64,000 nucleotides of DNA. Source: Candidatus Omnitrophota bacterium (GTDB lineage: Bacteria > Omnitrophota > Gorgyraeia > Gygaellales > Profunditerraquicolaceae). The stretch is from contig JAPLLR010000014.1 of assembly GCA_026387455.1 (NCBI GenBank), forward strand, positions 5,052 through 69,051, written 5' to 3'. Each line of letters starts with the position of its first letter. Positions within the stretch are counted from its first letter, which is position 1. Shown here in pieces: positions 1 to 64,000 of the stretch. The notes under the pieces are model-generated. The model worked only from the letters and a program-made list of their open reading frames with translations. It had not been told where the DNA came from and did no database searches. Both the position numbers and the translations under genes were made by a program.

Positions 1-1019
1 ATGGTATCAAGCGACTGACTGACAATCGCAGACAGGCTATCTTTAACTACTTTGTATCCGGGGTTGACATAACCGTTACGAATTATGTAGTAGTCACCTT
101 TTGCCTTTGTAGGGTCGATACCCATATCCCTGGCAACGTCCTCCTGCCCTTCAAGCACCTTATACAGCGTAAAAACCTGAGTTATCGTACCCCCGTCAAC
201 GTGCATCTCATCATAGGATATGCCACCGGCTTCCACCTTGATAAATACCGGCGGGAACATCATAGGAATTGCGGCTGATGCCAGAATGACTTTCCTAAAA
301 AGCTCAATATCTCCCCTGCAGGCAATAGCCCCCATATCCCATACCACAAATCTCTGGGCATCCAGATAGGTTGTCCCCACATAAAGCCTGCGTCCATGCC
401 TATGTTCATCAGCGATCTTTTTCAATATATCAGCTGTGACATACTTCTGGAGCTGTTTCTCAAGGGGCTTGTTGCTTGCAAAAGAGTCTCCGAACACAGC
501 CTTAAGGGGCCTCCTCATTTTCATTACATCTTTGGTGGACATGGTCGTATATATTTCTTCCACCATCCCATCGTAATCTTTGCCCAGGAATACTAGCGGC
601 GCTATAATGGCCCCTGTTGAGACTCCGGTAACCGCCTTGAATTTTGGCCGGGAACCTTCTTCGGACCAGCCTTTTAAAAGACCCGCGCCATAAGCGCCGT
701 TGGCTGCACCTCCGGAAATAGAAAGCATTGGATAGACCCGCTTGCCTTCGGAATTAACCGAATAATCATCCTTATTCTCCTCCAGAAAAGACTTTACGGC
801 GTTTTTCCTCAATTCAGAATCCTGCATGCCGGCCATGTAGCGTATCTCTGACATATTGCTTACCTGAGTCTTGCCAATCATATCAAATGGTACCGGATGC
901 CTTACTGTGGCGCAACCTACGCACGTAAATACCACGAGAGTAACCAACACAAAGTGTATCGGCTTTGCGCAAAATATGTTTGTTATGATAATTTTAAAAT
1001 TTGAGTTATTATCTAACAT
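1..1019 (-). CDS. patatin-like phospholipase with a lipoprotein-like N-terminus. It is partial: the 3' end runs past the window start.
   Basis: The minus-strand frame is open from the ATG at 1019 to position 1. The translation has a GGxxxG oxyanion motif (SISGGAANGAYGAG) and a GxSxG nucleophile motif (GVSTGA). The N-terminus is hydrophobic with a VFTCVGC lipobox-like sequence. It is not in the ORF track because it is truncated by the window edge. Confidence 0.6.
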   Translation of the reverse strand, partial: MLDNNSNFKIIITNIFCAKPIHFVLVTLVVFTCVGCATVRHPVPFDMIGKTQVSNMSEIRYMAGMQDSELRKNAVKSFLEENKDDYSVNSEGKRVYPMLSISGGAANGAYGAGLLKGWSEEGSRPKFKAVTGVSTGAIIAPLVFLGKDYDGMVEEIYTTMSTKDVMKMRRPLKAVFGDSFASNKPLEKQLQKYVTADILKKIADEHRHGRRLYVGTTYLDAQRFVVWDMGAIACRGDIELFRKVILASAAIPMMFPPVFIKVEAGGISYDEMHVDGGTITQVFTLYKVLEGQEDVARDMGIDPTKAKGDYYIIRNGYVNPGYKVVKDSLSAIVSQSLDT

Positions 1020-1438
1020 GTTTCCCTTTCCCCATTTCCAGCACCATAAAAGTAGGTTGCTTATAAATAGTATTCTATCACAAATCCCAAATTAGGTCTA
1101 AAATTAACGCTGACGAAACAGAAATATGGCCTATCCCTAGTTAATGGCTATAACCTTGACCTTAATAACGCAGAAATAGCTCAATAAAGCCCTAAATTGG
1201 AAGTTGTAAACTAAATGCCGATTTAGAGATAAAGAGATAAGAAAGGAGGCATCGAATCCTAAACGGCGGGTGGTCCCTGCAGCAAAGCGCTGTGTTGCCA
1301 CTCACCTAAATGAAGACTCCGGCATCAATTCGCTGCGCAGTTTTCTTTGAAAACTGCTTGCAGATGCCGGAGTTAATTCACGCATTGACTTACGTCACTA
1401 TAAGTAAGACTAGACTCCGTAAGTCAAGCGTTCATTAA

Positions 1439-1509
1439 TTGCCCCGCATGGATTCGAACCATGATAGTCAGATCCAGAATCTGAAGTCCTACCATTAGAC
1501 GACAGGGCA
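1439..1509 (-). tRNA. tRNA-Gln (anticodon CTG)
   Basis: Hand-folded cloverleaf. The acceptor stem is TGCCCTG/CGGGGCA, the T-arm is CATGG-TTCGAAT-CCATG, and the anticodon loop TTCTGGA carries CTG. Confidence 0.8.
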
Positions 1510-1584
1510 GATGGTTGTCTTGTGATTGACAGCGGTTAAATTATAGCTCGGTGAGAAGATTCTTGCAACAGAAATAAAGATCCT

Positions 1585-1619
1585 CAATAAAAAGGGCTCA
1601 AGCGGTTAAATCCAGCCCC
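1585..1619 (-). terminator. intrinsic terminator, copy A of a conserved terminator family
   Basis: On the minus strand the hairpin GGGCUGGAUUUAACCGCUUGAGCCC is followed by UUUUUAUU. It lies downstream of the 1695..2255 gene. Confidence 0.5.
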
Positions 1620-1694
1620 TGTGGGAGAGTAAAAATGCTCAATCAAAACAACAATAGACGATTTTTTATATATTAGAGTTGTCCTGGTTAAATC

Positions 1695-2255
1695 TTAAAA
1701 GAATTTTAATGAATCTACAATGCTCTCAAAATCCTGTTTTGATGCGGTAAATAATTCATTTGGTGCGTTTGAAGAAATCATTAGCATGATTTTGTTTGTA
1801 AAAATGATTGCATAATGATGGGTATATTCTTTCTGTTTAAAAATCATTATTCCATATATTAACCCATCTTTACTGTAGTCTCTTTTACTAAGAACCTCTA
1901 TCCCGCCAATAATTCCCAATTGCTTATAATTCTCCAATATCTCATCCATAGCGCTATTGATTGTTTGATTAGGAATTATTGGGGAGATGAATACTGCAGT
2001 AGATGCACCAGATTTACTGCTACAAAAAACATCTGCTCCTGTGGATGTAACTGAAGGATCATCTCTTTTAATACTATCCCATTCACCAGGGAATGTTATT
2101 TCGTATCCCCATTTATTGTTCGTCCACTTCTTAGGATTTGTAGAATCCATCTGAGCAGTAAAATCCCTACCTGTTTCAAAGCCTTTCTGATTTGAAAAAT
2201 AACCAACGACTAAACTTACAAAAATTAAGATTAAAATCCAATACCAATTCTTCAT
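1695..2255 (-). CDS. hypothetical membrane-anchored protein (N-terminal TM helix)
   Basis: A 186-aa ORF with a hydrophobic N-terminus (WYWILILIFVSLVVGYF). No recognisable catalytic motifs. Confidence 0.5.
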   Translation of the reverse strand: MKNWYWILILIFVSLVVGYFSNQKGFETGRDFTAQMDSTNPKKWTNNKWGYEITFPGEWDSIKRDDPSVTSTGADVFCSSKSGASTAVFISPIIPNQTINSAMDEILENYKQLGIIGGIEVLSKRDYSKDGLIYGIMIFKQKEYTHHYAIIFTNKIMLMISSNAPNELFTASKQDFESIVDSLKFF

Positions 2256-2267
2256 ACTACCTCCTTT

Positions 2268-2651
2268 TTACTTTGGAGTAGATGAAAACTGCTTGTTTAA
2301 TTCTGCGAATGGCTCTGTTATATCAAAATACAAAATAATTATTTCTTTTGATGGCAATACTTCAACAATCATCTCATCATAAGCCTTACCTTCTTTGTCT
2401 TTCAAGCTCTGCTTTACAAGATTCCAATTTTTACCTCCAGTTCCAAACTTAGTTTCTAAATACTGATATTCCTGCTCTATACTTTTATAGTAATCGCCTA
2501 TATATTTTATAATTATTGCTTTCTCAAAACTGCTACCATCCCTACTTGCAGAAACTGCTTGAACATCTTCTTGACTTGATGGTTCTGCGGCAAATAGAGC
2601 AATAGGAAACAATAAAAGAATAATACAGGCTAAGACTGGCTTTAGTTTCAT
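2268..2651 (-). CDS. hypothetical secreted protein with a signal peptide. The start is trimmed to the ATG at 2651.
   Basis: The ORF track gives 2268..2705. The internal ATG at 2651 is preceded by AAGGAGGTG and begins MKLKPVLACIILLLFPIALFAAEP, which reads as a signal peptide. Confidence 0.5.
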   Translation of the reverse strand: MKLKPVLACIILLLFPIALFAAEPSSQEDVQAVSASRDGSSFEKAIIIKYIGDYYKSIEQEYQYLETKFGTGGKNWNLVKQSLKDKEGKAYDEMIVEVLPSKEIIILYFDITEPFAELNKQFSSTPK

Positions 2652-2703
2652 CTGACACCTCCTTTTCTGTTGATATTCTATCACAAATTCTAAAATTGGG
2701 AGC

Positions 2704-2737
2704 AAACAAAAAGGGCTGAACGATTAAGTCCAACCCT
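2704..2737 (-). terminator. intrinsic terminator, copy B. It appears to terminate the candidate ncRNA.
   Basis: The minus-strand hairpin GGGUUGGACUUAAUCGUUCAGCCC is followed by UUUUUGUUUG. The stem carries a compensatory G-U/U-A change relative to the other copies. Confidence 0.45.
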
Positions 2738-3058
2738 TGAAAAATGGTTCACCACACAGAATCCCAAACCTTTCGAAAGGAAAATGGGTTGCAAATTACT
2801 ATAGCTGCCAAGCTGTTAGCTAACTCGTTAACTTGAAACGACAACTGGCTGCCATTCCCTTTCGGGAGTAGACCCTATAGCTTTGCGATGTCCAGCGGTC
2901 AATTCAGAACATAGTCCTAAACACCTAATTTATACATCAGTGCCTAGGGCCTCCCATCCTTTCGGAAGGTTTGATATTATATATAACCTCTAAGCAAGTA
3001 TGACATATTTTAAGATAAGAATCAAGATAGGGGGGCTAAATTAACGTGTGCAAACGAT
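2738..3058 (-). ncRNA. candidate structured non-coding RNA of unknown family
   Basis: A roughly 320-nt non-coding gap lies between terminator copy C (the end of the TPR gene) and terminator copy B. The minus-strand RNA contains three GNRA-like hairpins: ccuuccGAAAggaugg, cucccGAAAggga and cuuucGAAAgg. It has no ORF of 60 aa or more. Confidence 0.3.
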
Positions 3059-3060
3059 AG

Positions 3061-3095
3061 AACAAAAAAGGGCTCAAACGGTTAAATCCCGCCCA
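3061..3095 (-). terminator. intrinsic terminator, copy C
   Basis: The minus-strand hairpin GGGCGGGAUUUAACCGUUUGAGCCC is followed by UUUUUU, immediately after the stop of the 3119..5260 gene. Confidence 0.55.
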
Positions 3096-3118
3096 TTAAG
3101 AACATAGAAAATATTAGT

Positions 3119-5260
3119 CTATTTATCTCTACCTGATGCTTTCTTTAGATTTGCAAGAGATTCGGGATAAATAGTAAACCCTAATGATTCCGCCTTATGC
3201 ACATCTGTCCAAGCCTTATCAAATTCTTTTGCATCATAATAGGCAAGCCCGCGGTTATTATAGACATCTGCAAGATTAGGGTTTATTTCAATGGCTTTGT
3301 TATAGTCAGAGATGGCTTGAGCTAAGTTACCTTGCGCTTTATAAGCAACACCACGATTACTATAAAATTCTGCATCGTTAGGATTTAATTCAATGGCTTT
3401 ATTATAATCAGAGATGGCTTTAATGAAGTTACTTTGTTTGTAATAAGCATGCCCGAGGTTGTTATAGGCTCCTGCAAAGTTAGGATTTACTTCAATGGCC
3501 TTAGTAAAGTCAGAGATTGCTTGAGTGAAATTGCCTTGTTTACCGCAGACAACCCCACGGTCGTTATAAACTACTGCCTCGTAAGGGTTGATTTCAATAG
3601 CCTTGGTATAATCTAAGATGGCTTGAGGCAAATTACCTTGGTTAGCATAGGTGCCCCCACGGTTAAAATAAACAAATCTAAGATTAGGATTTATTTCAAT
3701 GACCTTATTATAGTCAGAGATCGCTTGGGTGAAGTTGCCTTGGTTATCATAGGCAAGCCCACGATTGCAATAAGCCTCTGCATAATTAGGATTTATTTCA
3801 ATGGCCTTAGTATAGTCAGAGATGGCTTGAGGCAAATTGCTTTGCTGGTGATAGACAAGCCCACGGTTATAATAGACATTTGAATATTTAGGATTTATTT
3901 CAACAGCCTTAGTAAAATCAGAGATGGCTTGGGTGAAATTTCCTTTATGGGCGTAGGCAACCCCACGGTTGCTGTAGGAAGCTGGGGCCTTGGGTGATTT
4001 ATACACTACATCATTCCATAGGATAAGCTCATCTTTCCAAATAAGGTTTCTCTTGTAGGTAAGAACCGCATAGCAGGAAATTATGATGAGTAATGCTATA
4101 ACCATTGACTTAAGAGATTTATTCTCAAAAAGATAATATATGAGACTCACCAGGAAAAGGCTAAAACCGACCATTGGCAGATAAAGCCTGTGTTCAAAAA
4201 TCACGCTTCTGATCGGAATAACGCTTGACTCAGGTAAAAGTGTCAAGAAAAACCAGAAGATGCCAAATGAAATTAAGCTATATTTAGCAAATAGCCTGGC
4301 TGCGATAGCCAAGATTGAACCTAAAAGAATAAAGCTGGCTAGAATAGGTAACTCCAATAAGCTTTTGGCAATTGGATAGTCATAGAGAAAATTTTGGTTT
4401 ATTGGTATAAAAAGAAGCCTTAGGTAGGTAACTATAATCCTAAGCTGGGTAAGAAGATAATGCCAGGAGGAAATGTTAGGTGATTCCCCCAAGATCCTTC
4501 GCATTCCTATAAGATCTACGGATTTAGTCAAATACATGGTAAGGGGGATAATCAATAAGGCTAGGAAAAAAGGCAAAAGACTTTTCCAGTTAAGTCTTTC
4601 CTTGGTCTTCAAGAAGCAGATTTCATAAAGTAAAATCATAAAGGGCAGGGTTATAGTCATCTCCTTACTAAACATATCTAAAACTAAAGCTATCAATGAA
4701 CCGCAATAGAAGAGCCTTGAAGCTAGCGAACCTTGCCCCTTCTGTTCTAATAGCCTTGATTTGACATAGAGGCTAAGTGATACCAAGTAAAACAAGGCTG
4801 CCAGAGAAGTTGTTCTCTGGATGATGTAAGTCACTGCCTGGGTTTGAATGGGATGTGTTAGAAAGACTAAGCTAACAAATAAAGCAATAAGCCTAGAGTA
4901 TCTGGTAATCTTCTCACCATTTATTTTAGGCGTAGAGAAGGTAAGCAGGATAAGCCAATAGACTAAGATGGTTGAACCTATGTGGACAGTCAAGTTAAAG
5001 AGATGATAGCCTAATACTTTAAGCTGATAAAAGTGATAGTTAAGAGCAATAGAAAGATAAGTAATAAAGCGGGTAGGCCAGAAATTCCAAATAGCTTTTA
5101 GATTCTGGATATTTCTTATAGCTAGATTATCCACGATTGAACTGGTGTCGTCAAAATGGAAAGGACTATAGAAGGTGTTGGAATATATAAGTATGCCTAA
5201 TAAGAGCAGTGTGCTTATAACCAATAATTTATACTTATGATTAAAGATTCTAACTATCAT
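3119..5260 (-). CDS. multi-pass membrane protein with a C-terminal TPR array. It resembles TMTC/PMT-like GT-C glycosyltransferases.
   Basis: 713 aa. The N-terminal roughly 430 aa are polytopic and contain a FHFDD motif in the first loop. The C-terminus has eight 34-aa TPR units (AISDYNKAIEINPNxAxAYxNRGxAY). The TMTC assignment comes from motif memory, not from a search. Confidence 0.6.
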   Translation of the reverse strand: MIVRIFNHKYKLLVISTLLLLGILIYSNTFYSPFHFDDTSSIVDNLAIRNIQNLKAIWNFWPTRFITYLSIALNYHFYQLKVLGYHLFNLTVHIGSTILVYWLILLTFSTPKINGEKITRYSRLIALFVSLVFLTHPIQTQAVTYIIQRTTSLAALFYLVSLSLYVKSRLLEQKGQGSLASRLFYCGSLIALVLDMFSKEMTITLPFMILLYEICFLKTKERLNWKSLLPFFLALLIIPLTMYLTKSVDLIGMRRILGESPNISSWHYLLTQLRIIVTYLRLLFIPINQNFLYDYPIAKSLLELPILASFILLGSILAIAARLFAKYSLISFGIFWFFLTLLPESSVIPIRSVIFEHRLYLPMVGFSLFLVSLIYYLFENKSLKSMVIALLIIISCYAVLTYKRNLIWKDELILWNDVVYKSPKAPASYSNRGVAYAHKGNFTQAISDFTKAVEINPKYSNVYYNRGLVYHQQSNLPQAISDYTKAIEINPNYAEAYCNRGLAYDNQGNFTQAISDYNKVIEINPNLRFVYFNRGGTYANQGNLPQAILDYTKAIEINPYEAVVYNDRGVVCGKQGNFTQAISDFTKAIEVNPNFAGAYNNLGHAYYKQSNFIKAISDYNKAIELNPNDAEFYSNRGVAYKAQGNLAQAISDYNKAIEINPNLADVYNNRGLAYYDAKEFDKAWTDVHKAESLGFTIYPESLANLKKASGRDK
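3160..3952 (-). repeat. intragenic 102-bp tandem repeats encoding the TPR units
   Basis: A near-periodic DNA repeat is visible, for example attagatttatttcaatggccttagtaaagtcagagat... Confidence 0.6.
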
Positions 5261-5360
5261 AATGATTTAGAATATAAAACTTACAGATTAACCCTCCTCA
5301 ATATATTCTATCACAGAGGGTTGATAATTCAAATTCCAAAAATTGTGAGTAATTTGAGAT

Positions 5361-5395
5361 AAATAGAAAGGGCTCAAACGGTTAAGTCCAGCCCT
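5361..5395 (-). terminator. intrinsic terminator, copy D
   Basis: The minus-strand hairpin GGGCUGGACUUAACCGUUUGAGCCC is followed by UUUCUAUUU, downstream of the 5429..5899 gene. Confidence 0.45.
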
Positions 5396-5428
5396 ATGAG
5401 GTACAAGAAAAATTTATTCCAGGAATTA

Positions 5429-5899
5429 TTAAAAGAAAAGTAGCTTTTTCTTAGGGGGGTCTTTTGGCACTGTAGTAGGGGGTGCCTCTGCCTGAGGCTT
5501 TGGCGCCGGAGCGCTCTGCTTAGCCTTGAGCGTCTCGTTCTCTTTGGTTAAAGCGGTGTTTTCTGTTTTTAGCTGCTCAAGCTTCCACTGAGCATCCTTT
5601 AAATCCGCTTCCATGGCGGCAGACCTTTCTTCGCCTGTCTTAAGCTTATTTTCCAGGTCCGTCTTTAGCTGAGTAAAATTCTGCTGCATCTCTTTATTGG
5701 CTTCCAAGTCCCTCTTAAGCCCATCATTTTCTCCGGTCAGCTTCTGGTTCTCTTCCTCCACCACATCTATCTGAAACTGCTTTTCGTTAAGCTGCTGCAA
5801 AAGCCCAACTTTCTGCTTAAGCAAAACAGCACTTAGCGTCACGCAAGCGATAGCGATAACAACCAACCCGATGTTTAAAATTGCTTTAAAGTTCTTCAT
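5429..5899 (-). CDS. membrane-anchored coiled-coil protein, possibly a DivIC/FtsB-like or lipoprotein
   Basis: 156 aa with an N-terminal TM helix, a long heptad-like Q/E/K/L-rich segment and a Pro-rich C-terminus. Confidence 0.5.
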   Translation of the reverse strand: MKNFKAILNIGLVVIAIACVTLSAVLLKQKVGLLQQLNEKQFQIDVVEEENQKLTGENDGLKRDLEANKEMQQNFTQLKTDLENKLKTGEERSAAMEADLKDAQWKLEQLKTENTALTKENETLKAKQSAPAPKPQAEAPPTTVPKDPPKKKLLFF

Positions 5900-5934
5900 T
5901 ATAGGATTTCCCTCTTGTAAGTATACATTTTATA

Positions 5935-7230
5935 TTATCTAATCCACTTTTGCAATCTTTCTTTAGAGCGCTCCTTACCCAAGTGATAGATCACCTCGAA
6001 TAAGCCCGGACCGATGGTTTTGCCGGTCAAAGCCACTCTTATAGGATGGATCAACACCTTTGCCTCTAAACCCAGCTCCGCCATCATATCGCGGAAACAT
6101 TTCTCAATATTCTCGACAGTAAAATCCTGCAACGCGTCCAAACGCTGGACAAATAAAGCGAATTCTTTGGAGAAATCTTTGGAAAGACATTTGGCCTGCG
6201 CGACCGGGTCCATTTTTACTTCTTTCAGAAAGAAAAAATCCGCCCAGTCCACGAAATCATTGACATGCGCCAAACGGGGCTGGAATAATTTCACCAAAGA
6301 CAAAACATACCCGCGGTCAAAATTGTCTTTATCAATACACTTTGCCTCGATCAGCATCGGGATAATATCATCGGTCAGCTTTTCTGAATCAGCGCTCTTT
6401 AAATACTGATTATTCATCCAGTCTAGCTTCTTTAGGTCAAAAGTGGCTGCAGTTTTGTTTACGTCAGTGATATCGAATAGTTTGATCGCCTCATTGATAT
6501 CGATGACTTCCCGGTCTTCTCCCGGAGCCCAGCTTAAAAGCAACAGATAATTCACCAGCGCCTCAGGTAAATAGCCCATCTTACGATAATCCGAAATTGC
6601 AGTAGCCCCCGTCCTTTTGGACAGCCTTCCCCCCTCCATACCCATAATAAGTGGCAGGTGCGCAAAAGCCGGCAGAGGCAGGCCAAGTGCTTCATATAAA
6701 AGGATCTGCTTCGGAGTGTTAGAAATATGATCGTCGCCGCGGATAACGTGGGTAATATTCATCAGCGCATCATCCACTACACAGGCGAAATTATAGGTTG
6801 GAGTGCCGTCAGACTTCATCAATACCTGATCCTTGATATTCTCAGCGTCAAACTCAATATCCCCGCGAATCAGATCCTTAATCTTTATTTTCTGAGGCAT
6901 GACTTTAAAAATTATAGCCTCTCCCGGTTTATCCGGAAGCTTTTCGGTATAGGCCTTGCCTTCTTTTAATAGTTTCTGGGCATATTCGCGGTAGATATCA
7001 AAACGCTTGCTTTGATAGTATATCTCATCCCACTTAAACCCAAGCCAAGTAAGGCTGCCCAGGATCTCATCCACAAACTCTTTCTTTGAGCGCTCTTTAT
7101 CCGTATCTTCTATACGCAAAATGAACTTTCCGTCCTTGGCCCGAATGTAAAGCCAGTTAAAAAGCGCGGTGCGCCCACCTCCGATATGCAAATTTCCCGT
7201 AGGTGATGGGGCGAAGCGAACCCTGATCAT
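5935..7230 (-). CDS. gltX: glutamate--tRNA ligase
   Basis: The HIGG motif (NLHIGGGRTA), a KMSKS-like RLSKR motif and the class I fold layout are present. 431 aa. Confidence 0.85.
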   Translation of the reverse strand: MIRVRFAPSPTGNLHIGGGRTALFNWLYIRAKDGKFILRIEDTDKERSKKEFVDEILGSLTWLGFKWDEIYYQSKRFDIYREYAQKLLKEGKAYTEKLPDKPGEAIIFKVMPQKIKIKDLIRGDIEFDAENIKDQVLMKSDGTPTYNFACVVDDALMNITHVIRGDDHISNTPKQILLYEALGLPLPAFAHLPLIMGMEGGRLSKRTGATAISDYRKMGYLPEALVNYLLLLSWAPGEDREVIDINEAIKLFDITDVNKTAATFDLKKLDWMNNQYLKSADSEKLTDDIIPMLIEAKCIDKDNFDRGYVLSLVKLFQPRLAHVNDFVDWADFFFLKEVKMDPVAQAKCLSKDFSKEFALFVQRLDALQDFTVENIEKCFRDMMAELGLEAKVLIHPIRVALTGKTIGPGLFEVIYHLGKERSKERLQKWIR

Positions 7231-7757
7231 TTTAATTTTATCCCTTCCTCTAAAGCTTTTGTATTTATCTCAATAAGCTCTTTTTTGCCTTGCGGTGCCA
7301 TGTCTTCAAAGACCTTCAGCACTGTATTCGGGTTTACGATTTTTTTCTGGGCTAAATACGCGCCCAATGCCACCATGTTGGCTACTTTAATATTTCCGAG
7401 TTTGAGGGCGATATCGGTAAAAGCGTGGTGCAAAACTTTTAATTTGGCTTGCGCATACCGGGAAGCCAAAGAGCTATTGCTGATCAATAAGCCTTTAGCG
7501 CTAATGCGACTCTTGAAACGCTCCAGTGACGGAGCGTTCATGATTATCAATGTATCTGCAATATCAATAAAAGGAGAACCTATCTCGGTATCTGATATGA
7601 TTACCATACAATATGCAGTGCCTCCGCGCACCTCCGCCCCATAAGCGGGAAGCCAGGTGACAGACTTACTTTCACGCATCGCCGCATCGGCAAGCACCTT
7701 GCCTAAAAGCATTACGCCTTGACCACCAGCTCCGGAGATAATTATTTTCTCAGTCAT
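7227..7757 (-). CDS. 2-oxoacid:ferredoxin oxidoreductase, gamma subunit
   Basis: 176 aa. Its position and sequence are typical of the Por/Kor gamma subunit (GAGGQG motif). Confidence 0.75.
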   Translation of the reverse strand: MTEKIIISGAGGQGVMLLGKVLADAAMRESKSVTWLPAYGAEVRGGTAYCMVIISDTEIGSPFIDIADTLIIMNAPSLERFKSRISAKGLLISNSSLASRYAQAKLKVLHHAFTDIALKLGNIKVANMVALGAYLAQKKIVNPNTVLKVFEDMAPQGKKELIEINTKALEEGIKLK

Positions 7758-8482
7758 TTTATTCTTCCTAAAGGAAATTCTTTAGCCATCACATCCCTGA
7801 TCCACTCCAGCGATTGTTTCGGACTAAGACCCCAGTAAGTCGGACAAGGGGATAAAATCTCAACCAACGAAAATCCCGCGCCGTCTATTTGATTCTGGAA
7901 CGCTTGTTTGATGGCTCTTTTAGTCTTAAGTATCTCCTGTGGACTAGATAATGAGGTCCGCTCGATATATTTGACCCCAGCAAGATACGCCAGCATTTCG
8001 GAAATCTTTAAAGGATAGCCGTGAGTCTTGATATCCCTACCGGCAATAGTGGTCGCGGTCCTCTGACCCACCAATGTTGTGGGCGCCATCTGGCCGCCGG
8101 TCATTCCGTAAACCGCGTTATTGATAAAAACTACAGTGAGATTTTCCCCACGATTAGCCGCGTGAATGGTTTCATTAGTACCAATAGCCGCAAGGTCTCC
8201 GTCACCCTGATAAGTAAAAACGATATTCTGTGGCCGCGCTCTCTTAATAGCTGTAGCTACTGCCAGGGCCCGTCCGTGCGCTGCCTCTGAACAATCAAAA
8301 TTCCAGTAATCATAAGCTATTACCGCGCATCCCACAGGCGCAATAGCAATAATCTTCTCCCTAATGCCCAGCTCATCAATCACCTCTGCTACAAGACGAT
8401 GGGCAATGCCATGTCCGCAGCCAGGACAGTAGTGGGTGGAGACATCTCGTAATGACTTAGGGCGAGTGAAAATATTATCCAC
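7754..8482 (-). CDS. 2-oxoacid:ferredoxin oxidoreductase, beta subunit (TPP-binding)
   Basis: The N-terminus has the CPGCGH motif and a GDG TPP-binding motif (YQGDGDLAAIG). Confidence 0.8.
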   Translation of the reverse strand: MDNIFTRPKSLRDVSTHYCPGCGHGIAHRLVAEVIDELGIREKIIAIAPVGCAVIAYDYWNFDCSEAAHGRALAVATAIKRARPQNIVFTYQGDGDLAAIGTNETIHAANRGENLTVVFINNAVYGMTGGQMAPTTLVGQRTATTIAGRDIKTHGYPLKISEMLAYLAGVKYIERTSLSSPQEILKTKRAIKQAFQNQIDGAGFSLVEILSPCPTYWGLSPKQSLEWIRDVMAKEFPLGRIK

Positions 8483-9530
8483 GTAGCATCTTCCTTATTT
8501 TGCCGACAATCTCATCTTCCGACGGTATTCCGCCGCCTGCGCGACCGAAAAATTCTACCACAGCCTTGCCGTTTACCGCTAATCTCACATCTTCCAGCAT
8601 CTGGCCATAAGACATCTCAACTACCAGAAACTTTACTTTCTTTTTCGTAGCCTTAATAAATGCTTGTTCAGGAAACGGCCACAAAATCATAGGCCGAATC
8701 AACCCAACCTTCAGGCCTTCTTTACACAGCTTATTCATCGCAACCTTGGCAATCCGAGCCATGGTCCCATATGCCACCAGTATAATTTTAGCGTCGTTCA
8801 GATTTGAATCTTCATAGCGCTGTTCTTTTTTCTGAATAGCCGCATAATTACTTTGTAAGATATTATTAACTTCTTCTAAGGCTCCTTCTTTTAAAAGAAG
8901 TGATCTTATAATATTTGGCTCTCTGCCTGCGCATCCAGTCAATGCCCACGGTTTTTTAATTGAAGCTTTTCTGCTGACAGTAGAAATCTGCACAGGCTCC
9001 ATTACCTGGCCCAGCATCCCATCAACAAGAATAATTACCGGAGTGCGGTAAATATCGGCCAGATCAAACGCCTTAAACATCATATCATAAGCTTCCTGTA
9101 CTGTTGCCGGAGCTAAGACAATCGGATGATAATCTCCATGCCCGCCGCCCTTAGTCGCCTGAAAATAATCAGATTGGGAAGGCGCGATATTGCCTAATCC
9201 AGGCCCTCCGCGCATCACATTGACTATCACCGCCGGTAACCGGGATCCGGCTATATAAGAAATTCCCTCCTGCTTCAGGCTCATCCCCGGACTGGATGAT
9301 GAAGTCATGGCCCGCACTCCTGCTGCTGAGGCGCCAAAAACCATATTTATGGCAGCCAGCTCTGATTCCGCCTGAATAAACACTCCTCCTGCCTCTGGCA
9401 TGCGCCAAGACATATACGCAGGGATCTCGTTTTGCGGAGTAATGGGATATCCAGCATAGAAGCTACAGCCTGCCTGTATCGCGCCCTCGGCCATGGCCTC
9501 ATTACCGCTCATCAAACGTTTCATTTCCAC
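8475..9530 (-). CDS. 2-oxoacid:ferredoxin oxidoreductase, alpha subunit
   Basis: 351 aa with the N-terminal pyrimidine-binding domain typical of PorA/KorA. Start and stop overlap the neighbouring subunit genes. Confidence 0.8.
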   Translation of the reverse strand: MEMKRLMSGNEAMAEGAIQAGCSFYAGYPITPQNEIPAYMSWRMPEAGGVFIQAESELAAINMVFGASAAGVRAMTSSSSPGMSLKQEGISYIAGSRLPAVIVNVMRGGPGLGNIAPSQSDYFQATKGGGHGDYHPIVLAPATVQEAYDMMFKAFDLADIYRTPVIILVDGMLGQVMEPVQISTVSRKASIKKPWALTGCAGREPNIIRSLLLKEGALEEVNNILQSNYAAIQKKEQRYEDSNLNDAKIILVAYGTMARIAKVAMNKLCKEGLKVGLIRPMILWPFPEQAFIKATKKKVKFLVVEMSYGQMLEDVRLAVNGKAVVEFFGRAGGGIPSEDEIVGKIRKMLRG

Positions 9531-9724
9531 ACCTCAATACAACAGTCGGGACAGATTACCGCGCACATTGCGCATCCAATACAAACCCCGGTATCTTTAA
9601 AAACCACTGGCTTTACCCCACGCTTATTCAATTCACCATCCGCCATAATCATATTCTTAGAGCAAACACTCACGCACAACAAACACCCCTTGCATTTTTC
9701 TCTGTCTATCTTTATTTTAGGCAT
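9521..9724 (-). CDS. 2x[4Fe-4S] ferredoxin (delta subunit of the oxidoreductase)
   Basis: 67 aa with two CxxCxxCxxxCP motifs. Confidence 0.8.
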   Translation of the reverse strand: MPKIKIDREKCKGCLLCVSVCSKNMIMADGELNKRGVKPVVFKDTGVCIGCAMCAVICPDCCIEVWK

Positions 9725-11586
9725 GATTTAATTTTATCGGCTATACCTTGCGCGTTCAAGCCATATTTTTCAAGCAATAGATCCCGCTTGCCGTGCGGGA
9801 TAAATTCATCCGGCAGCCCTATTCTGACTACAGAGACACCTACCACCTCGTTCACCGCGCTCCCGAACCCTCCGTAGATAATCCCTTCTTCTATAGTGAA
9901 TATCTTCTTAGTCTTTAGGCTTATGCTTTTAAATAAATCCACATCCAGTGGCTTAGCAAAACGGGCATTAACCAGGGTTCCTGACAAACCCTCCTTAGCT
10001 AACAACTCCAGTGCATCCAATGAAGGCTCAACCATGGAACCTAAAGCAATAACCGCGAAATCTTTTCCTTCCCGCAAAACCTCTGACTTTCCCAACTCAA
10101 TGCTTTTTGCGGATGGCGCTGTAACATTATGGATTGTTGACCTAGGATAGCGGATGACTACCGGCTTATCCAGCTCCATGGCAAATTCAAGCATGCCCTC
10201 TAATTCCACGCCATCCTTTGGCGCCATCACAACTAAGTTTGGAATATTGCGCAGATACGTCAAATCAAAAATCCCCTGATGAGTGGCCCCGTCTTCTCCG
10301 ACGATTCCCGCGCGGTCAACAACAAACACCACTCCCGTATTCTGCAAAGCCACATCTTCAATTATCTGATCATACGCCCTCTGCAAAAACGTGGAATACA
10401 CCGCGATCACCGGCTTCAATCCTGCCCGAGCCAGACCCGAAGCAAAACACACCGCGTGCGCTTCGGCAATTCCCACATCAAAAAATCTCTGCGGATACGC
10501 ATCGCGAAACTTATCCAACCCCGTGCCTTCGGGCATAGCTGCGGTAATAGCTATAATTTTCTTGTTCTCTTTGGCCAGACTTACCAATTTATCCCCAAAA
10601 ACATCGGTATAGGACCTGCCTGCAGGGGTGCCTGTAGGCACACTAGCAGATTTTACTGCGGAAACAGGCCGGCCGGAACCTACCTCAAATGGCCCGGTAC
10701 CGTGGAATCTCACCGGATCATTTTCAGACGGAGAATACCCCTTACCTTTTTTGGTGATCACATGCAAAAGCCTTGGGCCCTTTATATACAGGATATTCTT
10801 AATCGCCGGGATCAGTGTATGCAAATCATGGCCATCAAGGGGCCCGAAATAACGAAAACCCATTTCTTCAAAAAGCATCCCCGGCACAAACAAACCCTTA
10901 AGCCCCTCCTCAAACCTATTCACCAGCTTAAGAATGCGGCTCTCGCTAGGCACGCGTGAACGGACAAAACTTTCCAGCTGGTCCTTAAAACGATTATATA
11001 TAGGTAGCGAGATAATCTTATTTAAATAAGTGCTAATAGCGCCTACGTTAGGAGCAATGCTTAATTCATTGGTGTTTAATACTACCAGTATATCTTTTTT
11101 CAAGTGGCCGGCGTTGTTCAACCCTTCAAAACACAGACCCCCGCTTAATGAACCATCCCCTATTACCGCTACGACTTTATAGTGCTCCTGGGTAAAATCC
11201 CGAGCCGCTGCCAGACCTAAAGCCAAAGAAACCGCGCTTGAAGAATGCCCGGTAGTAAAAGAGTCATAAACAGACTCGTCTTTCGAAGGAAAACCGCTTA
11301 TCCCATTAAACTGGCGCAAGGTCTCAAAAGCCGTGTTTCTTCCGGTTAATAATTTATGCGCATAGGCCTGATGCCCGACGTCAAAGATTATTTTATCCGC
11401 CGGCATATCCAGGCAATAGTGCAAGGCAATGATCAACTCCACCGCGCCCAAAGAAGAAGCCAGATGCCCTCCAGTCCTAGAAACTACATCCACCATGCGC
11501 TCCCTGACTTCAATAGCCAGCTGCAGCAGCTGCTCAAGCGGCACCTTATGCAGATCTTGCGGATTATAAATATTTTCTAACAGCAT
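9712..11586 (-). CDS. dxs: 1-deoxy-D-xylulose-5-phosphate synthase
   Basis: 624 aa. It has the transketolase-like TPP motifs (GDGSLSGG) and the typical DXS N-terminus. Confidence 0.9.
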   Translation of the reverse strand: MLLENIYNPQDLHKVPLEQLLQLAIEVRERMVDVVSRTGGHLASSLGAVELIIALHYCLDMPADKIIFDVGHQAYAHKLLTGRNTAFETLRQFNGISGFPSKDESVYDSFTTGHSSSAVSLALGLAAARDFTQEHYKVVAVIGDGSLSGGLCFEGLNNAGHLKKDILVVLNTNELSIAPNVGAISTYLNKIISLPIYNRFKDQLESFVRSRVPSESRILKLVNRFEEGLKGLFVPGMLFEEMGFRYFGPLDGHDLHTLIPAIKNILYIKGPRLLHVITKKGKGYSPSENDPVRFHGTGPFEVGSGRPVSAVKSASVPTGTPAGRSYTDVFGDKLVSLAKENKKIIAITAAMPEGTGLDKFRDAYPQRFFDVGIAEAHAVCFASGLARAGLKPVIAVYSTFLQRAYDQIIEDVALQNTGVVFVVDRAGIVGEDGATHQGIFDLTYLRNIPNLVVMAPKDGVELEGMLEFAMELDKPVVIRYPRSTIHNVTAPSAKSIELGKSEVLREGKDFAVIALGSMVEPSLDALELLAKEGLSGTLVNARFAKPLDVDLFKSISLKTKKIFTIEEGIIYGGFGSAVNEVVGVSVVRIGLPDEFIPHGKRDLLLEKYGLNAQGIADKIKSCLK

Positions 11587-11822
11587 TAGTCCTCTGTCTT
11601 TACCTCATCAAATGATTTCACCTCAAACTCGCCCTTTTTATTCTTTACCAGGGTATCGATTTTCTTCTTAGCGTTCTCAAGCCTTACACTACACATTCGA
11701 GAAAGCTCGATACCTTCCTGATATTTTTTCAACGCTTCATCCAGCGATAATTCGCCTTTTTCCAGGTCCTCAACGATCTTTTCCAGCTTTTTCAACGCTT
11801 CTTCAAATTTAACTTCCGCCAT
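11586..11822 (-). CDS. xseB: exodeoxyribonuclease VII small subunit
   Basis: A 78-aa helical protein immediately downstream of xseA. It has an XseB-like N-terminus (FEEALKKLEKIVEDLEKGELSLDEAL). Confidence 0.8.
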   Translation of the reverse strand: MAEVKFEEALKKLEKIVEDLEKGELSLDEALKKYQEGIELSRMCSVRLENAKKKIDTLVKNKKGEFEVKSFDEVKTED

Positions 11823-13155
11823 TTTTCATAACCTCCTTAACCGTGCTTGTAACTTCCCCCTTATGTAATCTGGTCCTAATACTATCCCCTGCTTTTAACC
11901 CAGACGCATCTTTAATTACTGCATTGTCTGAAAGCTTAAAAGTAATGCTGTATCCGCGGCCCAGAATATTCAAAGGACTTAAGGAAGAAAGTTTTTCCAC
12001 CGCAGTAGAAAACTGCGCCTGCCTTAATTCCAGAAAATGCCCGGCTCGCACATATATCTGCCGGGCCAGATCCAGAAGCTTTAACTGATAATCTTCAATT
12101 TGTGCCGCGGGATTAAGAAGGGTAAGCTTGTGCCTAAAAGTATCCAGCTTTCCAAAGCTTCGCTCGAAAATACGCTCCGCCCCGCTTTTAAGATGATGCA
12201 AAAGATTCTCTAGCTCCTCCTGAAAATTACGGGCGATATCGGAAAAAGCGCCCTGTAACATCTCAAACAGACTTTCTATCTTATCTGAAAGATCCTCTTT
12301 TCTTGGGATGACCAGCTCTGCGGCAACAGACGGAGTAGCAGCGCGCACGTCTGCCACCAGGTCTGAGATAGTCCAATCCCGCTCATGCCCTACCGCCGAA
12401 ATTATCGGGATATTTGAATTATATATAGCCCGGGCAACTATCTCTTCATTGAAAGCCCACAGATCCTCAATGCTGCCTCCGCCACGGCCGACGATCATCA
12501 CCTCGATACGATCATTTTTGGCCAACGTCTCATTGTAGGCGTTTAGATCCTGAATCCCCTGCGCAATATCCTTTCCTGCCGCCTCTCCCTGCACCTGAGC
12601 GGACCGGATGACTACTGCCAGGCCGCTAAAACGCCTGTCCAAGACCTTAAGGATATCTTTGATCGCCGCCCCTGACTCAGAGGTGACTATACCAATCTTG
12701 CCGGGCAAATACGGCAGCTGACGCTTATGTTCCGGGGAAAACAATCCTTCAATTTCTAGCTTCACCTTGAGCTGTTCAAGGGCCAACTGCAGACTACCGA
12801 TACCTTTAGGCTCGATTTTCTCAATAATAATCTGGTATTGCCCGTAAGGGCCATAGACGCTAATCTTGCCGAAACAGACCACCTTGAGCCCATTCTCCAG
12901 CTTAAACTTCACATCTTTATTGGCGCGGGCAAACATTACCGCACTTATTACCGCGGAGTCGTCTTTAAGGCTGAAATAAAAATGCCCAGAGGCATGGCTC
13001 TTAAAGTTGGAGACCTCCCCTTCCACCCAAATATCCGAGAATGAACTTTCCAGGATAAGCTTTATATCCTGGGTGATCTGAGAAACAGTAAGGATATGCC
13101 GCTCTCTTTTTATATCGAATGCCGAAGCAAAAAGATCCTGGTCTTCTTTTGACAT
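11809..13155 (-). CDS. xseA: exodeoxyribonuclease VII large subunit
   Basis: 448 aa with an OB-fold N-terminus and a conserved catalytic core (VGRGGGS). It overlaps xseB. Confidence 0.85.
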   Translation of the reverse strand: MSKEDQDLFASAFDIKRERHILTVSQITQDIKLILESSFSDIWVEGEVSNFKSHASGHFYFSLKDDSAVISAVMFARANKDVKFKLENGLKVVCFGKISVYGPYGQYQIIIEKIEPKGIGSLQLALEQLKVKLEIEGLFSPEHKRQLPYLPGKIGIVTSESGAAIKDILKVLDRRFSGLAVVIRSAQVQGEAAGKDIAQGIQDLNAYNETLAKNDRIEVMIVGRGGGSIEDLWAFNEEIVARAIYNSNIPIISAVGHERDWTISDLVADVRAATPSVAAELVIPRKEDLSDKIESLFEMLQGAFSDIARNFQEELENLLHHLKSGAERIFERSFGKLDTFRHKLTLLNPAAQIEDYQLKLLDLARQIYVRAGHFLELRQAQFSTAVEKLSSLSPLNILGRGYSITFKLSDNAVIKDASGLKAGDSIRTRLHKGEVTSTVKEVMKNGGS

Positions 13156-14859
13156 TTAAGGATTGTTGTTTTTCTTCTTCAATAATACAAGATGCACCGA
13201 ATAAGGGGTTAGCTCCAAGTTCTCCTCAAAAACGCCTGAAGCAATAAAAGCATCCTTTTCTTCCTGCGGCTTAAACTCTAAAACCGCATTAGAAGAAGCA
13301 TCAATAGTATAACGCGCGTAAAGATATTCTTCCTTGAGATTCTTTAAAGACAGCTTTATTATCCGGCTAGTTTCAAGATATTTTTTAGCCTTATCATTGA
13401 CCTCCACCACGCTACTCAAAAGCGCGCGCAACTTCTTATTCACTCCCAGGCTGGACACCGGTATTTCATGGCTCAGTATCTTTTTCATGCGGCCCGAGCG
13501 GATAAAATTTAAGAGGATCTTCCGGCCCGTAGAATTAAGGCTACAGATATTGCGAGCAAGATAATTATCCACCGAGTCGGGATCAATATAATTATAGATT
13601 ATAATCGCATAGCCATCATCTGTCCCGGTGGCAATAGCTCCGGCAAACTCATCCTCAAGCTTTACCGGATACTTGGTCTTACCGAGCGAAGAAAGCATTT
13701 TAAATACATTGTAAATATTTTTGGGGCTTCCTTTATATTCACTATAGTCCGAATCAAAAGAAAATACACCCACATTGCGCACCACGCCTTCTTTGTTCCC
13801 CTGAAAATCCTCTAAGCAGAAATACAACTGATAATCAATACCTGCCTCGTACATATTTCTTATGTGGCTGGGAATAAAACTCGCGGTGATGTATGATTTC
13901 CCGTCGCGCTCCGGAAGCATATTAGAGCTGCGATCATAATTCCACTCGTCCACTATCAGAGGAATTCTGTTATCCTGGCGAAAATATGTAAGCCAGTTAC
14001 GGATAAGGCTGGATGCGGTCTTACCGTAAATAGTTGTGGCTTTTTCCGTACGGGGGTCGCTGGAATAACTGTGCCAACTGATAAAATCTAGCGGCATACG
14101 ATAATGATACGCCCAGCGGATAAGCTCATAGATCAGGCTGTTTTCAGGAGTAATAATGGTATTTCCTTCGGTGTTCTGAAACCACCAGCTGACACTTGGC
14201 CCCCCTAAGGGGATCTGCATCTTATACTCCCGCTCCAGATCCTTAACCGCTTCACCAGCAAAACGATAGACATTCAGATACTCCTGCCACTTGCCGATAA
14301 AAAAATCATCGGAATCCGGAGAATTCCAAATTTCATACCAGACATTATATTTATTCTTGCAGCTTAAATTCCTAATGATCTCTTTGATCTTGGCCTTATA
14401 CTGGCGCAGGTCGCGCGGGGGACTGCGAATATCTAGGACCCGTCCGGTCCCGACAGAAGTGCCAAACAGGTTCACGATCACAATGCCTCCGGCATCGCTA
14501 ACAGTCTTAATGATCTGCTCGTAATTATTAATGAGCTTATTCTGCAGATCTTTATTTTTAGAGAGCTGAGAGATCTCCCAGAGATTATATTGCAGTCGAT
14601 AGATTCCGCCGAAGCCGATTTCTTTTTGCCAGGACTCCAAAACGCGCCTATCCGCTATAGTTTGCGGCCAGACCATCTCCCGGTTAAACCCGCGGCCGCT
14701 CAAATCCACATTAGGCCTGAATACGTTCGGTAAGGGAATAGTCTCTGCCGCGGTATCTATAGCTAGTTCCAAATCCGCATTCTCGGCATAGGAATTAAAC
14801 GCAAACCCTAAAATACAAAACCCTAAATAAAAACTAATAAATATCGCGGCTTTTCTCAT
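13156..14859 (-). CDS. secreted GH39-like glycoside-hydrolase-fold protein. The acid/base Glu is replaced by Ser.
   Basis: It has a signal peptide. The WYEIWNSPD segment stands where W-E-x-W-N-E-P is expected. The IVDEWNY segment sits at the nucleophile position. Confidence 0.5.
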   Translation of the reverse strand: MRKAAIFISFYLGFCILGFAFNSYAENADLELAIDTAAETIPLPNVFRPNVDLSGRGFNREMVWPQTIADRRVLESWQKEIGFGGIYRLQYNLWEISQLSKNKDLQNKLINNYEQIIKTVSDAGGIVIVNLFGTSVGTGRVLDIRSPPRDLRQYKAKIKEIIRNLSCKNKYNVWYEIWNSPDSDDFFIGKWQEYLNVYRFAGEAVKDLEREYKMQIPLGGPSVSWWFQNTEGNTIITPENSLIYELIRWAYHYRMPLDFISWHSYSSDPRTEKATTIYGKTASSLIRNWLTYFRQDNRIPLIVDEWNYDRSSNMLPERDGKSYITASFIPSHIRNMYEAGIDYQLYFCLEDFQGNKEGVVRNVGVFSFDSDYSEYKGSPKNIYNVFKMLSSLGKTKYPVKLEDEFAGAIATGTDDGYAIIIYNYIDPDSVDNYLARNICSLNSTGRKILLNFIRSGRMKKILSHEIPVSSLGVNKKLRALLSSVVEVNDKAKKYLETSRIIKLSLKNLKEEYLYARYTIDASSNAVLEFKPQEEKDAFIASGVFEENLELTPYSVHLVLLKKKNNNP

Positions 14860-15638
14860 TTTACTTTTCTCTGCACCCTGACTATTGACCTGGCCCTGCC
14901 TGTCGACTCATCCACATCCACCACAGCCCCAGCCAGCTGCACATTCTCCTCAGCCACTTCGAACTTTACCGGAACACAACTTAAAAACCTCTCCAGTACA
15001 TCTTCCACCCGCCTGCCGATGACCGAATCATAGGGCCCGGTCATCCCGGCGTCAGTCAGATACGCTGTCCCATCGGGAAGGATGCGCTCATCCGCGGTCT
15101 GAATATGCGTGTGCGTCCCCAAAACCGCCGAGGCCTTGCCATCCATATACCAGCCCAGCGCTACTTTTTCGCTAGTCGCCTCAGCGTGGATATCCACAAT
15201 AATCACTTTCGTCTCTTGGGATAGCTCCTGCCAGGCAGCCAGCGTGGTGCGAAACGGACACTCCAGCGCCTGCATAAAAACCCGACCGTTGACATTAATT
15301 ACTCCGACTTTGGCCCCGGACTTGGTCTTATATACGTTTGCCCCGCGGCCGGCGGCACCCGCGGGAAAATTCCCCGGACGTAAAATCCGCTCCTCGGCAT
15401 TGATCAGCTCAAAAATATCCTTCTTCTTCCAGATATGATCTCCGGAGGTCAACACATCGCAACCGGAGACAAAAAGCTCTTCGGCCACCTTCGAGGTTAT
15501 ACCTGAACCACCGGCAGCGTTTTCCGCATTGGCGATGACAAAATCCAAAGCGAATTCCTTCTTTAGTTCCGGAAGGAGATTCCTAACTGCGTCCCTGCCG
15601 GGTGAGCCCACTATGTCACCGATAAATAATATTTTCAT
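14856..15638 (-). CDS. ymdB: YmdB-family metallophosphoesterase (2',3'-cAMP phosphodiesterase-like)
   Basis: The N-terminus is [11 protein letters not shown] and GDH/GNHE-type metal ligands are present. It lies adjacent to rny, as in Firmicutes. Confidence 0.8.
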   Translation of the reverse strand: MKILFIGDIVGSPGRDAVRNLLPELKKEFALDFVIANAENAAGGSGITSKVAEELFVSGCDVLTSGDHIWKKKDIFELINAEERILRPGNFPAGAAGRGANVYKTKSGAKVGVINVNGRVFMQALECPFRTTLAAWQELSQETKVIIVDIHAEATSEKVALGWYMDGKASAVLGTHTHIQTADERILPDGTAYLTDAGMTGPYDSVIGRRVEDVLERFLSCVPVKFEVAEENVQLAGAVVDVDESTGRARSIVRVQRKVK

Positions 15639-17192
15639 TATTTCGCGTACTCTATGGCACGTATTTCTCTGACGACCGTAACCTTGATTGTTCCGGGGTA
15701 TTCCATGCCTTCTTCGATCTTTTTACGGATATCCCGCGCCATGTTGATAGCCTCGGCGTCATTGATCTTTTCCGGTTGTACAATTACCCGTATTTCGCGC
15801 CCTGCCTGTATAGCAAAAGATTTCTCGACACCCTTAAAAAGATTGGCGATAGACTCAAGTTTCTCCAAACGCTTGATGTAGGTTTCCAGGGTTTCGCGCC
15901 GGGCGCCCGGTCGGGCGGCACTGATAGCATCAGCAGCGATAGCCAGCACCGCGTACATGGTCGTCGGCTGGGCCTCTTCGTGATGCGCCTCTATGGCTGA
16001 GACCACATCCGGGGACTCATTATATTTCCTGGCCAGATCCGCTCCTAACTTCGCGTGGGTGCCTTCGATCTGATGATCCACAGCTTTGCCTATATCATGC
16101 AATAGGCCGATCCTGCGCGCAAGCTTAAAATCAAGTTTCAGCTCCGAAGCCATCACCCCTAAAAGAAAAGCAACTTCCTTGGAGTGCTGCAGGGCGTTCT
16201 GTCCAAAACTGGTGCGGTATTTTAGGCGCCCGAGCAGTTTAATAATCTCCGGGTGCAGGCCGTTTATCCCAATCTCGAATGCCACGCGCTCCCCTTCTTC
16301 GCGAATCTTGTCATCCATTTCTTTCTTGGTCTTCTCAACTATCTCCTCGATCCTTCCGGGGTGAATACGTCCGTCTGAAATAAGTTTCTCTAAGGAAAGG
16401 CGCGCGATCTCGCGGCGCACCGTATCAAACGCCGACAAAGTAACTGCCCCGGGAGTATCGTCAATTATCACGTCCACGCCTGTGGCCATTTCCAGGGCAC
16501 GAATATTGCGGCCTTCACGGCCGATAACCCGGCCTTTCATCTCATCATTAGGAAGAGTAACTACACTTACCGTTGACTCTACCGCATGTTCCGCGGCACA
16601 GCGTTGTATTGCCAGGCTCACCACTTCCTGCGCCTTCTTGTCAGAAATACTGCGCAGCTCTTCTTCCTGCCTCTTAATAAATACCGCCTTCTCGTTATTC
16701 AACTCTTCATTCAAGCGGCTAAGTAAAATCTGCTTAGCCTCTTCCGCGGATAAAGAAGAAATTTTTTGCAATCTTTCTTTCTCCTCAGCGACCAAAGCCT
16801 GCAGCTGCCCCTCCTTTACCTTTAGGCCTTCCTCGGCTTTGCGCAGAAAATCATTTTTCCCCTCAATATCTCTTTCCTTCTTCTCTAAAAGGTCCAGACG
16901 ACGGTCAATATTCTCTTCTTTCTGGGACAACCGCTTCTCCAGATTCGACAGCTCAAAGCGCCTATCTTTGGTCTCGCGCTCAAAATCCTGGCGCATGCGG
17001 TGCAAAAGGTCCTTTGCCTCAAGTTCAGCTTCCCGACGCTTATCTAGAGCGTCTTTTTTCGCCTGCTCCATGATATGCTGAGCTTGGGCTTCGGCAGCCT
17101 GAATCTTTTTCTCCGCAATGGTCTTGCGCAAAACATAACCTGCTCCCGCGGAAAGCAGAGCAATGCCTATACATACAATTATGGTAATCATG
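15638..17192 (-). CDS. rny: ribonuclease Y
   Basis: An N-terminal TM helix and coiled coil are followed by KH and HD domains (HDIGK). The start is moved to the ATG at 17192, which is preceded by AAGGAGG. Confidence 0.9.
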
Positions 17193-17265
17193 TTTACTAG
17201 CCTCCTTGAGCACAAGCTCAACCCCAATTTATCCTATTAAATTGGGGGTTTCCGAAATTAATTAT

Positions 17266-17841
17266 TTACGCAGAAATGACGTGAGTGACACTTACATCGT
17301 GGGAAGCAGTGGGAACAAAGGGTAAGATTTGAAAATCATACGCCAGGCCGATAGAAGGAGTATCCTTGAAGAGTTTGCCCAAGAAACGGTCATAATAACC
17401 CTTGCCGCGGCCGAGACGGTTGCCTTTTTTGTCAAAGGCCAGGCCCGGTACGATGATCAGGTCCAATTCCCTGAGCCGCACAGGCCTCTTTACCGCCGGT
17501 TCAACCACGCCATAGGGACCTTTACGCATCACCCCGTGGCCATCTAATATACATGGCTTGATGGATATTCTATCGCTTATGCAAACTGGCACAGCCACTA
17601 TCTTACCTAATTGTTTTGCCGCTTTTATCATCTGATCTGTATTTACTTCCCCACGAAGCGCGATGTAAAACATCACTATCTTCGCCTTTTTAAACTCGAT
17701 TGTTTTTAAAAGTTTGGAACCGATAGCCTTGATTTTTTGAGACCTGTCTTCCTCCTTCTGTCTTTTCAACCTTAAAAGGATTTTACTACGTAATAGCTTT
17801 TTTGTCAACGCGACTTCCTTAATGTCCATGCCCGTGTTCAT
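17266..17841 (-). CDS. 5-formyltetrahydrofolate cyclo-ligase
   Basis: The 191-aa family signature is present (GLAFDKKGNRLGRGKGYYDRFL). Confidence 0.8.
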   Translation of the reverse strand: MNTGMDIKEVALTKKLLRSKILLRLKRQKEEDRSQKIKAIGSKLLKTIEFKKAKIVMFYIALRGEVNTDQMIKAAKQLGKIVAVPVCISDRISIKPCILDGHGVMRKGPYGVVEPAVKRPVRLRELDLIIVPGLAFDKKGNRLGRGKGYYDRFLGKLFKDTPSIGLAYDFQILPFVPTASHDVSVTHVISA

Positions 17842-18259
17842 CGTGTCCGCGCTTCTTTACTTCGAAAGGCACGGGAATTCCAAGTTTCTCGTAATAGTTC
17901 TGCAGAGCCGAACGCAAGGCCTCTTCAGCTAAAACCGAGCAGTGCATCTTCACTGCCGGCAGGCCCCCCAAGGCCTCAGCCACTGCTTTATTAGAGATCT
18001 GCAGCGCTTCACTAATGGTCTTGCCCTTAACCATCTCAGTAACCATGGAGCTGGTAGCAATAGCCGCTCCGCAGCCAAAAGTTTTAAACTTAACCTCTAC
18101 AATCACATCGTTTTCTATCCTTAAAAACATCTTCATTACATCCCCGCAGATAGGATTTCCCACAGTACCCACGCCGCTTGCATCCGGAATATCCCCGACA
18201 TTACGCGGGTTAGTAAAGTGGTCCATTACTTTATCTGAATACGGATGCTGGTCTGCCAT
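17819..18259 (-). CDS. iscU: Fe-S cluster assembly scaffold of the IscU/NifU type
   Basis: 146 aa with GCGAAIATSSM and three conserved Cys residues. The C-terminus is His-rich. Confidence 0.85.
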   Translation of the reverse strand: MADQHPYSDKVMDHFTNPRNVGDIPDASGVGTVGNPICGDVMKMFLRIENDVIVEVKFKTFGCGAAIATSSMVTEMVKGKTISEALQISNKAVAEALGGLPAVKMHCSVLAEEALRSALQNYYEKLGIPVPFEVKKRGHDEHGHGH

Positions 18260-18260
18260 T

Positions 18261-18914
18261 TTAAATATTAACCATCAATTTGTGCGGCCGGGTTTGCTTC
18301 TTAAAATCCCGCGGTTTTCGGATCTCTAACAAATCCCCTAGTTTCTTTTTCTTCTCCAGCTCTTTATAAATCAATACCCAGACGCAGTCCTTGTCTTTAT
18401 CTACCTCGCATTTACCCTTATCCACTCCCCCGCACGGGCCATTCATCAGGCCCTTGGGACATAGGGTAACCGGGCAGATCCCCGCAGTTTTATCCAAGAC
18501 ACAATCCCCACATAAAGAACATTTCTCAAGAAAATTGCCCTGCGCATCCATCACCGCGGGAAAAATAGAATTAAGCGCCGGCAGCACCGCAAGTCCCAGC
18601 CGGTCATTATCTTTTACCGACTGTACGCCCAGACCACAGGCTAAAACCAGGAATACCTCAGCCTCGCGCAAGGACTTCATGTTCTTGGCAAATTCAGCCT
18701 TAACCTGGCTGGCTACGCAAGGGGCAGAAGGCATGCACATGCCTACGATCCTTTTGTCGGCTGCTTCCAGCATCTCTTTCGCCTTAGCCAGCTCCGGCTC
18801 ACCGCCGGTCTTACAAGTAGCTGCGCACTCGCCGCAGCCTACCAGAAAAATCCTGGTATAGCCCTTTAAGCTATCTATAATCTGGACAAAGGGTTTAGTT
18901 TCTGAAATGATCAT
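18261..18914 (-). CDS. Cys-rich protein resembling the methylenetetrahydrofolate reductase C-terminal domain (MetV-like)
   Basis: It contains the motif CPKGLMNGPCGG and CxxC clusters. The assignment comes from motif memory only. Confidence 0.5.
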   Translation of the reverse strand: MIISETKPFVQIIDSLKGYTRIFLVGCGECAATCKTGGEPELAKAKEMLEAADKRIVGMCMPSAPCVASQVKAEFAKNMKSLREAEVFLVLACGLGVQSVKDNDRLGLAVLPALNSIFPAVMDAQGNFLEKCSLCGDCVLDKTAGICPVTLCPKGLMNGPCGGVDKGKCEVDKDKDCVWVLIYKELEKKKKLGDLLEIRKPRDFKKQTRPHKLMVNI

Positions 18915-18976
18915 GGTTTTCTCCCCAAACCCTCAAATTTTAGCACGAATCGAGGAGTGGGGCAAGAGAAAATACC

Positions 18977-21016
18977 CTAGTCCTCAAAGTACTCCCGCAT
19001 CTTCCCGAATAATTCCCGATCACCAGGAAGCCGCTTACCTATAATATCCTCGACATCAATATCCGAAAAATCATCCCTATCCCCGGCGCTTTCTATTTCT
19101 ACCAGCTTTCCCAGAATATTCCCCTGCTCCAGAAAACGCGACACCTGAGTAAAGACATGTCCGCCGCCATCCATAAATGAGCGCGGAGAACGGTCAAGAT
19201 GCGGCTTAAGTAAAAACAGGTTTTCTTTTGCCCGGGTGGCTGCCACATAAAATAAACGGCGCTCTTCCTCTATATCTTCCTCACTCTCCAGCGATAAATA
19301 AGAAGGTAAGTGCCCTTCTGCCACATAAATCAGAAATACCGTATGCCACTCCAGGCCTTTTGCCGAGTGTATTGTGGAAAGGGTAAGGGTGGAATCATCC
19401 TGATCTTTTCTGCCTGCCTCAACCAACCCTCTTTCCGGAGGCTCCAAAGCCATGTCTGCCAAAAAATGCTCCAGAGAGTCATAGCGAGAAGCAATACCCA
19501 ACAGCGAATTCAAATCATTGATCCTTTTATGGAAATCGTCGTATTTTTCTTTTAACAACGGCTGATAGTACTGCAAGAACTTTTCTATTAAATCCGCAGG
19601 AGCAAAATCTTCCGGGTCGCTTTCCTTAAGCAAAGAAAAAAGTTTCTTTAGCTCCTCAGTTTTCTGTAATAATTTTTCATCTTTTGTCTCACCGTCATTG
19701 CCTTTAGCGATAGCGGCAATAATGCGCTCAGCGGTCTTTGGCCCGATCCCCGGCAACAAAAGTAAAGCCCTAAGCCAACTCACCTCGTCGTTATGGTTGT
19801 AGATGATGCGCAGATACGAAAGCATGTCCTTGATGTGCGCGGCTTCCACGAATTTCTGGCCACCATATTTGACAAAAGGAATATTACGGCTGGCTAACTC
19901 CACTTCCAGATCATTTGAATGCCATCCGGAGCGGAATAATACCGCTATATCGCATAACTCTACTCCTTCTTCCCGTAATTCCAGGATCTTGTCCGCGACA
20001 AATTTCGACTGGGCGTGATCATCCTGGGCATCCACAAAAACCGGCAACACTTTCCCGCCTTTTTTGGTGAAAAGGTTCTTTTCGAACTTTTCCTGCGCCG
20101 GACGGATCAAAGCATTAGCCAAATTTAGGATGGGCTGAGTCGAGCGGTAATTTTCTTCCAAAGTGATAATCCGGGAATCTTTAAATATATTGGGAAAATC
20201 GATGATATTCTTAAAATTCGCGCCGCGGAATGAATAAATACTCTGGGCATCATCACCCACCACCATGATATTTTTATGCTCCGACGCCAAAAGACAGGCA
20301 ATATAGGCCTGAAGCTTGTTAGTATCCTGATACTCGTCGATCATGATGTATTGATATTGCCGTGATAGCCGCACGCGCACGTCCTCGTGAATAAGTAGAA
20401 GCTGCTTTAAATAAACCAACAAGTCGTCATAATCAACCAAAGATTTTAACTGCTTGTATTTGACGTATTCATCGCGAATCTTTTTAATATCATCGGTGAA
20501 TTCCATAAAATGCGGATATTCATCGTAGATAACTTCCTCCAGCCCTTGAGATTTATTGATGCTTTTGGAAATGGTCTCTAGGATTGCTTTTTTGCGGGGA
20601 AAACGCTTCTCGGACTTATGAAATCCTAGCTGGGTGCGCACTAAATTCACCGTATCCTGAGCGTCGGATTCATCAAGGATGGTAAAGCTATTGGTTAGGT
20701 TGACTAATTTAGCGTACTTACGCAAGATAAAGTTGGCAAAAGAGTGAAATGTACCTCCGGAAACCCGGCTGCAACGGTCATCTAATAAAAGTGTGGCCCG
20801 ACGCAGCATCTCATCCGCTGCCCGGCGGGTAAAGGTGAGTAAAAGGATCTGCTCCGGCTTTACCCCCTGCTCGACAAGATAGGCCACCCGGTGCACCAGG
20901 ACCCGGGTCTTTCCGCTTCCCGCACCGGCAATAACCAAGTGCGGGCCGAGAGTAGATTGCACAGCATCCAATTGAGCGGGATTCAACTCGCTCTTATAGT
21001 TAATCTTGGCTTTCAT
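18977..21016 (-). CDS. uvrD: UvrD/PcrA/Rep-family ATP-dependent DNA helicase
   Basis: Walker A (AGAGSGKT), DExx (IMIDEYQD) and the helicase superfamily 1 motifs are present. 679 aa. Confidence 0.85.
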   Translation of the reverse strand: MKAKINYKSELNPAQLDAVQSTLGPHLVIAGAGSGKTRVLVHRVAYLVEQGVKPEQILLLTFTRRAADEMLRRATLLLDDRCSRVSGGTFHSFANFILRKYAKLVNLTNSFTILDESDAQDTVNLVRTQLGFHKSEKRFPRKKAILETISKSINKSQGLEEVIYDEYPHFMEFTDDIKKIRDEYVKYKQLKSLVDYDDLLVYLKQLLLIHEDVRVRLSRQYQYIMIDEYQDTNKLQAYIACLLASEHKNIMVVGDDAQSIYSFRGANFKNIIDFPNIFKDSRIITLEENYRSTQPILNLANALIRPAQEKFEKNLFTKKGGKVLPVFVDAQDDHAQSKFVADKILELREEGVELCDIAVLFRSGWHSNDLEVELASRNIPFVKYGGQKFVEAAHIKDMLSYLRIIYNHNDEVSWLRALLLLPGIGPKTAERIIAAIAKGNDGETKDEKLLQKTEELKKLFSLLKESDPEDFAPADLIEKFLQYYQPLLKEKYDDFHKRINDLNSLLGIASRYDSLEHFLADMALEPPERGLVEAGRKDQDDSTLTLSTIHSAKGLEWHTVFLIYVAEGHLPSYLSLESEEDIEEERRLFYVAATRAKENLFLLKPHLDRSPRSFMDGGGHVFTQVSRFLEQGNILGKLVEIESAGDRDDFSDIDVEDIIGKRLPGDRELFGKMREYFED

Positions 21017-21039
21017 CTTAAAAAATCCGGAAAATCTGA

Positions 21040-21582
21040 TTAAGGCGTGGTTTTTACGTAAGCCTTGATGATCTTTTGCTCAGCTAGCGGGCGGTCTTGC
21101 GAATCAGTGGCGGTATTTTCAATCTTCTCTACGATGTCATAGCCTGTTATGACCTCGCCGAAGATAGTGTGGCGCATATTTAACCAGGGAGTTTTGGCAA
21201 CAGTAATAAAAAACTGGCTGCCGTTGGTGTTGGGGCCGGAATTAGCCATGGCCAAAAGTCCCGGCTTATCAAAAGCGACATCCGCTTTCACCTCATCGCC
21301 GAAAGGCTTGCCCCAAATAGAAGTCCCACCGCGGCCGGTGCCAGTAGGGTCTCCGCCCTGAAGCATAAAACCCTTGATCGCCCGGTGAAAGATCAACCCG
21401 TTATAATAACCTTTCTCGACGAGCTTGGTGAAATTCTCACATGCCTTGGGTGCCACAGAAGGTATTAATTTTATCTCAATCTTTCCCTGTGTCGTTTCTA
21501 AAACTACAACTGTATTTTCCATGGCAATTACCCCCCTCACAGATAAAATCATCAGCACAAAAGCGATTAAAATATTTTTCAT
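21040..21582 (-). CDS. secreted cyclophilin-type peptidyl-prolyl cis-trans isomerase
   Basis: It has a signal peptide and the cyclophilin core (HRAIKGFMLQGGDPTGTGRGG). Confidence 0.85.
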   Translation of the reverse strand: MKNILIAFVLMILSVRGVIAMENTVVVLETTQGKIEIKLIPSVAPKACENFTKLVEKGYYNGLIFHRAIKGFMLQGGDPTGTGRGGTSIWGKPFGDEVKADVAFDKPGLLAMANSGPNTNGSQFFITVAKTPWLNMRHTIFGEVITGYDIVEKIENTATDSQDRPLAEQKIIKAYVKTTP

Positions 21583-21597
21583 GGATATTATACCCCT

Positions 21598-24500
21598 TTA
21601 TTCTCTTTTTTGGGCTTTTTGTTTTTCTTCCACCACTTTCAGCGCAATCTCCTGCGGAACTTGCAAGTATTTTGAGAATTCCATCGAAGCATTTGCCCGA
21701 CCGCTGGAAAGGGAACGAAAAGCCGTAGCATAACCGAACATTTCAGATAGCGGGACTTCTGCCTGGATAACCTTTTGTTTTCCTTTTACTTCGATATTCA
21801 GAATTTTGCCGCGGTGGGAACAGATATACCCCACGCAACCGCTAACGTACTCTTCGAGAGTGGCTACTTCTAGCGACATATACGGCTCAAGCAGAATGGG
21901 GTTAGCCTTCATAAAGATATCTTTAAATCCAAGGATCGCCGCCATGCGAAAGGCGATTTCCGAGGAGTCCACTTCATGATATGAGCCGTCTATCAGGCTC
22001 ACCTTTACATCTACCACCGGATACCCGGCATAAACTCCTTTTTGCATGGCCTCGATCACGCCCTTTTCCACCGCCGGGATAAATGAACGCGGTATCGCCC
22101 CGCCCTTTATACTATCGATAAATTCAAACCCCTTACCAGCCTCATTAGGTGAAAGTTCCATCACCACATGGCCGTATTGTCCGCGGCCGCCGGACTGCTT
22201 GATATACTTACTTTCTCCCTCAGCAGTTTGCAATATGGTCTCGCGGTATGCCACCTTGGGTTGCCCTACAATCGCCTCTACCCCGAATTCCTCTTTTAAT
22301 CTATCCACAATGATTTCCAGGTGCAGCTCGCCCATGCCGGTAAGAATGACCTCTTTAGTTTCTTCGTCAGTCTGCACAAAGAATGTAGGATCCTCTTCAG
22401 TCAGCTTATTTAAACCCTTGCCTAATTTTTCCTGGTCCCCTCGGGACTTAGGCGCGATACTCAAAGAAACAACCGGCGTGGGGAATTGAATAGCTTCCAA
22501 CAACACCGGTTTAAGCGGATCGCAAAGCGTATCTCCGGTCACCGTGTCCCCGAATCCCGGTATAGCTACGATATCTCCGGCAAAAGCATGGTCGATATTT
22601 TCTCTCAAGTTAGCGTGCATCTGCACGATCCTGCCCACGCGCTCTCTTTTATTCTTGGTAGAATTCAAAATATAAGAACCCGTTGAGACGCATCCGGAAT
22701 AAACCCGCACGTATACCAGCTTACCCATGTGAGGATCTGCCTGCACTTTAAAGGCGAGCCCTGAGAAAGGCTCGAAGACGTTTGCCTGGCGGGGGATCAC
22801 CTGATCCGCATGGTCCGGGTCATGCCCCTCTACCGGAGGAAGATCCAGTGGCGATGGCAGAAACATGTTCACCGCATCCAGCAATTTCTGCACACCTTTA
22901 TTCTTAAACGCCGCTCCGCACAATACCGGCACCGCCTTGTTGGCGATCGTGCCCCGCCGAATCGCGCCTATCAGCTCTTCGGGAGTGACCGGCGCCTGTT
23001 CCAGATACTTCTTCATCAGCATATCGTCAAAAGCTACGGCTTTTTCTACCAGTATCCTGCGGTGATGCTGGGCCTGCTCAAAATATTCCGCGGGGATCTC
23101 TTCAATACGGAAATCTTTTCCCTGCGTCTCTTCGTCATAAATATAAGCTTTCATCTCAATGAGGTCGATCACCCCTTGAAAATTATCTTCCGCGCCTATC
23201 GGGATTTCTATAGGCAAAACATTTCCGCCCAGATCACTTTCAATCCCTTTTAAAACCGCGAAGAAATCAGCGCCCGTGCGATCCATCTTATTCACGAAGG
23301 CCAGTTTCGGCACCCCGTATTTATCCGACTGATGCCAGACTGTCTCTGACTGCGGTTCCACTCCTCCTACCGCGCAAAAAACCGCGACTGCTCCGTCTAA
23401 GACTCTCAGCGACCGCTCTACCTCAGCGGTAAAATCCACGTGCCCAGGAGTATCGATGATATTGATGCGGTGATCTTTCCAGAAACATGTAGTGGCTGCG
23501 GCAGTAATAGTGATGCCGCGCTCCCTCTCCTGCTTCATCCAGTCCATCTGCGCACCGCCGTCATGCACCTCGCCGATCTTATGGGATTTTCCGGTGTAGA
23601 AAAGTATGCGTTCGCTTAACGTGGTCTTTCCGGCATCAATATGAGCCATGATCCCGATATTGCGGGTCTTAGCCAGATCGTAACGCGGAACAGGCCTGGA
23701 CTCTTCTTTTTTTTCTGCCACCGGCTCTGCGATAACTATTTCCTGCGGAACTAGTTCTTCTGGTGCAGGCGCTGCTTCTTCCGGTGTGATCGGCTCTGGT
23801 AACTGCTCTTCTGTTACAAAAGGCTCTGCCGCAGGCAATTCTTGCTCTAGAGACGGCTCTATTGTCTCAGACGGGGCAGGCGCTGCTTCTAGAGGTACGA
23901 GTTCTTGCGGTACAGGCTCTTGCACAGGCGCTTCTATGGCGTGACTAGGCTTTTGGGTGAGCTGATTATTAAGGTGTAAGATTTCATCAGTCAGCGTCTT
24001 AATCCTTGAATCCTTTTCATCCAGATCTTTTTCCAATTCGGTGAATTCTTCATTAAGCTGGTTGAACTCAAGCTTAGGCACCCATTCGCTTTCCTTTTCT
24101 TTCTTTTTATACTGAGCGATGGCTGACTGATGTTCGCTTATGTCTTTTATGTGACGCTCTATCTGATGTTTTTTTATCTCAATATCTTCAGACTGGCTCT
24201 TGATCTGGGAATCCAATGTCCCAATCTTTTCATTTAATTCCCTCAAGCCCTTATTAAAGTCCACTCCTTTAGTAAACTCTTCCTGCAGCTCCTTTTCCTT
24301 TTCCGCATACTTCCGGCGCAGGACAAGATTCTCATCTTTTACCTTATTAAGCATCTCCTCGGAGGTCTTAACCCAGTCATCCCTGCGCTTTAATTCCTCT
24401 TCCAGCTGCCCGGCCTTAGCCTTGATAGGCTCCAACTCCCGCTGGCCGGCCTCATGCTTTGCCTGCAGGATCTGCAGTTCATTCTCGAGAGAGTTAACAC

Positions 24501-24681
24501 GCTCCTGAAGTTTTTGGATTCTTTGCTCCTGAAAAGATGTGGTAATTTCTCTGGGGGGAAGTGCTGATTTGCGGCTGGGGCGGGCGTTATGACGGGACGC
24601 TGATGATGAAAAAGCGCCATACACGCCATAAGCTATCAAGCCGCCTCCGGCCAAACCCATGATCCAAAAAAATAATTCCAT
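21598..24681 (-). CDS. EF-G-family translational GTPase paralogue with a roughly 335-aa N-terminal TM, coiled-coil and Pro/Glu-rich extension
   Basis: It is a continuous 1027-aa ORF. Residues from about 340 onward form a full EF-G ([22 protein letters not shown], domains II-V). The N-terminus has a hydrophobic helix, about 230 aa of heptad-like sequence and a PEPxPxE-rich linker. Confidence 0.75.
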
Positions 24682-24689
24682 AAATTAGT

Positions 24690-25082
24690 TTAGTAAGGAA
24701 TAAAATCTACATGCGCTGTATTTGTTCTGCTACGGGTATCCTCTGACATTTTTGCATGGAGGCGCTTAATCAGATAAGTAACCGCATCTTTATTGGTATC
24801 GACAAATTCTACTCCCATGCGGTAAAATGGCGAGCGCTCTGAAACTGGCTCAGCCACATAACGAACCTTGCCTTTGCCACTTATGGGCCGATCAAGCTGC
24901 TGGGCAGTAAGCTCAAAATCCACCAGGCTTTCCGGCATAAACTTCTGGGTGGAATACATCCCAAACCCAACATAACTTATGTTTTCCAAGAAAGCCCTAC
25001 TCTCAAGAGGCTGACCGTTTTCGCTTTTGATCTGCACGTTTCCGTCAAGCCTTAAGCGGTCGAAATGGCGTTTTTCCGGCAT
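24690..25082 (-). CDS. PilZ-domain protein (c-di-GMP receptor-like)
   Basis: The RxxxR motif (RHFDR) and the (D/N)xSxxG motif (NISYVG) are present. It ends 8 nt upstream of the EF-G paralogue. Confidence 0.7.
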   Translation of the reverse strand: MPEKRHFDRLRLDGNVQIKSENGQPLESRAFLENISYVGFGMYSTQKFMPESLVDFELTAQQLDRPISGKGKVRYVAEPVSERSPFYRMGVEFVDTNKDAVTYLIKRLHAKMSEDTRSRTNTAHVDFIPY

Positions 25083-25141
25083 GTGTCCTCCTCCCGCAGA
25101 AAGCGGGACACCGGCCTTTCCTATAAGGCCGGGTGTACTAA

Positions 25142-25597
25142 TTATTTCGCCGCCAACATGGCGTCGATAATATTTTGCGAAACGCCTTGCTGTTTTAAAT
25201 AATCAATATCCGCCGGCGTAAGGTTGAATTTGGAATTTGTCAGACTGATCTTGTCGATGATTACTACCTCGTTTACCCCCTGCTTGGTCATATCCACGAT
25301 CTGCTGCAAAGAAAGTTGGTTTGCACTGGATGCGGCTTGGCCCGCAGAATCCTGTCCGGATTTATTTTTATTCATCTGCCCACCGATTAATGCACCACCT
25401 AGTGCGCCTGCCACCGCGCCTATTGCCGCTCCCTCTGCGCCGTGATGACCGGTAGCCGTGCCAATGCCATAGCCCGCGCCTGCGCCCAATATCCCACCAA
25501 TCACTCCTCCTTCAACCGCGCGAGTCTGGGTATTCTGGCAGCCTGTAGTCAGTAACAGCAACACCGAGCATATGACAATTGAAGTTAGTCTCTTCAT
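25142..25597 (-). CDS. glycine-zipper lipoprotein of the 17-kDa surface antigen/YMGG type
   Basis: It has an LTTGC lipobox and a long GxxxG(A) glycine-zipper tract. Confidence 0.7.
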   Translation of the reverse strand: MKRLTSIVICSVLLLLTTGCQNTQTRAVEGGVIGGILGAGAGYGIGTATGHHGAEGAAIGAVAGALGGALIGGQMNKNKSGQDSAGQAASSANQLSLQQIVDMTKQGVNEVVIIDKISLTNSKFNLTPADIDYLKQQGVSQNIIDAMLAAK

Positions 25598-26910
25598 TTC
25601 TGCTCTCCTTTTTTCAAACTCTCGAGCCTCTGTTTAATCTTCGCCTCATGCCCCATCTCCGTCGGCTCGTAATATTTCACTTTGCTGCGCGTATATTTCT
25701 GATCCACGTAGTGGCCGGCGAAATCATGCGCATATTTGTACCCTTTACCATGCCCCAATGCATCACCATCAGCAGTAGTGTCCTTAAGATGGTCCGGCAC
25801 TTCTTGCACCTTCTTATTTTCGATATCCGAGAGGGCTTTGTCAATGGCTAAATAACTAGCGTTTGACTTAGGCGCGCAGGAAACGTAAATGCAGGCCTGG
25901 GCCAAAGGTATGCGCGCCTCCGGCATTCCTACAAACTCCGAGACCTGCAAAGCGGCGTTAGCCAATACTAAAGCCAGAGGATCTGCATTTCCCACATCCT
26001 CGGCAGCCAGGATGCAGATTCTTCGGGCGATAAAACGGGGATCTTCCCCGGCATAAAGCATCTTGGCCATCCAATAGACTGCGGCATCGGGATCAGATCC
26101 GCGCATGGACTTGATAAAAGCCGAAGCAGTATCATAATGCTGATCTTCATCATGGTCATAAACCACAGCTTTCTTCTGTATAGATTCCTCAGCCACCTCC
26201 AAACTAAAATCAACTGCACCGTCTTTAGACTTTGGTGTGGTCAAAACCCCAACCTCTAAAGCACTCAACGCCCGTCGGGCGTCCCCCTCGCAGACTTTAC
26301 TTAAGAAATTCAAAGCCTTTTTATCGATCTTAATTTTTAGGTTTCCCAGTCCGCGCTCTTTATTTTTTATTGCGGAGTTGAGAATCTGGGCGATCTCGTC
26401 TTCCTTAAGGGCTTTTAATTCACAGACCACCGAACGCGAGACTAACGGCGCGATAATGGAGAAATAAGGATTATGCACGGTTGCCCCGATCAAAATCGGG
26501 TTACCTTCCTCAATATCCGGCAAGAGCACATCCTGCTGCGCCTTGTTAAAACGATGGATTTCGTCGATAAAGAGTATGGTCTTGATTCCTGTAGAGCGCA
26601 AGCGCTGCTTGGCGGTATTTATCGCCCGGCGAAGCTCTTCGACATTAGAGGTGGTAGCGTTTATAGCAATATAGTGGGATTTTGTAACGGAAGCGATACA
26701 CCAGGCAAGAGAGGTCTTGCCGCAACCCGGAGGGCCGAAAAGGATAAGCGAGCTCAAGCGATCTGCTTCTATCGCCCGGCGCAGCAGTTTTCCAATTCCC
26801 AAGATATGTTCCTGGCCGACGAATTCATCCAATACCTGTGGCCGCATGCGTACAGACAATGGCACGTCAATGGACGCGGCCTTCTTTTCCTCAAATAGTT
26901 CTATGGGCAT
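25594..26910 (-). CDS. rarA: replication-associated recombination protein A (AAA+ ATPase)
   Basis: Walker A (GPPGCGKTSLA) and the MgsA/RarA C-terminal domains are present. 438 aa. Confidence 0.9.
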   Translation of the reverse strand: MPIELFEEKKAASIDVPLSVRMRPQVLDEFVGQEHILGIGKLLRRAIEADRLSSLILFGPPGCGKTSLAWCIASVTKSHYIAINATTSNVEELRRAINTAKQRLRSTGIKTILFIDEIHRFNKAQQDVLLPDIEEGNPILIGATVHNPYFSIIAPLVSRSVVCELKALKEDEIAQILNSAIKNKERGLGNLKIKIDKKALNFLSKVCEGDARRALSALEVGVLTTPKSKDGAVDFSLEVAEESIQKKAVVYDHDEDQHYDTASAFIKSMRGSDPDAAVYWMAKMLYAGEDPRFIARRICILAAEDVGNADPLALVLANAALQVSEFVGMPEARIPLAQACIYVSCAPKSNASYLAIDKALSDIENKKVQEVPDHLKDTTADGDALGHGKGYKYAHDFAGHYVDQKYTRSKVKYYEPTEMGHEAKIKQRLESLKKGEQK

Positions 26911-26964
26911 AGAATGAAAGCGGTTTCTTTTGTCTGTTTAAAATAACCCCCTTAACCGGGGGAC

Positions 26965-27066
26965 GATTACCCCTTGCCTAAACGCTTGTGCTTTTCTGTG
27001 GGGTACCTCATAAAAGCACAAGCAGGCTGCGGGGTATTTTGCCTGTATGAAAATGCTAGCAAAATA
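26965..27066 (-). repeat. two-hairpin structured RNA element, copy B
   Basis: It shares the sequence AAACGCTTG, hairpin H1 with the conserved loop CTGTGGGGTRCCTCA, and hairpin H2 with the stem ATTTTGC/GCAAAAT. The H1 stem differs from copy A by compensatory changes. Confidence 0.45.
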
Positions 27067-27296
27067 AATCCCCGCATTGTGCCGTCGGAAGGATAGTCTG
27101 AACCAAATCTGGTTTCAGGTGGGTGCCTCTCTTGGACGCCAAGGCGTATCAAGAAGTTTTGGCTCCCGTGATAAAGGTGTTGGTTCAACAATTATCGAAT
27201 TTCCAACGAGCACCGCAGGGATTTATAATTTTATCTGCGTTATAAGTATAACACATGTAAGGGGATAAATCAACCCGGTGGAATCCAACCTGCCCC

Positions 27297-29321
27297 CTAG
27301 CGTATCTTGGCCCCAAAGCTCTCTGTCAACATCCGAACCACTTCGCTATGTACCGGATTGACTTCTGCCTCCGTCAATGTGCGCTCATCCGAGCGATAAA
27401 TGCAGCTTATCGTAAGGCTACGCAACCCCGCGGATATCTGCTTACCTTTATAGTAATCCGCGATCCTAACCTCTATTAATAGCGGAGTTCCTTTTTCGTA
27501 AAGGCGGGACAAAACGCTTTTTATTGCCAAGTCCTCTTTTAAAACCAAGCTGATGTCGCGGGTTATCCCCGGATACCTAGGAGGTGAAACAAACTTCTTA
27601 TTTAAATCCGCAGCCGCGAACACTTTCTCTAAAGATACCTCGGCGCAAAACAAATCTTTGTTCTTGATGTCAACTCTTGCCAATGCACTTTTTTCAAGGT
27701 TAATCAAGCTTCCTGCTTTCTGGCCCCCAACCGTAACTTCTATTACTCCGGAGCCAGAGGGATTAAAATCATATTCCTTTATCCCAAGTTTTAAAAATAA
27801 CCTTTCCAAAACGCCTTTGATCTCCAAGAGCGACGCATTTTCTTTTGCCAATCCCTGTTCAAGGAAAAACGATTTTTCCCCGCATATAACAATGCCTAAA
27901 GTCAGCTCTTCTTCCGGGAAATTTTCCCCCCTGGAAAACACATTGGCTATTTCATAAAGAAAGACAAACTCCTGCTTTTGATTCAGGTTATATGAAACAC
28001 AGCGCGCCAAACTCGGGATAAGCGTGGTGCGCAACACCTCCTGCTCTTTGCTTAAGGGATTCATGATGGCTACCGGCTGCGCATCTTGGAGACCAAACCC
28101 CTTTGACAGGTCCTGATCCACCAGGCTGTAGGTAATCGCTTCACTTAAACCCAGCCCAGTGAGGACTTTCTTTGTAAGAGCGACTAAATCCCTTGAGCCA
28201 CGGATACTTACCTGAGGTTTTATCGATGGCAAAGTCTGCGGGATATTCTCAAATCCGTAAATCCTGGAGATCTCTTCGATCAAGTCTTCAGGAAGCTCCA
28301 CATCTTCCCTAAACAATGGCACAGTCACCATCATTTTATTTTTCCCTACAGACCTCACTCTAAAACCCAAGTGGCCAAGGATATTCTTTAATTTCTGCTC
28401 GGCAATCTTAACATTTAAAATCTTTTCCACTAGCCCCAGATCTAAACTTATGCTTTTAGTTTTGGGCAAGGCTTTCCCTGAGCTTTTAGCCAAAACGCAT
28501 TTTCCCGAGGACAATTCTTCGATCAAACCGGATGCCTGGCATGCAGAAAATTCCGCAGTCTCAAAATCCACTCCTCGCTCAAAGCGATATGAAGAATCAG
28601 TAGATAACCCTAATTTCTGCCTTCCCCGCCGCACCACCGAGCCGTTAAATACCGCTGCTTCCAATAAAATATTTTTGGTATGCTCAGTGACTTCGGTGTC
28701 TTTTCCCCCCATCACCCCGGCCACTGCCACAGGCTTAACAGGATCCGCAATGATCAAGATATCTGCATCAAGCTTACGCTCTACCTGGTCAATAGTGACT
28801 AATTTCTCACTGTTCTTTGCCCGGCGGACAATGATCTCTGCGCCACTTAGCTTATCCAGATCAAAAGCATGCAACGGCTCTCCCCAGGTAAACAGGCAAT
28901 AATTAGTGATGTCCACTACGTTATTGATGCTGCGGCAACCGATAAGCTCAAGTCGCTCTTTTAGCCATTTTGGCGATGGACCGACTTTTACCTCACGAAT
29001 GATCTTCGCGCTATAAAGCGGGCAATCGGATTTATCTTCGACTTTGATTGCAAACTTACCAACCGCCTTGGCGCACCGGCACTTTGACGATTTAGCCGAT
29101 TTTAATTTTACTCCGGTGATCGCCGCTACTTCTCTGGCGATACCGATGACGCTTAGCCAGTCCGGCCGGTTGGAAGTAATCTCCGCCTCAAAGACAAAAT
29201 CACCACCCTTACCTTCCACACCGCTGACCTCTAATCCAGCCATGGTAAGCTTTTCAGCCAACGCCTCAGGTGCAATCTTAATGTCTACGAAATCTTTTAA
29301 CCAGTTGTAAGTAAATTTCAT
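27297..29321 (-). CDS. pheT: phenylalanine--tRNA ligase beta subunit
   Basis: The N-terminus is MKFTYNWLKDF. B3/B4, B5, tRNA synthetase-like and FDX-ACB domains are present in order. It is short at 674 aa. Confidence 0.85.
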   Translation of the reverse strand: MKFTYNWLKDFVDIKIAPEALAEKLTMAGLEVSGVEGKGGDFVFEAEITSNRPDWLSVIGIAREVAAITGVKLKSAKSSKCRCAKAVGKFAIKVEDKSDCPLYSAKIIREVKVGPSPKWLKERLELIGCRSINNVVDITNYCLFTWGEPLHAFDLDKLSGAEIIVRRAKNSEKLVTIDQVERKLDADILIIADPVKPVAVAGVMGGKDTEVTEHTKNILLEAAVFNGSVVRRGRQKLGLSTDSSYRFERGVDFETAEFSACQASGLIEELSSGKCVLAKSSGKALPKTKSISLDLGLVEKILNVKIAEQKLKNILGHLGFRVRSVGKNKMMVTVPLFREDVELPEDLIEEISRIYGFENIPQTLPSIKPQVSIRGSRDLVALTKKVLTGLGLSEAITYSLVDQDLSKGFGLQDAQPVAIMNPLSKEQEVLRTTLIPSLARCVSYNLNQKQEFVFLYEIANVFSRGENFPEEELTLGIVICGEKSFFLEQGLAKENASLLEIKGVLERLFLKLGIKEYDFNPSGSGVIEVTVGGQKAGSLINLEKSALARVDIKNKDLFCAEVSLEKVFAAADLNKKFVSPPRYPGITRDISLVLKEDLAIKSVLSRLYEKGTPLLIEVRIADYYKGKQISAGLRSLTISCIYRSDERTLTEAEVNPVHSEVVRMLTESFGAKIR

Positions 29322-29322
29322 T

Positions 29323-30342
29323 TTAAAATTGCCTCAGGAACCTAAGGTCATTCTCAAAGAATAACCGTATGTCATTAATCCCATACTTAAGCATGGCGAT
29401 GCGCTCCACTCCCATACCAAAGGCGAAACCGGTGTATTTCTTTGGGTCAATCCCCACGTGACGGAAAACATTGGGGTGGATCATCCCCGAGCCCAGCACC
29501 TCAAGCCAACCCTTTCTTCCACATACAGAACAACCCTTCCCTTTACAGATAATACACGATATATCCACCTCTGCTGAAGGCTCAGTAAAAGGAAAGAAGT
29601 GCGGCCGAAAACGCATCTTGATATCGTTTCCAAAAACAGCCTTGGCAAAAGTTTCCAAAACACCTTTTAAATCCGAGAACTTGATATCTGTGTCCACGAT
29701 AAACCCTTCGATCTGGTGGAACATGAAAGAGTGCGATGCATCCACTGCATCCGGCCGATATACCCGACCCGGAACCACAATGGCCAAAGGCGGCTTGCGC
29801 GATTTCATCGCTCTTATCTGCACCGGCGAAGTATGGCTGCGCAAAAGCAGTTTGGAGTAATCCTTTAAATAGAAGGTGTCAAATGCGTCACGGGAAGGGT
29901 GGTCTAGGGGAATATTTAACCCAGTGAAATTATTAAACTCCGTCTCGATCTCCGGGCCCTCAACAATAGAAAAACCCAACTGGGTAAATATGGCGCAGAT
30001 CTCATCGATTACTTGGGTTAGGGGGTGTATGTGGCCAAGCTCTTGCGCGATCCCCGGCATAAAAATATCGTTGCCTGATGCACCGGAAACCTTGGTATCC
30101 TGGCCACCCGACAATGCCCTCTGTTTCTCGGCGATCAACTCATTGATACGACCCTTAAGCGCATTGGCCTCCTGGCCGAATTTACCCCGCTCCTCTTTAG
30201 GCAGCGTGGGGATCAATCCGGTAAGCTCGGCAACAATGCCTTTCCTACCCAGATATTTAAGCCGGAAATCCTCCAGCGCCTGAAGAGAGGCAATCGCCTG
30301 AATATCGGCATCTAACTGCGCTTTGATCGAGTAAATATCCAT
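29323..30342 (-). CDS. pheS: phenylalanine--tRNA ligase alpha subunit
   Basis: The class II motifs are present (FRPHFFPFTEPS, GMGVERIAML). Confidence 0.9.
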   Translation of the reverse strand: MDIYSIKAQLDADIQAIASLQALEDFRLKYLGRKGIVAELTGLIPTLPKEERGKFGQEANALKGRINELIAEKQRALSGGQDTKVSGASGNDIFMPGIAQELGHIHPLTQVIDEICAIFTQLGFSIVEGPEIETEFNNFTGLNIPLDHPSRDAFDTFYLKDYSKLLLRSHTSPVQIRAMKSRKPPLAIVVPGRVYRPDAVDASHSFMFHQIEGFIVDTDIKFSDLKGVLETFAKAVFGNDIKMRFRPHFFPFTEPSAEVDISCIICKGKGCSVCGRKGWLEVLGSGMIHPNVFRHVGIDPKKYTGFAFGMGVERIAMLKYGINDIRLFFENDLRFLRQF

Positions 30343-30794
30343 AAAACGATAAATGCTCCCAATAAGAAAATAATGAAATTTCTTTTTTTTCTACTCGGCA
30401 CATTCGGTATCAGGGTTCCGCAGGAAATCCTGCGCAACCCTTGAGCATGCAGATCCATATCTCCGCCATGCTCCGGGCAGGCCCGGTGAAAAACTCCCAC
30501 CACCTCTATCTTATCCCCGGTTTCCCGGTGGCTTCCTGTATGATCAATACCTGCGGCCAAAGATGCACTCATCCATACCCCTAAGGCATCGTCGTAATTA
30601 TAAACATTTACCCAAGCGAAATTCCCCCGCCGCATCACATCTCCAATGACCTCTCCTTCAAAGGTTATGGTTTTCCCGTCGAAGGACTTGACATTTTTGA
30701 TGATCTCAGCCACAGAAAGAGGCTGGGCGTAAAGTGCGATTGGCAGCATCATCAACGCCAGAAATCCCGATATCTGCAAAATGTTTTTTCTCAC
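30312..30794 (-). CDS. small secreted or membrane protein translationally coupled to trkH (GTG start)
   Basis: The ORF track gives 30312..30869. The probable start is the GTG at 30794, which overlaps the trkH stop as GTGA. It has a signal peptide (FLALMMLPIALYAQP) and a C-terminal TM helix. Confidence 0.45.
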   Translation of the reverse strand: MRKNILQISGFLALMMLPIALYAQPLSVAEIIKNVKSFDGKTITFEGEVIGDVMRRGNFAWVNVYNYDDALGVWMSASLAAGIDHTGSHRETGDKIEVVGVFHRACPEHGGDMDLHAQGLRRISCGTLIPNVPSRKKRNFIIFLLGAFIVLWIFTRSKRS

Positions 30795-32296
30795 TTTTTC
30801 CCCTTGAAAACTGCGAACAAAAAGCCAAGTAAAGTAAATATGGAAAGAAATTCCAGGCGGCCTGCCCACATCTGAAATATATACACAACCTTTAAACCGT
30901 TAGGCATACCTACGGAAGTGACTCCGCAAGTCAATCCCACGTTCGCCGCGGCGGATGTAGACTCAAACAAAGAGTCCAAAAACGGGTAGCCGTAAAAAGT
31001 CCCGGCGAACGCGCCCAGGATATAAAGCACCAAATAGCATAGCGTAATCATAAGCGCACTTCTGGCCAGTTTATCCTCTAAAAATATTTCTTTGATGTGG
31101 TGAAACTTCTTCACCACGATCGCTTTCTCCGGCATGATGATGCGCTTGATATCTTCGCCTAGCGCGGTAAAGATCACGCCAACCCTGAGCATCTTGATCG
31201 CGCCGGTAGTCGAACACACCGCGCCTCCGAGGGCCATGGCAATGATCACCCCCACTATCGCCAGATGGTTCCAGTCGCTCATAAATTGCTGGTCATAAAG
31301 GGTCTGAAAACCCGTCCCGGTGTGACCGGAGATCAGTTGATAAAAGCCCTTACGAAAAAGCCCTTCGGCATTAGGATATATCCCAACCTGAGTAAGTCCC
31401 ACTGCCACGATCCCAAAAGTAACCATGACCGTGATAAAAAGAGTCACTGTTTCTATATTTTTAAACACCTCTTTACGGTTTCCCGTCCAAATATGATAGT
31501 GCAGCTTGAAATTTATCGCCCCCAGGATCATAATCATGATGGTCACTATCTCATAAAGAAAACTATGGTAATAAAGGATGTTCTGCGACTGCGGGGTAAA
31601 CCCTCCGGTATCAAAAGCAGCCATGAAATTGCAGACCCCGTGGAAAAACGCGTTCATCGGCCGCATCCCTTCCCAGATCCCTACAAGGCCCAAGGCCAGG
31701 GTACCCAACACAAGATAAGTCAAACTAACGATCCAGATAAAACGGGCAGTATTTATGACGTTGGGCAGGATCCGCTCATCGCGTGCTTCACCAACATACA
31801 TCTTAAATGCGCCGCTCATCCCTTTTACAAAGAAAGACAGCGCGACAACCACCACGCCCTGACCTCCAATAAACATGATAAAATGCCGCCAAAAATTATG
31901 CGCATAGGAAAGGTGATCTAAATCCTGCACTAGCACCAGGCCGGTGGTCGCAAGACCAGACATAGCGTCAAAACAGGCGTCCAAGAAAGATTTCCAATGG
32001 CCGCTTAAATATAAAGGAATAGCTCCCAGAACCATGGCCGCAAGCCATGCCAGACTGACCACAATCATCCCGTGCATCCAGTTCATATCCTTTTCAGTGA
32101 AGCAAAAAACCGTCAGCAAGTATCCGCAGATAGTAGAGATGATAATACCGAGAACAAAATCCAGGGTGGGGTTTATTTCGCCAAAACCCAGACCTATAGC
32201 GATAGGCACAGTCATGGTCAAAGCCAAACCTAAAATGATTTTGCCTAAATAATATCCGATTATCTTCAGGTCTTCGAGGCGGGGTTTTAGGATCAT
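30791..32296 (-). CDS. trkH: TrkH/KtrB-family K+ transporter membrane subunit
   Basis: 501 aa, polytopic, with the repeated pore-helix GxG motifs of the Trk/Ktr family. Confidence 0.85.
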   Translation of the reverse strand: MILKPRLEDLKIIGYYLGKIILGLALTMTVPIAIGLGFGEINPTLDFVLGIIISTICGYLLTVFCFTEKDMNWMHGMIVVSLAWLAAMVLGAIPLYLSGHWKSFLDACFDAMSGLATTGLVLVQDLDHLSYAHNFWRHFIMFIGGQGVVVVALSFFVKGMSGAFKMYVGEARDERILPNVINTARFIWIVSLTYLVLGTLALGLVGIWEGMRPMNAFFHGVCNFMAAFDTGGFTPQSQNILYYHSFLYEIVTIMIMILGAINFKLHYHIWTGNRKEVFKNIETVTLFITVMVTFGIVAVGLTQVGIYPNAEGLFRKGFYQLISGHTGTGFQTLYDQQFMSDWNHLAIVGVIIAMALGGAVCSTTGAIKMLRVGVIFTALGEDIKRIIMPEKAIVVKKFHHIKEIFLEDKLARSALMITLCYLVLYILGAFAGTFYGYPFLDSLFESTSAAANVGLTCGVTSVGMPNGLKVVYIFQMWAGRLEFLSIFTLLGFLFAVFKGKK

Positions 32297-32410
32297 AACT
32301 TCCAGGTCAATGCCAGGCAGATAATAAACGCTGCCAGCATTATAGCAAGGGTATAGGCGACTTCGGTAATAATGCCTAAGGTTATGTTTAAGGGAATATT
32401 GATTCTCATT

Positions 32411-33073
32411 TTAAAATTTACCGGCTAAGAGATTGAGAAGTTGCGGCTCGTTACCAATAAGGGTAATAGCAATAACATCGTCACCGTTTTTAAAAACAGT
32501 ATCGCCTTTAGGAACAATAACCTCCTCACCGCGCAATACCGAAACAATAACTGAGTCCGGAGGCAACTGGATACTTTTTAGCTCTTTCCCAACCACGGGA
32601 GAGTCTTCAGGAAGATCCAGACGCACGATAGCAAGCTTGCCCCGCTTAAAACTCATGAGATTTACGAAATCCGAGAATGATACTTCTTCCTCGATAATTT
32701 TGGCAATGATCTTGGTGGAGTCAACCGGCACGTCAATGCCTAGTTGGGTGAAGGTATGCTCGTCTCCGGGATTGTTCACCCGGCCGACAGTGCGGTTTAC
32801 ATTAAAACGCTCCTTGGCCAGCTGGCAGATAATCAGATTATCCTCATCGTCACCGGTGACCGCAGCCAGTACATCCGCGCGCTCAATCCCCGCCTCTTCA
32901 AGCACGGCCGGCTCGCATCCGTCGCCGTTAATCACCAACGCTTCCAGCTCCCGGGCGATCTCCTCGCAAAGCGCTTTATCTTTTTCTACCACGCTTACGG
33001 TATGCTTGCTAACGCAAAGTCTTTTGGCAAGGTAATACCCGATCTTTCCCGCGCCTACAATAATAATATACAT
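32411..33073 (-). CDS. trkA: TrkA-type K+ uptake regulatory protein (RCK N- and C-domains)
   Basis: A Rossmann GxGxxG N-terminus (IIVGAGKIG) is followed by a TrkA-C domain. Confidence 0.85.
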   Translation of the reverse strand: MYIIIVGAGKIGYYLAKRLCVSKHTVSVVEKDKALCEEIARELEALVINGDGCEPAVLEEAGIERADVLAAVTGDDEDNLIICQLAKERFNVNRTVGRVNNPGDEHTFTQLGIDVPVDSTKIIAKIIEEEVSFSDFVNLMSFKRGKLAIVRLDLPEDSPVVGKELKSIQLPPDSVIVSVLRGEEVIVPKGDTVFKNGDDVIAITLIGNEPQLLNLLAGKF

Positions 33074-33082
33074 AATTAGCCC

Positions 33083-33730
33083 CTATTTAAGTTGAAAACG
33101 CCCGCGGACCTTGTTAAGGCTGGAGACCTTTACTACCGCCATCAGCGTATCCTTATTCTTAAGCAGCGTATGCGCTTCCGGAATAATGATCCCATCCATC
33201 CTTTTAATGGCTACCACCAAAAATTCTCCTGGCATATTGATGCCTTTGATATGCTCACCGATGAGATTGTCCTTGACTTCGATCTCAATGACTCCCAGAT
33301 CCTTGGATTCAATCAGGTAGCTGGAAAACCGGCTTTCAATGATCTTATCTCGCAACATGGACGAAAAAAGCATCGTTCCGCTGATGATATCAAGGCCCAG
33401 CGCGGTATAGATATGCGCGCGCTGTGGGTCATAGACGCGGGCAAAAACTTTAGGCACCTTGAATATCTTTTTAGCGACCTGCGCGCAGATCAGATTAGTA
33501 TTATCGCCATTAGTCACCGCACAAAAGGCGTCGGCCTTTTCGATCCCCGCCTGTTTCAAAAGCTCCAGATCAAAACCATTGCCAACAGACATTACCCCGT
33601 TAAAAGAACCGCCTAGGCGGTCGAACGCCGCACGGTTTCTATCAATGACCACCACGTTATGGCCTTCTTGGGCCAAAAGCTTGGACAGCTCCGCCCCTAC
33701 CCTGCCGCAACCAACAATTAGAATATACAT
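33083..33730 (-). CDS. trkA: second TrkA-type regulatory protein
   Basis: The N-terminus is ILIVGCGRVG, followed by a TrkA-C domain. It is a half-size paralogue adjacent to the first. Confidence 0.85.
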   Translation of the reverse strand: MYILIVGCGRVGAELSKLLAQEGHNVVVIDRNRAAFDRLGGSFNGVMSVGNGFDLELLKQAGIEKADAFCAVTNGDNTNLICAQVAKKIFKVPKVFARVYDPQRAHIYTALGLDIISGTMLFSSMLRDKIIESRFSSYLIESKDLGVIEIEVKDNLIGEHIKGINMPGEFLVVAIKRMDGIIIPEAHTLLKNKDTLMAVVKVSSLNKVRGRFQLK

Positions 33731-33731
33731 T

Positions 33732-34079
33732 TTATCCCCTGGCTAATTCCACCAGCTTTTTAAATGCCGCTGCATCTTTCACTGCTAGATCCGCCATAAT
33801 CTTACGGTCCAGAGTGATCTTTGCTTTCTTTAAGCCGTTAATAAACCTGCTGTAGGTAATATCATTTAAGCGGCAGGCTGCGTTGATACGCACTATCCAC
33901 AATGAACGAAACTCGCGTTTCTTAACCCGCCTATCCCTGTAAGCGTAGACCTTCGCATGCTGAAGCGCACGCTTGGCCTGCTGATATTGCTTACTGCGGT
34001 CACCCCAAAAGCCTTTTGCGGCCTTAAGCGTCCTCTTCTTGCGCCGTCTCGTTGCTACACTATGCTTGATCTTTGCCAT
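33732..34079 (-). CDS. rplT: 50S ribosomal protein L20
   Basis: 115 aa with the conserved L20 sequence ([12 protein letters not shown]...RDRR). Confidence 0.95.
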
Positions 34080-34091
34080 TTCATTTTTCTC

Positions 34092-34292
34092 CTATCCGTA
34101 CGGTAACATGCTTTTAATAAACGCCGTAGTCTTCCTGTCCCCTAGAGTATCCGCCCGGCGAAGTTTGCGGATCCTCTTGGATTTTTTGCACGTTGCAAGA
34201 TGGCCCTTGCCGCAGTGCGAATATTTTACTTTTCTTTTTTTAGTCAGCCTAAAGCGTTTTGCCACGCCTTTTTTGGTCTTTAATTTTGGCAT
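34092..34292 (-). CDS. rpmI: 50S ribosomal protein L35
   Basis: 66 aa (MPKLKTKKGVAKRFRLT). Confidence 0.95.
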   Translation of the reverse strand: MPKLKTKKGVAKRFRLTKKRKVKYSHCGKGHLATCKKSKRIRKLRRADTLGDRKTTAFIKSMLPYG

Positions 34293-34311
34293 TGATTACC
34301 CTCTTTTCCTT

Positions 34312-34845
34312 TTATTTAGGCGACAACACGAAAGACATGATCCTGCCTTCCATGCCCGGATTTTTCTCTACCATGCCGTTGGACTGCGTATCGGTGATAA
34401 ATTTATCCAGGATCTTTCTTCCTATGTCGATGTGCTCCATCTGCCTTCCGCGGAAGAACATGTTCACCCTTACCTTGTCATTTCTCTTTAAAAATTCAAC
34501 CGCCTGCTTTACCTTGGTCATATAGTCATGCTCATCAATATTCGGTTTAAGGCGGATCTCTTTTAATTTGCTTTGCTTTTGGTGTTTCTTGGCCTCGCGC
34601 TCTTTCTTTTCCTGATCGTACTTGAACTTACTGTAATCGATGATGCGGCATACCGGCGGCACGGCCGTGACTGCCACCTCGACTAAATCCAGCTCATACT
34701 GGTTTGCCAGGTCAAGTGCCCGCTGAATAGAAACCACTCCCAATTGCCCACCGTCGGGTCCAATCAGACGGACCTGCGCGACTCGGATCTTTTCGTTGAT
34801 GCGGATAAAATTTTTTATAGCCAGCCTCCTTTGAATTTTGCGCAT
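34312..34845 (-). CDS. infC: translation initiation factor IF-3
   Basis: 177 aa (INEKIRVAQVRLIGPDGGQLGVV). It sits in the canonical thrS-infC-rpmI-rplT order. Confidence 0.9.
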   Translation of the reverse strand: MRKIQRRLAIKNFIRINEKIRVAQVRLIGPDGGQLGVVSIQRALDLANQYELDLVEVAVTAVPPVCRIIDYSKFKYDQEKKEREAKKHQKQSKLKEIRLKPNIDEHDYMTKVKQAVEFLKRNDKVRVNMFFRGRQMEHIDIGRKILDKFITDTQSNGMVEKNPGMEGRIMSFVLSPK

Positions 34846-34890
34846 ACGACCAAAGCAAACGCTCCTGACGGGATACCGTCAGTCGCAGTA

Positions 34891-36609
34891 CTATTGGCGT
34901 TGTGCGATTTGCTGTTTAATACTTTTTATGAACTGGGCCAAAGGTTGTGCCCCCTTGTCCCCAACACCTTTTTTTCTCACTGCCACCGCTTCCTGCGCCG
35001 CCTCTCGCTCACCTACCACCAGGACATAAGGAATCTTGCTTACCTCAGCGTTGCGGATCTTTTTATTCAAAGTCTCGCTACTGTCATCGATTAAAGCGCG
35101 GATTCCCTCGTCCAACAAAGCCTTCTTTACTCCTGCCGCGTAAGCGCTAACTGTATCTTTGATAGGAATAATCACCACTTGTTCCGGAGAAAGCCACAAG
35201 GGCAACTCGCCGTTATAATGTTCTAGTAATGCGCCGATAAAACGCTCTAAGCTGCCCAGCAAAACCCTGTGCAACATGACCGGCTGTTTTTCTTTTCCGT
35301 CGGAATCAATATAGGCCAGGTTAAACCTTTTAGGCAGCGCAAAATCACATTGTATTGTCGCGCACTGCCAGGAGCGCTTCAGCGCATCCTTTAATTTAAT
35401 ATCGATTTTTGGGCCATAAAATGCGCCATCCCCCTCGTTGATCTCATAATGCAGACCCTTGGCTTTTAAAGCGCCTTCCAAGGCATCAGTCGCCCTCTGC
35501 CAATCCTCCAGACTACCGATGTATTTTTCCGGCCGGGTGCTTAATTCTATTCCCACATCATTAAAACCGAAAACCTTCATGGTCTCAAAAACAAAATCAA
35601 TGATCGCCTTTATTTCATCTTCTAATTGTTCCGGCAGACAGAAAATATGCGCGTCATCCTGAGTGAATCCCCGGACACGCAAGAGCCCATGCAAAACCCC
35701 GGCTTTTTCGTGACGGTAAACCGTGCCCAGCTCAAAGTACCTGATAGGTAAAGCCTTGTAACTGCGGGTTTTTGATTTGTAAATCAAAATATGCCCGGGG
35801 CAGTTCATCGGCTTGATCACGCTTTCTTTATCATCTACTTTAAAGATGTACATGTTCTCTTTATAATAGTCATAATGGCCGCTGGTCTTCCAGAGTTCTG
35901 CCTGCATGATATTCGGGGTGATCACCAGATCGTACCCGCGCTTTAAATGCTGCTCCTTTTCATAATCCTCGATGATCTTGCGTAACATCGCGCCTTTAGG
36001 ATGATAAAAGACTAACCCGGCACCCGCCTCTTCATGATAGATATCAAAAAACCCTAATGCCGGCCCCAGCTTTCTGTGATCGCGCTTCTTAGCTTCTTCC
36101 AAATTCTTTAAATACTCATCTAATTCTTTTTGCGTAAGAAAACAGGTTCCGTAGATTCTCTGCAGCATGGGATTAGTCTCTATCCCGTGCCAGTAAGCCC
36201 CGGCTACAGACAATAATTTAAAAGCCTTGATCTCGCCGGTTGAGCCTACATGCGGGCCGCGGCATAGATCAGTAAAACCTTTTCCGGTCTGATAGATAGA
36301 GATTGATTCGTCCCCCAACCCCTTGATCAGGTCTATCTTATAATCCTCACCCATATTGGCGAATAGATCCAGCGCTGCCTGCTTGTTTAATTCCTCGCGC
36401 ACAAAGGGCTCATTTCTTGCGATCATCTCGCGCATCTTGGCCTCAATCTTAGCGATATCCTCGTCGGTAAAAGGTTCTTTCTTATCAAAATCATAGTAAA
36501 ACCCATCTTCGATAGAAGGGCCGATACCAAGCTTGGCCTCAGGCCAAATTTCTTTTACCGCCTGAGCCATGATGTGCGAACAAGAGTGTCGTAGAGTTGC
36601 CAGATCCAT
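34891..36609 (-). CDS. thrS: threonine--tRNA ligase. It is a short form lacking the N-terminal TGS domain.
   Basis: The editing-domain HxxxH/CxxxH motif is present (CSHIMAQAV), as are the class II motifs and the anticodon-binding domain. Confidence 0.9.
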   Translation of the reverse strand: MDLATLRHSCSHIMAQAVKEIWPEAKLGIGPSIEDGFYYDFDKKEPFTDEDIAKIEAKMREMIARNEPFVREELNKQAALDLFANMGEDYKIDLIKGLGDESISIYQTGKGFTDLCRGPHVGSTGEIKAFKLLSVAGAYWHGIETNPMLQRIYGTCFLTQKELDEYLKNLEEAKKRDHRKLGPALGFFDIYHEEAGAGLVFYHPKGAMLRKIIEDYEKEQHLKRGYDLVITPNIMQAELWKTSGHYDYYKENMYIFKVDDKESVIKPMNCPGHILIYKSKTRSYKALPIRYFELGTVYRHEKAGVLHGLLRVRGFTQDDAHIFCLPEQLEDEIKAIIDFVFETMKVFGFNDVGIELSTRPEKYIGSLEDWQRATDALEGALKAKGLHYEINEGDGAFYGPKIDIKLKDALKRSWQCATIQCDFALPKRFNLAYIDSDGKEKQPVMLHRVLLGSLERFIGALLEHYNGELPLWLSPEQVVIIPIKDTVSAYAAGVKKALLDEGIRALIDDSSETLNKKIRNAEVSKIPYVLVVGEREAAQEAVAVRKKGVGDKGAQPLAQFIKSIKQQIAQRQ

Positions 36610-36756
36610 GGATTCCTTATTTTGCTATCGAAAATACTACAAAATTAATGTACTACGCTCGCTACATCCCTTGTCGGGCTGCGCCTCGCCCCCCCCTGGG
36701 GCTCGGCAGCGCTCGCTTTAGTACAATTAAATTTTTCTTTGTCAGAAAAATTTAAT

Positions 36757-36830
36757 TGGGCCCAAGAGGACTTGAACCTCTGACCTTTGCGATGTCAACG
36801 CAACGCTCTAACCAACTGAGCTATGAGCCC
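36757..36830 (-). tRNA. tRNA-Val (anticodon GAC)
   Basis: Cloverleaf with the acceptor stem GGGCTCA/TGGGCCC and the anticodon loop TTGACAT. Confidence 0.8.
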
Positions 36831-37029
36831 TTCAACTTTACTCGTTGAAGCCACCCTAGAATAGGATGAGCCCTGGAGCACAAAAAAGTTCTATTTAGTG
36901 ACATTCCGACGAGTGTGTTAAAATTTTGCAAAAATTTTAACACATGTTACGAGTCGGAACGAAAACAAAAATCTTTATTGAACTCGACGGCACAGATTTT
37001 GCCTGAAATTGATAGCGTGCAAAATCTAG

Positions 37030-37112
37030 TGGGCAAGGAGGGAGTTGAACCCTCACGGCCTTACGGCCAAAGGATTTTAAGTCCTTCGTGTATGCCATTC
37101 CACCACTTGCCC
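37030..37112 (-). tRNA. tRNA-Leu (anticodon TAA)
   Basis: A long variable arm is present. The acceptor stem is GGGCAAG/CTTGCCC and the anticodon loop is CTTAAAA. Confidence 0.8.
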
Positions 37113-37261
37113 TCAATGAGGCCACACTTTATGGAGGGCTCGTTTCACTCGCTCCGACATAAAGTGTATGGCCGAATTGATCCCGCCGAATGCGCCAAAA
37201 TTTTCTGGCGCGAAGCGCCGTGAAATTTTGGCAGCGTTTATGAGGCGGGATAAACGGCATA

Positions 37262-37365
37262 ACTTCACCCCTCGTGTAAACGCTTGTCAATTCCTGTGGG
37301 GTGCCTCAGAAATTGACTGCGCACACTTCGGGTGATTTTGCCTAAACTAAACTACAGCAAAATTC
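37262..37365 (-). repeat. two-hairpin structured RNA element, copy A. It abuts the 3' end of tRNA-Cys.
   Basis: See copy B. Here H1 is tcaattCCTGTGGGGTGCCTCAGaaattga and H2 is ATTTTGC...GCAAAAT. Confidence 0.45.
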
Positions 37366-37437
37366 AGGCGACGAGCGGATTCGAACCGCTGGATAACTCC
37401 TTTGCAGAGAGCTGCCTTACCACTTGGCTACGTCGCC
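37366..37437 (-). tRNA. tRNA-Cys (anticodon GCA)
   Basis: The acceptor stem is GGCGACG/CGTCGCC, the T-arm is AGCGG-TTCGAAT-CCGCT, and the anticodon loop is CTGCAAA. Confidence 0.75.
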
Positions 37438-37456
37438 ATATAAAAGAACTGTAAAA

Positions 37457-37996
37457 CTAAAGAACTTTTATTGTCTCTTTAACGATTGTTTCGACCTCCG
37501 CCAAGCAGCCCACCCCCATCTTGCCACAGGCAAGCTTGCCGGTTCGCGGCTGTATAAATCTATATCCCAAAGACTTTAGTTTCTGGATGTTTCCCTGGGT
37601 GATCTTATTTTTGTACATATTCTCGTTCATCGCCGGAGCTACCAACACCGGCGCTTTTGTGGCGCAAATCACGCAGGTCAGCAGGTCATCGCAGATCCCG
37701 CCGGCAACTTTCGCAATCACGTTGGCGGTTGCCGGAGCGACCAACACACAATCCGCCTTATCAGCAAGAGAAATATGCTCTATCTCCCAGCTCTCGGGTG
37801 AATCAAATAATCCGCGGTACACATTGTTGCCCGAAAGACTCTCAAAAAGAACCGGCTTAATCAGCTCCTCAGCCTCCCGAGTCATCACCACTGTGACACT
37901 ACACCCCTCGGCCCTAAGCTTGCGCACGATATCGCAGGCTTTATAAATAGCCACGCTGGCGGTAACCCCTAGGATTATATTCTTAGCCTTCGCCAC
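37457..37996 (-). CDS. stand-alone flavoprotein resembling CoaC/Dfp phosphopantothenoylcysteine decarboxylase
   Basis: 179 aa with an FMN-binding fold (ILGVTASVAIYKA, PAMNENMY). No CoaB domain is fused. Confidence 0.7.
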   Translation of the reverse strand: MAKAKNIILGVTASVAIYKACDIVRKLRAEGCSVTVVMTREAEELIKPVLFESLSGNNVYRGLFDSPESWEIEHISLADKADCVLVAPATANVIAKVAGGICDDLLTCVICATKAPVLVAPAMNENMYKNKITQGNIQKLKSLGYRFIQPRTGKLACGKMGVGCLAEVETIVKETIKVL

Positions 37997-37997
37997 G

Positions 37998-38213
37998 TTA
38001 ATCCGCGCTCTTTGCTTTCTTCCACTGCAGCTTCCCCTCGACGATTTCCTGCAGCGCCACAGTAGAAGGCTTCATATCTAAAGGTGCACTTACCATCCTG
38101 GGCTGGCCCTCAGCGATCTCTAGCGCCCGACGGGAAGCCAAAATCACCAATTTATAAACCGATTCACGAGTATTGCTTTTATCTAAAAGTTTTTCCAAAG
38201 CCACGTACCCCAT
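37998..38213 (-). CDS. rpoZ: DNA-directed RNA polymerase omega subunit
   Basis: 71 aa with the RpoZ core (SVYKLVILASRRALEIAEG). Confidence 0.85.
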   Translation of the reverse strand: MGYVALEKLLDKSNTRESVYKLVILASRRALEIAEGQPRMVSAPLDMKPSTVALQEIVEGKLQWKKAKSAD

Positions 38214-38225
38214 CAGCTACCTCCT

Positions 38226-38360
38226 TGCGCAGTAAGCGCAACACTGGCCTATCCTTTAAGGCCAGGTGTAAAGCAGAAAGCGCAACACTGGCCTATCCTG
38301 CCCAGAATGGGCGCACTTGGCAATCATTTATGCCAAGGTGCTTTAAGGCCAGGTGTATTA
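38226..38360. repeat. tandemly duplicated hairpin element in the rpoZ-gmk spacer
   Basis: AGCGCAACACTGGCCTATCCT and TTAAGGCCAGGTGTA each occur twice. The CTGGCCT/AGGCCAG stem is present, and the second unit carries an extra nested hairpin. Confidence 0.5.
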
Positions 38361-38366
38361 CCTATC

Positions 38367-38945
38367 TTAATGCATCTCTTCTAAAACGATCCTTCGTAAT
38401 TCTCTTACCGCTCGCTCCAGATTTTTGTTTACAATAGTATAATCGTAATGACGCGAAGTGTTAAGCTCTTCCTTCGCTAGCCTCAAACGCCTGGCTATCT
38501 CTTCCTTCTTGGTCTTCTGACAGCGTTTCTCAATCCGCTGGCGCAGCGTTCTTAGCGAAGGCGGAAGAACGAAAATAGTGACCGAGTTGCGCGGGAAAAG
38601 CCGCTTTACCCTGAGCGCTCCCTTTAAATCCAGACATAAAATAATGCATTTACCCTGCTCCAGCTGCTTACTAACGAAGCCCCTGGACGTTCCATAATAA
38701 TAACCTAAGTATTTCGTCCATTCAAGAATTTCTTTTGCCTTAAGCCTGCGCTTAAAATCCGCATCTTTCAGAAAAAAATAGTCTCGGCCATGCCTTTCCC
38801 TGGAACGCTTCGGCCGGGTGGTAAAAGATACAGACTTGGTGAATTTTCTTTTGAGTGAGGCGTATTCCAGCAGCTTGTCACGTAGCGTTGTCTTACCCGA
38901 TCCCGACGGCCCGGATATGACTAATATTTTGCCCCGTTTATTCAA
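38367..38945 (-). CDS. gmk: guanylate kinase
   Basis: A P-loop (ISGPSGSGKTTL) and the GMP-binding motifs are present. Confidence 0.9.
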   Translation of the reverse strand: MNKRGKILVISGPSGSGKTTLRDKLLEYASLKRKFTKSVSFTTRPKRSRERHGRDYFFLKDADFKRRLKAKEILEWTKYLGYYYGTSRGFVSKQLEQGKCIILCLDLKGALRVKRLFPRNSVTIFVLPPSLRTLRQRIEKRCQKTKKEEIARRLRLAKEELNTSRHYDYTIVNKNLERAVRELRRIVLEEMH

Positions 38946-39765
38946 TGTTCTGCACCTGTTCGCGAATCTTCTCGATCTGACTTTTCATCTCGACCACCGT
39001 GGATGACACCCCTACATCAAAAGATTTGGCGGCCAGAGTGTTTGCCTCGCGCTGCATCTCCTGGGCGATAAAATCCAACTCCTTGCCTACCGGCCCGGAC
39101 TTGGATAGCTTACTCTTAAAATTGCAGATATGAAAAGTAAGCCGGTCTATTTCTTCGGCTACATCGCTTTCTTTCAAAAATGATGTCCTCTCATCATCGG
39201 TCACAAGCGTAGCCAGCTTGGCTTTCACTGCTACTTTATAGCGCTTCTTTATCCCCTCAAGCCTTTGCCACAACATTTGTGCCCGGCTTTTTAAAAAATT
39301 ATGCAAGGCCTGGCCTTCTTTACGCCTGTTCTTAGCCAAATCATCCAGAGAGCCCTTAAGCAAGGTTCTTAAGTGCGGCCAAATACAGGTTTTAGGAAAA
39401 TTATGCTCCTCTAAAGACAACACTCCCGGTAGATGAATCAAGGTATTAATACTAATATCGTCCTTGATGTGAAACTCTTTGCCCATATGCTTAAAAGTGG
39501 TCAGGTAGTTTTTCAACAGCTGTTTATTTACATGCACGTTGCTAGACTTGCTGCCTGAGATATTCACCGCGCAGGTCAGCCTGCCACGCTTGATCTTACC
39601 CTCAACCTCTCCTTTAAATTTATCTTCCAGAGAGAGAAATCCGTCGGGTAAATGAAACACCGCCTCCAGGAACTTATGGTTGGTGCTACGCAGTTCCACT
39701 GATATTTTTCCGAATGGGGCGATCTCTTTTTCCCTGCCGCCGAAACCTGTCATGCTGTTCAACAT
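38938..39765 (-). CDS. yicC: YicC-family protein (endoribonuclease YicC-like)
   Basis: 275 aa. The N-terminus is MTGFG, which is YicC_N-like. It overlaps the gmk start, and this is the typical yicC-gmk-rpoZ neighbourhood. Confidence 0.75.
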   Translation of the reverse strand: MLNSMTGFGGREKEIAPFGKISVELRSTNHKFLEAVFHLPDGFLSLEDKFKGEVEGKIKRGRLTCAVNISGSKSSNVHVNKQLLKNYLTTFKHMGKEFHIKDDISINTLIHLPGVLSLEEHNFPKTCIWPHLRTLLKGSLDDLAKNRRKEGQALHNFLKSRAQMLWQRLEGIKKRYKVAVKAKLATLVTDDERTSFLKESDVAEEIDRLTFHICNFKSKLSKSGPVGKELDFIAQEMQREANTLAAKSFDVGVSSTVVEMKSQIEKIREQVQNIE

Positions 39766-39769
39766 ATTC

Positions 39770-40273
39770 TTATGCCCACACTTTCTTTTTGTGCTCTTTG
39801 GTCACCATTTCTTTGGTCGGGTACAAATCTACGATAATTTCTTCAGGGTCAAGCCACAGCTTGATCTCGCGCTCCGCCTCTAAGGCATCGCTTGAGACAT
39901 GAATCACGTTTTCATACACTCCGTGAGTGGTGATCCTTCCGTATGAGCCGCGAATGGATGTGGGATCCGCCTCTTCCGGATTAGTGGAGCCAACCAGCTC
40001 CCGACATTTCTTGATCGCGTCATTTCCCCAATAGACCAAGGCCATGACTTTTTTGCGATCATGAAGCTCTCCCTGCAAGTACTTTACCAGCTCGTCGAAA
40101 AACGGCTTATCCTGCAGATGCACATAATGCTCCTTAGCCAACGCCTCGGAAACCCGCACCATCTTCGCCGCCACGATCTCAAGCTTAGTCTCGGAAAGCC
40201 GTGTTAGAATATTTCCGGTCAGCGACTTCTTAAGCCCGTCGGGCTTGATAAGAATCAATGCTGCCTGACTCAT
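39770..40273 (-). CDS. ndk: nucleoside diphosphate kinase
   Basis: The IKPDG motif and the active-site His segment (NVIHVSSD) are present. Confidence 0.8.
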   Translation of the reverse strand: MSQAALILIKPDGLKKSLTGNILTRLSETKLEIVAAKMVRVSEALAKEHYVHLQDKPFFDELVKYLQGELHDRKKVMALVYWGNDAIKKCRELVGSTNPEEADPTSIRGSYGRITTHGVYENVIHVSSDALEAEREIKLWLDPEEIIVDLYPTKEMVTKEHKKKVWA

Positions 40274-41130
40274 TTAATTCCCCCTCTGATAATATTAGTA
40301 ATACGTTCCAAATCTTCCTGTGAATAGAATTCGATCACGATGTGCCCGCGTTTTTTGCGCTTGGCAATACGCACCTTGGTCGCCAGCGCATGCTGAAGCG
40401 CTTCCTCTAGTACCGCAACCACCGGTTCCCGCTGCACAGAAGCTCCGGCCTTACGCTTTATCCCGACGGGCCTGCGAGTCTTGATCAGGCTTTCCAGTTC
40501 CCGCACTGACAAACCCTTAGAAATGATCTCCTGCGCGAATTTTCTCTGCAGGTTAATATCTTCGATCTCGATCAGCGCCCGGCCATGCCCATAGCTGATA
40601 CGACCGTTCTTAATTTCCATCTGGATCTCATGAGGAAGTTTCAAAAGCCGCATGGTGTTGGAAATAGTCACCCGGGCTTTTCCTAAGACTTCACTCATAG
40701 CTTCCTGAGTCATGTGAAATTTTTCCATCAAGTGCTGATAAGCACGGGCTTCTTCGATGGGGTTTAATCCCTGGCGCTGAATATTCTCGATTAGCGCGAT
40801 CTCTAAGGAATCAACATCCTCCACGTTTCTTACCAGAATTGGTATCTCTTTGAGCCCCAATGATTTAGCAGCACGCAAGCGTCTCTCTCCGGCGATTAAT
40901 TCGAATTTATCGCCTGAACGCCTGACTAACAACGGTTGAATCACGCCCTTTTCACGGATGGATTGCGCCAGCTCCTGAATGCTGGCCTCGTCAAAATCTT
41001 CGCGCGGCTGAAAAGGATTCGGCCGAATCTGCTCGGCGGAAACATAAAGAACTTCTTCCTTATGCTCAACCTCCTGCTTCTGAGGTATCAACGCGCCAAT
41101 ACCTTTTCCTAAAGCTCTACGCTGTTCCAT
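40270..41130 (-). CDS. parB: chromosome partitioning protein ParB
   Basis: The ParB box (GERRLRAA) and an HTH domain are present. 286 aa. Confidence 0.9.
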   Translation of the reverse strand: MEQRRALGKGIGALIPQKQEVEHKEEVLYVSAEQIRPNPFQPREDFDEASIQELAQSIREKGVIQPLLVRRSGDKFELIAGERRLRAAKSLGLKEIPILVRNVEDVDSLEIALIENIQRQGLNPIEEARAYQHLMEKFHMTQEAMSEVLGKARVTISNTMRLLKLPHEIQMEIKNGRISYGHGRALIEIEDINLQRKFAQEIISKGLSVRELESLIKTRRPVGIKRKAGASVQREPVVAVLEEALQHALATKVRIAKRKKRGHIVIEFYSQEDLERITNIIRGGIK

Positions 41131-41299
41131 AACTTAATCTCCTTAATGAGGCCACACTTTATGGAACCCTTAGATGGGTGACATAAGGCCCTTCCTATAC
41201 CTTTTAGGGAAGGGGCTAACCCCGAAGCCTTGGTCAAAATTACGAAGTCCCCGAAGGGGGACGAAGAGAATTTTGACCAGCTTAGGCGAGGGGTCAATT

Positions 41300-42088
41300 T
41301 CACTCCGGCAATATATTGCTTGGCGTAACTGGCATACCCAAAATTTCTTTACAAAGCTCCTCATATTTTTGCGCACCCAGCGAATCTTTGTCATATAATA
41401 CAATTGGTTTCCCAAAGCTGGGCGATTCCGTCAAGCGAATATTGCGCGGGATCACACTCTGATAAACCTTGTCTTTAAAATGGCCGCGCACTTCCTGGAT
41501 CACTTCTTTAGTGAGATTAGTTCTAAAGTCCGCCATAGTCAAAAGCACGCCCTCCACCTCTAGGCCTGTATTAATATTGTCCTTCACAAGTCTAATGGTA
41601 TTATGGAGTTGTGTTAATCCTTCCAGAGCATAATATTCGCACTGCACCGGTATTATTACTGAGTCCGCGGCACCCAAACCATTAATAGTCAGCAATCCGA
41701 ATGACGGCGGAGAATCAATGATGATGAAATCAAAATTCTCTCGATCTTTTTGCAGTGCGCGTTTTAATCTATACTCGCGGCCCAAGGCCCCAACTAATTC
41801 CACTTCCGCTCCAGTCAAATCGAGATTCGCCGGGGCTAATAAAAGATTGGGTATAGCTGTGGATTGGAGTATACTTTGGATCTCCTGTTCTTCCAGGAGA
41901 ACATGGTAAGTGCTTTTTTGGACATTGTGTTTATTGATCCCCATTCCGCTGGTGGCATTAGCCTGAGGATCCAAATCAATAAGCATGACTTTCTTACCAA
42001 GGACAGCCAGATAGCTAGCGATATTTATCGCCGAGGTGGTTTTACCTGTACCGCCCTTCTGGTTACAAATCGATATTATTTTACCCAT
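41300..42088 (-). CDS. parA: chromosome partitioning ATPase ParA/Soj
   Basis: A deviant Walker A (KGGTGKTT) is present. 262 aa. Confidence 0.9.
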   Translation of the reverse strand: MGKIISICNQKGGTGKTTSAINIASYLAVLGKKVMLIDLDPQANATSGMGINKHNVQKSTYHVLLEEQEIQSILQSTAIPNLLLAPANLDLTGAEVELVGALGREYRLKRALQKDRENFDFIIIDSPPSFGLLTINGLGAADSVIIPVQCEYYALEGLTQLHNTIRLVKDNINTGLEVEGVLLTMADFRTNLTKEVIQEVRGHFKDKVYQSVIPRNIRLTESPSFGKPIVLYDKDSLGAQKYEELCKEILGMPVTPSNILPE

Positions 42089-42110
42089 TGCAATTTATCA
42101 GGTTACGCAA

Positions 42111-42126
42111 TGTTCCACGTGAAAAT
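42111..42126. promoter_or_regulatory. degenerate parS-like site, 23 nt upstream of parA
   Basis: TGTTCCACGTGAAAAT matches the TGTTTCACGTGAAACA consensus at 13 of 16 positions. Confidence 0.35.
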
Positions 42127-42179
42127 CCGCCTCATTTGCCTAGATTTATTATCCTAAAAAATCTGTTCTTGTCAAGAAT

Positions 42180-42365
42180 TTATTTCAGGGTAACCCGCAC
42201 TTTTGCCGGCTTTGCGCCAGGCATGCCAAACAATCCCTTTTTCTCTTCGGAGAGCACTTCTATCTTCACCTTGTTACGTGGAAGCTGTAAATCGCTTAGG
42301 GCTGCCTTTACCGCCTCTTCAACAGTCTTACCTTCAATTTCAATACTCATTTTTCTCTTTCTCAT
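42180..42365 (-). CDS. Jag/KhpB N-terminal-domain-only protein
   Basis: The 61-aa sequence IEIEGKTVEEAVKAALSDL...VKIEVL matches Jag_N. There is no KH or R3H region. It sits where jag normally sits after yidC. Confidence 0.6.
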   Translation of the reverse strand: MRKRKMSIEIEGKTVEEAVKAALSDLQLPRNKVKIEVLSEEKKGLFGMPGAKPAKVRVTLK

Positions 42366-42367
42366 CC

Positions 42368-43915
42368 CTACCTTGCGCGCATGATTTTAAATTGATAGGC
42401 CATCATCAGCGTACTGTTCACTACCCAGTACAACACCAGGCCAGCCGGCAAATGATAGAAAAATACCAAAAACATTATCGGCATAGCTATCATCATAATC
42501 TTCTGCTGCTGAGCAGTGCTGGAATCGCTACACTGTTTCACAGTGGACATTTTTTGCTGTAGAAACATTCCTATGGTCATCAATATCGGCAGTATATTAA
42601 TTTCATTTCCCAAAACAGGAATTGACTGCGGCAATTTAAACAGGCAATCCGGCATAGATAGATCCTTGATCCAAAGGAACTCAGCACCCCGTAAAGCTAC
42701 CGAACGCATCAGCACCTGATATAATGCAAACAATATGGGCATCTGCAAAAGCATGGGTAAGCAACCGCCCAAAGGATTAACTTTATGCTCCTTATAAAGC
42801 GCCAAGGTTTCCTGGTTCAGCTTTTGAGGATTATCTTTATACTTCTTGCGCAACTCCTCTATCTTTGGTTGCAGAATTTGCATCTCTTTCATAGAGCGCA
42901 TTTGTTTAAGAGTAAGCGGAAAGAGCACCAGAAAAACCAGTACGCTAAGAAGTATAATCGCCCAACCCCAGTTACCCACCAAACGCTGGACAAACTCTAA
43001 ACTCTTAAGGATTGCTTGGCCAAAGAAATCAAATATTCCGTAATTTATTACTGCACCCCAATCCCGATTTACACCGTTAATAACCTGCAACTGTTGTGGG
43101 CCCAAATAGATATGAAATTTAAGCTTAAGTGGAAGCCCGGGCGCTGCGATTAGATCTTTTAAAGTCAAACCAACCTCAGACTCTTGTGCGCTAAGCTTAC
43201 GCACATAGGCTCCGGTGTTACCGTCAACCCTCTCTATAATAGCGCAGAAATACCGGTCGCGCACTGCCAAAAACTTTACCTTATCCCAAGACATTTCCTT
43301 TTTGCCGTTTTCTTGCAGCACTTTCTCATTCGTCGCAGCTGTAACATTCAAATAAGTAGTATCAATAGATTTTGGAGTAAAATCTAAAACCCCCAAAATC
43401 AAAGGCAGGTCCAGCTTAATAGGGGCTCCAGAATTATTCTGAACTTCAATCTCTAAATCTATAGTATAATTAGAGTTAGAAAAGATATACTTCTTAGTGA
43501 TCAGTAGTTCTCTGTCCTTGTGAATAAAAGTCGCGGTGTTAGCAGTAAAAAGCTCTTTTCTAAAAGCCCCCTTGCCAACCAAAGCAAATGCCGACTTTAA
43601 ATTATATTTATAATCTTGAAAAACTTTGAAATTAACATCTTTTATGGCCGATAATTCTTCAATAAAATCTACATCAAATTTTTCCTGGGGAAAATTAATC
43701 AGGGTGGAGGGAGCAGATTGGACAGGTGCCGAGGTTCCCGCAGGCACTTGCGCAGGTGCTTCTGCAACTATGGTTCTTACGGCCTCGCTGCCTCCAGCAG
43801 CAATATTTGCTACAACCTGTTGGCTCACAGGCTTTTGCGTCTTAGATACCAATGTGCCCCAACCAACTAAAACCGCTAAAGATAAAACTACTGCTAAAAA
43901 TAAACGTTTTTCCAT
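42368..43915 (-). CDS. yidC: membrane protein insertase YidC
   Basis: 515 aa with an N-terminal TM helix, a periplasmic domain and the conserved C-terminal five-TM core. Confidence 0.9.
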   Translation of the reverse strand: MEKRLFLAVVLSLAVLVGWGTLVSKTQKPVSQQVVANIAAGGSEAVRTIVAEAPAQVPAGTSAPVQSAPSTLINFPQEKFDVDFIEELSAIKDVNFKVFQDYKYNLKSAFALVGKGAFRKELFTANTATFIHKDRELLITKKYIFSNSNYTIDLEIEVQNNSGAPIKLDLPLILGVLDFTPKSIDTTYLNVTAATNEKVLQENGKKEMSWDKVKFLAVRDRYFCAIIERVDGNTGAYVRKLSAQESEVGLTLKDLIAAPGLPLKLKFHIYLGPQQLQVINGVNRDWGAVINYGIFDFFGQAILKSLEFVQRLVGNWGWAIILLSVLVFLVLFPLTLKQMRSMKEMQILQPKIEELRKKYKDNPQKLNQETLALYKEHKVNPLGGCLPMLLQMPILFALYQVLMRSVALRGAEFLWIKDLSMPDCLFKLPQSIPVLGNEINILPILMTIGMFLQQKMSTVKQCSDSSTAQQQKIMMIAMPIMFLVFFYHLPAGLVLYWVVNSTLMMAYQFKIMRAR

Positions 43916-43918
43916 AGG

Positions 43919-44134
43919 TTAATTTACCGGGTCAAACCCGGTTCTTCCCGAATAGGGATGGCAATGCATCAGCCTGACAAAAGCCTTAAAACCACCCCTG
44001 TAAAAGCCGTATTTTGAGATAGCTTGCAAAGCGAACTCAGAACAGGAGGGATTAAACCGGCAGGCGACCGGCATCATATGCCTGATCGACCCCTGATACA
44101 CGCGGATCAATAAAATGGAGAGTTTCGCCAGCAT
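43919..44134 (-). CDS. yidD: membrane protein insertion efficiency factor YidD
   Basis: 71 aa (YQ..IS....CRF.P.CS.Y). Confidence 0.85.
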   Translation of the reverse strand: MLAKLSILLIRVYQGSIRHMMPVACRFNPSCSEFALQAISKYGFYRGGFKAFVRLMHCHPYSGRTGFDPVN

Positions 44135-44271
44135 CAGCGAGAGATTCTTTTACGGCCTTTTTGACGGCGGCGCCTCAAAACTTCCCTACCGAGACGACTT
44201 TTCATACGCTTGCGAAACCCATGCTTACGCTTACCGACAATATTTGTCGGCGTCTTTAAATTTTTCTTCAT
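44134..44271 (-). CDS. rpmH: 50S ribosomal protein L34
   Basis: Hand translation gives MKKNLKTPTNIVGKRKHGFRKRMKSRLGREVLRRRRQKGRKRISR. Its stop TGA overlaps the yidD ATG as TGATG. It is absent from the ORF track because it is under 60 aa. Confidence 0.85.
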   Translation of the reverse strand: MKKNLKTPTNIVGKRKHGFRKRMKSRLGREVLRRRRQKGRKRISR

Positions 44272-44384
44272 GCTTTTGCTTTCTGCCTGCCGAAAACAGG
44301 CGTAATAGTGTAAAAACCCGCCGGAAAGACTTTCCCGACGGGAAAATGGGCGTCTTGCCCTTTACAAATTCCAAAAGTTTATTG

Positions 44385-44412
44385 ATTATAACATAACGTC
44401 GCACGATGTCAA
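44385..44412 (-). promoter_or_regulatory. sigma70-type promoter for rpmH
   Basis: On the minus strand, TTGACA is followed by a 16-nt spacer and then TATAAT. Confidence 0.55.
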
Positions 44413-44460
44413 CACTTACGTGCGTAAATAAATCCAAACTTCGGCGAGTAAAAATTTTTG

Positions 44461-44488
44461 TTGACCTACTACAGGTTTGATGTATAAT
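44461..44488 (+). promoter_or_regulatory. sigma70-type promoter for dnaA
   Basis: TTGACC is followed by a 16-nt spacer and then TATAAT. Confidence 0.55.
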
Positions 44489-44589
44489 GCCAAGGCTTAA
44501 GCATACAATTGTTACCGCCTTCTATAAATTTTATCTTGCTCTTAGTTATGTTTTGTGTTAACGTAGTAACAATAATTTAACCCTTTTGA

Positions 44590-44631
44590 TTTTCCACAGA
44601 GTTATTCAAGATGTGGATAAGTTGTGGATAG
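44590..44631. promoter_or_regulatory. cluster of DnaA boxes at the dnaA start, in the oriC/dnaA control region
   Basis: The boxes are TTTTCCACA, TGTGGATAA and TGTGGATAG. The coding strand switches here. Confidence 0.6.
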
Positions 44632-44638
44632 CCCGAAC

Positions 44639-45979
44639 ATGCCTGAAACCATCAAGACCTGGCAACTAGCGCAGGCCTGCCTTAAAGATAAATTAGGAAC
44701 AACGGTTTTTGATACCTGGATTGCGCCCCTCAAGGCGAAATCCGTGGCCCAGAACTCTCTTACCTTGGAAGCGCCCGATACTTTTTTTAAAGACTGGGTG
44801 GAAAAACACTACCGCCCGGCAATAGAAGAAAGCCTTGGTAGTTGCGGGGCAAAGAAAAAAATCACCCTGACCCTGGAAATCGGCTCTCCGGAAAAAATCA
44901 CTCCCGAAAAAATCTCTATTTCCGCTAGCCCGGCTAAAACTCATGAGAGCTTTGGGTATTTAAAATTAAACCCACGCTATACTTTTGAAAATTTCGTAGT
45001 CGGGCCATCGAACCGCCACGCCCACGCTTATTGCCTGGCCACCGCGGAGTCTCCGGCCAAAGCTTATAACCCTTTATTTATTTACGGCTCAACCGGCCTT
45101 GGCAAAACTCACCTGATCCAATCAGTCTGCCATCATATCAAAAATAAAGTGGGCGGGAATTTAAAAATCTGCTATCAGCCTTCAGAAAAATTCACTAACG
45201 AGCTTATTGACGCTATCCAACACCATTCAACCGCGGCCTTCCGCCAGAAATACCGCAACCTCGATGTGCTGGTTTTAGACGATATACATTTTATCGCCGG
45301 TAAGAATTCCTCACAGGAGGAGTTTTTCCACACCTTCAACACCCTTTACGACGCGCACAAGCAGATAATTCTTTCCTCCGACCGGCCACCCAAAGAAATC
45401 GCCGATCTACAAGAACGCCTGGTTTCCCGCTTCGGGTGGGGATTAGCTGTGGATGTCCAGCCGCCGGACCTTGAAACGAGGGTAGCGATCCTGAAAAAAA
45501 AGATTGAGCGGGAGCCGGTCAGTGTACCAGACGATGTGATATTTTTTATCGCCGGGTTAATCTTGACTAATATCCGAGACCTAGAAGGCGCACTGGTCAG
45601 AGTTATGGCCTACTCTTTAATGGAAGAAAAACCCATCACTTTAGATTTAGCTAAAGAAGCACTAAAAGATTTATTGAAAGAAACTAAAAAATTTATCACT
45701 GTGGATTTCATCCAACGCTGTGTTGCGGAAGAATTCGGGATATCTTTACACGACCTAAAAGCCCGGCGCAGGAATAAAAATATTGTGCTTCCCCGCCAAA
45801 TCGCCATGTATTTGAGCCGGGAAATGACGGATCTTTCCCTACCCGAGATAGGGAATTATTTCGGCGGTAAGGATCATACCACGGTTTTATACTCTTATAC
45901 TAAGATAAAAGGTGAGTTGATTAAAAACGGAACGCTTAAAGAACGTATGGAAGGAATACGACAGATTATTAAACAGTAA
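44639..45979 (+). CDS. dnaA: chromosomal replication initiator DnaA
   Basis: The AAA+ Walker A (GSTGLGKTHL) and the domain IV HTH are present. The ORF track gives 44624 with a GTG, but the ATG at 44639 (MPETIKTW) is preferred. Confidence 0.9.
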   Translation: MPETIKTWQLAQACLKDKLGTTVFDTWIAPLKAKSVAQNSLTLEAPDTFFKDWVEKHYRPAIEESLGSCGAKKKITLTLEIGSPEKITPEKISISASPAKTHESFGYLKLNPRYTFENFVVGPSNRHAHAYCLATAESPAKAYNPLFIYGSTGLGKTHLIQSVCHHIKNKVGGNLKICYQPSEKFTNELIDAIQHHSTAAFRQKYRNLDVLVLDDIHFIAGKNSSQEEFFHTFNTLYDAHKQIILSSDRPPKEIADLQERLVSRFGWGLAVDVQPPDLETRVAILKKKIEREPVSVPDDVIFFIAGLILTNIRDLEGALVRVMAYSLMEEKPITLDLAKEALKDLLKETKKFITVDFIQRCVAEEFGISLHDLKARRRNKNIVLPRQIAMYLSREMTDLSLPEIGNYFGGKDHTTVLYSYTKIKGELIKNGTLKERMEGIRQIIKQ

Positions 45980-46118
45980 TCCAAAGGTTACTTAAAGGTT
46001 ATTTTTTAGTTAAGTATAGTGAATTTATTCAAGTTATAAAGTTTTTAACAGAACTGTAACCTAATTACTACTATTACGATTTAAGTATCTTTATACTAAA
46101 TAGAAGGAGAAAGAAAAG

Positions 46119-47210
46119 ATGAAATTTAATGTAAAAAAAGATGTTTTATTAAATGGGATTCAGACTGTACAAAACGTAATCACCACAAAATCCGCGTTAC
46201 CCATACTTTCCCATATACTTATAGAAACCTATCAAGATAAGCTAAAATTGACCGCTACGGATTTAGATATAGGGATAAGTTGTGTAATACCTGTGAATGT
46301 CCAAGAACCTGGAGCGATTACAATTCCGGCAAAAAGATTTAATGATATTATTAGAGAGTTACCGGGGGATCAAGTAAATATAACTACTAAAAAGAATAAT
46401 CTAGTGACCATAGAGACAGAGAGTTGCCAGTTTAAGATTATGGGTTTGGCGCGGGAGGAGTTTCCTAAATTACCAGAGTTTAAAGATAAAGAAGTGGTGG
46501 TGATGGGGCAGGATGTTTTAAAAGAAATGTTGGTTTTAACTTCTTTTGCCGCATCATTTGATGAAACACGGTATATTTTAAACGGTATATTATTTAGAAT
46601 TAATAAAAATGTTTTGACTCTAGTGGCTACTGACGGAAAGCGTTTGGCAGTTATAGATAGAAAAATCAGCCAGGGTATTGATAAGGACATAAGCTTAATT
46701 GTTCCTATAAAAACTATTCATGAGTTAGGTAGGAATCTGACCGAGGATGGGGACATATCTATTGTCTTAGGGGCGAATCAAGTGTTATTTGAAATGGGCG
46801 AGATTGTGGTGATTTCCCGCTTGATTGAAGGAGAATTTCCAGATTATAAACAGGTTGTTCCCGCGGCTTCAGAAAATAAGGTAAAGGTTGACCGCACGCA
46901 GTTTTTATTGGCGGTAAAACGTGCGGCATTATTATCTACCCCGGATTATCAGGCAGTAAAATTCGAGGTCTTTAAGAACAAGTTGGTGGTTTCCAAATCC
47001 ACTCCGGACATTGGAGAATCACATGAAGAGGTGGCTATAGAATATTCTGGTAAAGAAATGGTGATTGGCTTTAACCCTGGTTACCTGGTCGATGTTTTGA
47101 AAAACTTGGCGCTTGATACGGTAGAGCTTGAACTTACTGATGGGGAGAAGCCTGGGGTGATACGCAGCAATGGGTATGTGTATGTTGTGTTGCCTATGCG
47201 ACTTGGATAA
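46119..47210 (+). CDS. dnaN: DNA polymerase III beta sliding clamp
   Basis: 363 aa in three domains, in the canonical position after dnaA. Confidence 0.9.
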   Translation: MKFNVKKDVLLNGIQTVQNVITTKSALPILSHILIETYQDKLKLTATDLDIGISCVIPVNVQEPGAITIPAKRFNDIIRELPGDQVNITTKKNNLVTIETESCQFKIMGLAREEFPKLPEFKDKEVVVMGQDVLKEMLVLTSFAASFDETRYILNGILFRINKNVLTLVATDGKRLAVIDRKISQGIDKDISLIVPIKTIHELGRNLTEDGDISIVLGANQVLFEMGEIVVISRLIEGEFPDYKQVVPAASENKVKVDRTQFLLAVKRAALLSTPDYQAVKFEVFKNKLVVSKSTPDIGESHEEVAIEYSGKEMVIGFNPGYLVDVLKNLALDTVELELTDGEKPGVIRSNGYVYVVLPMRLG

Positions 47211-47326
47211 GTGAGTGTACAATTTATGGAACAAAGTGAACATAAATTGTTTGCACGAACTTACCCCGAAGGCTACGAGAAAATTTTGAAGAAATTTTCG
47301 AAGTGTTTAGCCTACGGGGTTGAATA

Positions 47327-47614
47327 ATGGAACGGATCAAGGATACTCTTCAGAGCGTTTTTAAGGAATTGGTTGCCAAAAAAGACTCTCCGGGAGGCAA
47401 TACTCCTGAGGATTGGTTAAAAAAAGCCTTGACAAAGAGAGAGCTTGAGCATATAAAGTTTAATTATTTCCGTAAAGGTATCCTCGGGGTCAAGGTGGAT
47501 TCCTCAAGCTGGGTTTACAAGTTCACTTTGGATAAGGCCAAGATACTTGCTAAGCTGCAAAAGTGCTCAGCCGAAGTTAAGGATATTCATTTTCGTATCG
47601 GAGAAGTGACATAA
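47327..47614 (+). CDS. DUF721-type small protein, probably DciA-like, lying between dnaN and gyrB
   Basis: A 95-aa basic protein in the slot usually occupied by recF or DUF721. The family is assigned from context and length. Confidence 0.5.
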   Translation: MERIKDTLQSVFKELVAKKDSPGGNTPEDWLKKALTKRELEHIKFNYFRKGILGVKVDSSSWVYKFTLDKAKILAKLQKCSAEVKDIHFRIGEVT

Positions 47615-50233
<2,619 letters not shown>

Positions 50234-50234
50234 T

Positions 50235-52667
50235 ATGTACACACGTAATGAAAAAATAATTCGGGTCAATATTGAAGAAGAAGTAAAGGATTCATATCTG
50301 AATTACGCGATGAGCGTAATCGTCGGCCGCGCCCTTCCGGATGTGCGCGACGGGCTTAAGCCTGTGCATCGCAGGATCCTCTATGCTATGCAGGAGCTAG
50401 GTCTGGAGCATCACAAGCCTTACAAAAAGTGCGCGCGTATCGTCGGTGAAACCATGGGTAAATACCATCCGCATGGCGATGTGGCTATATATGACACCAT
50501 GGTAAGAATGGCGCAGGATTTTTCCCTGCGCTATCCTTTAGTTGACGGGCAGGGAAACTTTGGCTCAGTTGACGGAGACGCCGCGGCAGCCATGCGTTAC
50601 ACCGAGGCGCGTCTGGCCGGTATTTCCGATGAAATGCTCGGGGATATCGATAAGGAAACTGTTAACTTCGGCCCCAATTTCGATTCTTCCTTAAAAGAAC
50701 CGCTTTTATTACCCGCGGCGCTTCCTAATCTTTTGGTTAACGGCTCAAGCGGTATTGCTGTAGGCATGGCCACCAATATTCCGCCGCATAACCTTAATGA
50801 AGTTGCGGACGCCATAATTTATCTTTTGGATAATGTCAACGCCGAGATCAAGGACTTAACGCGTTATATTAAGGGCCCGGATTTTCCCACGGGTGGCGTG
50901 ATCTGTGGAAAAGGCGGGATCAAAGAGGCCTATGAGACCGGAAGGGGTAAGGTGACCGTCCGCGCTCGGGCAACGATTGAGCGCCAAAAGGGCGGTAAAG
51001 ATTTGATTGTGATCAATGAGATCCCCTATCAGGTGCAAAAGGCCGCGCTTATCGAAGCTATCGCCGGCTTGGTGGATGACAAAAAGATAGAGGGAATTTC
51101 CGATATCCGCGATGAGTCGGATAAGGACGGTATGCGCATTGTGGTAGAGCTTAAGCGCGATACCGAATCTCAGATTGTTTTGAACCAGCTTTTTAAACAC
51201 ACCCAGCTGGAAGGCACCTTTGGCATTATTATGCTGGCTTTGGTAGAGAACCGGCCGCGGGTTTTGAATCTGCGCCAGATATTGGACGCATATATCGCGC
51301 ATCGCAAGGTAATCATCCGGCGCAGGACTCAGTTTGATCTGGACAAGGCCCTAAGAAGAGCGCATATTCTGGAAGGTTTAAAGATCGCGGTTAAATTCAT
51401 CGATCGCATCATCAAGGTGATTAAGACTTCCAAGAGCGTAGAAGCGGCTAAAGTCAACCTAATCAAGGAGTTTGATTTCTCCGAGATCCAGGCTCAGGCG
51501 ATCCTGGAAATGCAGCTGCAGCGCCTGACTGCTCTGGAACAGGATAAGCTCGAGGCAGAGTACGCTGAGCTGATGAAGAAGATAGACCTATGCCGGGCGA
51601 TTTTGGCTTCAGAGAAAAAGATCGAAGGCATTATCAAGGAAGAGCTGGAAAACTTAAAGAAAAAATACGGTGATGAGCGCCGCACTGATATTGTAGGCGA
51701 AGTGCAGGAGCTGGAAGTAGAGGATTTGATCGCCGAAGAAGATGTAGTGGTGACTATCAGCCATGGCGGCTACATCAAGCGCTTGCCGGTCAGCTCCTAT
51801 CGCAAGCAAAAGCGCGGCGGCAAGGGCGCAACCGGTGCTGAGGTAAAAGAAGAGGATTTCATAGAGCACCTATTTGTGGCTTCCACCAAGGACCACCTTT
51901 TGATATTTACCGATAAAGGCCAGGTATACTGGCTTAAGGTTTATGAGATCCCGCAGGCAGGACGCACCTCTAAAGGCAAGGCGATTATCAACTCGATTCA
52001 GATTGAAAGTTCTGTTAAGGTAAGTTCAACTATCCCGGTCAAAGAATTCACCGGAGACAAATATTTGGTGATGGTCACTAAGCTTGGCCTGATTAAGAAG
52101 ACAAAGCTGGAGGCTTACGGAAATCCCCGCAAAGGCGGGATTATAGGTATTACCCTTGAAAAGGATGACGCGCTTATTGGAGTCGAGATGACTGATGGCA
52201 AGCAGGAGTTGCTTATCGGCACTCGCCTGGGCAAGGCTATTCGCTTCTCCGAGGAAAAAGTGCGCGATATGGGCCGCGGGGCAAAAGGTGTGCGCGCGGT
52301 GTCCTTAGGGAAAAAAGACCAGGTAATTGATATGGTGGTTGCGCAAAAGGGTAGCGAAGTGCTGACGGTCACTTCGTTGGGATTTGCCAAGCGCACTACT
52401 ATCGACGAATACAGGTTGACTTCCCGCGGTGGAAAAGGCGTGACCAATATCAAGATCACCGATAAAAACGGCGAGGCAGTGAATATCAAGGCGGTCAATG
52501 ACAACGACGAGCTGATGGTGATCACTCAGAATGGCGCATTCTTACGCTGCGCAGTCAAGGATATCCGGGAGACCGGAAGGTCTGCGCAGGGTGTGCGTCT
52601 GATTAAGCTGCAGGATAAGGATCGCGTCTCTTGTATAGCGCCGGTAATTGCCGAGGAAGAAGAATAA
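50235..52667 (+). CDS. gyrA: DNA gyrase subunit A
   Basis: The active-site region ([11 protein letters not shown]) and the C-terminal beta-pinwheel repeats are present. 810 aa. Confidence 0.9.
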
Positions 52668-52673
52668 ATTTCT

Positions 52674-52747
52674 GACCCTATCGTCTAGCCTGGTCAGGAC
52701 AAGAGCTTTTCAAGCTCTCGACACGGGTTCGAATCCCGTTAGGGTCA
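52674..52747 (+). tRNA. tRNA-Glu (anticodon TTC)
   Basis: The acceptor stem is GACCCTA/TAGGGTC, the T-arm is GGTTCGAATCC, and the anticodon loop is TTTTCAA. Confidence 0.8.
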
Positions 52748-52863
52748 TAGATTTGCCTGAAATTTCTTCAGGCAAATCCATGCCGTCGAGTATGGCAAAA
52801 TTATCGAAGAGAATTTTGTCATACTCGGTGGAGTCTCGCTAAATAAAGGATTAAGGTGCTCGT

Positions 52864-54702
52864 ATGTGTGGTATCATCGGCTACGTCGGTGAAAAGAACG
52901 CCCAGACCATTCTTTTTAATGGCCTGAAGCGTTTGGAATATCGCGGTTACGACTCAAGCGGCATAGCGGTTATCCATCCGCTCAAAAATCTCCCCTCGAT
53001 CAGAAAAGCTGCCGGCAAGATTGGCGCTTTAGAAAAGCTTCTTAAAGCCAAGCCTCTCGCTGGTTCAGTAGGTATTGCCCACACTCGCTGGGCTACGCAC
53101 GGTGAGCCTAATCAGTTCAACGCCCATCCCCATGCCGATTGCAAAAATGAGATCGCTATCGTGCATAACGGGATCATTGAAAATTACGAAATACTTAAGC
53201 ACCAGCTGATCAAGGAAGGCCATATTTTCCGCAGCCACACTGACACTGAAGTCATCGTCCATTTAATTGAGAAATTCTACAAAGATATCCCTCTTGAAGA
53301 AGCGGTGCGTAAAACGGTTAAGTTTCTGGTAGGTTCTTTCGCCCTCGGGGTGATCGCTAAAAAAGAGCCAAATAAGCTGGTAGGTGTGCGCCTGGGCAGC
53401 CCTTTGATCGTTGCCCTTGGAAACAAAGAAAACTTTATTGCTTCAGATGTCCCGGCGGTACTGGAATATACTAATGAGGTGATATTCCTCGAGGAAAATG
53501 AGTTGGCGGTGCTGACCAAAGAAACCTGTCATATATCTGACCTTAAAGGAAAGCCAATCAACCGCAAGCCTACGCGTATTAATTGGAGCATTGCTCAGGC
53601 TCAGAAAAACGGTTACAAGCACTTCATGCTTAAAGAGATTAACGAGCAGCCGGGGGTCATTGAAAATCTTTTGACCTCTCGTATTCAGAAAGGCACCAAC
53701 CGAATAAGCTTTGAAGAGCAGGGTGTTCCGGAGGATAAGCTCAAAGGTATAAAAAATATTTTCATTGTGGCATGTGGTACGGCATATCACGCCGGGCTGG
53801 TGGGTAAATATATTCTGGAAAATGTCTGCGCGATTCCTACTTCGATCGATGTCTCAAGCGAATTTCGCTATCGTGACTTGTTGATTAATAAGGATACTTT
53901 GGTGATTGCGGTAAGCCAGTCAGGGGAGACTGCGGATACCTTAGCTGGCGTGCGCGAGGCGCGTAAGCGCGGGGCGTCGGTGATCTCTATTTGCAATGTT
54001 TTAGGCTCTACCTTAACCCGTGAATCTGACGGTGTGATTTACACCCATGCCGGGCCGGAAATTGGAGTAGCTTCCACCAAGGCCTACACTGCCCAGCAGG
54101 TAGCGTTTTATCTCTTCTCACTATATTTAGCCGAAATACGTAACTCCTTATCCCAGGAGAAGATAAATAAATATATTGAGGGCTTAAGACAGATTCCTAA
54201 GTTTCAGGAACGCTTGCTGAAAGAGCAGGATAAAATCGGAGCTCTTGCCCGTAGGCATTCGCATTTTGGATCATTCCTTTTCCTGGGCCGTAACATCAAT
54301 TATCCCTCTGCTCTGGAAGGCGCGCTTAAATTAAAGGAAATATCTTATATCCCGGCAGAAGGTTATCCTGCTGGTGAGATGAAGCATGGGCCGATTGCTT
54401 TGATCGACGAATACCGAGCAGTGGTTTGTGTGGCTGTGCAGTCCAAGATTTACGACAAGGTAACTTCCAATATCCAGGAGATCCATTCCCGTCGGGGAAG
54501 AATTATTGTCATTGCCTCCGAAGGGGATAAGGAGATCAAAGAGCTGACTAAAGAAGTTATCTATGTTCCCAGAACCGAAGAATTTTTTTCACCCCTGATA
54601 GTTGCTCTTCCTTTGCAGCTGTTGGCGTATCACATCGCTCTCAAGCGCGGATGTGATGTGGACCAGCCGCGGAATCTGGCTAAGTCGGTTACTGTAGAGT
54701 AA
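52864..54702 (+). CDS. glmS: glutamine--fructose-6-phosphate aminotransferase
   Basis: The N-terminal MCGIIGY and two SIS domains are present. 612 aa. Confidence 0.95.
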   Translation: MCGIIGYVGEKNAQTILFNGLKRLEYRGYDSSGIAVIHPLKNLPSIRKAAGKIGALEKLLKAKPLAGSVGIAHTRWATHGEPNQFNAHPHADCKNEIAIVHNGIIENYEILKHQLIKEGHIFRSHTDTEVIVHLIEKFYKDIPLEEAVRKTVKFLVGSFALGVIAKKEPNKLVGVRLGSPLIVALGNKENFIASDVPAVLEYTNEVIFLEENELAVLTKETCHISDLKGKPINRKPTRINWSIAQAQKNGYKHFMLKEINEQPGVIENLLTSRIQKGTNRISFEEQGVPEDKLKGIKNIFIVACGTAYHAGLVGKYILENVCAIPTSIDVSSEFRYRDLLINKDTLVIAVSQSGETADTLAGVREARKRGASVISICNVLGSTLTRESDGVIYTHAGPEIGVASTKAYTAQQVAFYLFSLYLAEIRNSLSQEKINKYIEGLRQIPKFQERLLKEQDKIGALARRHSHFGSFLFLGRNINYPSALEGALKLKEISYIPAEGYPAGEMKHGPIALIDEYRAVVCVAVQSKIYDKVTSNIQEIHSRRGRIIVIASEGDKEIKELTKEVIYVPRTEEFFSPLIVALPLQLLAYHIALKRGCDVDQPRNLAKSVTVE

Positions 54703-55355
54703 TGCTCTACATCGTCGCAACACCAATAGGTAATCTCAAAGATATAACTTTTCGCGCCGTAGAGGTCCTTAAGTCTGTCGACGCAATAGCCTGCGAAGAT
54801 ACCCGCCACACCAAAATCCTTCTCAACCATTACGGAATAAAAACTCCGACCACTAGTTTTTTCCAGCACAATAGATTTATCAAAGCCGAATATTTAATCA
54901 ACCTTTTGAAAGCGGGTAAGAATATCGCGCTAGTTTCTGACGCGGGAATGCCGGGCATACTTGATCCCGGATACAATCTCATCAATACTGCGATAGAAAA
55001 TAAAATCGAGGTTACGGTTATACCAGGGGCAACTGCATTCATTAACGCGCTTGTTTTGTCGGGAAAGCCGGCGCACGAATTTCATTTCATCGGATTTCTG
55101 CCTAATAAAAAAATCGCGCGGAAAAATAAATTACGTAAAATTTCAAAATTAAAATGCACAATAGTTTTTTATGAATCTTGCCATAGGATAATCTCTTGCC
55201 TTGAAGACATTCAGGAAATTTTTGGAGAAAAAGAAATTGTTTTAGCCCGCGAGCTGACTAAGAAGTTTGAAGAGGTTTTGCGGGGGAGCGCAGAATTAAT
55301 TCTAAAAAAATTTCAGGATTCCCCTCCCCGCGGAGAATTTGTAGCCATTATTTAG
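54702..55355 (+). CDS. rsmI: 16S rRNA (cytidine1402-2'-O)-methyltransferase
   Basis: Tetrapyrrole-methylase fold (MLYIVATPIGNLKDIT). It is short at 217 aa. Confidence 0.8.
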   Translation: MLYIVATPIGNLKDITFRAVEVLKSVDAIACEDTRHTKILLNHYGIKTPTTSFFQHNRFIKAEYLINLLKAGKNIALVSDAGMPGILDPGYNLINTAIENKIEVTVIPGATAFINALVLSGKPAHEFHFIGFLPNKKIARKNKLRKISKLKCTIVFYESCHRIISCLEDIQEIFGEKEIVLARELTKKFEEVLRGSAELILKKFQDSPPRGEFVAII

Positions 55356-55569
55356 CCTGTCAGTTTGGACAAATGCTACCTTATAATTGTCCAATCTTAT
55401 GAATTTTACCCTTATTCCTTCCTAACTTCTCCTAACTACTGCTTTTGCAACCGCTTTCCTAAGCCCCTGGAATAGTCTTGAAGTTCCCTACCCATAAGGC
55501 ATACTCTATATGTATTGGCTGATAGACTTATAATCAAATAACAAGCTAAATCAAAAACCTAAGGAAGCG

Positions 55570-58500
55570 ATGTCTTCAAAGCCACGGAAGATATTTAAAT
55601 TAATTTCTATATTTTTGTGTCTATCTTTATTCCTTCAGCAATCCGGGTTTGCCCAAGTTGCCGGTGAGCTGAATATCGCAGGACACATCGCCTCACTTCG
55701 CAATTCTCTTACGCAGGATAAATTCCGGCCGCTGCATTTACGCTTCCTTTCTTACAATCCGCAGGAAAATAATTTTCGGTTATTGTTAGATAAGGGAAAT
55801 TTTAAAAATCCAAATAATTCTGAAATCGAGGATGCCTCAAAAATAATTTTGAAATATTTTTTCATCGGCATCTCTTTACCCAATGATTCCTTCTGGGTGA
55901 ACCTGCGCCCGGATTCGCCGGATAATATCATTGATGAGGATCTGGCTAAAACCGATATCGGTAAGGTATTTCTGGAATCGGACTTACAATTGAAGAAAGA
56001 TACAGCTAAGGCCACTTCTCCGGAAACTCCTGAAGGCCGAGAATATTGGAATAAGCTATATCAGAAAGCAGGAGAGCTTTTTGGTGCAAGTAATATTACT
56101 ATCCCTACGCTTACCCGGCCCTGGATAGTTCCCGGTGAAATCATCATCCGCGAAACAGGTGACTCTGCCTACATTTATAAAGCTACGCTTAAAGTTATGC
56201 TGGAGCAGGATTATCTTAAAAACGATGCCGTATATAACTTTAAAGACGAAAAACTAAAACAGCTTAATGAATATGCATCGCAACTCGTGCGCGAATTAAT
56301 TATCCCTAAGCTTACCAAAGAGATCAATACTTCTAAAAGATACGCCTCGCTAAGACAGGTTTACTATTCCCTCATTATGGCTCATTGGTTTAAGAGCAGA
56401 TTTTCCGGGAAATCCGGCCTTTATGCTTCGCTCATCGATAGGCGTAACTTAAACGGTCTTAACAGTTTAATTCCCTGTTCCAAAGAAAACTATTTTAAAG
56501 AATACCAAAAGTCCTTTAAAGAAGGGGAGTATAACATTCAGGAGTCTATTCAGACGCCCTTTGGGCAGACAATTAGAAGTTATTTTTCCGGTGGGATTGA
56601 GGTGGGAGGGGTTGGGGTTTCGAAAGCGATCGTTAATGGAGCAAGGGTTACGTCTACCAGAGAAGCTCCGGCAAAAACTTTTAACGTGAGAGAGGTGTTT
56701 GGTCGATCTACCTCAGCAGCGCCGTATTCAATAGAGGCAAAAGCAGGGCCAGAAAATGTATCCGCCCCCGAAGCGAGCGCAGTCCTAAGCAAATCAGGGG
56801 GTGTTGGTAAGGTTACTATTCGCGCTGATGAGCGAGAGGAAGCGCGATTTGCCACTTTAAACGAAGCGTTTGTTCATGTCCGAGAGAGGATTAAAGAAAC
56901 CGATCGTCCCGTGATACTCTTGTTTTCCGGAAAGTCTAATACGGGGAAAAGTACACTGCTTAGTGCGATTCTACGGCCTGAAGAACGCCAAAGAACCAAA
57001 GAGCTGTATGAGTATGATGTCGGAATCTTGGGTTTAAAACCGCAGGATGTCTTAGGCATAAGAGACCGCGATTTCTGGGCATATTTTGAGAGGACTAAAA
57101 GAGGAGAAGAGACTCCTTCCGAAATCTATGAAGCATTATATCCTTATTTACAGGCACTAATAGGAGACAAAGATTTATTGAAGGGCATGACCGAAGGGAA
57201 ATACCTCAGTTATTTTGTTAATGAGCACCTGCCGCAATTGCTGCAAAGTCAAAATAAGAGCGTGGTTATCTGGGATGAAGCTTTTGCTGAAGGTAGATTT
57301 GCATTGGCTAGAAGGTATATTCCGCAAACCAAGACCCCGTTTACTGTTATCAGCCTGACCATAGAAGAAGGCCAGGGGGGCGTCGGCCGTTCGGCAAGAG
57401 TGAGTTCTTGGGAATGGGGAAGGCAAGAAGCTGCTCTCGTCTCCGCCCCCGCTGCCTCTTCGGCGATGGGAATTATACCTGTAGGCGAGTCTGAGCAAAA
57501 GGTAACCCAAGGTAATGATTATGGTACAGAGTTTGATACGCTTATGAAAGAAGAGCTTGAAAAAGAAATAAAATCCCAGAAAGGTTTTTCCCCATTTCAG
57601 GTACAAAGAGCCGAGGAGATCGATATTAGGAATGTCTATATTGTGGATTATGCTCCTGCTGGAGGCCGAGTATACCGTGCAGAGTCTTCAGGGAGCGATA
57701 ACTTTCTTATCTTTGCCGACAAAAACGAAAATGTTATTGCTGTTGCCGTAGATAGCGGAGGAGAGAATAGTTTTGGTATTTCGCGAATTGGCGGTAGGGA
57801 TATGCAGACCGGATATACCATGCTTGAAGAGGAGAGCCGAGCAGTAATTGCTAAGAAATTTGTAGAATATAAAACCGTAGAGGCCAGAATAAAAGATAGG
57901 AGCGAGGAATTCGGTTCTATGGTTAGGGAGCCCAAGATCGCCAAGATGTTCCTTCCGTTGATAAATCCTTATTTTAGCATAGAAGACCTTAGAAATTATT
58001 TTATAGAAAACTCAGTCATTAGAAATCTTGTAAGGCATTTAGGGGCAGAAGCAATTCTTACCTTTCAAAGAGATATACTGTTTGAATACAAGCTTAAACG
58101 GGCAAGCGGGATTTCAAGCAGCGGGCATACGGCTTATAGCCTACAGTATTATCGGATGAGGGATAAAGACTCTCTGCCGCACATTGAATCAGTCGCTCAC
58201 GAATTCACCCATGAAATATTTAGAAGATTAGATAAATTAGACACTTCCGCAAGAATTGATCTCGCCAAATATTTTTTTGATAATCGCAAAAGCCTAGAAG
58301 CCGTTATAAGAAGCAGTCCGCTATATAAGGATAGAATCAGAGATGCCATTTTGACCGAAATGCTTGCTTATATAGTGGGAAATCTTGCTAGAGGCAATCT
58401 GATGGTCACAGTTGGCAGCGGTATTGATGAAATCCAAAAGAGCGACGTAGCGATTTTATTAAAGCACAAATTATTACCAGCTGAGTTTGAAGGTTTGTTT

Positions 58501-61173
58501 TCTGATGGCATAGCAGGGATAAAGCCAGGCGAACGTATATACACAGAAGATTTAGCCAGGGTTTCTCCTCAGGCAAGAGAGATATTGCAAAGAACAAGGC
58601 CAACAGGAAACGCATCGGGTCGGGAAACCGTTCCTCCCGCCGTGCAATCCGACCTTGGCGCGCAGGTGGCTAATGCCAGGAACCTTCAGGTGCTGATGCG
58701 GTATTTGGGTCGCTATGTTGTGGAGACAGGGCAGCTCGGGCCAGCGCGTTTAAGCGCTAGATTTTCCAGCGAAGCGGAATTTATGAATGGGGTGATTGCG
58801 CAGCTTGACAATTTGGTAAGCGAGCAGGAGGATGCCTTCGGCAACAAAATTGTGATCATTAACGAATCGCAGGTGCGGAAAGGCGATTTTGCTTATGAGA
58901 TGATTCAGACTATTCGCTCTCGGCTCATCCGTCCGCAGGAAGGAGTCAAGGCAGTGAACTTCTTCGCTTCGGACGGTAAATGGACAGTGCTGATGTTTAG
59001 CCAGGAAGCCCGGGACCCCGCTAACTTAAGACACGAACAAAGGGAGATCGCTTTGCGTAAGCTAGGCCTTAGCTGGCGTTCAGCGCACGAATTAGTAGAG
59101 GCTGGTCGGGATAGTTTTGTCGAAGGAAACTTAAACAGCCAGGAAAAGCAGGAAATTACTGACAAGCTCGGGCAGCTGAAAGCAATCCTCCAAGATAGCA
59201 GCATCCCGCAGGCAAAGCGCGATCTTCTCTTCCGCGTCATTACCGATGATGCCGCTTTATTGACGATACTCGGCCTTAAGCCGGTTACAGTTCAAATCAA
59301 CGGATCTGGCTTTGCAAGCACTAACGCAGCCGATCTTAATGAGATTTTGCAAAAAGTGAACAGTCTTTTGACAATACGGCGCCTGGAAATTGACGGTAAG
59401 AACGTTGGATTGTTATTTGTGGATTGCCTTAAGGCCGGGATGATACTTGGTGATAATAATTCGGGTTCAGTTGTGGCTCATGTAGAAGATTTGGTCATAG
59501 GAGGCCGCAGTACAGATTTGCTTACCCTTGACCGCAGTTCTGAAATAAAGGGATTTTTGCATGGCATACCCGCAACTGAAGCGCGGGAAGACCTTCAAAG
59601 AGGGGGAAGGACTTTAATAACAGTGTTCAGTCCGCTTTCCGGAAGGCAGGCATTTGGATGGTCAGCGCTTGATCCACAAAGCCAAGATAATAACCGTGCC
59701 TTTGGCCGTTATCAAGAGGCCTACATCATTGCCGGAAGAGTTTTAGGTAACGCTTTATTGGAGGAATACCGCAGGTCCTGGCGAGAAGATGTCGGCGCTC
59801 AGGAAGAGCCCGGAGCTTTTACTGATGTTCCCGACGGAATCTATCTTGCAGAAACACTGACAACTACGTCCAGGTCTCCAGATGATATCTCGCGGGAAAT
59901 TACCGCTGTAATGAATGAGAGTTTTAATCTGGGCTTTTCAGATGCCGAAGTCGATCAGCAGAAGGTAGCTTATTCTAACCTAACTAAGAGTAATTTTGGG
60001 GGGTCGCGTACTATATTGGCGGCAGTGAGGGGCGGGAGAATGGTTGGCGCTCTGAATGCCTTTGAGCGCTCCGGAGGAAAAAGCTGGCACATAGCCAGTC
60101 TGGGGGTGAAGCCAGGAGATCAGCGGGGTAGTGTAGGCACAGGACTAGCGGACCAATTTATTAAGGGCCTAATTATTTCTACCGAAGCGCGTGAGTTTGA
60201 TATTGAAGTATCTCCTGCAGCGATCGATTTCTGGGAGAGATATTTTGTGAAGAGAGGTATTGATTCCTCAGAGCGTAGGTCGGACTGGTGGCTTGAAGCT
60301 AAGCCGCCATATACCGACGCGCGCGGCCATAAATTTTTTACCGTAACCATTAATACAAAGATTGCTGCGACTCAGTCGGAGCCACTCGAATCCGCAATCG
60401 CCGATATGGTCAAGAGTAAAAAAGGCGAAGTAGTGGTTACAGCGGATAACGGGGAAAGATTTGTGTTCCGGTATTCCCATGCTGGCTCCAATGAGGAAAT
60501 CGGTTGGCGGGAAAGTAGGTATAAGGTAGAGGTGTTTTCTGAGGGTCGGACAAACCCCGTAGGGTTTGTACATTTTTCTGTTCATGAACCAACAGAAAGA
60601 TTGTTGGAGCGGGATTCATGGAGAAAAACTTTTGCCCTGGTATCTTTGTCTTTTAAGGGGGAAGGCGACAATAATGCCATCTTTGTGGAGAATAATTACC
60701 GTGAATCCGGTATCGGCACGTCTCTTATGGGTTTTGCTATGCGCTTGGCAATACAGATGGGCGCAGAAAAATTTGAAGCGCAGCCGGTAATAAATGATGG
60801 GTTTTTTAAGAGTCTAGGTTTTAATTATCTAGGAAAAGATTTGCACGAAGACAACGCTTATGATTTTCGGTTTAACAAAGGAAAAGAGCTTCCGCAGATA
60901 GCGATTCATTTTCAGAAAGCAAATTCTGATGCAAAAGGTAGAACCGGTGGCATTGATTTCCGCGCACTCCCGATTACCATACAGCCGCCGATTCTTCCAC
61001 AGGGGCTGCCCCCATCAGGGCTATCCTCTGGCTTATCAAAGGGGGCTGTCCCCGGATTCGCGTTAAAGCAATTGCTTGTTCTTCTGGAGTCGGATAAGCC
61101 GGCCGTAGAATTAAAGCTGGCGCTAAGCGGTATTGAGGTTACATCAAAGGAACCATTACTGGTTACACCGTAA
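55570..61173 (+). CDS. giant secreted multidomain protein with a signal peptide, a P-loop NTPase-like region, an HExxH motif, two GNAT-like acetyltransferase domains and a Pro-rich C-terminal tail
   Basis: A single 1867-aa ORF with an AAGGAAG RBS. The signal peptide is MSSKPRKIFKLISIFLCLSLFLQQSGFAQ. Walker A lies at aa 452-461 (GKSNTGKST) and Walker B-like at about 565 (VVIWDE). HEFTH lies at aa 877-881. GNAT motif A/B-like segments lie at about 1515-1560 (QRGSVGTGL...FWERYFVKRG) and about 1708-1752 (YRESGIGTSL...FFKSLGF). Confidence 0.7.
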   Translation: MSSKPRKIFKLISIFLCLSLFLQQSGFAQVAGELNIAGHIASLRNSLTQDKFRPLHLRFLSYNPQENNFRLLLDKGNFKNPNNSEIEDASKIILKYFFIGISLPNDSFWVNLRPDSPDNIIDEDLAKTDIGKVFLESDLQLKKDTAKATSPETPEGREYWNKLYQKAGELFGASNITIPTLTRPWIVPGEIIIRETGDSAYIYKATLKVMLEQDYLKNDAVYNFKDEKLKQLNEYASQLVRELIIPKLTKEINTSKRYASLRQVYYSLIMAHWFKSRFSGKSGLYASLIDRRNLNGLNSLIPCSKENYFKEYQKSFKEGEYNIQESIQTPFGQTIRSYFSGGIEVGGVGVSKAIVNGARVTSTREAPAKTFNVREVFGRSTSAAPYSIEAKAGPENVSAPEASAVLSKSGGVGKVTIRADEREEARFATLNEAFVHVRERIKETDRPVILLFSGKSNTGKSTLLSAILRPEERQRTKELYEYDVGILGLKPQDVLGIRDRDFWAYFERTKRGEETPSEIYEALYPYLQALIGDKDLLKGMTEGKYLSYFVNEHLPQLLQSQNKSVVIWDEAFAEGRFALARRYIPQTKTPFTVISLTIEEGQGGVGRSARVSSWEWGRQEAALVSAPAASSAMGIIPVGESEQKVTQGNDYGTEFDTLMKEELEKEIKSQKGFSPFQVQRAEEIDIRNVYIVDYAPAGGRVYRAESSGSDNFLIFADKNENVIAVAVDSGGENSFGISRIGGRDMQTGYTMLEEESRAVIAKKFVEYKTVEARIKDRSEEFGSMVREPKIAKMFLPLINPYFSIEDLRNYFIENSVIRNLVRHLGAEAILTFQRDILFEYKLKRASGISSSGHTAYSLQYYRMRDKDSLPHIESVAHEFTHEIFRRLDKLDTSARIDLAKYFFDNRKSLEAVIRSSPLYKDRIRDAILTEMLAYIVGNLARGNLMVTVGSGIDEIQKSDVAILLKHKLLPAEFEGLFSDGIAGIKPGERIYTEDLARVSPQAREILQRTRPTGNASGRETVPPAVQSDLGAQVANARNLQVLMRYLGRYVVETGQLGPARLSARFSSEAEFMNGVIAQLDNLVSEQEDAFGNKIVIINESQVRKGDFAYEMIQTIRSRLIRPQEGVKAVNFFASDGKWTVLMFSQEARDPANLRHEQREIALRKLGLSWRSAHELVEAGRDSFVEGNLNSQEKQEITDKLGQLKAILQDSSIPQAKRDLLFRVITDDAALLTILGLKPVTVQINGSGFASTNAADLNEILQKVNSLLTIRRLEIDGKNVGLLFVDCLKAGMILGDNNSGSVVAHVEDLVIGGRSTDLLTLDRSSEIKGFLHGIPATEAREDLQRGGRTLITVFSPLSGRQAFGWSALDPQSQDNNRAFGRYQEAYIIAGRVLGNALLEEYRRSWREDVGAQEEPGAFTDVPDGIYLAETLTTTSRSPDDISREITAVMNESFNLGFSDAEVDQQKVAYSNLTKSNFGGSRTILAAVRGGRMVGALNAFERSGGKSWHIASLGVKPGDQRGSVGTGLADQFIKGLIISTEAREFDIEVSPAAIDFWERYFVKRGIDSSERRSDWWLEAKPPYTDARGHKFFTVTINTKIAATQSEPLESAIADMVKSKKGEVVVTADNGERFVFRYSHAGSNEEIGWRESRYKVEVFSEGRTNPVGFVHFSVHEPTERLLERDSWRKTFALVSLSFKGEGDNNAIFVENNYRESGIGTSLMGFAMRLAIQMGAEKFEAQPVINDGFFKSLGFNYLGKDLHEDNAYDFRFNKGKELPQIAIHFQKANSDAKGRTGGIDFRALPITIQPPILPQGLPPSGLSSGLSKGAVPGFALKQLLVLLESDKPAVELKLALSGIEVTSKEPLLVTP

Positions 61174-61270
61174 AAATCTGGATTTAACAAAATAGGGGCG
61201 TCCTTCCTGAATAGGTTTATCAGCCAATAAATCCTCGTTCAGGCGCCCCTTTTTGTTTGTCAACTTTGCC

Positions 61271-61299
61271 TTGACATCAACCGGATTCGATGGTATATT
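61271..61299 (+). promoter_or_regulatory. sigma70-type promoter of the pyr operon
   Basis: TTGACA is followed by a 17-nt spacer and then TATATT. Confidence 0.5.
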
Positions 61300-61322
61300 T
61301 ACACTAACAATTTAACCTTTAA

Positions 61323-61418
61323 GGCCAGCCCAGAGAGGCTGGCAAGGTGAGGAAATGAATCACGCTAAAGTAAAACATAACCGGTCCTTAGCAATAAAAC
61401 AGCTAAGGACCTTTTTTT
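61323..61418 (+). promoter_or_regulatory. PyrR-type transcription attenuator, made of a binding loop and an intrinsic terminator
   Basis: GGCCAGCCCAGAGAGGCUGGCAAGG matches the PyrR binding-loop consensus (UCCAGAGAGGCU...AAGG). It is followed by the hairpin GGUCCUUAGC...GCUAAGGACC and then UUUUUUU, directly upstream of pyrR. Confidence 0.7.
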
Positions 61419-61824
<406 letters not shown>

Positions 61825-61825
<1 letters not shown>

Positions 61826-62772
61826 TGAGTTGGACCAAGAAAGATCTATTGGGGCTTGAATATTTAAGCAAGGAAGAGCTGGAGCTCATCCTTGCCACTG
61901 CTGAGAGTTTTAAAGAAATTTCCTCGCGCGAGATCAAAAAGGTCCCCGCCCTGCGTGGCAAAACCGTGGTTAATCTGTTCTATGAGCCATCCACCCGTAC
62001 CCGCGTTTCTTTTGAAGTAGCGGCAAAGCGTTTGTCCGCGGACGTGATCAATATCGCCACAGAGACCTCAAGCGTCAAAAAAGGCGAGACCCTGATCGAT
62101 ACCGGGACCAATATCCAGGCGCTCAAGGCTGATGTGATCGTTATCCGGCATAATTATTCCGGGGCAGCCAACATGCTGGCCCGTCATCTGGATATCAGCG
62201 TGGTCAATGCCGGAGACGGCTGGCATGAACACCCCACGCAAGCTCTTTTAGATATATTTACCTTGAAAGAAAAGGTGGGAAAAATAGAAGGCTTAAACGT
62301 AAGTATTGTGGGAGATATCGCGCATTCTCGGGTGGCGCGTTCCGATATTTGGGGCCTGACTAAATTAGGCGCAAAAGTCACGGTGTGCGCACCGAAGATC
62401 CTAATTCCCGAAGGGATTGAACATATGGGCGTGCGGGTGACTCATAATATCGATGAGGCAATGCGCAATGCCGATGCCATAAATGTTTTGCGCATGCAGT
62501 TTGAGCGCGATGAAAAGGCGGTATTCCCGCAGCAGCTGGAATATTTTAAGACTTACGGTATTACCCTGGAACGTTTAGAGAAAGCTAAGAAAGATATCGT
62601 GGTGATGCATCCCGGTCCCATAAACCGCGGGATTGAGATGTCTAGTGAAGTGGCGGACGGAAAGAATTCAGTGATCCTTGAGCAGGTGACTAACGGTATC
62701 GCAGTGAGGATGGCGGTGTTGTTCCTGGTAGCCCAGGTAGCCGACAGCAAAAAAAATGAATTTACTCATTAA
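61825..62772 (+). CDS. pyrB: aspartate carbamoyltransferase catalytic subunit
   Basis: The STRTR motif (EPSTRTRVSFE), HPxQ and the HPGP motif are present. 315 aa. Confidence 0.9.
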
Positions 62773-64000
62773 GGGTGGCAGGGTAATTGATCCGGCGAAT
62801 AATTTAGACGGTGCGTTTGATCTCCTGATCGATAACGGTAAGATAGCAAAGATCGCTAAAGGTATCCGTAACGGCGTAGACCAGATCATCGATGCCACAG
62901 GAAAGATTGTCTCACCTGGCATTGTGGACATGCATGTGCATTTACGCCAACCCGGACGGGAAGATAAAGAGACTGTGGCTACAGGCACCGCTGCCGCAGC
63001 CCGGGGCGGAGTCACCAGTGTTTTAACCATGCCTAACACTACTCCGGCTATTGACGATGTGGAAGTAGTCGAGGATTTACTAGGGATTATTAAAAAAGAC
63101 GCAGTGGTTAATGTCTTTATCTGCGCTGCTATTACCCATGGCCGCGAGGGTAAGGAATTGACTGATTTCGCGAAATTAAAAAAAGCAGGCGCGGTGGCGA
63201 TTTCCGATGACGGAGTTTCGGTGGAAGATGATAGCCTGATGCAGGCAGCTTTGAAGCTAGCCAAAAAAACGGGGATAAATGTGGTATGCCACAGCGAAGA
63301 TAAGTCTCTTTCTGCCGCAGGAGTGGTGAATGCCGGTTTTACGGCTACTCGCCTTGGCCTGCGCGGTGTATCCAAGGAATCGGAATATAAGCGGGTATCG
63401 CGGGATATAGAGCTTGCGCACAAAGTGGGGATTACGGTGCATATCGCCCATGTAAGTTGTAAAGAGACTGTAGAGATCATCCGGGAAGCAAAAAATAAAG
63501 GCATCAAAGTGACTTGTGAAACCGCGCCGCATTATTTTTCCTTAAGCGATGAGGCGGTGCTGGCCTATGACACAAATATGAAAATTAACCCGCCATTACG
63601 CTCTAAAGATGATATAGAGGCGATTAAGCAGGGGTTAAAAGATGGCACCATTGATGCTATTGCTTCTGATCATGCTCCGCATACTGAGAATGAGAAAGAG
63701 ATCGAGTTTGACCGCGCGGAGTTCGGGGTAGTGGGTCTTGAAACAGAATTAGCTGTCAGCATAACTGAGTTGATCGAGACCGGGGTATGCGGCTGGCCGA
63801 AGTTGGTGGAGAAACTCAGCCTTAATCCGGCGAAAATTCTGGGAATTAATAAAGGAACATTAAGCGTTGGTGCCGATGCTGATATCGTGGTTATTTCCCC
63901 TGAAGAAGAGTGGATAGTGCGCAAGAATGAGCTGGTTTCTAAATCCAAGAATTCCCCGTTTATTGGCCGCACGCTTAAGGGTCGGGTTGACTGTACGGTT
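62758..64000 (+). CDS. pyrC: dihydroorotase. It is partial: the 3' end runs past the window end.
   Basis: An open frame runs from the ATG at 62758 to the window end. It has DMHVHLRQPG metal-ligand His residues, DHAPH and an amidohydrolase fold. Confidence 0.85.

Follow-up and report, generated by a model that had tools for sequence, protein, structure and literature searches.

The GEMM-I fold is one in which one or two mutations in the binding pocket can reprogram the ligand specificity of the RNA. In its c-di-GMP-binding form, G20 and C92 make contact with the ligand's two guanines, with C92 forming a Watson-Crick pair with one of them, whereas natural cGAMP riboswitches have A at position 20, and the G20A variant of Vc2 from Vibrio cholerae binds both cGAMP and c-di-GMP (PMC6140456). 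The Vc2 G20A/C92U double mutant binds c-di-AMP (PDB 3MUV; PMC7288161). Natural relatives of GEMM-I with altered pocket nucleotides are also described, namely c-di-GMP-I-GGC (RF03167) and c-di-GMP-I-UAU (clan CL00126). We take these two names to denote positions 20/47/92, in which case the A/A/U pattern of the RNA described below would correspond to neither. We know of no natural GEMM-I member that senses c-di-AMP, and a literature search returned nothing on GEMM variants from Omnitrophota.

The RNA considered here is read from the minus strand of positions 2704-3095 of the window, by which we mean the whole 64,000-nt stretch of Omnitrophota DNA that was analysed. Folding of this interval gives a z-score of -4.8, a value equalled by none of 200 shuffles. 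The initial annotation described a structured, non-coding minus-strand unit with its own terminator, and this reading holds, with transcription being predicted: positions 2738-3060 contain no open reading frame of at least 60 aa, the largest in the open reading frame listing being 30-36 aa, and the terminator copy at the end of the RNA is real. The length of roughly 350 nt needs correction, as the predicted transcript runs for approximately 285 nt from the promoter to the U-tract at 2704. What was detected is a known riboswitch fold; what is unusual about it is an insertion, an A20/U92 pocket and possibly a gene-independent arrangement.

Family membership and architecture of the aptamer

Rfam places the RNA in a known family, c-di-GMP-I (RF01051) or GEMM-I, where the initial annotation had reported no match to any riboswitch and had itself named such a hit as grounds for rejecting its proposal. 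The match is full length, covers 2837-2935 (-) and scores 28.5 bits, with E = 0.0011 in a local search and E = 0.15 when searched against the whole window, and it is sub-threshold, the curated gathering score for this family being 35 bits. That score is, however, exceeded by three related RNAs, L089 (38.9 bits), L065 (50.0 bits) and L069 (61.2 bits), so the family assignment is secure despite the low score of the window copy. A separate match, at 2950-2973, involves the c-di-GMP-I-GGC model and covers its P2 portion (model positions 12-35), although the full-length score of the window RNA lies far below the thresholds of both the GGC and UAU families. In its alignments of L069, L065 and L089, Rfam places 82-84 additional nt within the first hairpin as an insertion, and in the window 63 nt intervene between P2 and P3, which explains why the initial annotation recognised no family. 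We consider it very probable that the RNA in this interval is a homologue of the GEMM-I-type aptamer.

The aptamer (Table 1) shares several parts with Vc2. Both have a GAAA-looped P2 flanked by C22-AAA and G42-A43, the CGCAAAG segment containing A47, a P3 with a receptor-like loop and A82-G83-C84, and a location upstream of a terminator and secreted-protein genes. In the window, the P2 region is laid out as CAAACC-UUCC-GAAA-GGAU-GGGA, with C22-AAA-CCUUCC-GAAA-GGAUGG-GA at 2952-2973 and G45/C46 of the opposing internal loop at 2885-2886; the intercalating base, A47, is at 2884. The P2 hairpin (ccuuccGAAAggaugg) is formed by five standard pairs and one U-U mismatch, and the region deviates from GEMM-I in having U21 for G21, GAG for GAC and an insertion before C44. 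P3, including its AGC 3' strand, has the receptor variant CUAC/AAUG and pairs that covary with those of L065 and L069, and the hairpin ucccGAAAggga (~2854-2865) lies within it with its GAAA at the tip. Three GAAA-capped hairpins had originally been proposed, and those of P2 and P3 are real. The third (CCUUUCGAAAGG, cuuucGAAAgg, ~2769-2780) is instead the palindrome CCUU-UCGA-AAGG with a UCGA loop, for which the homologue has UCGAG.

There are also differences from Vc2. The insertion of Pa and Pb, approximately 63 nt between A43 and C44, separates the two halves of the aptamer, which are adjacent in ordinary members, and turns the P2 internal loop into a multi-helix junction; A20, U21 and U92 stand in place of G20, G21 and C92; and the RNA has a long conserved 3' domain. 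A canonical P1 was not found between the leader and the 3' tail, where the short P1 of Vc2 would be, and position 14 is a U opposite C93. A candidate terminal helix, UAGAG (2988-2992)/UUCUG (2757-2761), appears in the constrained fold of the window RNA and not in that of L089.

Table 1. Features of the RNA and its flanking genes, listed in the direction of transcription of the RNA; nucleotide numbers with a base letter follow Vc2
Feature	Position in window	Strand	Description
TPR-membrane gene	3119-5260		713-aa membrane protein; upstream of the RNA
Intrinsic terminator of TPR-membrane gene	3064-3094	-	Upstream boundary of the RNA unit; one of four copies of a terminator family
Predicted promoter of the RNA	2997-3025	-	-35 TTGATT (3020-3025), 17-nt spacer, extended -10 TGtCATACT (2997-3005)
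5' leader	2976-2993	-	18 nt, UUAGAGGUUAUAUAUAAU; 100% identical in L089
Junction	2970-2975	-	A20 (2975), U21 (2974), C22 (2973), A23-A25 (2970-2972)
P2, GNRA tetraloop helix	2954-2969	-	CCUUCC-GAAA-GGAUGG; partial match to Rfam GGC model; pair 29:38 covaries, U-A to C-G
Pa, first insertion helix	2916-2948	-	CCUAGGCAC / GUGUUUAGG, 15-nt loop; folds on its own
Pb, second insertion helix	2888-2912	-	AUGUUC / GGACAU, 13-nt loop; 100% identical in L089
CGCAAAG	2881-2887	-	C44 G45 C46 A47 A48 A49 G50; invariant in all five sequences; matches Rfam consensus
P3, receptor helix	2843-2882	-	High-posterior Rfam alignment; receptor-like loop CUAC...AAUG; distal CCC-GAAA-GGG
G91 U92 C93	2840-2842	-	U2841 in place of conserved C92
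Conserved 3' domain	2760-2837	-	~80 nt; 85% identical to L089; small hairpin 2818-2833
Intrinsic terminator of the RNA	2704-2738	-	11 pairs, -15.9 kcal/mol, then UUUUUGUUU
Extended -10-like promoter motif	2675-2685	-	TGTGATAGAAT; between the RNA terminator and the 127-aa gene
Ribosome-binding site	2658-2664	-	AAGGAGG; part of the downstream unit 1695-2664
127-aa secreted-protein gene	2268-2651	-	Downstream unit
186-aa membrane-anchored or secreted protein gene	1695-2255	-	Weak PsbP-like match

Homologues were collected with patterns derived from this layout. A scan against one genome per species returned L065 and L069, both from Omnitrophota and with the same split layout; most of the remaining matches were ordinary tandem GEMM-I riboswitches of Bipolaricaulota, Thermotogota and Clostridia, which were set aside as irrelevant. 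A refined pattern (ATCGCAAAG) scanned against metagenomes returned L089, L090 and L087: L089 is closely homologous to the window RNA, L090 has the same sequence as L065, and L087 resembles L069 and is cut by a contig end. Among the other metagenome matches, several were chance occurrences inside GC-rich or coding sequence (L084, L085, L088 and L092) and others were canonical aptamers (L018, L086 and L091), and the pattern scans gave no match in viral contigs.

All five Omnitrophota sequences share one order of elements: (G/A)20-(G/U)21-C22-AAA, P2 (six pairs, GAAA), G42-A43-(C/G), Pa, Pb, CGCAAAG and P3. The two-helix insertion, with Pb ending in AU before CGCAAAG so that its 3' end abuts C44, is present in the window RNA, L089, L065 (= L090), L069 and L087, and a short hairpin equivalent to Pa occupies the same site in L065, L069 and L087. 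The insertion sequences themselves have nothing in common between subtypes. Folded in isolation, the insertions of the window RNA, L089, L069 and L087 form both Pa and Pb. For the L065 insertion, the minimum-energy structure retains Pa but has another hairpin where Pb would be, the pairing AUUCGUU/AACGAAU being possible at higher than minimum energy. We also considered whether two degenerate aptamers lie in tandem (P2 with Pa, Pb with P3) and rejected this reading, since the same P2-Pa-Pb-P3 order occurs in sequences that Rfam treats as one aptamer in its alignments.

Covariation agrees with this architecture. In a core alignment of the five sequences, which was built by hand from chosen outer helix arms and so leans towards structure, 96.9% of cells are standard-paired and 11 pairs change on both sides; none of 500 shuffles reaches these values, and slid controls gave at most two both-side changes. 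Within Pb, four of the six pairs change on both sides with 100% of cells paired, and the fixed position of this helix against C44 is a strong constraint despite the hand-built alignment. The covarying pairs of P3 comprise one at the base of the helix, U-A to C-G, and three distal pairs. Comparison of homologous loci had been suggested as a check on a novel class of RNA; the homologues do share the structure, yet they do so as GEMM-I. We see here an architectural subtype with a two-helix insertion that, among the sequences collected, is confined to Omnitrophota. The insertion demonstrates that the P2 internal loop tolerates a multi-helix junction, and it matters for homology searches, since Rfam scores the window copy under its threshold.

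Regulatory context and a possible conformational switch

Taken as a whole, we think it on balance probable that this RNA is an insertion-type GEMM-I cyclic-dinucleotide aptamer with an altered pocket that regulates the genes downstream of it in cis, with its ligand, promoter, switching direction and regulated target all being predicted. The arrangement would suit a leader: a terminator, 100 nt from the aptamer, a ribosome-binding site and a gene follow, with a promoter-like motif between terminator and gene, and the 127-aa gene with its ribosome-binding site lies 53 nt beyond the U-tract on the same strand, the 186-aa gene being next. In L065 the aptamer and an overlapping terminator lie upstream of a T2SSE/MshEN ATPase gene, and in L069 the aptamer and a terminator lie upstream of a secreted protein. 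The promoter at 2997-3025 would start the RNA near 2990. Its hexamers, TG element and spacing are kept in the alignment with L089; it was not flagged by a consensus scan and matches the consensus at only 8 of 12 positions.

The 3' domain suggests how such a leader might respond to a ligand. Its hairpin at 2763-2788 is complementary to A20-G42, that is to the junction plus P2, and a second self-complementary segment, CUAUAG (2798-2803), can pair with the 5' strand of P3. The unconstrained minimum-energy fold pairs the 3' domain with P2 and has an energy of -80.4 kcal/mol compared with -50.3 kcal/mol for the aptamer fold, making it approximately 30 kcal/mol more stable; an inserted G in L089 at CGAGAAGG would, as we read the alignment, improve the pairing of the 3' domain further. 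Given that this domain is complementary to both aptamer helices and that the alternative fold is the stabler one, a ligand-controlled conformational switch is plausible on these models. Reading from the 5' end, such a unit would consist of promoter, leader, junction, P2, Pa/Pb, CGCAAAG, P3, 3' domain, terminator, ribosome-binding site and two secreted-protein genes. Ligand would lock the tetraloop-receptor fold between P2 and P3, the 3' domain would invade both helices when ligand is absent, and the change of fold would alter how much transcription continues beyond the terminator and reaches the 127-aa and 186-aa genes. The terminator forms in every predicted fold, and a search for antiterminators gave weak competitors only (-13.0 and -10.8 kcal/mol against -15.9 kcal/mol for the terminator). 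The sub-threshold score of the window copy, the U21-C46 mismatch next to the pocket and the U-U mismatch in P2 also count against the cis-regulatory reading. So do the generic character of the terminator and its lack of conservation in L089, the promoter-like motif between terminator and gene, the missing downstream open reading frame in L089, and the lack of such an RNA upstream of the homologues of the 127-aa gene at other loci.

An alternative that we regard as unlikely, albeit one to be taken seriously, is that this is a stand-alone (orphan) small RNA derived from a riboswitch, of approximately 230-285 nt, which is transcribed from a promoter of its own and in every case stops at the terminator. 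The ligand would then toggle the RNA between the aptamer and a long rod-like fold and so alter its stability or a function in trans rather than read-through. The presence of the terminator in all predicted folds would fit such an RNA, as would the strong alternative conformer implied by the unconstrained fold. So would the extent of conservation with L089, which spans the promoter to 2760 and stops before the terminator, and the absence of a downstream open reading frame in L089, where non-coding sequence follows the RNA and leads to a tRNA-Lys, which has a separate promoter, and beyond it to an archease gene. Since the window terminator belongs to a generic family and is followed by a promoter-like motif, a separate promoter for the 127-aa gene is probable. 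A precedent also exists in a preprint that describes control of small-RNA stability by a GEMM-I element (bioRxiv 10.1101/617340). Against this, almost every known member of the family is a cis-acting 5' leader, L065 and L069 are classic leaders, the ribosome-binding site and gene follow the U-tract closely on the same strand, and no target for action in trans is known. If the RNA does prove to be gene-independent, it would be one more case of a riboswitch-derived small RNA.

The binding pocket, its candidate ligand and selection on the core

Pocket positions were mapped to Vc2 numbering through the Rfam alignments, in which the family consensus at the junction is G20 G21 C22 AAA. The window RNA has A20 (2975), U21 (2974, mismatched with C46), A47 (2884) and U92 (2841), and so departs both from the G20/A47/C92 pocket of GEMM-I, which L065 and L069 retain, and, through U92, from the A20 and C92 pair of cGAMP-type pockets, both of which are present in L089. 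In full, the pocket of L089 is A20, G21, A47 and C92, that of L065 and L069 is G20, G21, A47 and C92, and that of L087 begins G20, G21 with an unreadable tail. Comparison with these outgroups indicates that U21 and U92, which are two of only three core differences between the window RNA and L089, arose in the window lineage.

Two described pockets resemble this one in part. Like the cGAMP riboswitches of GEMM-Ib (Geobacter Gs1761 and Gm0970), the window RNA has A at the equivalent of Vc2 G20, and L089 has the full A20/A47/C92 set; unlike them, the window RNA is from Omnitrophota, has the insertion and U92, and shows no link to exoelectrogenesis genes. The engineered Vc2 G20A/C92U RNA has the same two pocket substitutions, here A2975 and U2841, but is a laboratory construct, and the window RNA adds the U21-C46 mismatch and the insertion. 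By analogy with these pockets, c-di-GMP alone is a less likely ligand than a cyclic dinucleotide that contains adenine (3'3'-cGAMP or c-di-AMP). The match between A20/U92 and the c-di-AMP-binding mutant is a lead rather than a finding, as it comes from one sequence of each type, the A20 subtype being known from two sequences only and U92 having been seen once. A crude regex scan of the window found no GGDEF, EAL, HD-GYP, DAC or PilZ motif.

A more specific proposal, in which a natural GEMM-I aptamer has been retuned to an adenine-containing cyclic dinucleotide, with L089 as a cGAMP-type intermediate and the insertion-bearing RNA possibly standing alone, has to be given a low probability. Its appeal is the apparent natural series from G20/C92 through A20/C92 (L089) to A20/U92 (window), in which the core is otherwise almost unchanged and which parallels the laboratory mutants. 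If true, the window RNA would be the first natural member of the GEMM-I fold to sense c-di-AMP, or cGAMP and c-di-AMP, and, if the pocket series is real, it would point to signalling by adenine-containing cyclic dinucleotides in Omnitrophota, an uncultured phylum.

The same pocket changes could be taken as signs of decay, with ligand binding having been lost through G21U, C92U and the P2 mismatch so that a constitutive leader or terminator remnant is left in a low-GC island. The score below the Rfam threshold would suit a relic, as would derived changes that strike the pocket and the neighbouring base pair, and the island around the locus, which is low in GC, does contain repeated regulatory cassettes. 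The comparison with L089, which is alignable from the promoter region to approximately 2760 and not beyond, nevertheless makes this a decidedly improbable explanation. Over the aptamer core the two RNAs differ by 3 substitutions in 122 nt (97.5% identity), distributed as 1/44 in the leader, junction and P2, 0/33 in the linker, Pb and junction, and 2/45 in P3 and the tail, whereas the flanks are 79-85% identical, with 11/57 substitutions in the promoter region and 12/78 in the 3' domain; Pa, with 7/34, is the least conserved part. The core has therefore been under selection, evolving approximately 7 times more slowly than the sequence around it. This speaks against a relic in decay, as neutral change would have been spread evenly, whereas it is the adjacent segments that have diverged by 15-21%. 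The promoter and all four helices are also intact, and the region is identical in an independent Logan assembly (L001), so the window sequence is reliable and the pocket changes are not sequencing errors. Scarcely credible, finally, is an unrelated novel class of structured RNA whose tetraloop-receptor hairpin resembles GEMM-I only by chance: the window match, weak when taken alone over the whole window, could be read in that way, but L089 and two RNAs of the same architecture exceed the curated threshold, the RNA carries the invariant signature CAAACC...GAAA...GGGA...CGCAAAGC, and there is covariation in P2 and P3.

The locus and other elements

The terminator of the RNA is one of four near-identical copies in the window (1590-1613, 2708-2731, 3066-3089 and 5366-5389, all on the minus strand), where 0.01 would be expected by chance. 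Their consensus is GGGCnGGAyUUAACCGnUUGAGCCC followed by U-rich tracts, all four are confined to the first 5.4 kb of the window, and one of them gives a weak Rfam match to CyVA-1 (17.6 bits). The family is common to related contigs (L089 1465-1490; L008 172-244 and 2134-2171), although the copy that ends the RNA is not conserved in L089. The promoter-like motif TTGTGATAGAAT also precedes genes starting at approximately 1019 and 5260, giving three matches against 0.42 expected. In the form (T/C)TGTGATAGAAT it is found at 1072-1083, 2675-2686 and 5305-5316 (-), 20-45 nt upstream of three genes, frequently with AATTTT(A/T)GAATTTG ahead of it. The motif probably acts as a strong promoter specific to this lineage, within a terminator-plus-promoter cassette.

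The 127-aa protein is identical to P0001, which NCBI names as a Candidatus Omnitrophica protein. Neither a GEMM match nor similarity to the RNA was found at L002-L012, the loci of homologues of the 127-aa protein (P0002-P0010), which indicates that the RNA is not tied to that gene family; the sole likeness to the window among these loci was the terminator/promoter cassette in L008. Homologues of the TPR-membrane protein form a very large, paralogue-rich family, and the loci retrieved for it showed unrelated contexts. Within this gene, 3239-4048 contains six tandem copies with a 102-nt period that are 64-76% identical and represent TPR repeats (3 x 34 aa). A tRNA-Gln at 1439-1509 adjoins the low-GC island (approximately 1500-5500 of the window; GC 0.34-0.39 compared with 0.45-0.48 in the flanks), which holds the RNA, the TPR-membrane gene and small secreted-protein genes and may have been acquired horizontally.

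Some of the homologous contigs have features of their own. L087 carries tandem GEMM-type aptamers approximately 220 nt apart (2019-2106 and 2327-2490), of which the first is best described by the c-di-GMP-I-GGC model (48.8 bits, where that model requires 59) and the second is of the insertion type and cut by the contig end. At 440-475 (-) of L069, the 3' strand of P3 (CGCCGGGUUGCC) recurs 55 nt downstream as the terminator's 5' arm (AGCCGGGUUGCC), and the arrangement suggests that the duplicated strands may compete for pairing in a switch. The contig of L065 also encodes an nhaA-I RNA, a candidate Na+ riboswitch, at 5395-5452 (47.2 bits, above the Rfam threshold). Elsewhere in the window, Rfam recognises a 6S/SsrS RNA at 27065-27224 (-), with 61.9 bits and above threshold, and a PyrR binding site, a pyrimidine attenuator, at 61312-61419 (+), with 56.4 bits against a threshold of 54. 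A short tandem array of AAGGCC/AAGGCT with a 12-nt period lies at 49841-49900.

What the first reader, a model, noticed from the sequence alone, without database searches (positions are those of the whole stretch)
21598..25082. Membrane-tethered EF-G paralogue with long coiled-coil N-terminal extension, directly downstream of a PilZ gene
The 1027-aa ORF contains a complete EF-G with all five domains and the G1-G4 motifs, from about residue 340 onward. It is preceded by one hydrophobic helix ([21 protein letters not shown]), about 230 residues of heptad-like coiled coil and a PEPxPEE-rich linker. The gene lies outside the canonical str operon, so it is likely an EF-G2-type paralogue. It sits 8 nt downstream of a PilZ-domain gene (RxxxR and NxSxxG motifs present), in an apparent operon with a glycine-zipper lipoprotein. 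An EF-G anchored to the membrane through a coiled-coil stalk and potentially coupled to a c-di-GMP receptor is not a described arrangement as far as I know.
Basis: partly seen in the sequence, partly recalled or inferred. Interest (0 to 1): 0.65.

Follow-up and report, generated by a model that had tools for sequence, protein, structure and literature searches.

The report
Membrane-anchored EF-G paralogue of Omnitrophota
This gene encodes a normal-looking translation elongation factor G that is permanently fused to a membrane anchor, a long coiled-coil stalk and a flexible linker. The architecture is conserved across the uncultivated phylum Omnitrophota, appears to be undescribed, and implies that part of the cell's translocation machinery is held at the membrane.

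Summary
ORF 21598..24681(-) encodes 1027 aa: an N-out/C-in TM helix (2-25), a basic segment, about 190 aa of heptad coiled coil (50-242), an acidic Pro/Glu linker (243-335), and a complete EF-G.

The interpretation needs correcting on three points:
- **EF-G type.** The core is a canonical EFG-I type (TIGR00484 1031 bits, cut-off 659; about 850 bits to Thermus and E. coli EF-G). It is not an EF-G2.
- **Assembly.** It is not an artefact. More than 75 genome loci and more than 110 protein clusters, essentially all Omnitrophota, share the architecture.
- **PilZ.** PilZ is adjacent in only 4 of 71 informative loci, so a c-di-GMP link is unsupported.

New findings:
- The extension is homologous to a stand-alone ~225-aa membrane coiled-coil family (hhalign 99.9%, E 6e-33). 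Both have two conserved Trp residues 97 apart. The gene is therefore a fusion of that module with a duplicated fusA.
- A conventional ~698-aa EF-G also exists in Omnitrophota. Four genomes, one of them complete, carry both forms.
- Whether the query's own subclade keeps a short copy could not be tested.

My best reading is a membrane-localised EF-G paralogue that serves membrane-proximal ribosomes. I found no prior description.

The parts
21598..24681 (-). Whole gene: membrane-anchored long EF-G, 1027 aa
   Evidence: ORF list and translation. Full-length homologues at 62-89% identity and about 100% coverage. 79 genomic loci.
24607..24678 (-). N-terminal transmembrane helix, aa 2-25 (N-out/C-in signal anchor)
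   Evidence: AF2 helix 2-25 with pLDDT 80-86. Conserved hydrophobic 19-mer. None of 93 homologues has net positive charge before the helix, and 76% have at least +2 in the 20 aa after it.
24535..24606 (-). Basic, Ser/Pro-rich juxtamembrane segment, aa 26-49 (predicted disordered)
   Evidence: pLDDT below 50 over 26-49. Net charge +3. A K/R cluster is conserved in homologues.
24091..24534 (-). Coiled-coil helix 1, aa 50-197, including invariant W103 and the motifs EELKRRxxWV, SEEMLNKVK and [11 protein letters not shown]
   Evidence: AF2 gives a single helix 50-197 with pLDDT about 80-86. One heptad register holds over about 45-170. Conserved columns are listed. It aligns to the stand-alone family.
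23956..24090 (-). Helix break (S198-E-W200-V-P202) plus coiled-coil helix 2, aa 198-242; signature motif SEWVPKxEFNxLNEE
   Evidence: AF2 break at 198-202 and helix 203-242. Invariant W200, K203, F206, L209, N210, E212 and E233. The same WV[SAP]KxE[FY] motif occurs about 25-30 aa before the C-terminus of the stand-alone family.
23677..23955 (-). Acidic Pro/Glu-rich disordered linker, aa 243-335; ends in the conserved P-x-P-[RK] junction
   Evidence: pLDDT about 30-38. E 23%, P 21%, net charge -16. Length varies from 56 to 124 aa (median 89) among homologues, with no heptad signal. P332 is conserved in 92 of 93, and no Met occurs at the junction.
21598..23676 (-). Canonical EF-G core, aa 336-1027: G domain 338-609, II 638-721, III 733-806, IV 808-927, V 930-1013
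   Evidence: Pfam and NCBIfam. End-to-end match to solved EF-G structures. G1 346, G2 388, G3 410, G4 464, G5 589; domain IV loops at 830 and 899.
24690..25082 (-). Upstream neighbour: single-domain PilZ protein, 130 aa (adjacent; not shown to be a functional partner)
   Evidence: PF07238 28.7 bits. RxxxR and NxSxxG motifs. The 8-nt gap is confirmed. Adjacent to the long EF-G in only 4 of 71 loci.
25142..25597 (-). Upstream neighbour: probable Gly-zipper lipoprotein, 151 aa (recurrent but minority neighbour)
   Evidence: PF13488 and PF13441. Upstream of the long EF-G in 11 of 71 loci, including distant family members.

Best explanation
Shown: the gene encodes a single-pass, N-out/C-in membrane protein. 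Its cytoplasmic part is a ~190-aa coiled-coil stalk, a ~90-aa acidic disordered linker and a complete, strongly constrained canonical (EFG-I type) EF-G. It belongs to a family conserved across Omnitrophota.

Shown: the anchor-plus-stalk is homologous to a stand-alone ~225-aa membrane coiled-coil protein, so the gene arose by fusing that module to a duplicated fusA. In at least four genomes the long form coexists with an ordinary soluble ~698-aa EF-G.

Inferred mechanism: the long form is a spatially restricted EF-G. The TM helix fixes it in the cytoplasmic membrane. The stalk (about 22 + 6 nm if fully helical) and the linker (contour about 30 nm) let the catalytic body sweep a shell a few tens of nm deep under the membrane. 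There it would catalyse ordinary GTP-dependent translocation, and probably recycling, on membrane-proximal ribosomes such as those engaged with SecYEG/YidC. The soluble paralogue would serve the bulk cytoplasm.

Inferred: the invariant Trp-containing motifs in the stalk probably mediate oligomerisation or binding to an unidentified partner, a role inherited from the stand-alone protein.
For: - Architecture and conservation.
- Canonical core: TIGR00484 1031 bits against a 659 cut-off; about 850 bits end-to-end to Thermus and E. coli EF-G.
- Long versus short cores: only 6 of about 690 positions discriminate them, there are no clade-specific indels, mean column conservation is 0.82 vs 0.84, and all G motifs and domain IV tips are intact.
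- Family size and taxonomy: 79 loci, of which 61 are titled Omnitrophota/Omnitrophica; all loci not cut by a contig end are long.
- Fusion origin: the profile search finds stand-alone ~225-aa proteins. hhalign gives 99.9%, E 5.8e-33 over 176 columns. The two conserved Trp residues are 97 apart in both families. The neighbourhoods overlap.
- Paralogy and co-occurrence: tandem short plus long copies in the complete chromosome CP070797.1 and in CAZVRU01; short and long on different contigs of CAZAYU01 and CAYVYJ01; the tree separates the short and long clades.
- No internal start that could yield a free EF-G.
- An engineered N-terminal fusion of EF-G (L9-EF-G chimera, PDB 4wpo and related entries) binds ribosomes, so an N-terminal tether is sterically compatible with function (molecule name; the inference is from my own knowledge).
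Against: - No experimental data exist: localisation, oligomeric state, ribosome binding and expression are all untested.
- The membrane-proximal translation role is inferred from anatomy only. No conserved neighbour (Sec, YidC, FtsY, SRP) supports it.
- All four co-occurrence cases fall in the small basal long subclade, not the query's 177-member subclade. The division of labour with a soluble EF-G is therefore unproven for this genome.
- The NJ tree has short internal branches and no support values.
- The AF2 model is a monomer and cannot show whether the stalk is a dimer or a folded-back hairpin.
Confidence: 0.55

Rival explanations
1. Sole EF-G. In the query's subclade the short gene has been lost, and the membrane-anchored protein is the only EF-G. 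All translocation and recycling in these very small cells would then be catalysed by a tethered factor.
For: There is no second EF-G in the 64-kb window or within +/-10 kb in about 60 loci of the query's subclade. The core is as conserved as a housekeeping EF-G. Root-to-tip rates of the query's subclade and of the subclade known to have both copies are equal, 0.255 vs 0.246. I traced no short copy to a MAG of the query's subclade.
Against: Every genome in which the question could be answered (4 of 4) has both copies. Rooting between the paralogues places the duplication before the ancestor of all long forms. The short-copy sample was seeded with L050 and cut at 120 hits, so absence from it means little. 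Inserting every EF-G molecule into the membrane would be costly.
Confidence: 0.22
2. Regulated reservoir. The tether sequesters an EF-G pool at the membrane. Proteolysis in the exposed Pro/Glu linker, or a conformational signal through the stalk, releases or activates it under particular conditions.
For: The linker is long, disordered and variable in length (56-124 aa) between two conserved modules. The stalk motifs are conserved and suggest partner binding.
Against: There is no conserved protease or regulator gene nearby. The linker has no conserved cleavage motif apart from the P-x-P-[RK] junction. Nothing distinguishes this reading from a simple flexible tether.
Confidence: 0.1
3. Co-opted motor. 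The stand-alone coiled-coil protein has its own membrane function, for example in the envelope, division or secretion. The fused EF-G domain would serve that process as a GTPase module or ribosome-recruiting adaptor rather than contributing to bulk elongation.
For: The anchor module pre-exists as an independent, conserved protein with its own conserved neighbourhood: PAS hybrid kinase, Hpt, a 332-aa hypothetical and a TPR protein. The stalk motifs have remained invariant since the fusion.
Against: The core shows no relaxation or neofunctionalisation. Only 6 positions discriminate it from the short form, and the translocation-specific domain IV loops are intact. This is the pattern expected for a working elongation factor.
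Confidence: 0.08
4. One reading: a c-di-GMP-controlled EF-G, with the upstream PilZ protein binding the stalk or EF-G and coupling translation to c-di-GMP.
For: PilZ has intact RxxxR and NxSxxG motifs and ends 8 nt before the EF-G start. The pairing recurs in L001, L002 and L014.
Against: PilZ is adjacent in only 4 of 71 loci, all but one being close relatives of the query. The surrounding array consists of unrelated housekeeping genes. The window's PilZ has no detectable similarity to the PilZ domains of the TM/coiled-coil/MshEN/PilZ proteins, and those proteins lack the stalk's Trp signature.
Confidence: 0.04
5. Artefact: a mis-joined upstream ORF, frameshift or assembly chimera near 23.7 kb.
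For: None found.
Against: The same continuous frame occurs in more than 75 independent assemblies from many projects, including a closed chromosome. The junction P-x-P-[RK]-x-x-L-x-K-x-RNIGI is conserved.
Confidence: 0.01

Closest known systems
Canonical bacterial EF-G (EFG I subfamily; fusA; TIGR00484; e.g. Thermus thermophilus 1dar, E. coli 2rdo/4v7b)
   Same: Residues 336-1027 align end to end at about 845-854 bits. All five domains, G1-G5 and the domain IV tip loops are present, and the score is well above the equivalog cut-off.
   Different: It carries a 335-aa N-terminal TM anchor, coiled coil and linker that no described EF-G has. It is not in a str operon. In at least four genomes it coexists with a normal short copy.
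Known EF-G paralogue classes: EFG II / EF-G2, spdEFG1/spdEFG2, mtEFG1/mtEFG2 (Margus et al. 2011, PMC3150367)
   Same: It is a duplicated EF-G retained alongside another copy, possibly with a division of labour.
   Different: Those paralogues share only about 30-40% identity and carry indels or altered motifs. They differ in the catalytic body, not by an anchor. Here the cores are about 70% identical with no clade-specific indels. EF-G2 models score far below their cut-offs. Solved EF-G-2 scores 415 bits, mtEFG1 565 and mtEFG2 476, against about 850 for EF-G.
Unnamed stand-alone ~225-aa TM + coiled-coil family (e.g. P0365, P0392, P0395; no Pfam model; JGI label 'chromosome segregation ATPase')
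   Same: It has an N-terminal TM helix, a basic cluster and a coiled coil. Two conserved Trp residues lie 97 apart, and the motif WV[SAP]KxE[FY] is present. hhalign gives 99.9%, E 5.8e-33.
   Different: It ends about 25-30 aa after the motif, with no linker and no EF-G. It sits in its own conserved neighbourhood. Its function is unknown.
Engineered L9-EF-G chimera used for ribosome crystallography (PDB 4wpo, 4wqf and related entries)
   Same: EF-G is tethered through its N-terminus and still binds the ribosome (entry names; interpretation from my own knowledge).
   Different: It is artificial, tethered to a ribosomal protein rather than a membrane, and uses a short linker.
Membrane-associated translation or targeting GTPases (FtsY, LepA/EF4)
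   Same: They embody the idea of a translation-related GTPase acting at the membrane (from my own knowledge).
   Different: Those associate peripherally or through amphipathic helices and belong to different families. None is an integral-membrane EF-G. TypA and LepA models score far below their cut-offs here.

Membership tests
Canonical EF-G (EFG I, TIGR00484 equivalog) | Whole-protein score above the curated equivalog cut-off | tested here: met
   1031 bits against a cut-off of 659.4, residues 334-1021 on model positions 5-690 of 691.
Canonical EF-G (EFG I, TIGR00484 equivalog) | Five-domain architecture (G, II, III, IV, V) | tested here: met
   All Pfam domains are above their gathering scores. 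The AF2 model shows the EF-G fold. The core aligns end to end to 1dar and 2rdo.
Canonical EF-G (EFG I, TIGR00484 equivalog) | Intact G1-G5 motifs and domain IV tip loops (SGGRGQYGH; GSYHEVDSS) | tested here: met
   Motif positions are 346, 388, 410, 464, 589, 830 and 899. They are invariant across 93 homologues.
Canonical EF-G (EFG I, TIGR00484 equivalog) | Location in the str operon (rpsL-rpsG-fusA-tuf) | tested here: not met
   The neighbours are PilZ/rarA upstream and PPIase/uvrD downstream. The short Omnitrophota EF-Gs are also outside str operons, so this feature is not discriminating in this phylum.
Canonical EF-G (EFG I, TIGR00484 equivalog) | Ribosome-dependent GTPase, translocation and recycling activity | not testable with these tools
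   Requires biochemistry or complementation.
EF-G2 / EFG II | Score above the EF-G2 model cut-offs; a highly diverged sequence with many indels | tested here: not met
   NF009377 scores 499.6 against 890, and NF058620 scores 471.7 against 1000. Thermus EF-G-2 (1wdt) scores 415 bits against 854 for EF-G. There are no clade-specific indels relative to the short EF-G.
spdEFG1 / spdEFG2 | Three-residue 'KDG' insertion in switch I (spdEFG1), and a co-occurring divergent pair replacing EFG I | tested here: not met
   Switch I reads [26 protein letters not shown] with no insertion. The two Omnitrophota copies are about 70% identical and both are EFG-I-like. The definition comes from PMC3150367.
Stand-alone TM + coiled-coil family (unnamed) | N-terminal TM helix, two conserved Trp residues about 97 apart, and the WV[SAP]KxE[FY] motif | tested here: met
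   W103 and W200 in the extension correspond to W95 and W192 in the stand-alone family. The motif is present in 30 of 34 ~200-240-aa representatives. hhalign gives 99.9%, E 5.8e-33.
PilZ c-di-GMP receptor (the neighbouring gene) | PilZ domain above the Pfam cut-off, with RxxxR and [D/N]xSxxG motifs | tested here: met
   PF07238 scores 28.7 against 22.5. RHFDR and NISYVG are present in the translation. c-di-GMP binding itself cannot be tested here.
   PilZ is adjacent upstream in 4 of 71 informative loci: the window, L001, L002 and L014.

The most novel reading that the evidence does not exclude
In the query's large subclade of Omnitrophota the soluble fusA has been lost, and the integral-membrane EF-G is the only translocase. 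Every elongation cycle in these nanobacteria would then be driven by a factor anchored in the cytoplasmic membrane, so translation as a whole would be confined to a sub-membrane shell.
Probability: 0.2. Interest if true: 0.92.

Novelty: new variant of a known kind. Interest (0 to 1): 0.72.

Why it matters
EF-G is the textbook example of a freely diffusing translation factor. A conserved, phylum-wide version that is an integral membrane protein would be a natural experiment in spatially organised bacterial translation.

- It offers a direct handle on whether membrane-bound ribosomes benefit from dedicated factors, and on how far a tethered GTPase can act.
- It may show how ultra-small cells organise their few ribosomes.
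- It defines a previously unnamed membrane coiled-coil family whose function could be approached through this fusion (the 'Rosetta stone' logic).

Two practical points follow. TIGR00484 is used as a single-copy phylogenomic marker, yet at least some Omnitrophota genomes carry two copies. Several database gene calls also truncate the N-terminus of the long form (for example the 891-925-aa entries).

Tried and rejected
- **Exact-sequence look-up** of the protein: not on record.
- **Second EF-G or short-copy neighbourhood in the window:** none found.
- **PDB sequence search with the extension:** nothing better than E 0.11, all generic coiled coils.
- **Assembly or frameshift artefact:** rejected, because the fused frame is conserved.
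- **Internal translation start yielding free EF-G:** rejected. There is no Met at the junction, and Pro aligns with the short form's initiator Met.
- **Homology between the stalk and the TM/coiled-coil/MshEN/PilZ proteins (P0344, P0367, P0339, P0385, P0315):** treated as unproven. They match only the TM helix and generic coiled coil, and they lack both Trp motifs. The window's PilZ shows no BLAST similarity to their PilZ domains.
- **Windowed-identity scan for more gene-conversion pairs:** uninformative, because the G domain is too conserved.
- **Taxon names for the stand-alone family:** none held by the sources.
- **Look-ups of short EF-Gs P0227 and P0186:** these gave MAGs not in my long-EF-G list.
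- **Co-occurrence in the query's own subclade:** could not be tested. The genome-collection scan and the homology searches were exhausted, and the short-copy sample turned out to represent essentially the L050-like lineage.
Full report
**1. The observation**

The ORF at 21598..24681 on the minus strand is real and 1027 codons long. Pfam places GTP_EFTU at 338-609, EF-G domain II at 638-721, III at 733-806, IV at 808-927 and V at 930-1013.

The N-terminus begins with a hydrophobic helix, followed by a basic Ser/Pro-rich stretch. Next comes a Glu/Lys/Leu-rich region with heptad periodicity from about residue 45 to 243. One register holds over about 45-170 and shifts near residue 200. The last part of the extension is a linker (244-333) that is 23% Glu and 21% Pro, has net charge -16 and shows no periodicity.

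An AlphaFold2 model built on a 93-sequence alignment agrees with this reading. It shows a TM helix at 2-25, disorder at 26-49, one long helix at 50-197 (pLDDT about 80-86), a break at 198-202, a helix at 203-242, disorder at 243-335, and then an EF-G fold. Mean pLDDT is 74.5.

The upstream 130-aa ORF (24690..25082) is a PilZ domain above Pfam's threshold, with RHFDR and NISYVG motifs. Its TAA stop lies 8 nt before the EF-G ATG. The next gene upstream is a Gly-zipper protein with a lipoprotein-type signal. The description is therefore accurate, except that the coiled coil is about 190 residues rather than 230.

**2. It is not an artefact, and the extension is conserved**

A homology search returned 120 clusters at 62-89% identity. 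Nearly all are about 1000-1060 aa and cover about 100% of the query. Those with names are 'elongation factor G [Candidatus Omnitrophica bacterium]'. Almost all begin with a hydrophobic helix followed by a K/R cluster; the few exceptions are evidently gene calls truncated at an internal Met.

A scan of one genome per species found 239 related stretches. I kept 79 loci. Of these, 61 are titled Omnitrophota or Omnitrophica. The rest are third-party MAGs titled Planctomycetales or Planctomycetia, plus one 'Deltaproteobacteria' and one 'bacterium'. In every locus not cut by a contig end, a single open frame extends more than 300 codons upstream of the P-loop.

The extension is more than generic coiled coil. 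Across 93 sequences W103, W200, K203, F206, L209, N210, E212 and E233 are invariant, and about 30 more positions are at least 90% conserved. The Pro/Glu linker, by contrast, varies freely in sequence and in length, from 56 to 124 aa.

Topology follows the positive-inside rule. None of the 93 sequences has net positive charge before the helix, and 76% have at least +2 in the 20 residues after it. The protein is therefore N-out/C-in, with EF-G in the cytoplasm.

**3. What kind of EF-G it is**

The core scores 1031 bits against the canonical EF-G equivalog TIGR00484 (cut-off 659). It fails the EF-G2 models (499.6 vs 890; 471.7 vs 1000), as well as the tetracycline-protection, RF3, TypA and LepA models.

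Against solved structures it aligns end to end with Thermus (854 bits), E. coli (845) and S. aureus (837) EF-G. The comparison figures are 565 bits for mitochondrial EFG1, 476 for mtEFG2 and 415 for Thermus EF-G-2.

There is no KDG insertion in switch I, which is the spdEFG1 marker described in PMC3150367. All G motifs and both domain IV tip loops are intact and invariant. 'EF-G2-type' is therefore wrong: the catalytic body is a conventional EFG-I.

**4. Paralogy**

Two loci contain a second, short EF-G just upstream of the long one. They are L050, from the closed 1.52-Mb chromosome CP070797.1, and L059. Short and long cores are 69-72% identical. Short-to-short identity across the two genomes is 76% and long-to-long is 73%.

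Searching with the L050 short copy returned 120 clusters of about 698 aa at 76-85% identity, again named Omnitrophota/Omnitrophica with a few related candidate taxa.

A neighbour-joining tree of 307 cores separates a short clade of 119 tips from a long clade of 185 tips. Beyond one long gene mislabelled short because a contig edge truncates it (L071), the only exception is L063. L063's long protein has a short-type core that is 82% identical to P0240. P0240 turned out to lie on another contig of the same MAG, CAZAYU01. That is co-occurrence plus gene conversion between the paralogues. A further short copy, P0139, maps to CAYVYJ01, the MAG of long locus L065.

All four genomes in which the question could be answered therefore carry both forms.

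Only 6 of about 690 aligned core positions discriminate the clades. There are no clade-specific indels, and conservation is similar at 0.82 vs 0.84. The long copy has not relaxed or visibly neofunctionalised in its catalytic body.

None of the short copies I examined sits in a str operon. Their contexts are Fur-FeoAB-OsmC, NYN, or SpoU-HD. Being 'outside the str operon' therefore carries no information in this phylum.

There is one important limit. When the tree is rooted between the paralogues, the four double-copy genomes lie in or next to a 9-member basal long subclade, whereas the query lies in the other, 177-member subclade. My short-copy sample is essentially that same lineage. The rooting implies that the duplication predates all sampled long forms, so the query's ancestors had both copies. 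Whether the query's genome still has a short copy is unknown. The window has none, and neither do the +/-10-kb flanks of its relatives.

**5. Origin of the extension**

An exhaustive profile search of 1.84 billion representatives with the extension alone gave 348 hits at E <= 1e-3, of which 63 were at E <= 1e-30. The top hits are fragments of long EF-Gs.

Below them lies a coherent set of about 210-235-aa proteins that match profile positions 1-222 from end to end. Each has an N-terminal TM helix, a basic cluster and a coiled coil. Each also has the motif WV[SAP]KxE[FY] at about 190-200, roughly 25-30 residues before the C-terminus. An alignment of 30 of them has one invariant and one nearly invariant Trp, W192 and W95. 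These are 97 residues apart, exactly the spacing of W200 and W103 in the EF-G extension.

Profile-profile comparison gives 99.9% probability, E 5.8e-33, over 176 columns. No Pfam family covers these proteins.

Their genes sit in a conserved neighbourhood. Upstream lie SpoU, HD, a PAS hybrid kinase, Hpt, a 332-aa hypothetical and a TPR protein. Downstream lie either an aminotransferase and YchF or an ABC-F ATPase, followed by REC, a hydrolase, SpoU, RluB and ABC-F.

Several of those neighbours have 40-55% identical homologues immediately beside the long EF-G in Omnitrophota loci. Examples are the HD gene in L013 and the hydrolase in L018, L023 and L057. One short EF-G sits right after SpoU-HD.

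The simplest history is that a stand-alone membrane coiled-coil gene and a duplicated fusA lay close together and fused, with the Pro/Glu linker forming the joint. The residue aligned with the short form's initiator Met is a conserved Pro (92 of 93), and no Met occurs at the junction. The long gene therefore cannot also produce a free EF-G by internal initiation.

**6. The PilZ and Gly-zipper neighbours**

I clustered the three genes on each side of the long EF-G in 78 loci. This gave no universal neighbour: RarA appears in 15 loci, the Gly-zipper in 11 and the PilZ family in 5. PilZ is the immediate upstream, same-strand gene only in the window, L001, L002 and L014, out of 71 loci with informative upstream sequence.

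In the window the genes form a compact co-directional run. rarA overlaps the Gly-zipper gene by 4 nt. The gaps that follow are 59 nt to PilZ, 8 nt to EF-G, 15 nt to the PPIase gene and 23 nt to uvrD. That is typical of a streamlined genome and is weak evidence for functional coupling.

The profile search also picked up TM/coiled-coil/MshEN proteins, four of the five also carrying a PilZ domain. They lack the two-Trp signature, and their PilZ domains show no similarity to the window's PilZ. I regard that match as generic and not as support for a c-di-GMP link.

**7. Mechanism (inferred)**

The anatomy argues for a spatially restricted but otherwise ordinary EF-G:
- a stable signal anchor;
- a rigid stalk, about 22 nm for the 148-residue helix plus about 6 nm for the second helix if both are fully helical;
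- a flexible, acidic and therefore probably extended linker with a contour length of about 30 nm.

Together these would let the catalytic body patrol a shell a few tens of nm deep beneath the membrane. That is the right order of magnitude to reach the factor-binding site of a translocon-docked ribosome.

Ribosome-bound crystal structures of an L9-EF-G chimera (PDB entries) show that an N-terminal tether is tolerated. The interpretation of those entries is from my own knowledge.

The invariant stalk motifs were inherited from the stand-alone protein. They point to oligomerisation or to a conserved partner that I could not identify.

Rival readings are given with probabilities in the rival-explanations section: sole EF-G, releasable reservoir, co-opted motor for a non-translational membrane process, and PilZ control.

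**8. Novelty**

Six full-text searches found no description of a membrane-anchored or N-terminally extended EF-G, and nothing on EF-G in Omnitrophota. The main EF-G paralogue classification does not mention extensions or TM segments. The databases simply label these proteins 'elongation factor G'.

I rate the finding a new variant of a known kind: a canonical EF-G with an unprecedented integral-membrane tether, together with a newly delineated stand-alone anchor family.

Interest is fairly high, because a translation specialist would not expect it and it makes localised translation testable. The score is tempered by the lack of any experimental evidence and by the likelihood that a normal soluble EF-G is also present.

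Noticed in passing
window 42368-52667 (GC-skew switch near 45-46 kb): The chromosomal replication origin region is present: yidC (42368..43915, -), dnaA (44624..45979, +), dnaN, gyrB and gyrA. Cumulative GC skew reaches its minimum here, and gene orientation flips.
   Followed up: partly
window 55570-61173 (+): A 1867-aa ORF whose only Pfam matches are GNAT acetyltransferase domains near the C-terminus (about 1467-1752). The first ~1450 residues are unannotated.
   Followed up: no
L063 (CAZAYU010000001.1) 9806-12973 and L087 (CAZAYU010000007.1) 5091-7175: In this MAG the long EF-G carries a short-type core. It is 82% identical to the MAG's own short EF-G (about 70% is typical) and 100% identical over an 80-aa window. 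This suggests gene conversion between the paralogues.
   Followed up: partly
proteins P0344, P0367, P0339, P0385, P0315 (representative library): These 490-720-aa proteins combine an N-terminal TM helix and repeated coiled-coil units with an MshEN domain; four of the five (not P0315) also carry a C-terminal PilZ domain, giving two c-di-GMP-binding modules on a membrane coiled-coil stalk. Their relationship to the EF-G stalk is unproven.
   Followed up: partly
L083-L086, gene at 7001-7708: The stand-alone TM/coiled-coil gene always follows a PAS hybrid histidine kinase, Hpt, a 332-aa hypothetical and a ~555-aa TPR protein. It precedes translation-associated genes (YchF or an ABC-F ATPase, SpoU methyltransferase, RluB).
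   Followed up: partly
L012 6437-6961 and L042 14020-14907: Extra small TM + coiled-coil ORFs lie 1-1.5 kb downstream of the long EF-G and match the extension profile weakly (E about 1e-10). They lack the Trp motifs.
   Followed up: no
L001, L002, L008, L012, L018, L019, L021, L028, L036, L048, L059, L061, L063, L065, L066, L072, L076: MAGs titled 'Planctomycetales', 'Planctomycetia' or 'Deltaproteobacteria' carry the Omnitrophota-type long EF-G, and some share the query's synteny. Their taxonomic labels are probably coarse or wrong.
   Followed up: no
window 27297-29321 (-): PheT is only 674 aa and matches the bacterial pheT model from position 160 onward. It appears to lack the usual N-terminal tRNA-binding domain.
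   Followed up: no
proteins P0045, P0055, P0060, P0108 (891-925 aa) and P0002, P0013, P0052, P0104, P0105: Several database gene calls for the long EF-G start at internal Met codons, so they lose the TM helix or part of the stalk. Automated annotation therefore under-reports the anchor.
   Followed up: partly
window 24682-24689 and the run 18977-26910 (-): There is no recognisable Shine-Dalgarno in the 8 nt before the EF-G start. Six co-directional genes are separated by gaps of -4 to 59 nt, with the nearest terminator-like hairpin upstream of rarA at about 26947-26962.
   Followed up: no

Follow-up and report, generated by a model that had tools for sequence, protein, structure and literature searches.

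Organisation of the locus

The 64-kb stretch of DNA analysed here as a whole (the window) carries, at 55570..61173 on the plus strand, one uninterrupted ORF that starts with ATG, remains open throughout, and encodes 1867 aa, as the initial annotation had described. Its product is deposited at NCBI as hypothetical protein MCX5704695.1, from a Candidatus Omnitrophota metagenome-assembled genome (MAG). The neighbours are indeed housekeeping genes, all on the same strand, with dnaA, dnaN, gyrB, gyrA, glmS and rsmI upstream and pyrB downstream. The features of the ORF and its immediate flanks are as follows (all on the plus strand).

54702..55355, plus strand: rsmI (TP_methylase; Pfam PF00590, E 2e-33), upstream flank of the slot
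55570..55653, plus strand: signal-peptide-like N-terminus, aa 1-28 (4 basic residues, hydrophobic LISIFLCLSLFL, QQSGFA then Q)
55654..56604, plus strand: constant N-terminal family domain (N-domain), aa 29-345 (predicted alpha/beta fold with two long beta hairpins, ending in RSYFSGG)
56605..56856, plus strand: low-complexity linker, aa 346-429, predicted disordered (pLDDT <50 at aa 319-385 and 391-400)
56857..57390, plus strand: P-loop NTPase-like module, aa 430-607 (Walker A 56929-56955; Walker B VVIWDEAF 57262-57285)
57514..58578, plus strand: HExxH...E module, aa 649-1003, putative metal-dependent hydrolase (HEFTH 58198-58212; Glu930 58357-58359)
58642..59169, plus strand: recurrent module, aa 1025-1200 (signature LGAQV ... 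HEQxEIxxRKxGLSWxxAH)
59170..59967, plus strand: cargo region, aa 1201-1466, with no recognisable family (Pfam, PDB and family searches)
59968..60243, plus strand: first GNAT domain, aa 1467-1558 (Pfam PF13673, E 2.3e-7)
60457..60825, plus strand: second GNAT domain, aa 1630-1752 (Pfam PF00583, E 1.7e-9; RESGIG loop 60700-60717)
60937..61170, plus strand: truncated C-terminal module (C-module), aa 1790-1867 (GGIDFRALP, Pro-rich linker, last two helices)
61312..61825, plus strand: PyrR-binding leader RNA and disrupted pyrR (leader 61312-61419; pyrB from 61825)

Codon usage in the ORF interior fell within the range of the window's other genes, and a foreign origin of the cargo was rejected on the basis of this native-like usage; GC content varied among the modules of the ORF from 0.40 to 0.53. 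No paralogue of the ORF was found within the 64-kb window. Promoter scanning returned sites no more numerous than in shuffled sequence, the sole strong one (61271-61299) belonging to the pyr leader, which itself matched Rfam RF00515 at 56.4 bits (gathering score 54). The pyrR gene that follows the leader is broken into two parts, an ORF of 44 aa and a rest that is read in a different frame, owing to a 137-nt deletion relative to the closest relative of this locus (L081). A defence-system search (PADLOC) gave zero matches, and a PHROGs search gave an acetyltransferase as its only match.

A constant frame shared by a large Omnitrophota family

Consistent with the signal peptide initially annotated, the N-terminus appears Sec-like when judged by eye from the sequence: 4 basic residues precede a 12-residue hydrophobic stretch (mean Kyte-Doolittle hydropathy of the signal-peptide stretch, 1.56), followed by QQSGFA and then Q. 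Q24, G26, F27, A28 and Q29 each show at least 90% conservation in the family described below, whose signal peptides end in (E/Q)QSGFAQ, and cleavage would be expected after Ala28. We tentatively favour a Sec rather than a Tat signal because of the hydrophobic core and the absence of a basic c-region. The protein contains no further hydrophobic segment, which is also the case for 76% of members; about 7% carry a second signal-peptide-like segment behind the N-domain that could act as a stop-transfer anchor and keep the cargo cytoplasmic. Other signals were considered and set aside. The lipobox of a lipoprotein signal is missing; a type IV prepilin would have its hydrophobic stretch after G-F, but here it lies before; LPIVTQ does not fit a sortase LPxTG signal and has no membrane segment behind it; and GGIDF, compared with RTX repeats, is without the second Gly. 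Some relatives contain RR or RK, and NCBI annotates one of them as Tat.

The initial annotation treated the protein as an isolated oddity, a view that the database searches overturned. At least 816 matches in a sequence search share only aa 1-350 (57–81% identity) plus the last residues, and a full HMMER scan recovered at least 7,484 cluster representatives, with 5,829 at E ≤1e-30. Among the 150 matches listed, proteins ranged from 410 to 7,391 aa, with the domain at or near the N-terminus. We located 368 loci in species-representative genomes; the 80 loci inspected were nearly all labelled Omnitrophota, with at most 3 per genome. Residues 1-345 share 57–81% identity with all listed members and include 75 invariant columns; similarity to relatives stops at the linker (aa 346-429). 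The N-domain has no Pfam or PDB match (none in Pfam with aa 1-400 at E up to 10), and its predicted fold returned no structural relative, so a targeting role for this domain is purely an architectural argument. Its many invariant charged residues would fit an enzyme or a binding site equally well. The idea that the N-domain is exceptionally conserved was rejected, since its identity of 62–75% is slightly below that of RsmI and GlmS from the same genomes.

At the other end, the last 36-130 residues are the conserved portion of the family. In 42 of 49 complete relatives, a GGIDFR-like motif is separated from the C-terminus by 110-135 aa, whereas in the window protein this distance is just 75 aa. 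The intact C-module of one relative (P0003) was predicted to form a five-helix bundle with a pLDDT of about 95; fold searches with the module returned generic helical bundles only, and these leads were rejected for that reason. About 64 residues, corresponding to helices 1-3 of the five, are missing from the window copy through an in-frame deletion, seen both in the alignment and as a DNA junction at about 61045-61060. The missing helices, together with the broken pyrR next to them, point to local decay or misassembly, and the window copy may be non-functional or locally misassembled. The Pro/Leu-rich tail reported previously does exist (aa 1793-1830), but it is the variable linker within this conserved C-module rather than a feature of its own.

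The frame common to the family is a signal-peptide-like N-terminus and a domain of about 320 residues, usually with GGIDFRxLP, a variable Pro-rich linker, and a five-helix bundle at the C-terminus. It is absent from Pfam and NCBIfam, and neither searches of the papers on Omnitrophota giant proteins cited below nor further full-text searches yielded a description of the N-domain, the GGIDFR/helical C-module or the syntenic slots described below. The family is very large, Omnitrophota-specific, and hitherto undescribed; taken alone, the window gene is an ordinary member of it, and perhaps a damaged one.

A conserved chromosomal slot

The presence of such a gene in a core region had seemed odd in itself; comparison of loci showed that it is a recurrent arrangement. 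The order rsmI-[gene]-pyrR-pyrB occurs in 26 of the 80 loci inspected and also in the closest relative. The window gene fills this conserved slot near the origin, dnaA-dnaN-gyrB-gyrA-glmS-rsmI-[gene]-pyrR-pyrB. In related loci for which the downstream flank was recovered, pyrR-pyrB-pyrC lies 3' of the family gene. Family genes at the rsmI/pyrR slot encode proteins of 1,457 to more than 3,748 aa, and two further chromosomal positions recur for the family; no linked secretion or partner gene was found at the three recurrent loci.

Enzymatic modules between the constant ends

The interior of the window protein consists of a P-loop NTPase-like module, a putative HExxH...E hydrolase, a HEQxE module, an unassigned region and two GNAT domains. 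The enzymatic motifs that had been read from the sequence were checked against Pfam profiles; both GNAT domains reached significance, while the P-loop and HExxH modules did not. The first GNAT domain matched Acetyltransf_10 (PF13673) at 31.3 bits against a cut-off of 23.6. The second matched Acetyltransf_1 (PF00583; aa 1630-1751) at 38.4 bits against 20.7, as well as Acetyltransf_7 (PF13508) at 30.5 bits against 27 and a PHROG acetyltransferase (E 6e-6). The predicted acetyl-CoA loop is RESGIG (aa 1711-1716) in the second domain and a variant, QRGSVGTG (aa 1518-1525), in the first. By these profile matches, both domains are real members of the GNAT acetyltransferase superfamily.

The P-loop module is probably real. 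Its Walker A motif, GKSNTGKST, is present and preceded by the hydrophobic VILLF, although it occupies aa 454-462 rather than the aa 452-461 originally given; Walker B was found as annotated (VVIWDEAF, aa 565-572), with VVIWDE at aa 565-570 forming the motif. The module matched ten P-loop Pfam families with E values of 0.0017–0.25, all below the curated cut-offs (best, RsgA_GTPase, 18.6 bits against 30), and the AAA_22 and ATPase_2 matches coherently span Walker A through Walker B. No homologue of this module was found among family members or JGI metagenome contigs.

The HExxH module, likewise probably real, shares 34% identity with aa 561-925 of one relative (P0002; E 5e-55 pairwise, 4e-48 in another search) and 29% with another (L082). 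The zincin-like HEFTH was confirmed at aa 877-881, and all three sequences retain AHExTHE and the downstream Glu, P0002 and L082 being the only relatives found; no curated threshold was reached, and aa 640-1010 had no Pfam match and no PDB sequence match at E up to 10. An unrelated protein carries this module as well, immediately after its signal peptide. The HEQxE module recurs in 14 other family members at varying positions, with H1155, E1156, E1159, R1163 and H1173 invariant, and a profile built on it found nothing in PDB. Residues 1201-1466 gave no Pfam, PDB or family match except the tails of two alignments.

Searches with the cargo as a whole returned little. PDB sequence searches with aa 401-1000 and aa 1001-1450 gave nothing meaningful, and JGI metagenome contigs scanned with a degenerate pattern of the whole cargo yielded no close relative; a second metagenome scan, with the HExxH alignment as query, found one relative. 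Queries with aa 401-1450 and aa 401-1013 against an index of 5.8 billion proteins came back empty and missed even the protein itself, an outcome that we treat as a limit of the search. As the initial annotation had surmised, no second database protein has the full architecture, and the protein is a singleton at 90% identity.

Turnover of the cassette

The cassette between the constant ends differs almost completely among genomes. The pattern is clearest in a pair of loci (L038 and L032) whose RsmI proteins are 94%, GlmS proteins 91% and N-domains 78% identical, while their cargo has no similarity at all; at the DNA level, identity is 82–83% across the 10 kb upstream and 73% in the N-domain, and then becomes undetectable. 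The window compared with its closest relative shows this same pattern. Positional orthologues had less than 10% of their interior in common and differed in Pfam content. The identities of the N- and C-modules correlated (rho 0.41) even between proteins with unrelated cargo; the pairwise cargo statistics of this last comparison are biased because databases hold one representative per cluster. The cargo of relatives includes kinases, methyltransferases, radical SAM enzymes, HATPase, HAD, NUDIX, glycosyltransferases, M23/M48 peptidases, and sugar-nucleotide enzymes.

Comparison with known systems

MARTX toxins of Vibrio and relatives have a conserved N- and C-terminal delivery frame around an effector mosaic that is reshuffled by recombination between strains, and they are exported by type I secretion without an N-terminal signal peptide. 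The logic of constant ends around an exchangeable interior is similar in the present family. The window protein differs in carrying a Sec-type signal, has neither RtxA glycine-rich repeats nor a cysteine protease domain in Pfam searches, and bears no sequence or fold relationship to MARTX. Cellulosome enzymes, in which unrelated catalytic units share a small terminal dockerin, offer a second parallel that would fit assembly on a shared partner; the C-module is unlike a dockerin in being a predicted five-helix bundle without dockerin profile match or calcium-binding repeats, and no cohesin-like partner was identified. Capsule and O-antigen loci are also fixed slots between conserved housekeeping genes whose contents are replaced among close relatives, with DNA identity collapsing at the slot boundary as it does here. 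Unlike those loci, the variable unit of the present family is the interior of one gene, whose ends lie within the conserved arms.

TPS exoproteins and CdiA-type toxins (Zhang et al. 2012, PMC3482391) likewise begin with a signal peptide and a conserved domain of about 300 residues, followed by variable parts. However, no Haemagg_act/TPS domain was found (Pfam, aa 1-400, E up to 10), the predicted fold is alpha/beta rather than a beta helix, neither a TpsB transporter nor an immunity gene is adjacent (the neighbours are rsmI and pyrR), and the variable part is internal, with a conserved C-terminus.

The likeness to the large ORFs of an uncultivated lineage holds: the protein resembles the multi-enzyme ORFs of Omnitrophota. 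The giants of this phylum ('Archaeovorins', West-Roberts et al. 2023; the 'multi-enzyme metabolic cluster' class, Nielsen & Lui 2026) also have a signal peptide or membrane association, string GNAT, methyltransferase, HATPase, HAD, glycosyltransferase, peptidase and NUDIX domains on one polypeptide, and, like the present family, are mostly unannotated and near-unique per genome. The window protein, an apparently exported Omnitrophota polypeptide that strings together cofactor-dependent enzymes (two GNAT domains and the P-loop module, with more in its relatives), shares these properties. It is far smaller, at 1.9 thousand residues against 10 to 147 thousand, so that its 1867 aa fall outside the published size definitions (≥10,000 aa in Nielsen & Lui; a gene >90 kb in West-Roberts et al.), and it has no transmembrane helix beyond the signal peptide, whereas the giants have many.

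Proposed function and alternative explanations

We propose, with a probability of roughly 0.55, that the protein is exported by Sec and bears a cassette of exchangeable enzymes serving a host-dependent lifestyle, a function that we infer. Following export through the Sec pathway, a common machinery would recognise the constant ends and use them for targeting, surface attachment or delivery, and the interior would be a payload swapped by recombination. The payload enzymes need ATP or acetyl-CoA, and the most plausible site of their action is where these occur, within or on the cells of a host or prey during an episymbiotic or predatory lifestyle. Such a lifestyle, and comparable multi-enzyme giant proteins, have been described for Omnitrophota (PMC10066038; 10.1101/2023.11.21.568195; 10.64898/2026.06.07.730766). 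A more far-reaching version, which we offer tentatively and consider doubtful, is that the N-domain and the GGIDFR/five-helix C-module form the handle of an unrecognised, Omnitrophota-specific delivery or display system, in which shared, unlinked machinery would export, anchor or inject the enclosed cassette and cassettes would be traded between strains at fixed slots in an arms race with hosts. Cargo might then be released by processing at the two GG-I boundaries (RSYFSGG|I and GG|IDFR).

The same export signals would also serve for an enzyme that remains on the cell's own envelope, held by an uncleaved anchor or by docking of the N- and C-modules, and that modifies its own surface or prey polymers without entering another cell. 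An envelope or coat role has been proposed for giant Omnitrophota proteins of similar domain content by Kizina et al. (cited in PMC10066038) and by West-Roberts et al. (10.1101/2023.11.21.568195); moreover, the cargo of relatives includes envelope-type enzymes (GT4, GT9, M23 and M48 peptidases, sugar-nucleotide enzymes), and the five-helix C-module, as modelled, would resemble a protein-protein docking unit. We nevertheless consider this explanation unlikely. Cargo across the family is dominated by GNATs, P-loop NTPases, kinases, SAM methyltransferases and radical SAM enzymes, which speaks against it because acetyl-CoA, ATP and SAM are unexpected outside the cytoplasm, and Pfam and sequence searches revealed no lipobox and no feature of the cell-wall-binding, dockerin or S-layer kind. 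Those cofactor-dependent enzymes would be readily accounted for if the N-terminal helix instead tethered the protein to the inner membrane, with the enzymes left on its cytoplasmic side as one fused assembly of metabolic or regulatory function, as Nielsen and Lui favour for giants with transmembrane helices only (10.64898/2026.06.07.730766). Location of the genes among same-strand housekeeping genes and the second hydrophobic segment behind the N-domain in some members would fit as well. We regard such a scaffold as distinctly unlikely, however, given that the 4 basic residues precede the hydrophobic stretch and the uncharged GFA|Q follows it, which by the positive-inside rule would place the rest of the chain outside; in addition, a hydropathy of 1.56 is characteristic of cleaved signal peptides and not of anchors, the cleavage-site residues are at least 90% conserved, and one cargo module occurs behind another protein's own signal peptide.

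Two further explanations concern the gene itself. The initial annotation had likened the protein to polymorphic effectors or toxins, which would imply an immunity partner and a recent insertion into the core region; a constant N-terminal region joined to variable enzymatic content exchanged among genomes, and an exact architecture without a twin, are in keeping with that comparison. In the strict sense it found no support, and we consider it most improbable. Polymorphic toxins vary at the extreme C-terminus, the very part that is conserved here; the interval 3' of the gene holds only the PyrR leader RNA, pyrR fragments and short chance frames before pyrB, with no immunity-like small ORF; the slot is ancient and syntenic; codon usage agrees with the rest of the window; and no toxin, Rhs, RTX, TPS or defence profile matched. 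Slightly less improbable, though still very unlikely, is that the ORF is an assembly chimera or a decaying pseudogene without function in its source genome. The 64-residue in-frame C-module deletion and the 137-nt frame-breaking pyrR deletion lie only about 500 bp apart, module GC spans 0.40 to 0.53, and the protein is known from a single contig. Yet a 5.6-kb open frame is improbable for a dead gene, the order of N-domain, cargo and C-tail is the usual one in the family, both junctions coincide exactly with the points at which relatives likewise pass from conserved to variable sequence, and cargo codon usage is within the range of the window's own genes.

Implications

Omnitrophota are ultra-small bacteria that occur widely and have for the most part not been cultivated; they are believed either to live on other cells or to prey on them, and long multi-enzyme proteins are their most conspicuous genomic trait, with an obscure mode of action. 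The family described here provides a tractable entry to these proteins, comprising thousands of members of 1 to 7 thousand residues with a defined frame and fixed, recognisable chromosomal positions. As this frame is missing from Pfam and NCBIfam, it could be turned into profile models that separate frame from payload in any metagenome. Should the frame prove to be a delivery handle, a major bacterial phylum would have a secretion or display principle of a new kind.

Constant ends and a variable interior

The large open reading frame proposed in the initial annotation was borne out as one ATG-initiated ORF at 55570-61173 (+) encoding 1867 residues, identical to NCBI MCX5704695.1. That entry is annotated as a "hypothetical protein" in the metagenome-assembled genome of a Candidatus Omnitrophota bacterium, is known from one 71-kb contig and is the sole member of its own 90%-identity cluster. 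All sequence features named in that annotation are present, starting with an N-terminus (MSSKPRKIFK-LISIFLCLSLFL-QQSGFA|Q) laid out as a Sec signal peptide; the observation was confirmed overall, and its interpretation in part.

Features of the window protein (plus strand)
aa 454-462, Walker A GKSNTGKST
aa 565-572, VVIWDEAF
aa 877-881, HEFTH
aa 1025-1200 (58642-59169), module absent from the initial annotation
aa 1201-1466, cargo with no family assigned
aa 1467-1558, first GNAT domain (PF13673, 31.3 bits; cut-off 23.6)
aa 1630-1751, second GNAT domain (PF00583, 38.4 bits; cut-off 20.7; PF13508, 30.5 bits; cut-off 27)
aa 1793-1830, Pro/Leu-rich stretch

In the first homology search, the best 119 matches beyond self all aligned only with residues 1 to about 350 (57-81% identity), many of them also with the last 36-90 residues, and with nearly nothing in between; the named matches were all Omnitrophota. 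The precomputed Pfam domains of these relatives are an assortment of unrelated enzymes: Ser/Thr and UbiB kinases, HATPase, metallophosphatases, SAM methyltransferases, GNATs, M48 and M23 peptidases, NUDIX and HAD hydrolases, glycosyltransferases, radical SAM and PEP-utilising enzymes, with HEAT and TPR repeats. When residues 1-400 served as query in an exhaustive HMMER scan, 7,484 cluster representatives matched at E <= 0.001, 5,829 of them at E <= 1e-30; among the 150 matches listed, lengths ranged from 410 to 7,391 residues and nearly every alignment began no more than a few residues from the N-terminus.

The signal peptide is unusually conserved, with Q24, G26, F27, A28 and Q29 kept in at least 90% of sequences. 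Exceptional conservation of the N-domain, the constant domain that follows it, was ruled out, its identity of 62-75% being slightly below that of RsmI and GlmS of the same genomes. Most members also share a C-terminal module (C-module) composed of a GGIDFRxLP(I/V)xTQ motif, a variable and often Pro-rich linker, and a helical core; in 42 of 49 complete relatives the distance between the motif and the C-terminus is nearly constant, at 110-135 residues. The Pro-rich tail of the initial annotation is real as a stretch of sequence, but is actually the linker of this module. A Gly-Gly-Ile motif lies at both edges of the variable interior (RSYFSGG-I, aa 336-343; GG-IDFR, aa 1793-1798), and in some relatives (P0017, P0026, P0029, P0048) additional copies, GGIDG or GGIDP, precede the C-module; these motifs may be processing sites.

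Neither constant module is assignable to a known family. The AlphaFold model of the N-domain, built from a 35-sequence alignment, is an alpha/beta structure of moderate confidence (pLDDT 71, pTM 0.65) with two long beta hairpins and disorder past residue 319; a Foldseek search gave no match at E < 0.1, and the region matched no Pfam model at E up to 10 and no NCBIfam model. For the C-module of the closest relative, P0003, a compact five-helix bundle was predicted (pLDDT ~95), whose fold resembles generic helical bundles only.

Cargo modules of the window protein

Both GNAT domains exceeded their curated Pfam cut-offs, and a PHROG acetyltransferase model also matched the protein. The proposed P-loop module fared less decisively: scanned alone, the region matched ten P-loop Pfam families coherently (E 0.0017-0.25), the AAA_22 and ATPase_2 alignments spanning Walker A to Walker B, but every match fell under its cut-off, and the region is probably a divergent, genuine P-loop NTPase. 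For the HExxH region, Pfam and PDB sequence searches gave no relative, but the region is a real conserved module, with 34% identity over ~355 residues to part of family member P0002 and 29% identity to a protein on metagenome contig L082. All three sequences (window, P0002, L082) keep AHExTHE and, 49 residues further on, a Glu (Glu930), consistent with a gluzincin pattern, for which three sequences are a thin basis. The L082 protein (5220-9818, 1533 aa) has no family N-domain and begins with a signal peptide of its own, directly followed by the HExxH...E module; cargo modules are thus not confined to the family frame.

The module at aa 1025-1200, of ~175 residues (LGAQV ... GGVKAINFQ ... HEQxEIxxRKxGLSWxEAH), recurs at varying positions in 14 other family members (P0005-P0017, P0112, P0123 and P0150 among the carriers), with H1155, E1156, E1159, R1163 and H1173 invariant. 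In nine relatives it directly follows the N-domain linker, often alongside M48 and UbiB domains; no Pfam or PDB relative of it was found.

A long-standing chromosomal slot

The window gene shares its strand with the adjacent genes and is ~11 kb away from the likely replication origin. This probably falls in the gap at 43916-44623, since cumulative GC skew climbs steadily from 45 kb onward and gene orientation switches there.

Gene order around the window gene
parA, yidC (-), beside the dnaA side of the region
43916-44623, orientation switch, parA and yidC minus, dnaA and dnaN plus
dnaA, dnaN, gyrB, gyrA, tRNA-Glu, glmS, rsmI, window ORF, pyrB (+), in that order
27065-27224 (-), 6S RNA gene (Rfam RF00013, 61.9 bits; gathering score 46.4)

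A one-genome-per-species scan yielded 368 family loci, and contexts were examined for 80 of these, nearly all labelled Omnitrophota, with up to three per genome. Several loci (L001, L011-L013, L016 and others) are labelled "uncultured Planctomycetales" and one (L053) belongs to a Thermodesulfovibrionia bin; their housekeeping neighbours resemble those of Omnitrophota loci, which makes a wrong taxonomic label or a contaminated bin the probable explanation. Clustering of neighbouring ORFs across the 80 loci gave three recurrent contexts.

Recurrent contexts of family loci
First: dnaN-gyrB-gyrA-glmS-rsmI directly upstream (26/80 loci), exactly as in the window; pyrR-pyrB-pyrC next wherever the downstream flank was recovered
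Second (type B): 439-aa and 1020-aa ORFs upstream, 675-aa helicase-like ORF downstream (L024, L029-L031, L049, L059, L061, L079)
Third (type C): 241-aa ORF upstream (L047, L063, L066, L073-L075, L078)

P0003 occupies the same slot as the window gene. The initial annotation had considered the position in a core region odd; with 26 loci and P0003 sharing it, the rsmI-pyrR slot is instead a long-standing home of the family.

Cargo turnover at the slot

Measured against the genomic background, cargo turns over fast. Family proteins at the rsmI-pyrR slot are 1,457 to more than 3,748 residues long; in every pair of complete orthologues, pairwise BLAST covers less than 10% of the interior, and Pfam content varies (GT9, GT4 plus kinase, GNAT, or none). 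Two loci, L038 and L032, are 94% identical in RsmI, 91% in GlmS and 78% in the N-domain, with nothing in common in the cargo; their DNA is 82-83% identical in the 10 kb upstream and 73% identical within the N-domain, and for the other 10 kb of the gene no identity is detectable. In a closer trio (L009, L012, L021) 36-80% of the cargo is common to the loci, as a mosaic with relocated blocks. Comparison of the window with L081, the locus encoding P0003, repeats this picture: DNA identity of 76-78% extends across rsmI and the N-domain to 56594, is undetectable until 61056, and resumes there (the last 118 nt of the ORF), continuing through the intergenic region, pyrR, pyrB and pyrC. Across 142 members, N- and C-module identities are correlated (rho 0.41), and 97% of pairs have less than 10% of cargo in common, a figure inflated by databases keeping one representative per cluster.

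Condition of the window copy

In the window protein, the GGIDFR motif stands just 75 residues from the C-terminus. Relative to P0003, ~64 residues are lost in frame, taking helices 1-3 of the five-helix bundle, with the junction at ~61045-61060 (aa 1826-1831), where two non-homologous codons (GGA TTC) are found. About five hundred bases further on, pyrR (61419-61825) is disrupted: compared with L081 6778-6914 it lacks 137 nt, a deletion that breaks the frame and leaves a 44-aa ORF (61419-61553) that matches PyrR residues 1-44 and the rest from 61550 in a different frame, so that pyrR is a pseudogene unless the assembly is locally in error. The closeness of the two lesions suggests that this stretch is either truly decaying or misassembled. 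The PyrR-binding leader RNA is intact (61312-61419; Rfam RF00515, 56.4 bits), and since the sole strong sigma-70-like site of the region (61271-61299; 11/12 matches plus TG) lies ahead of it, the pyr operon forms its own transcription unit starting just past the large gene.

Export and proposed role

The family combines a constant frame, a variable interior, conserved slots and restriction to one lineage. That the interior might be an artefact, joining different organisms in a chimera, finds no support in composition, because the codon-usage distance of the cargo (0.050) is within the range of the window housekeeping genes (0.058 +/- 0.013). Long multi-enzyme Omnitrophota proteins are already known (10.1101/2023.11.21.568195; 10.64898/2026.06.07.730766; PMC10066038); these papers concern ORFs >20 kb or proteins with 10,000 residues or more, and note that N-terminal regions mostly have no identifiable domain. 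Neither term searches in these papers nor full-text literature searches, in a limited library that does not prove novelty, gave a description of the N-domain, the GGIDFR module or the syntenic slots.

We infer export of the window protein and its family from sequence. The hydrophobic stretch is preceded by basic residues and followed by a conserved small-residue motif, an arrangement that by the positive-inside rule would leave the remaining chain outside the cytoplasm; the HExxH module also stands directly behind the signal peptide of the L082 protein, which argues for the same location. A cytoplasmic, membrane-tethered scaffold would call for an anchor, but the hydropathy of the signal stretch (1.56) points to a cleaved signal, and no later hydrophobic segment occurs in the window protein or in 76% of members. 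In ~7% of members (~14/204; e.g. P0029, P0080, P0095, P0165, P0170, P0183, P0203) a second signal-peptide-like segment, with basic residues, a hydrophobic stretch and an AxA-like end, lies 40-120 residues past the N-domain; this segment looks like the remnant of a secreted protein that was captured, although it may instead serve as a stop-transfer anchor.

Less likely readings of an exported protein are a surface or coat enzyme and, with little probability, a polymorphic toxin. The cargo enzymes require ATP, acetyl-CoA or SAM, and Omnitrophota are described in PMC10066038 as host-dependent, episymbiotic or predatory; for these two reasons, the most coherent reading is a payload carrier, whose constant ends would be handled by shared machinery and whose payload would act at or in another cell. 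MARTX toxins and dockerin-tagged enzymes follow a similar logic, with no homology to the family. Within this large, apparently undescribed family the window protein is ordinary and possibly damaged, and the interest rests with the family more than with the window copy.
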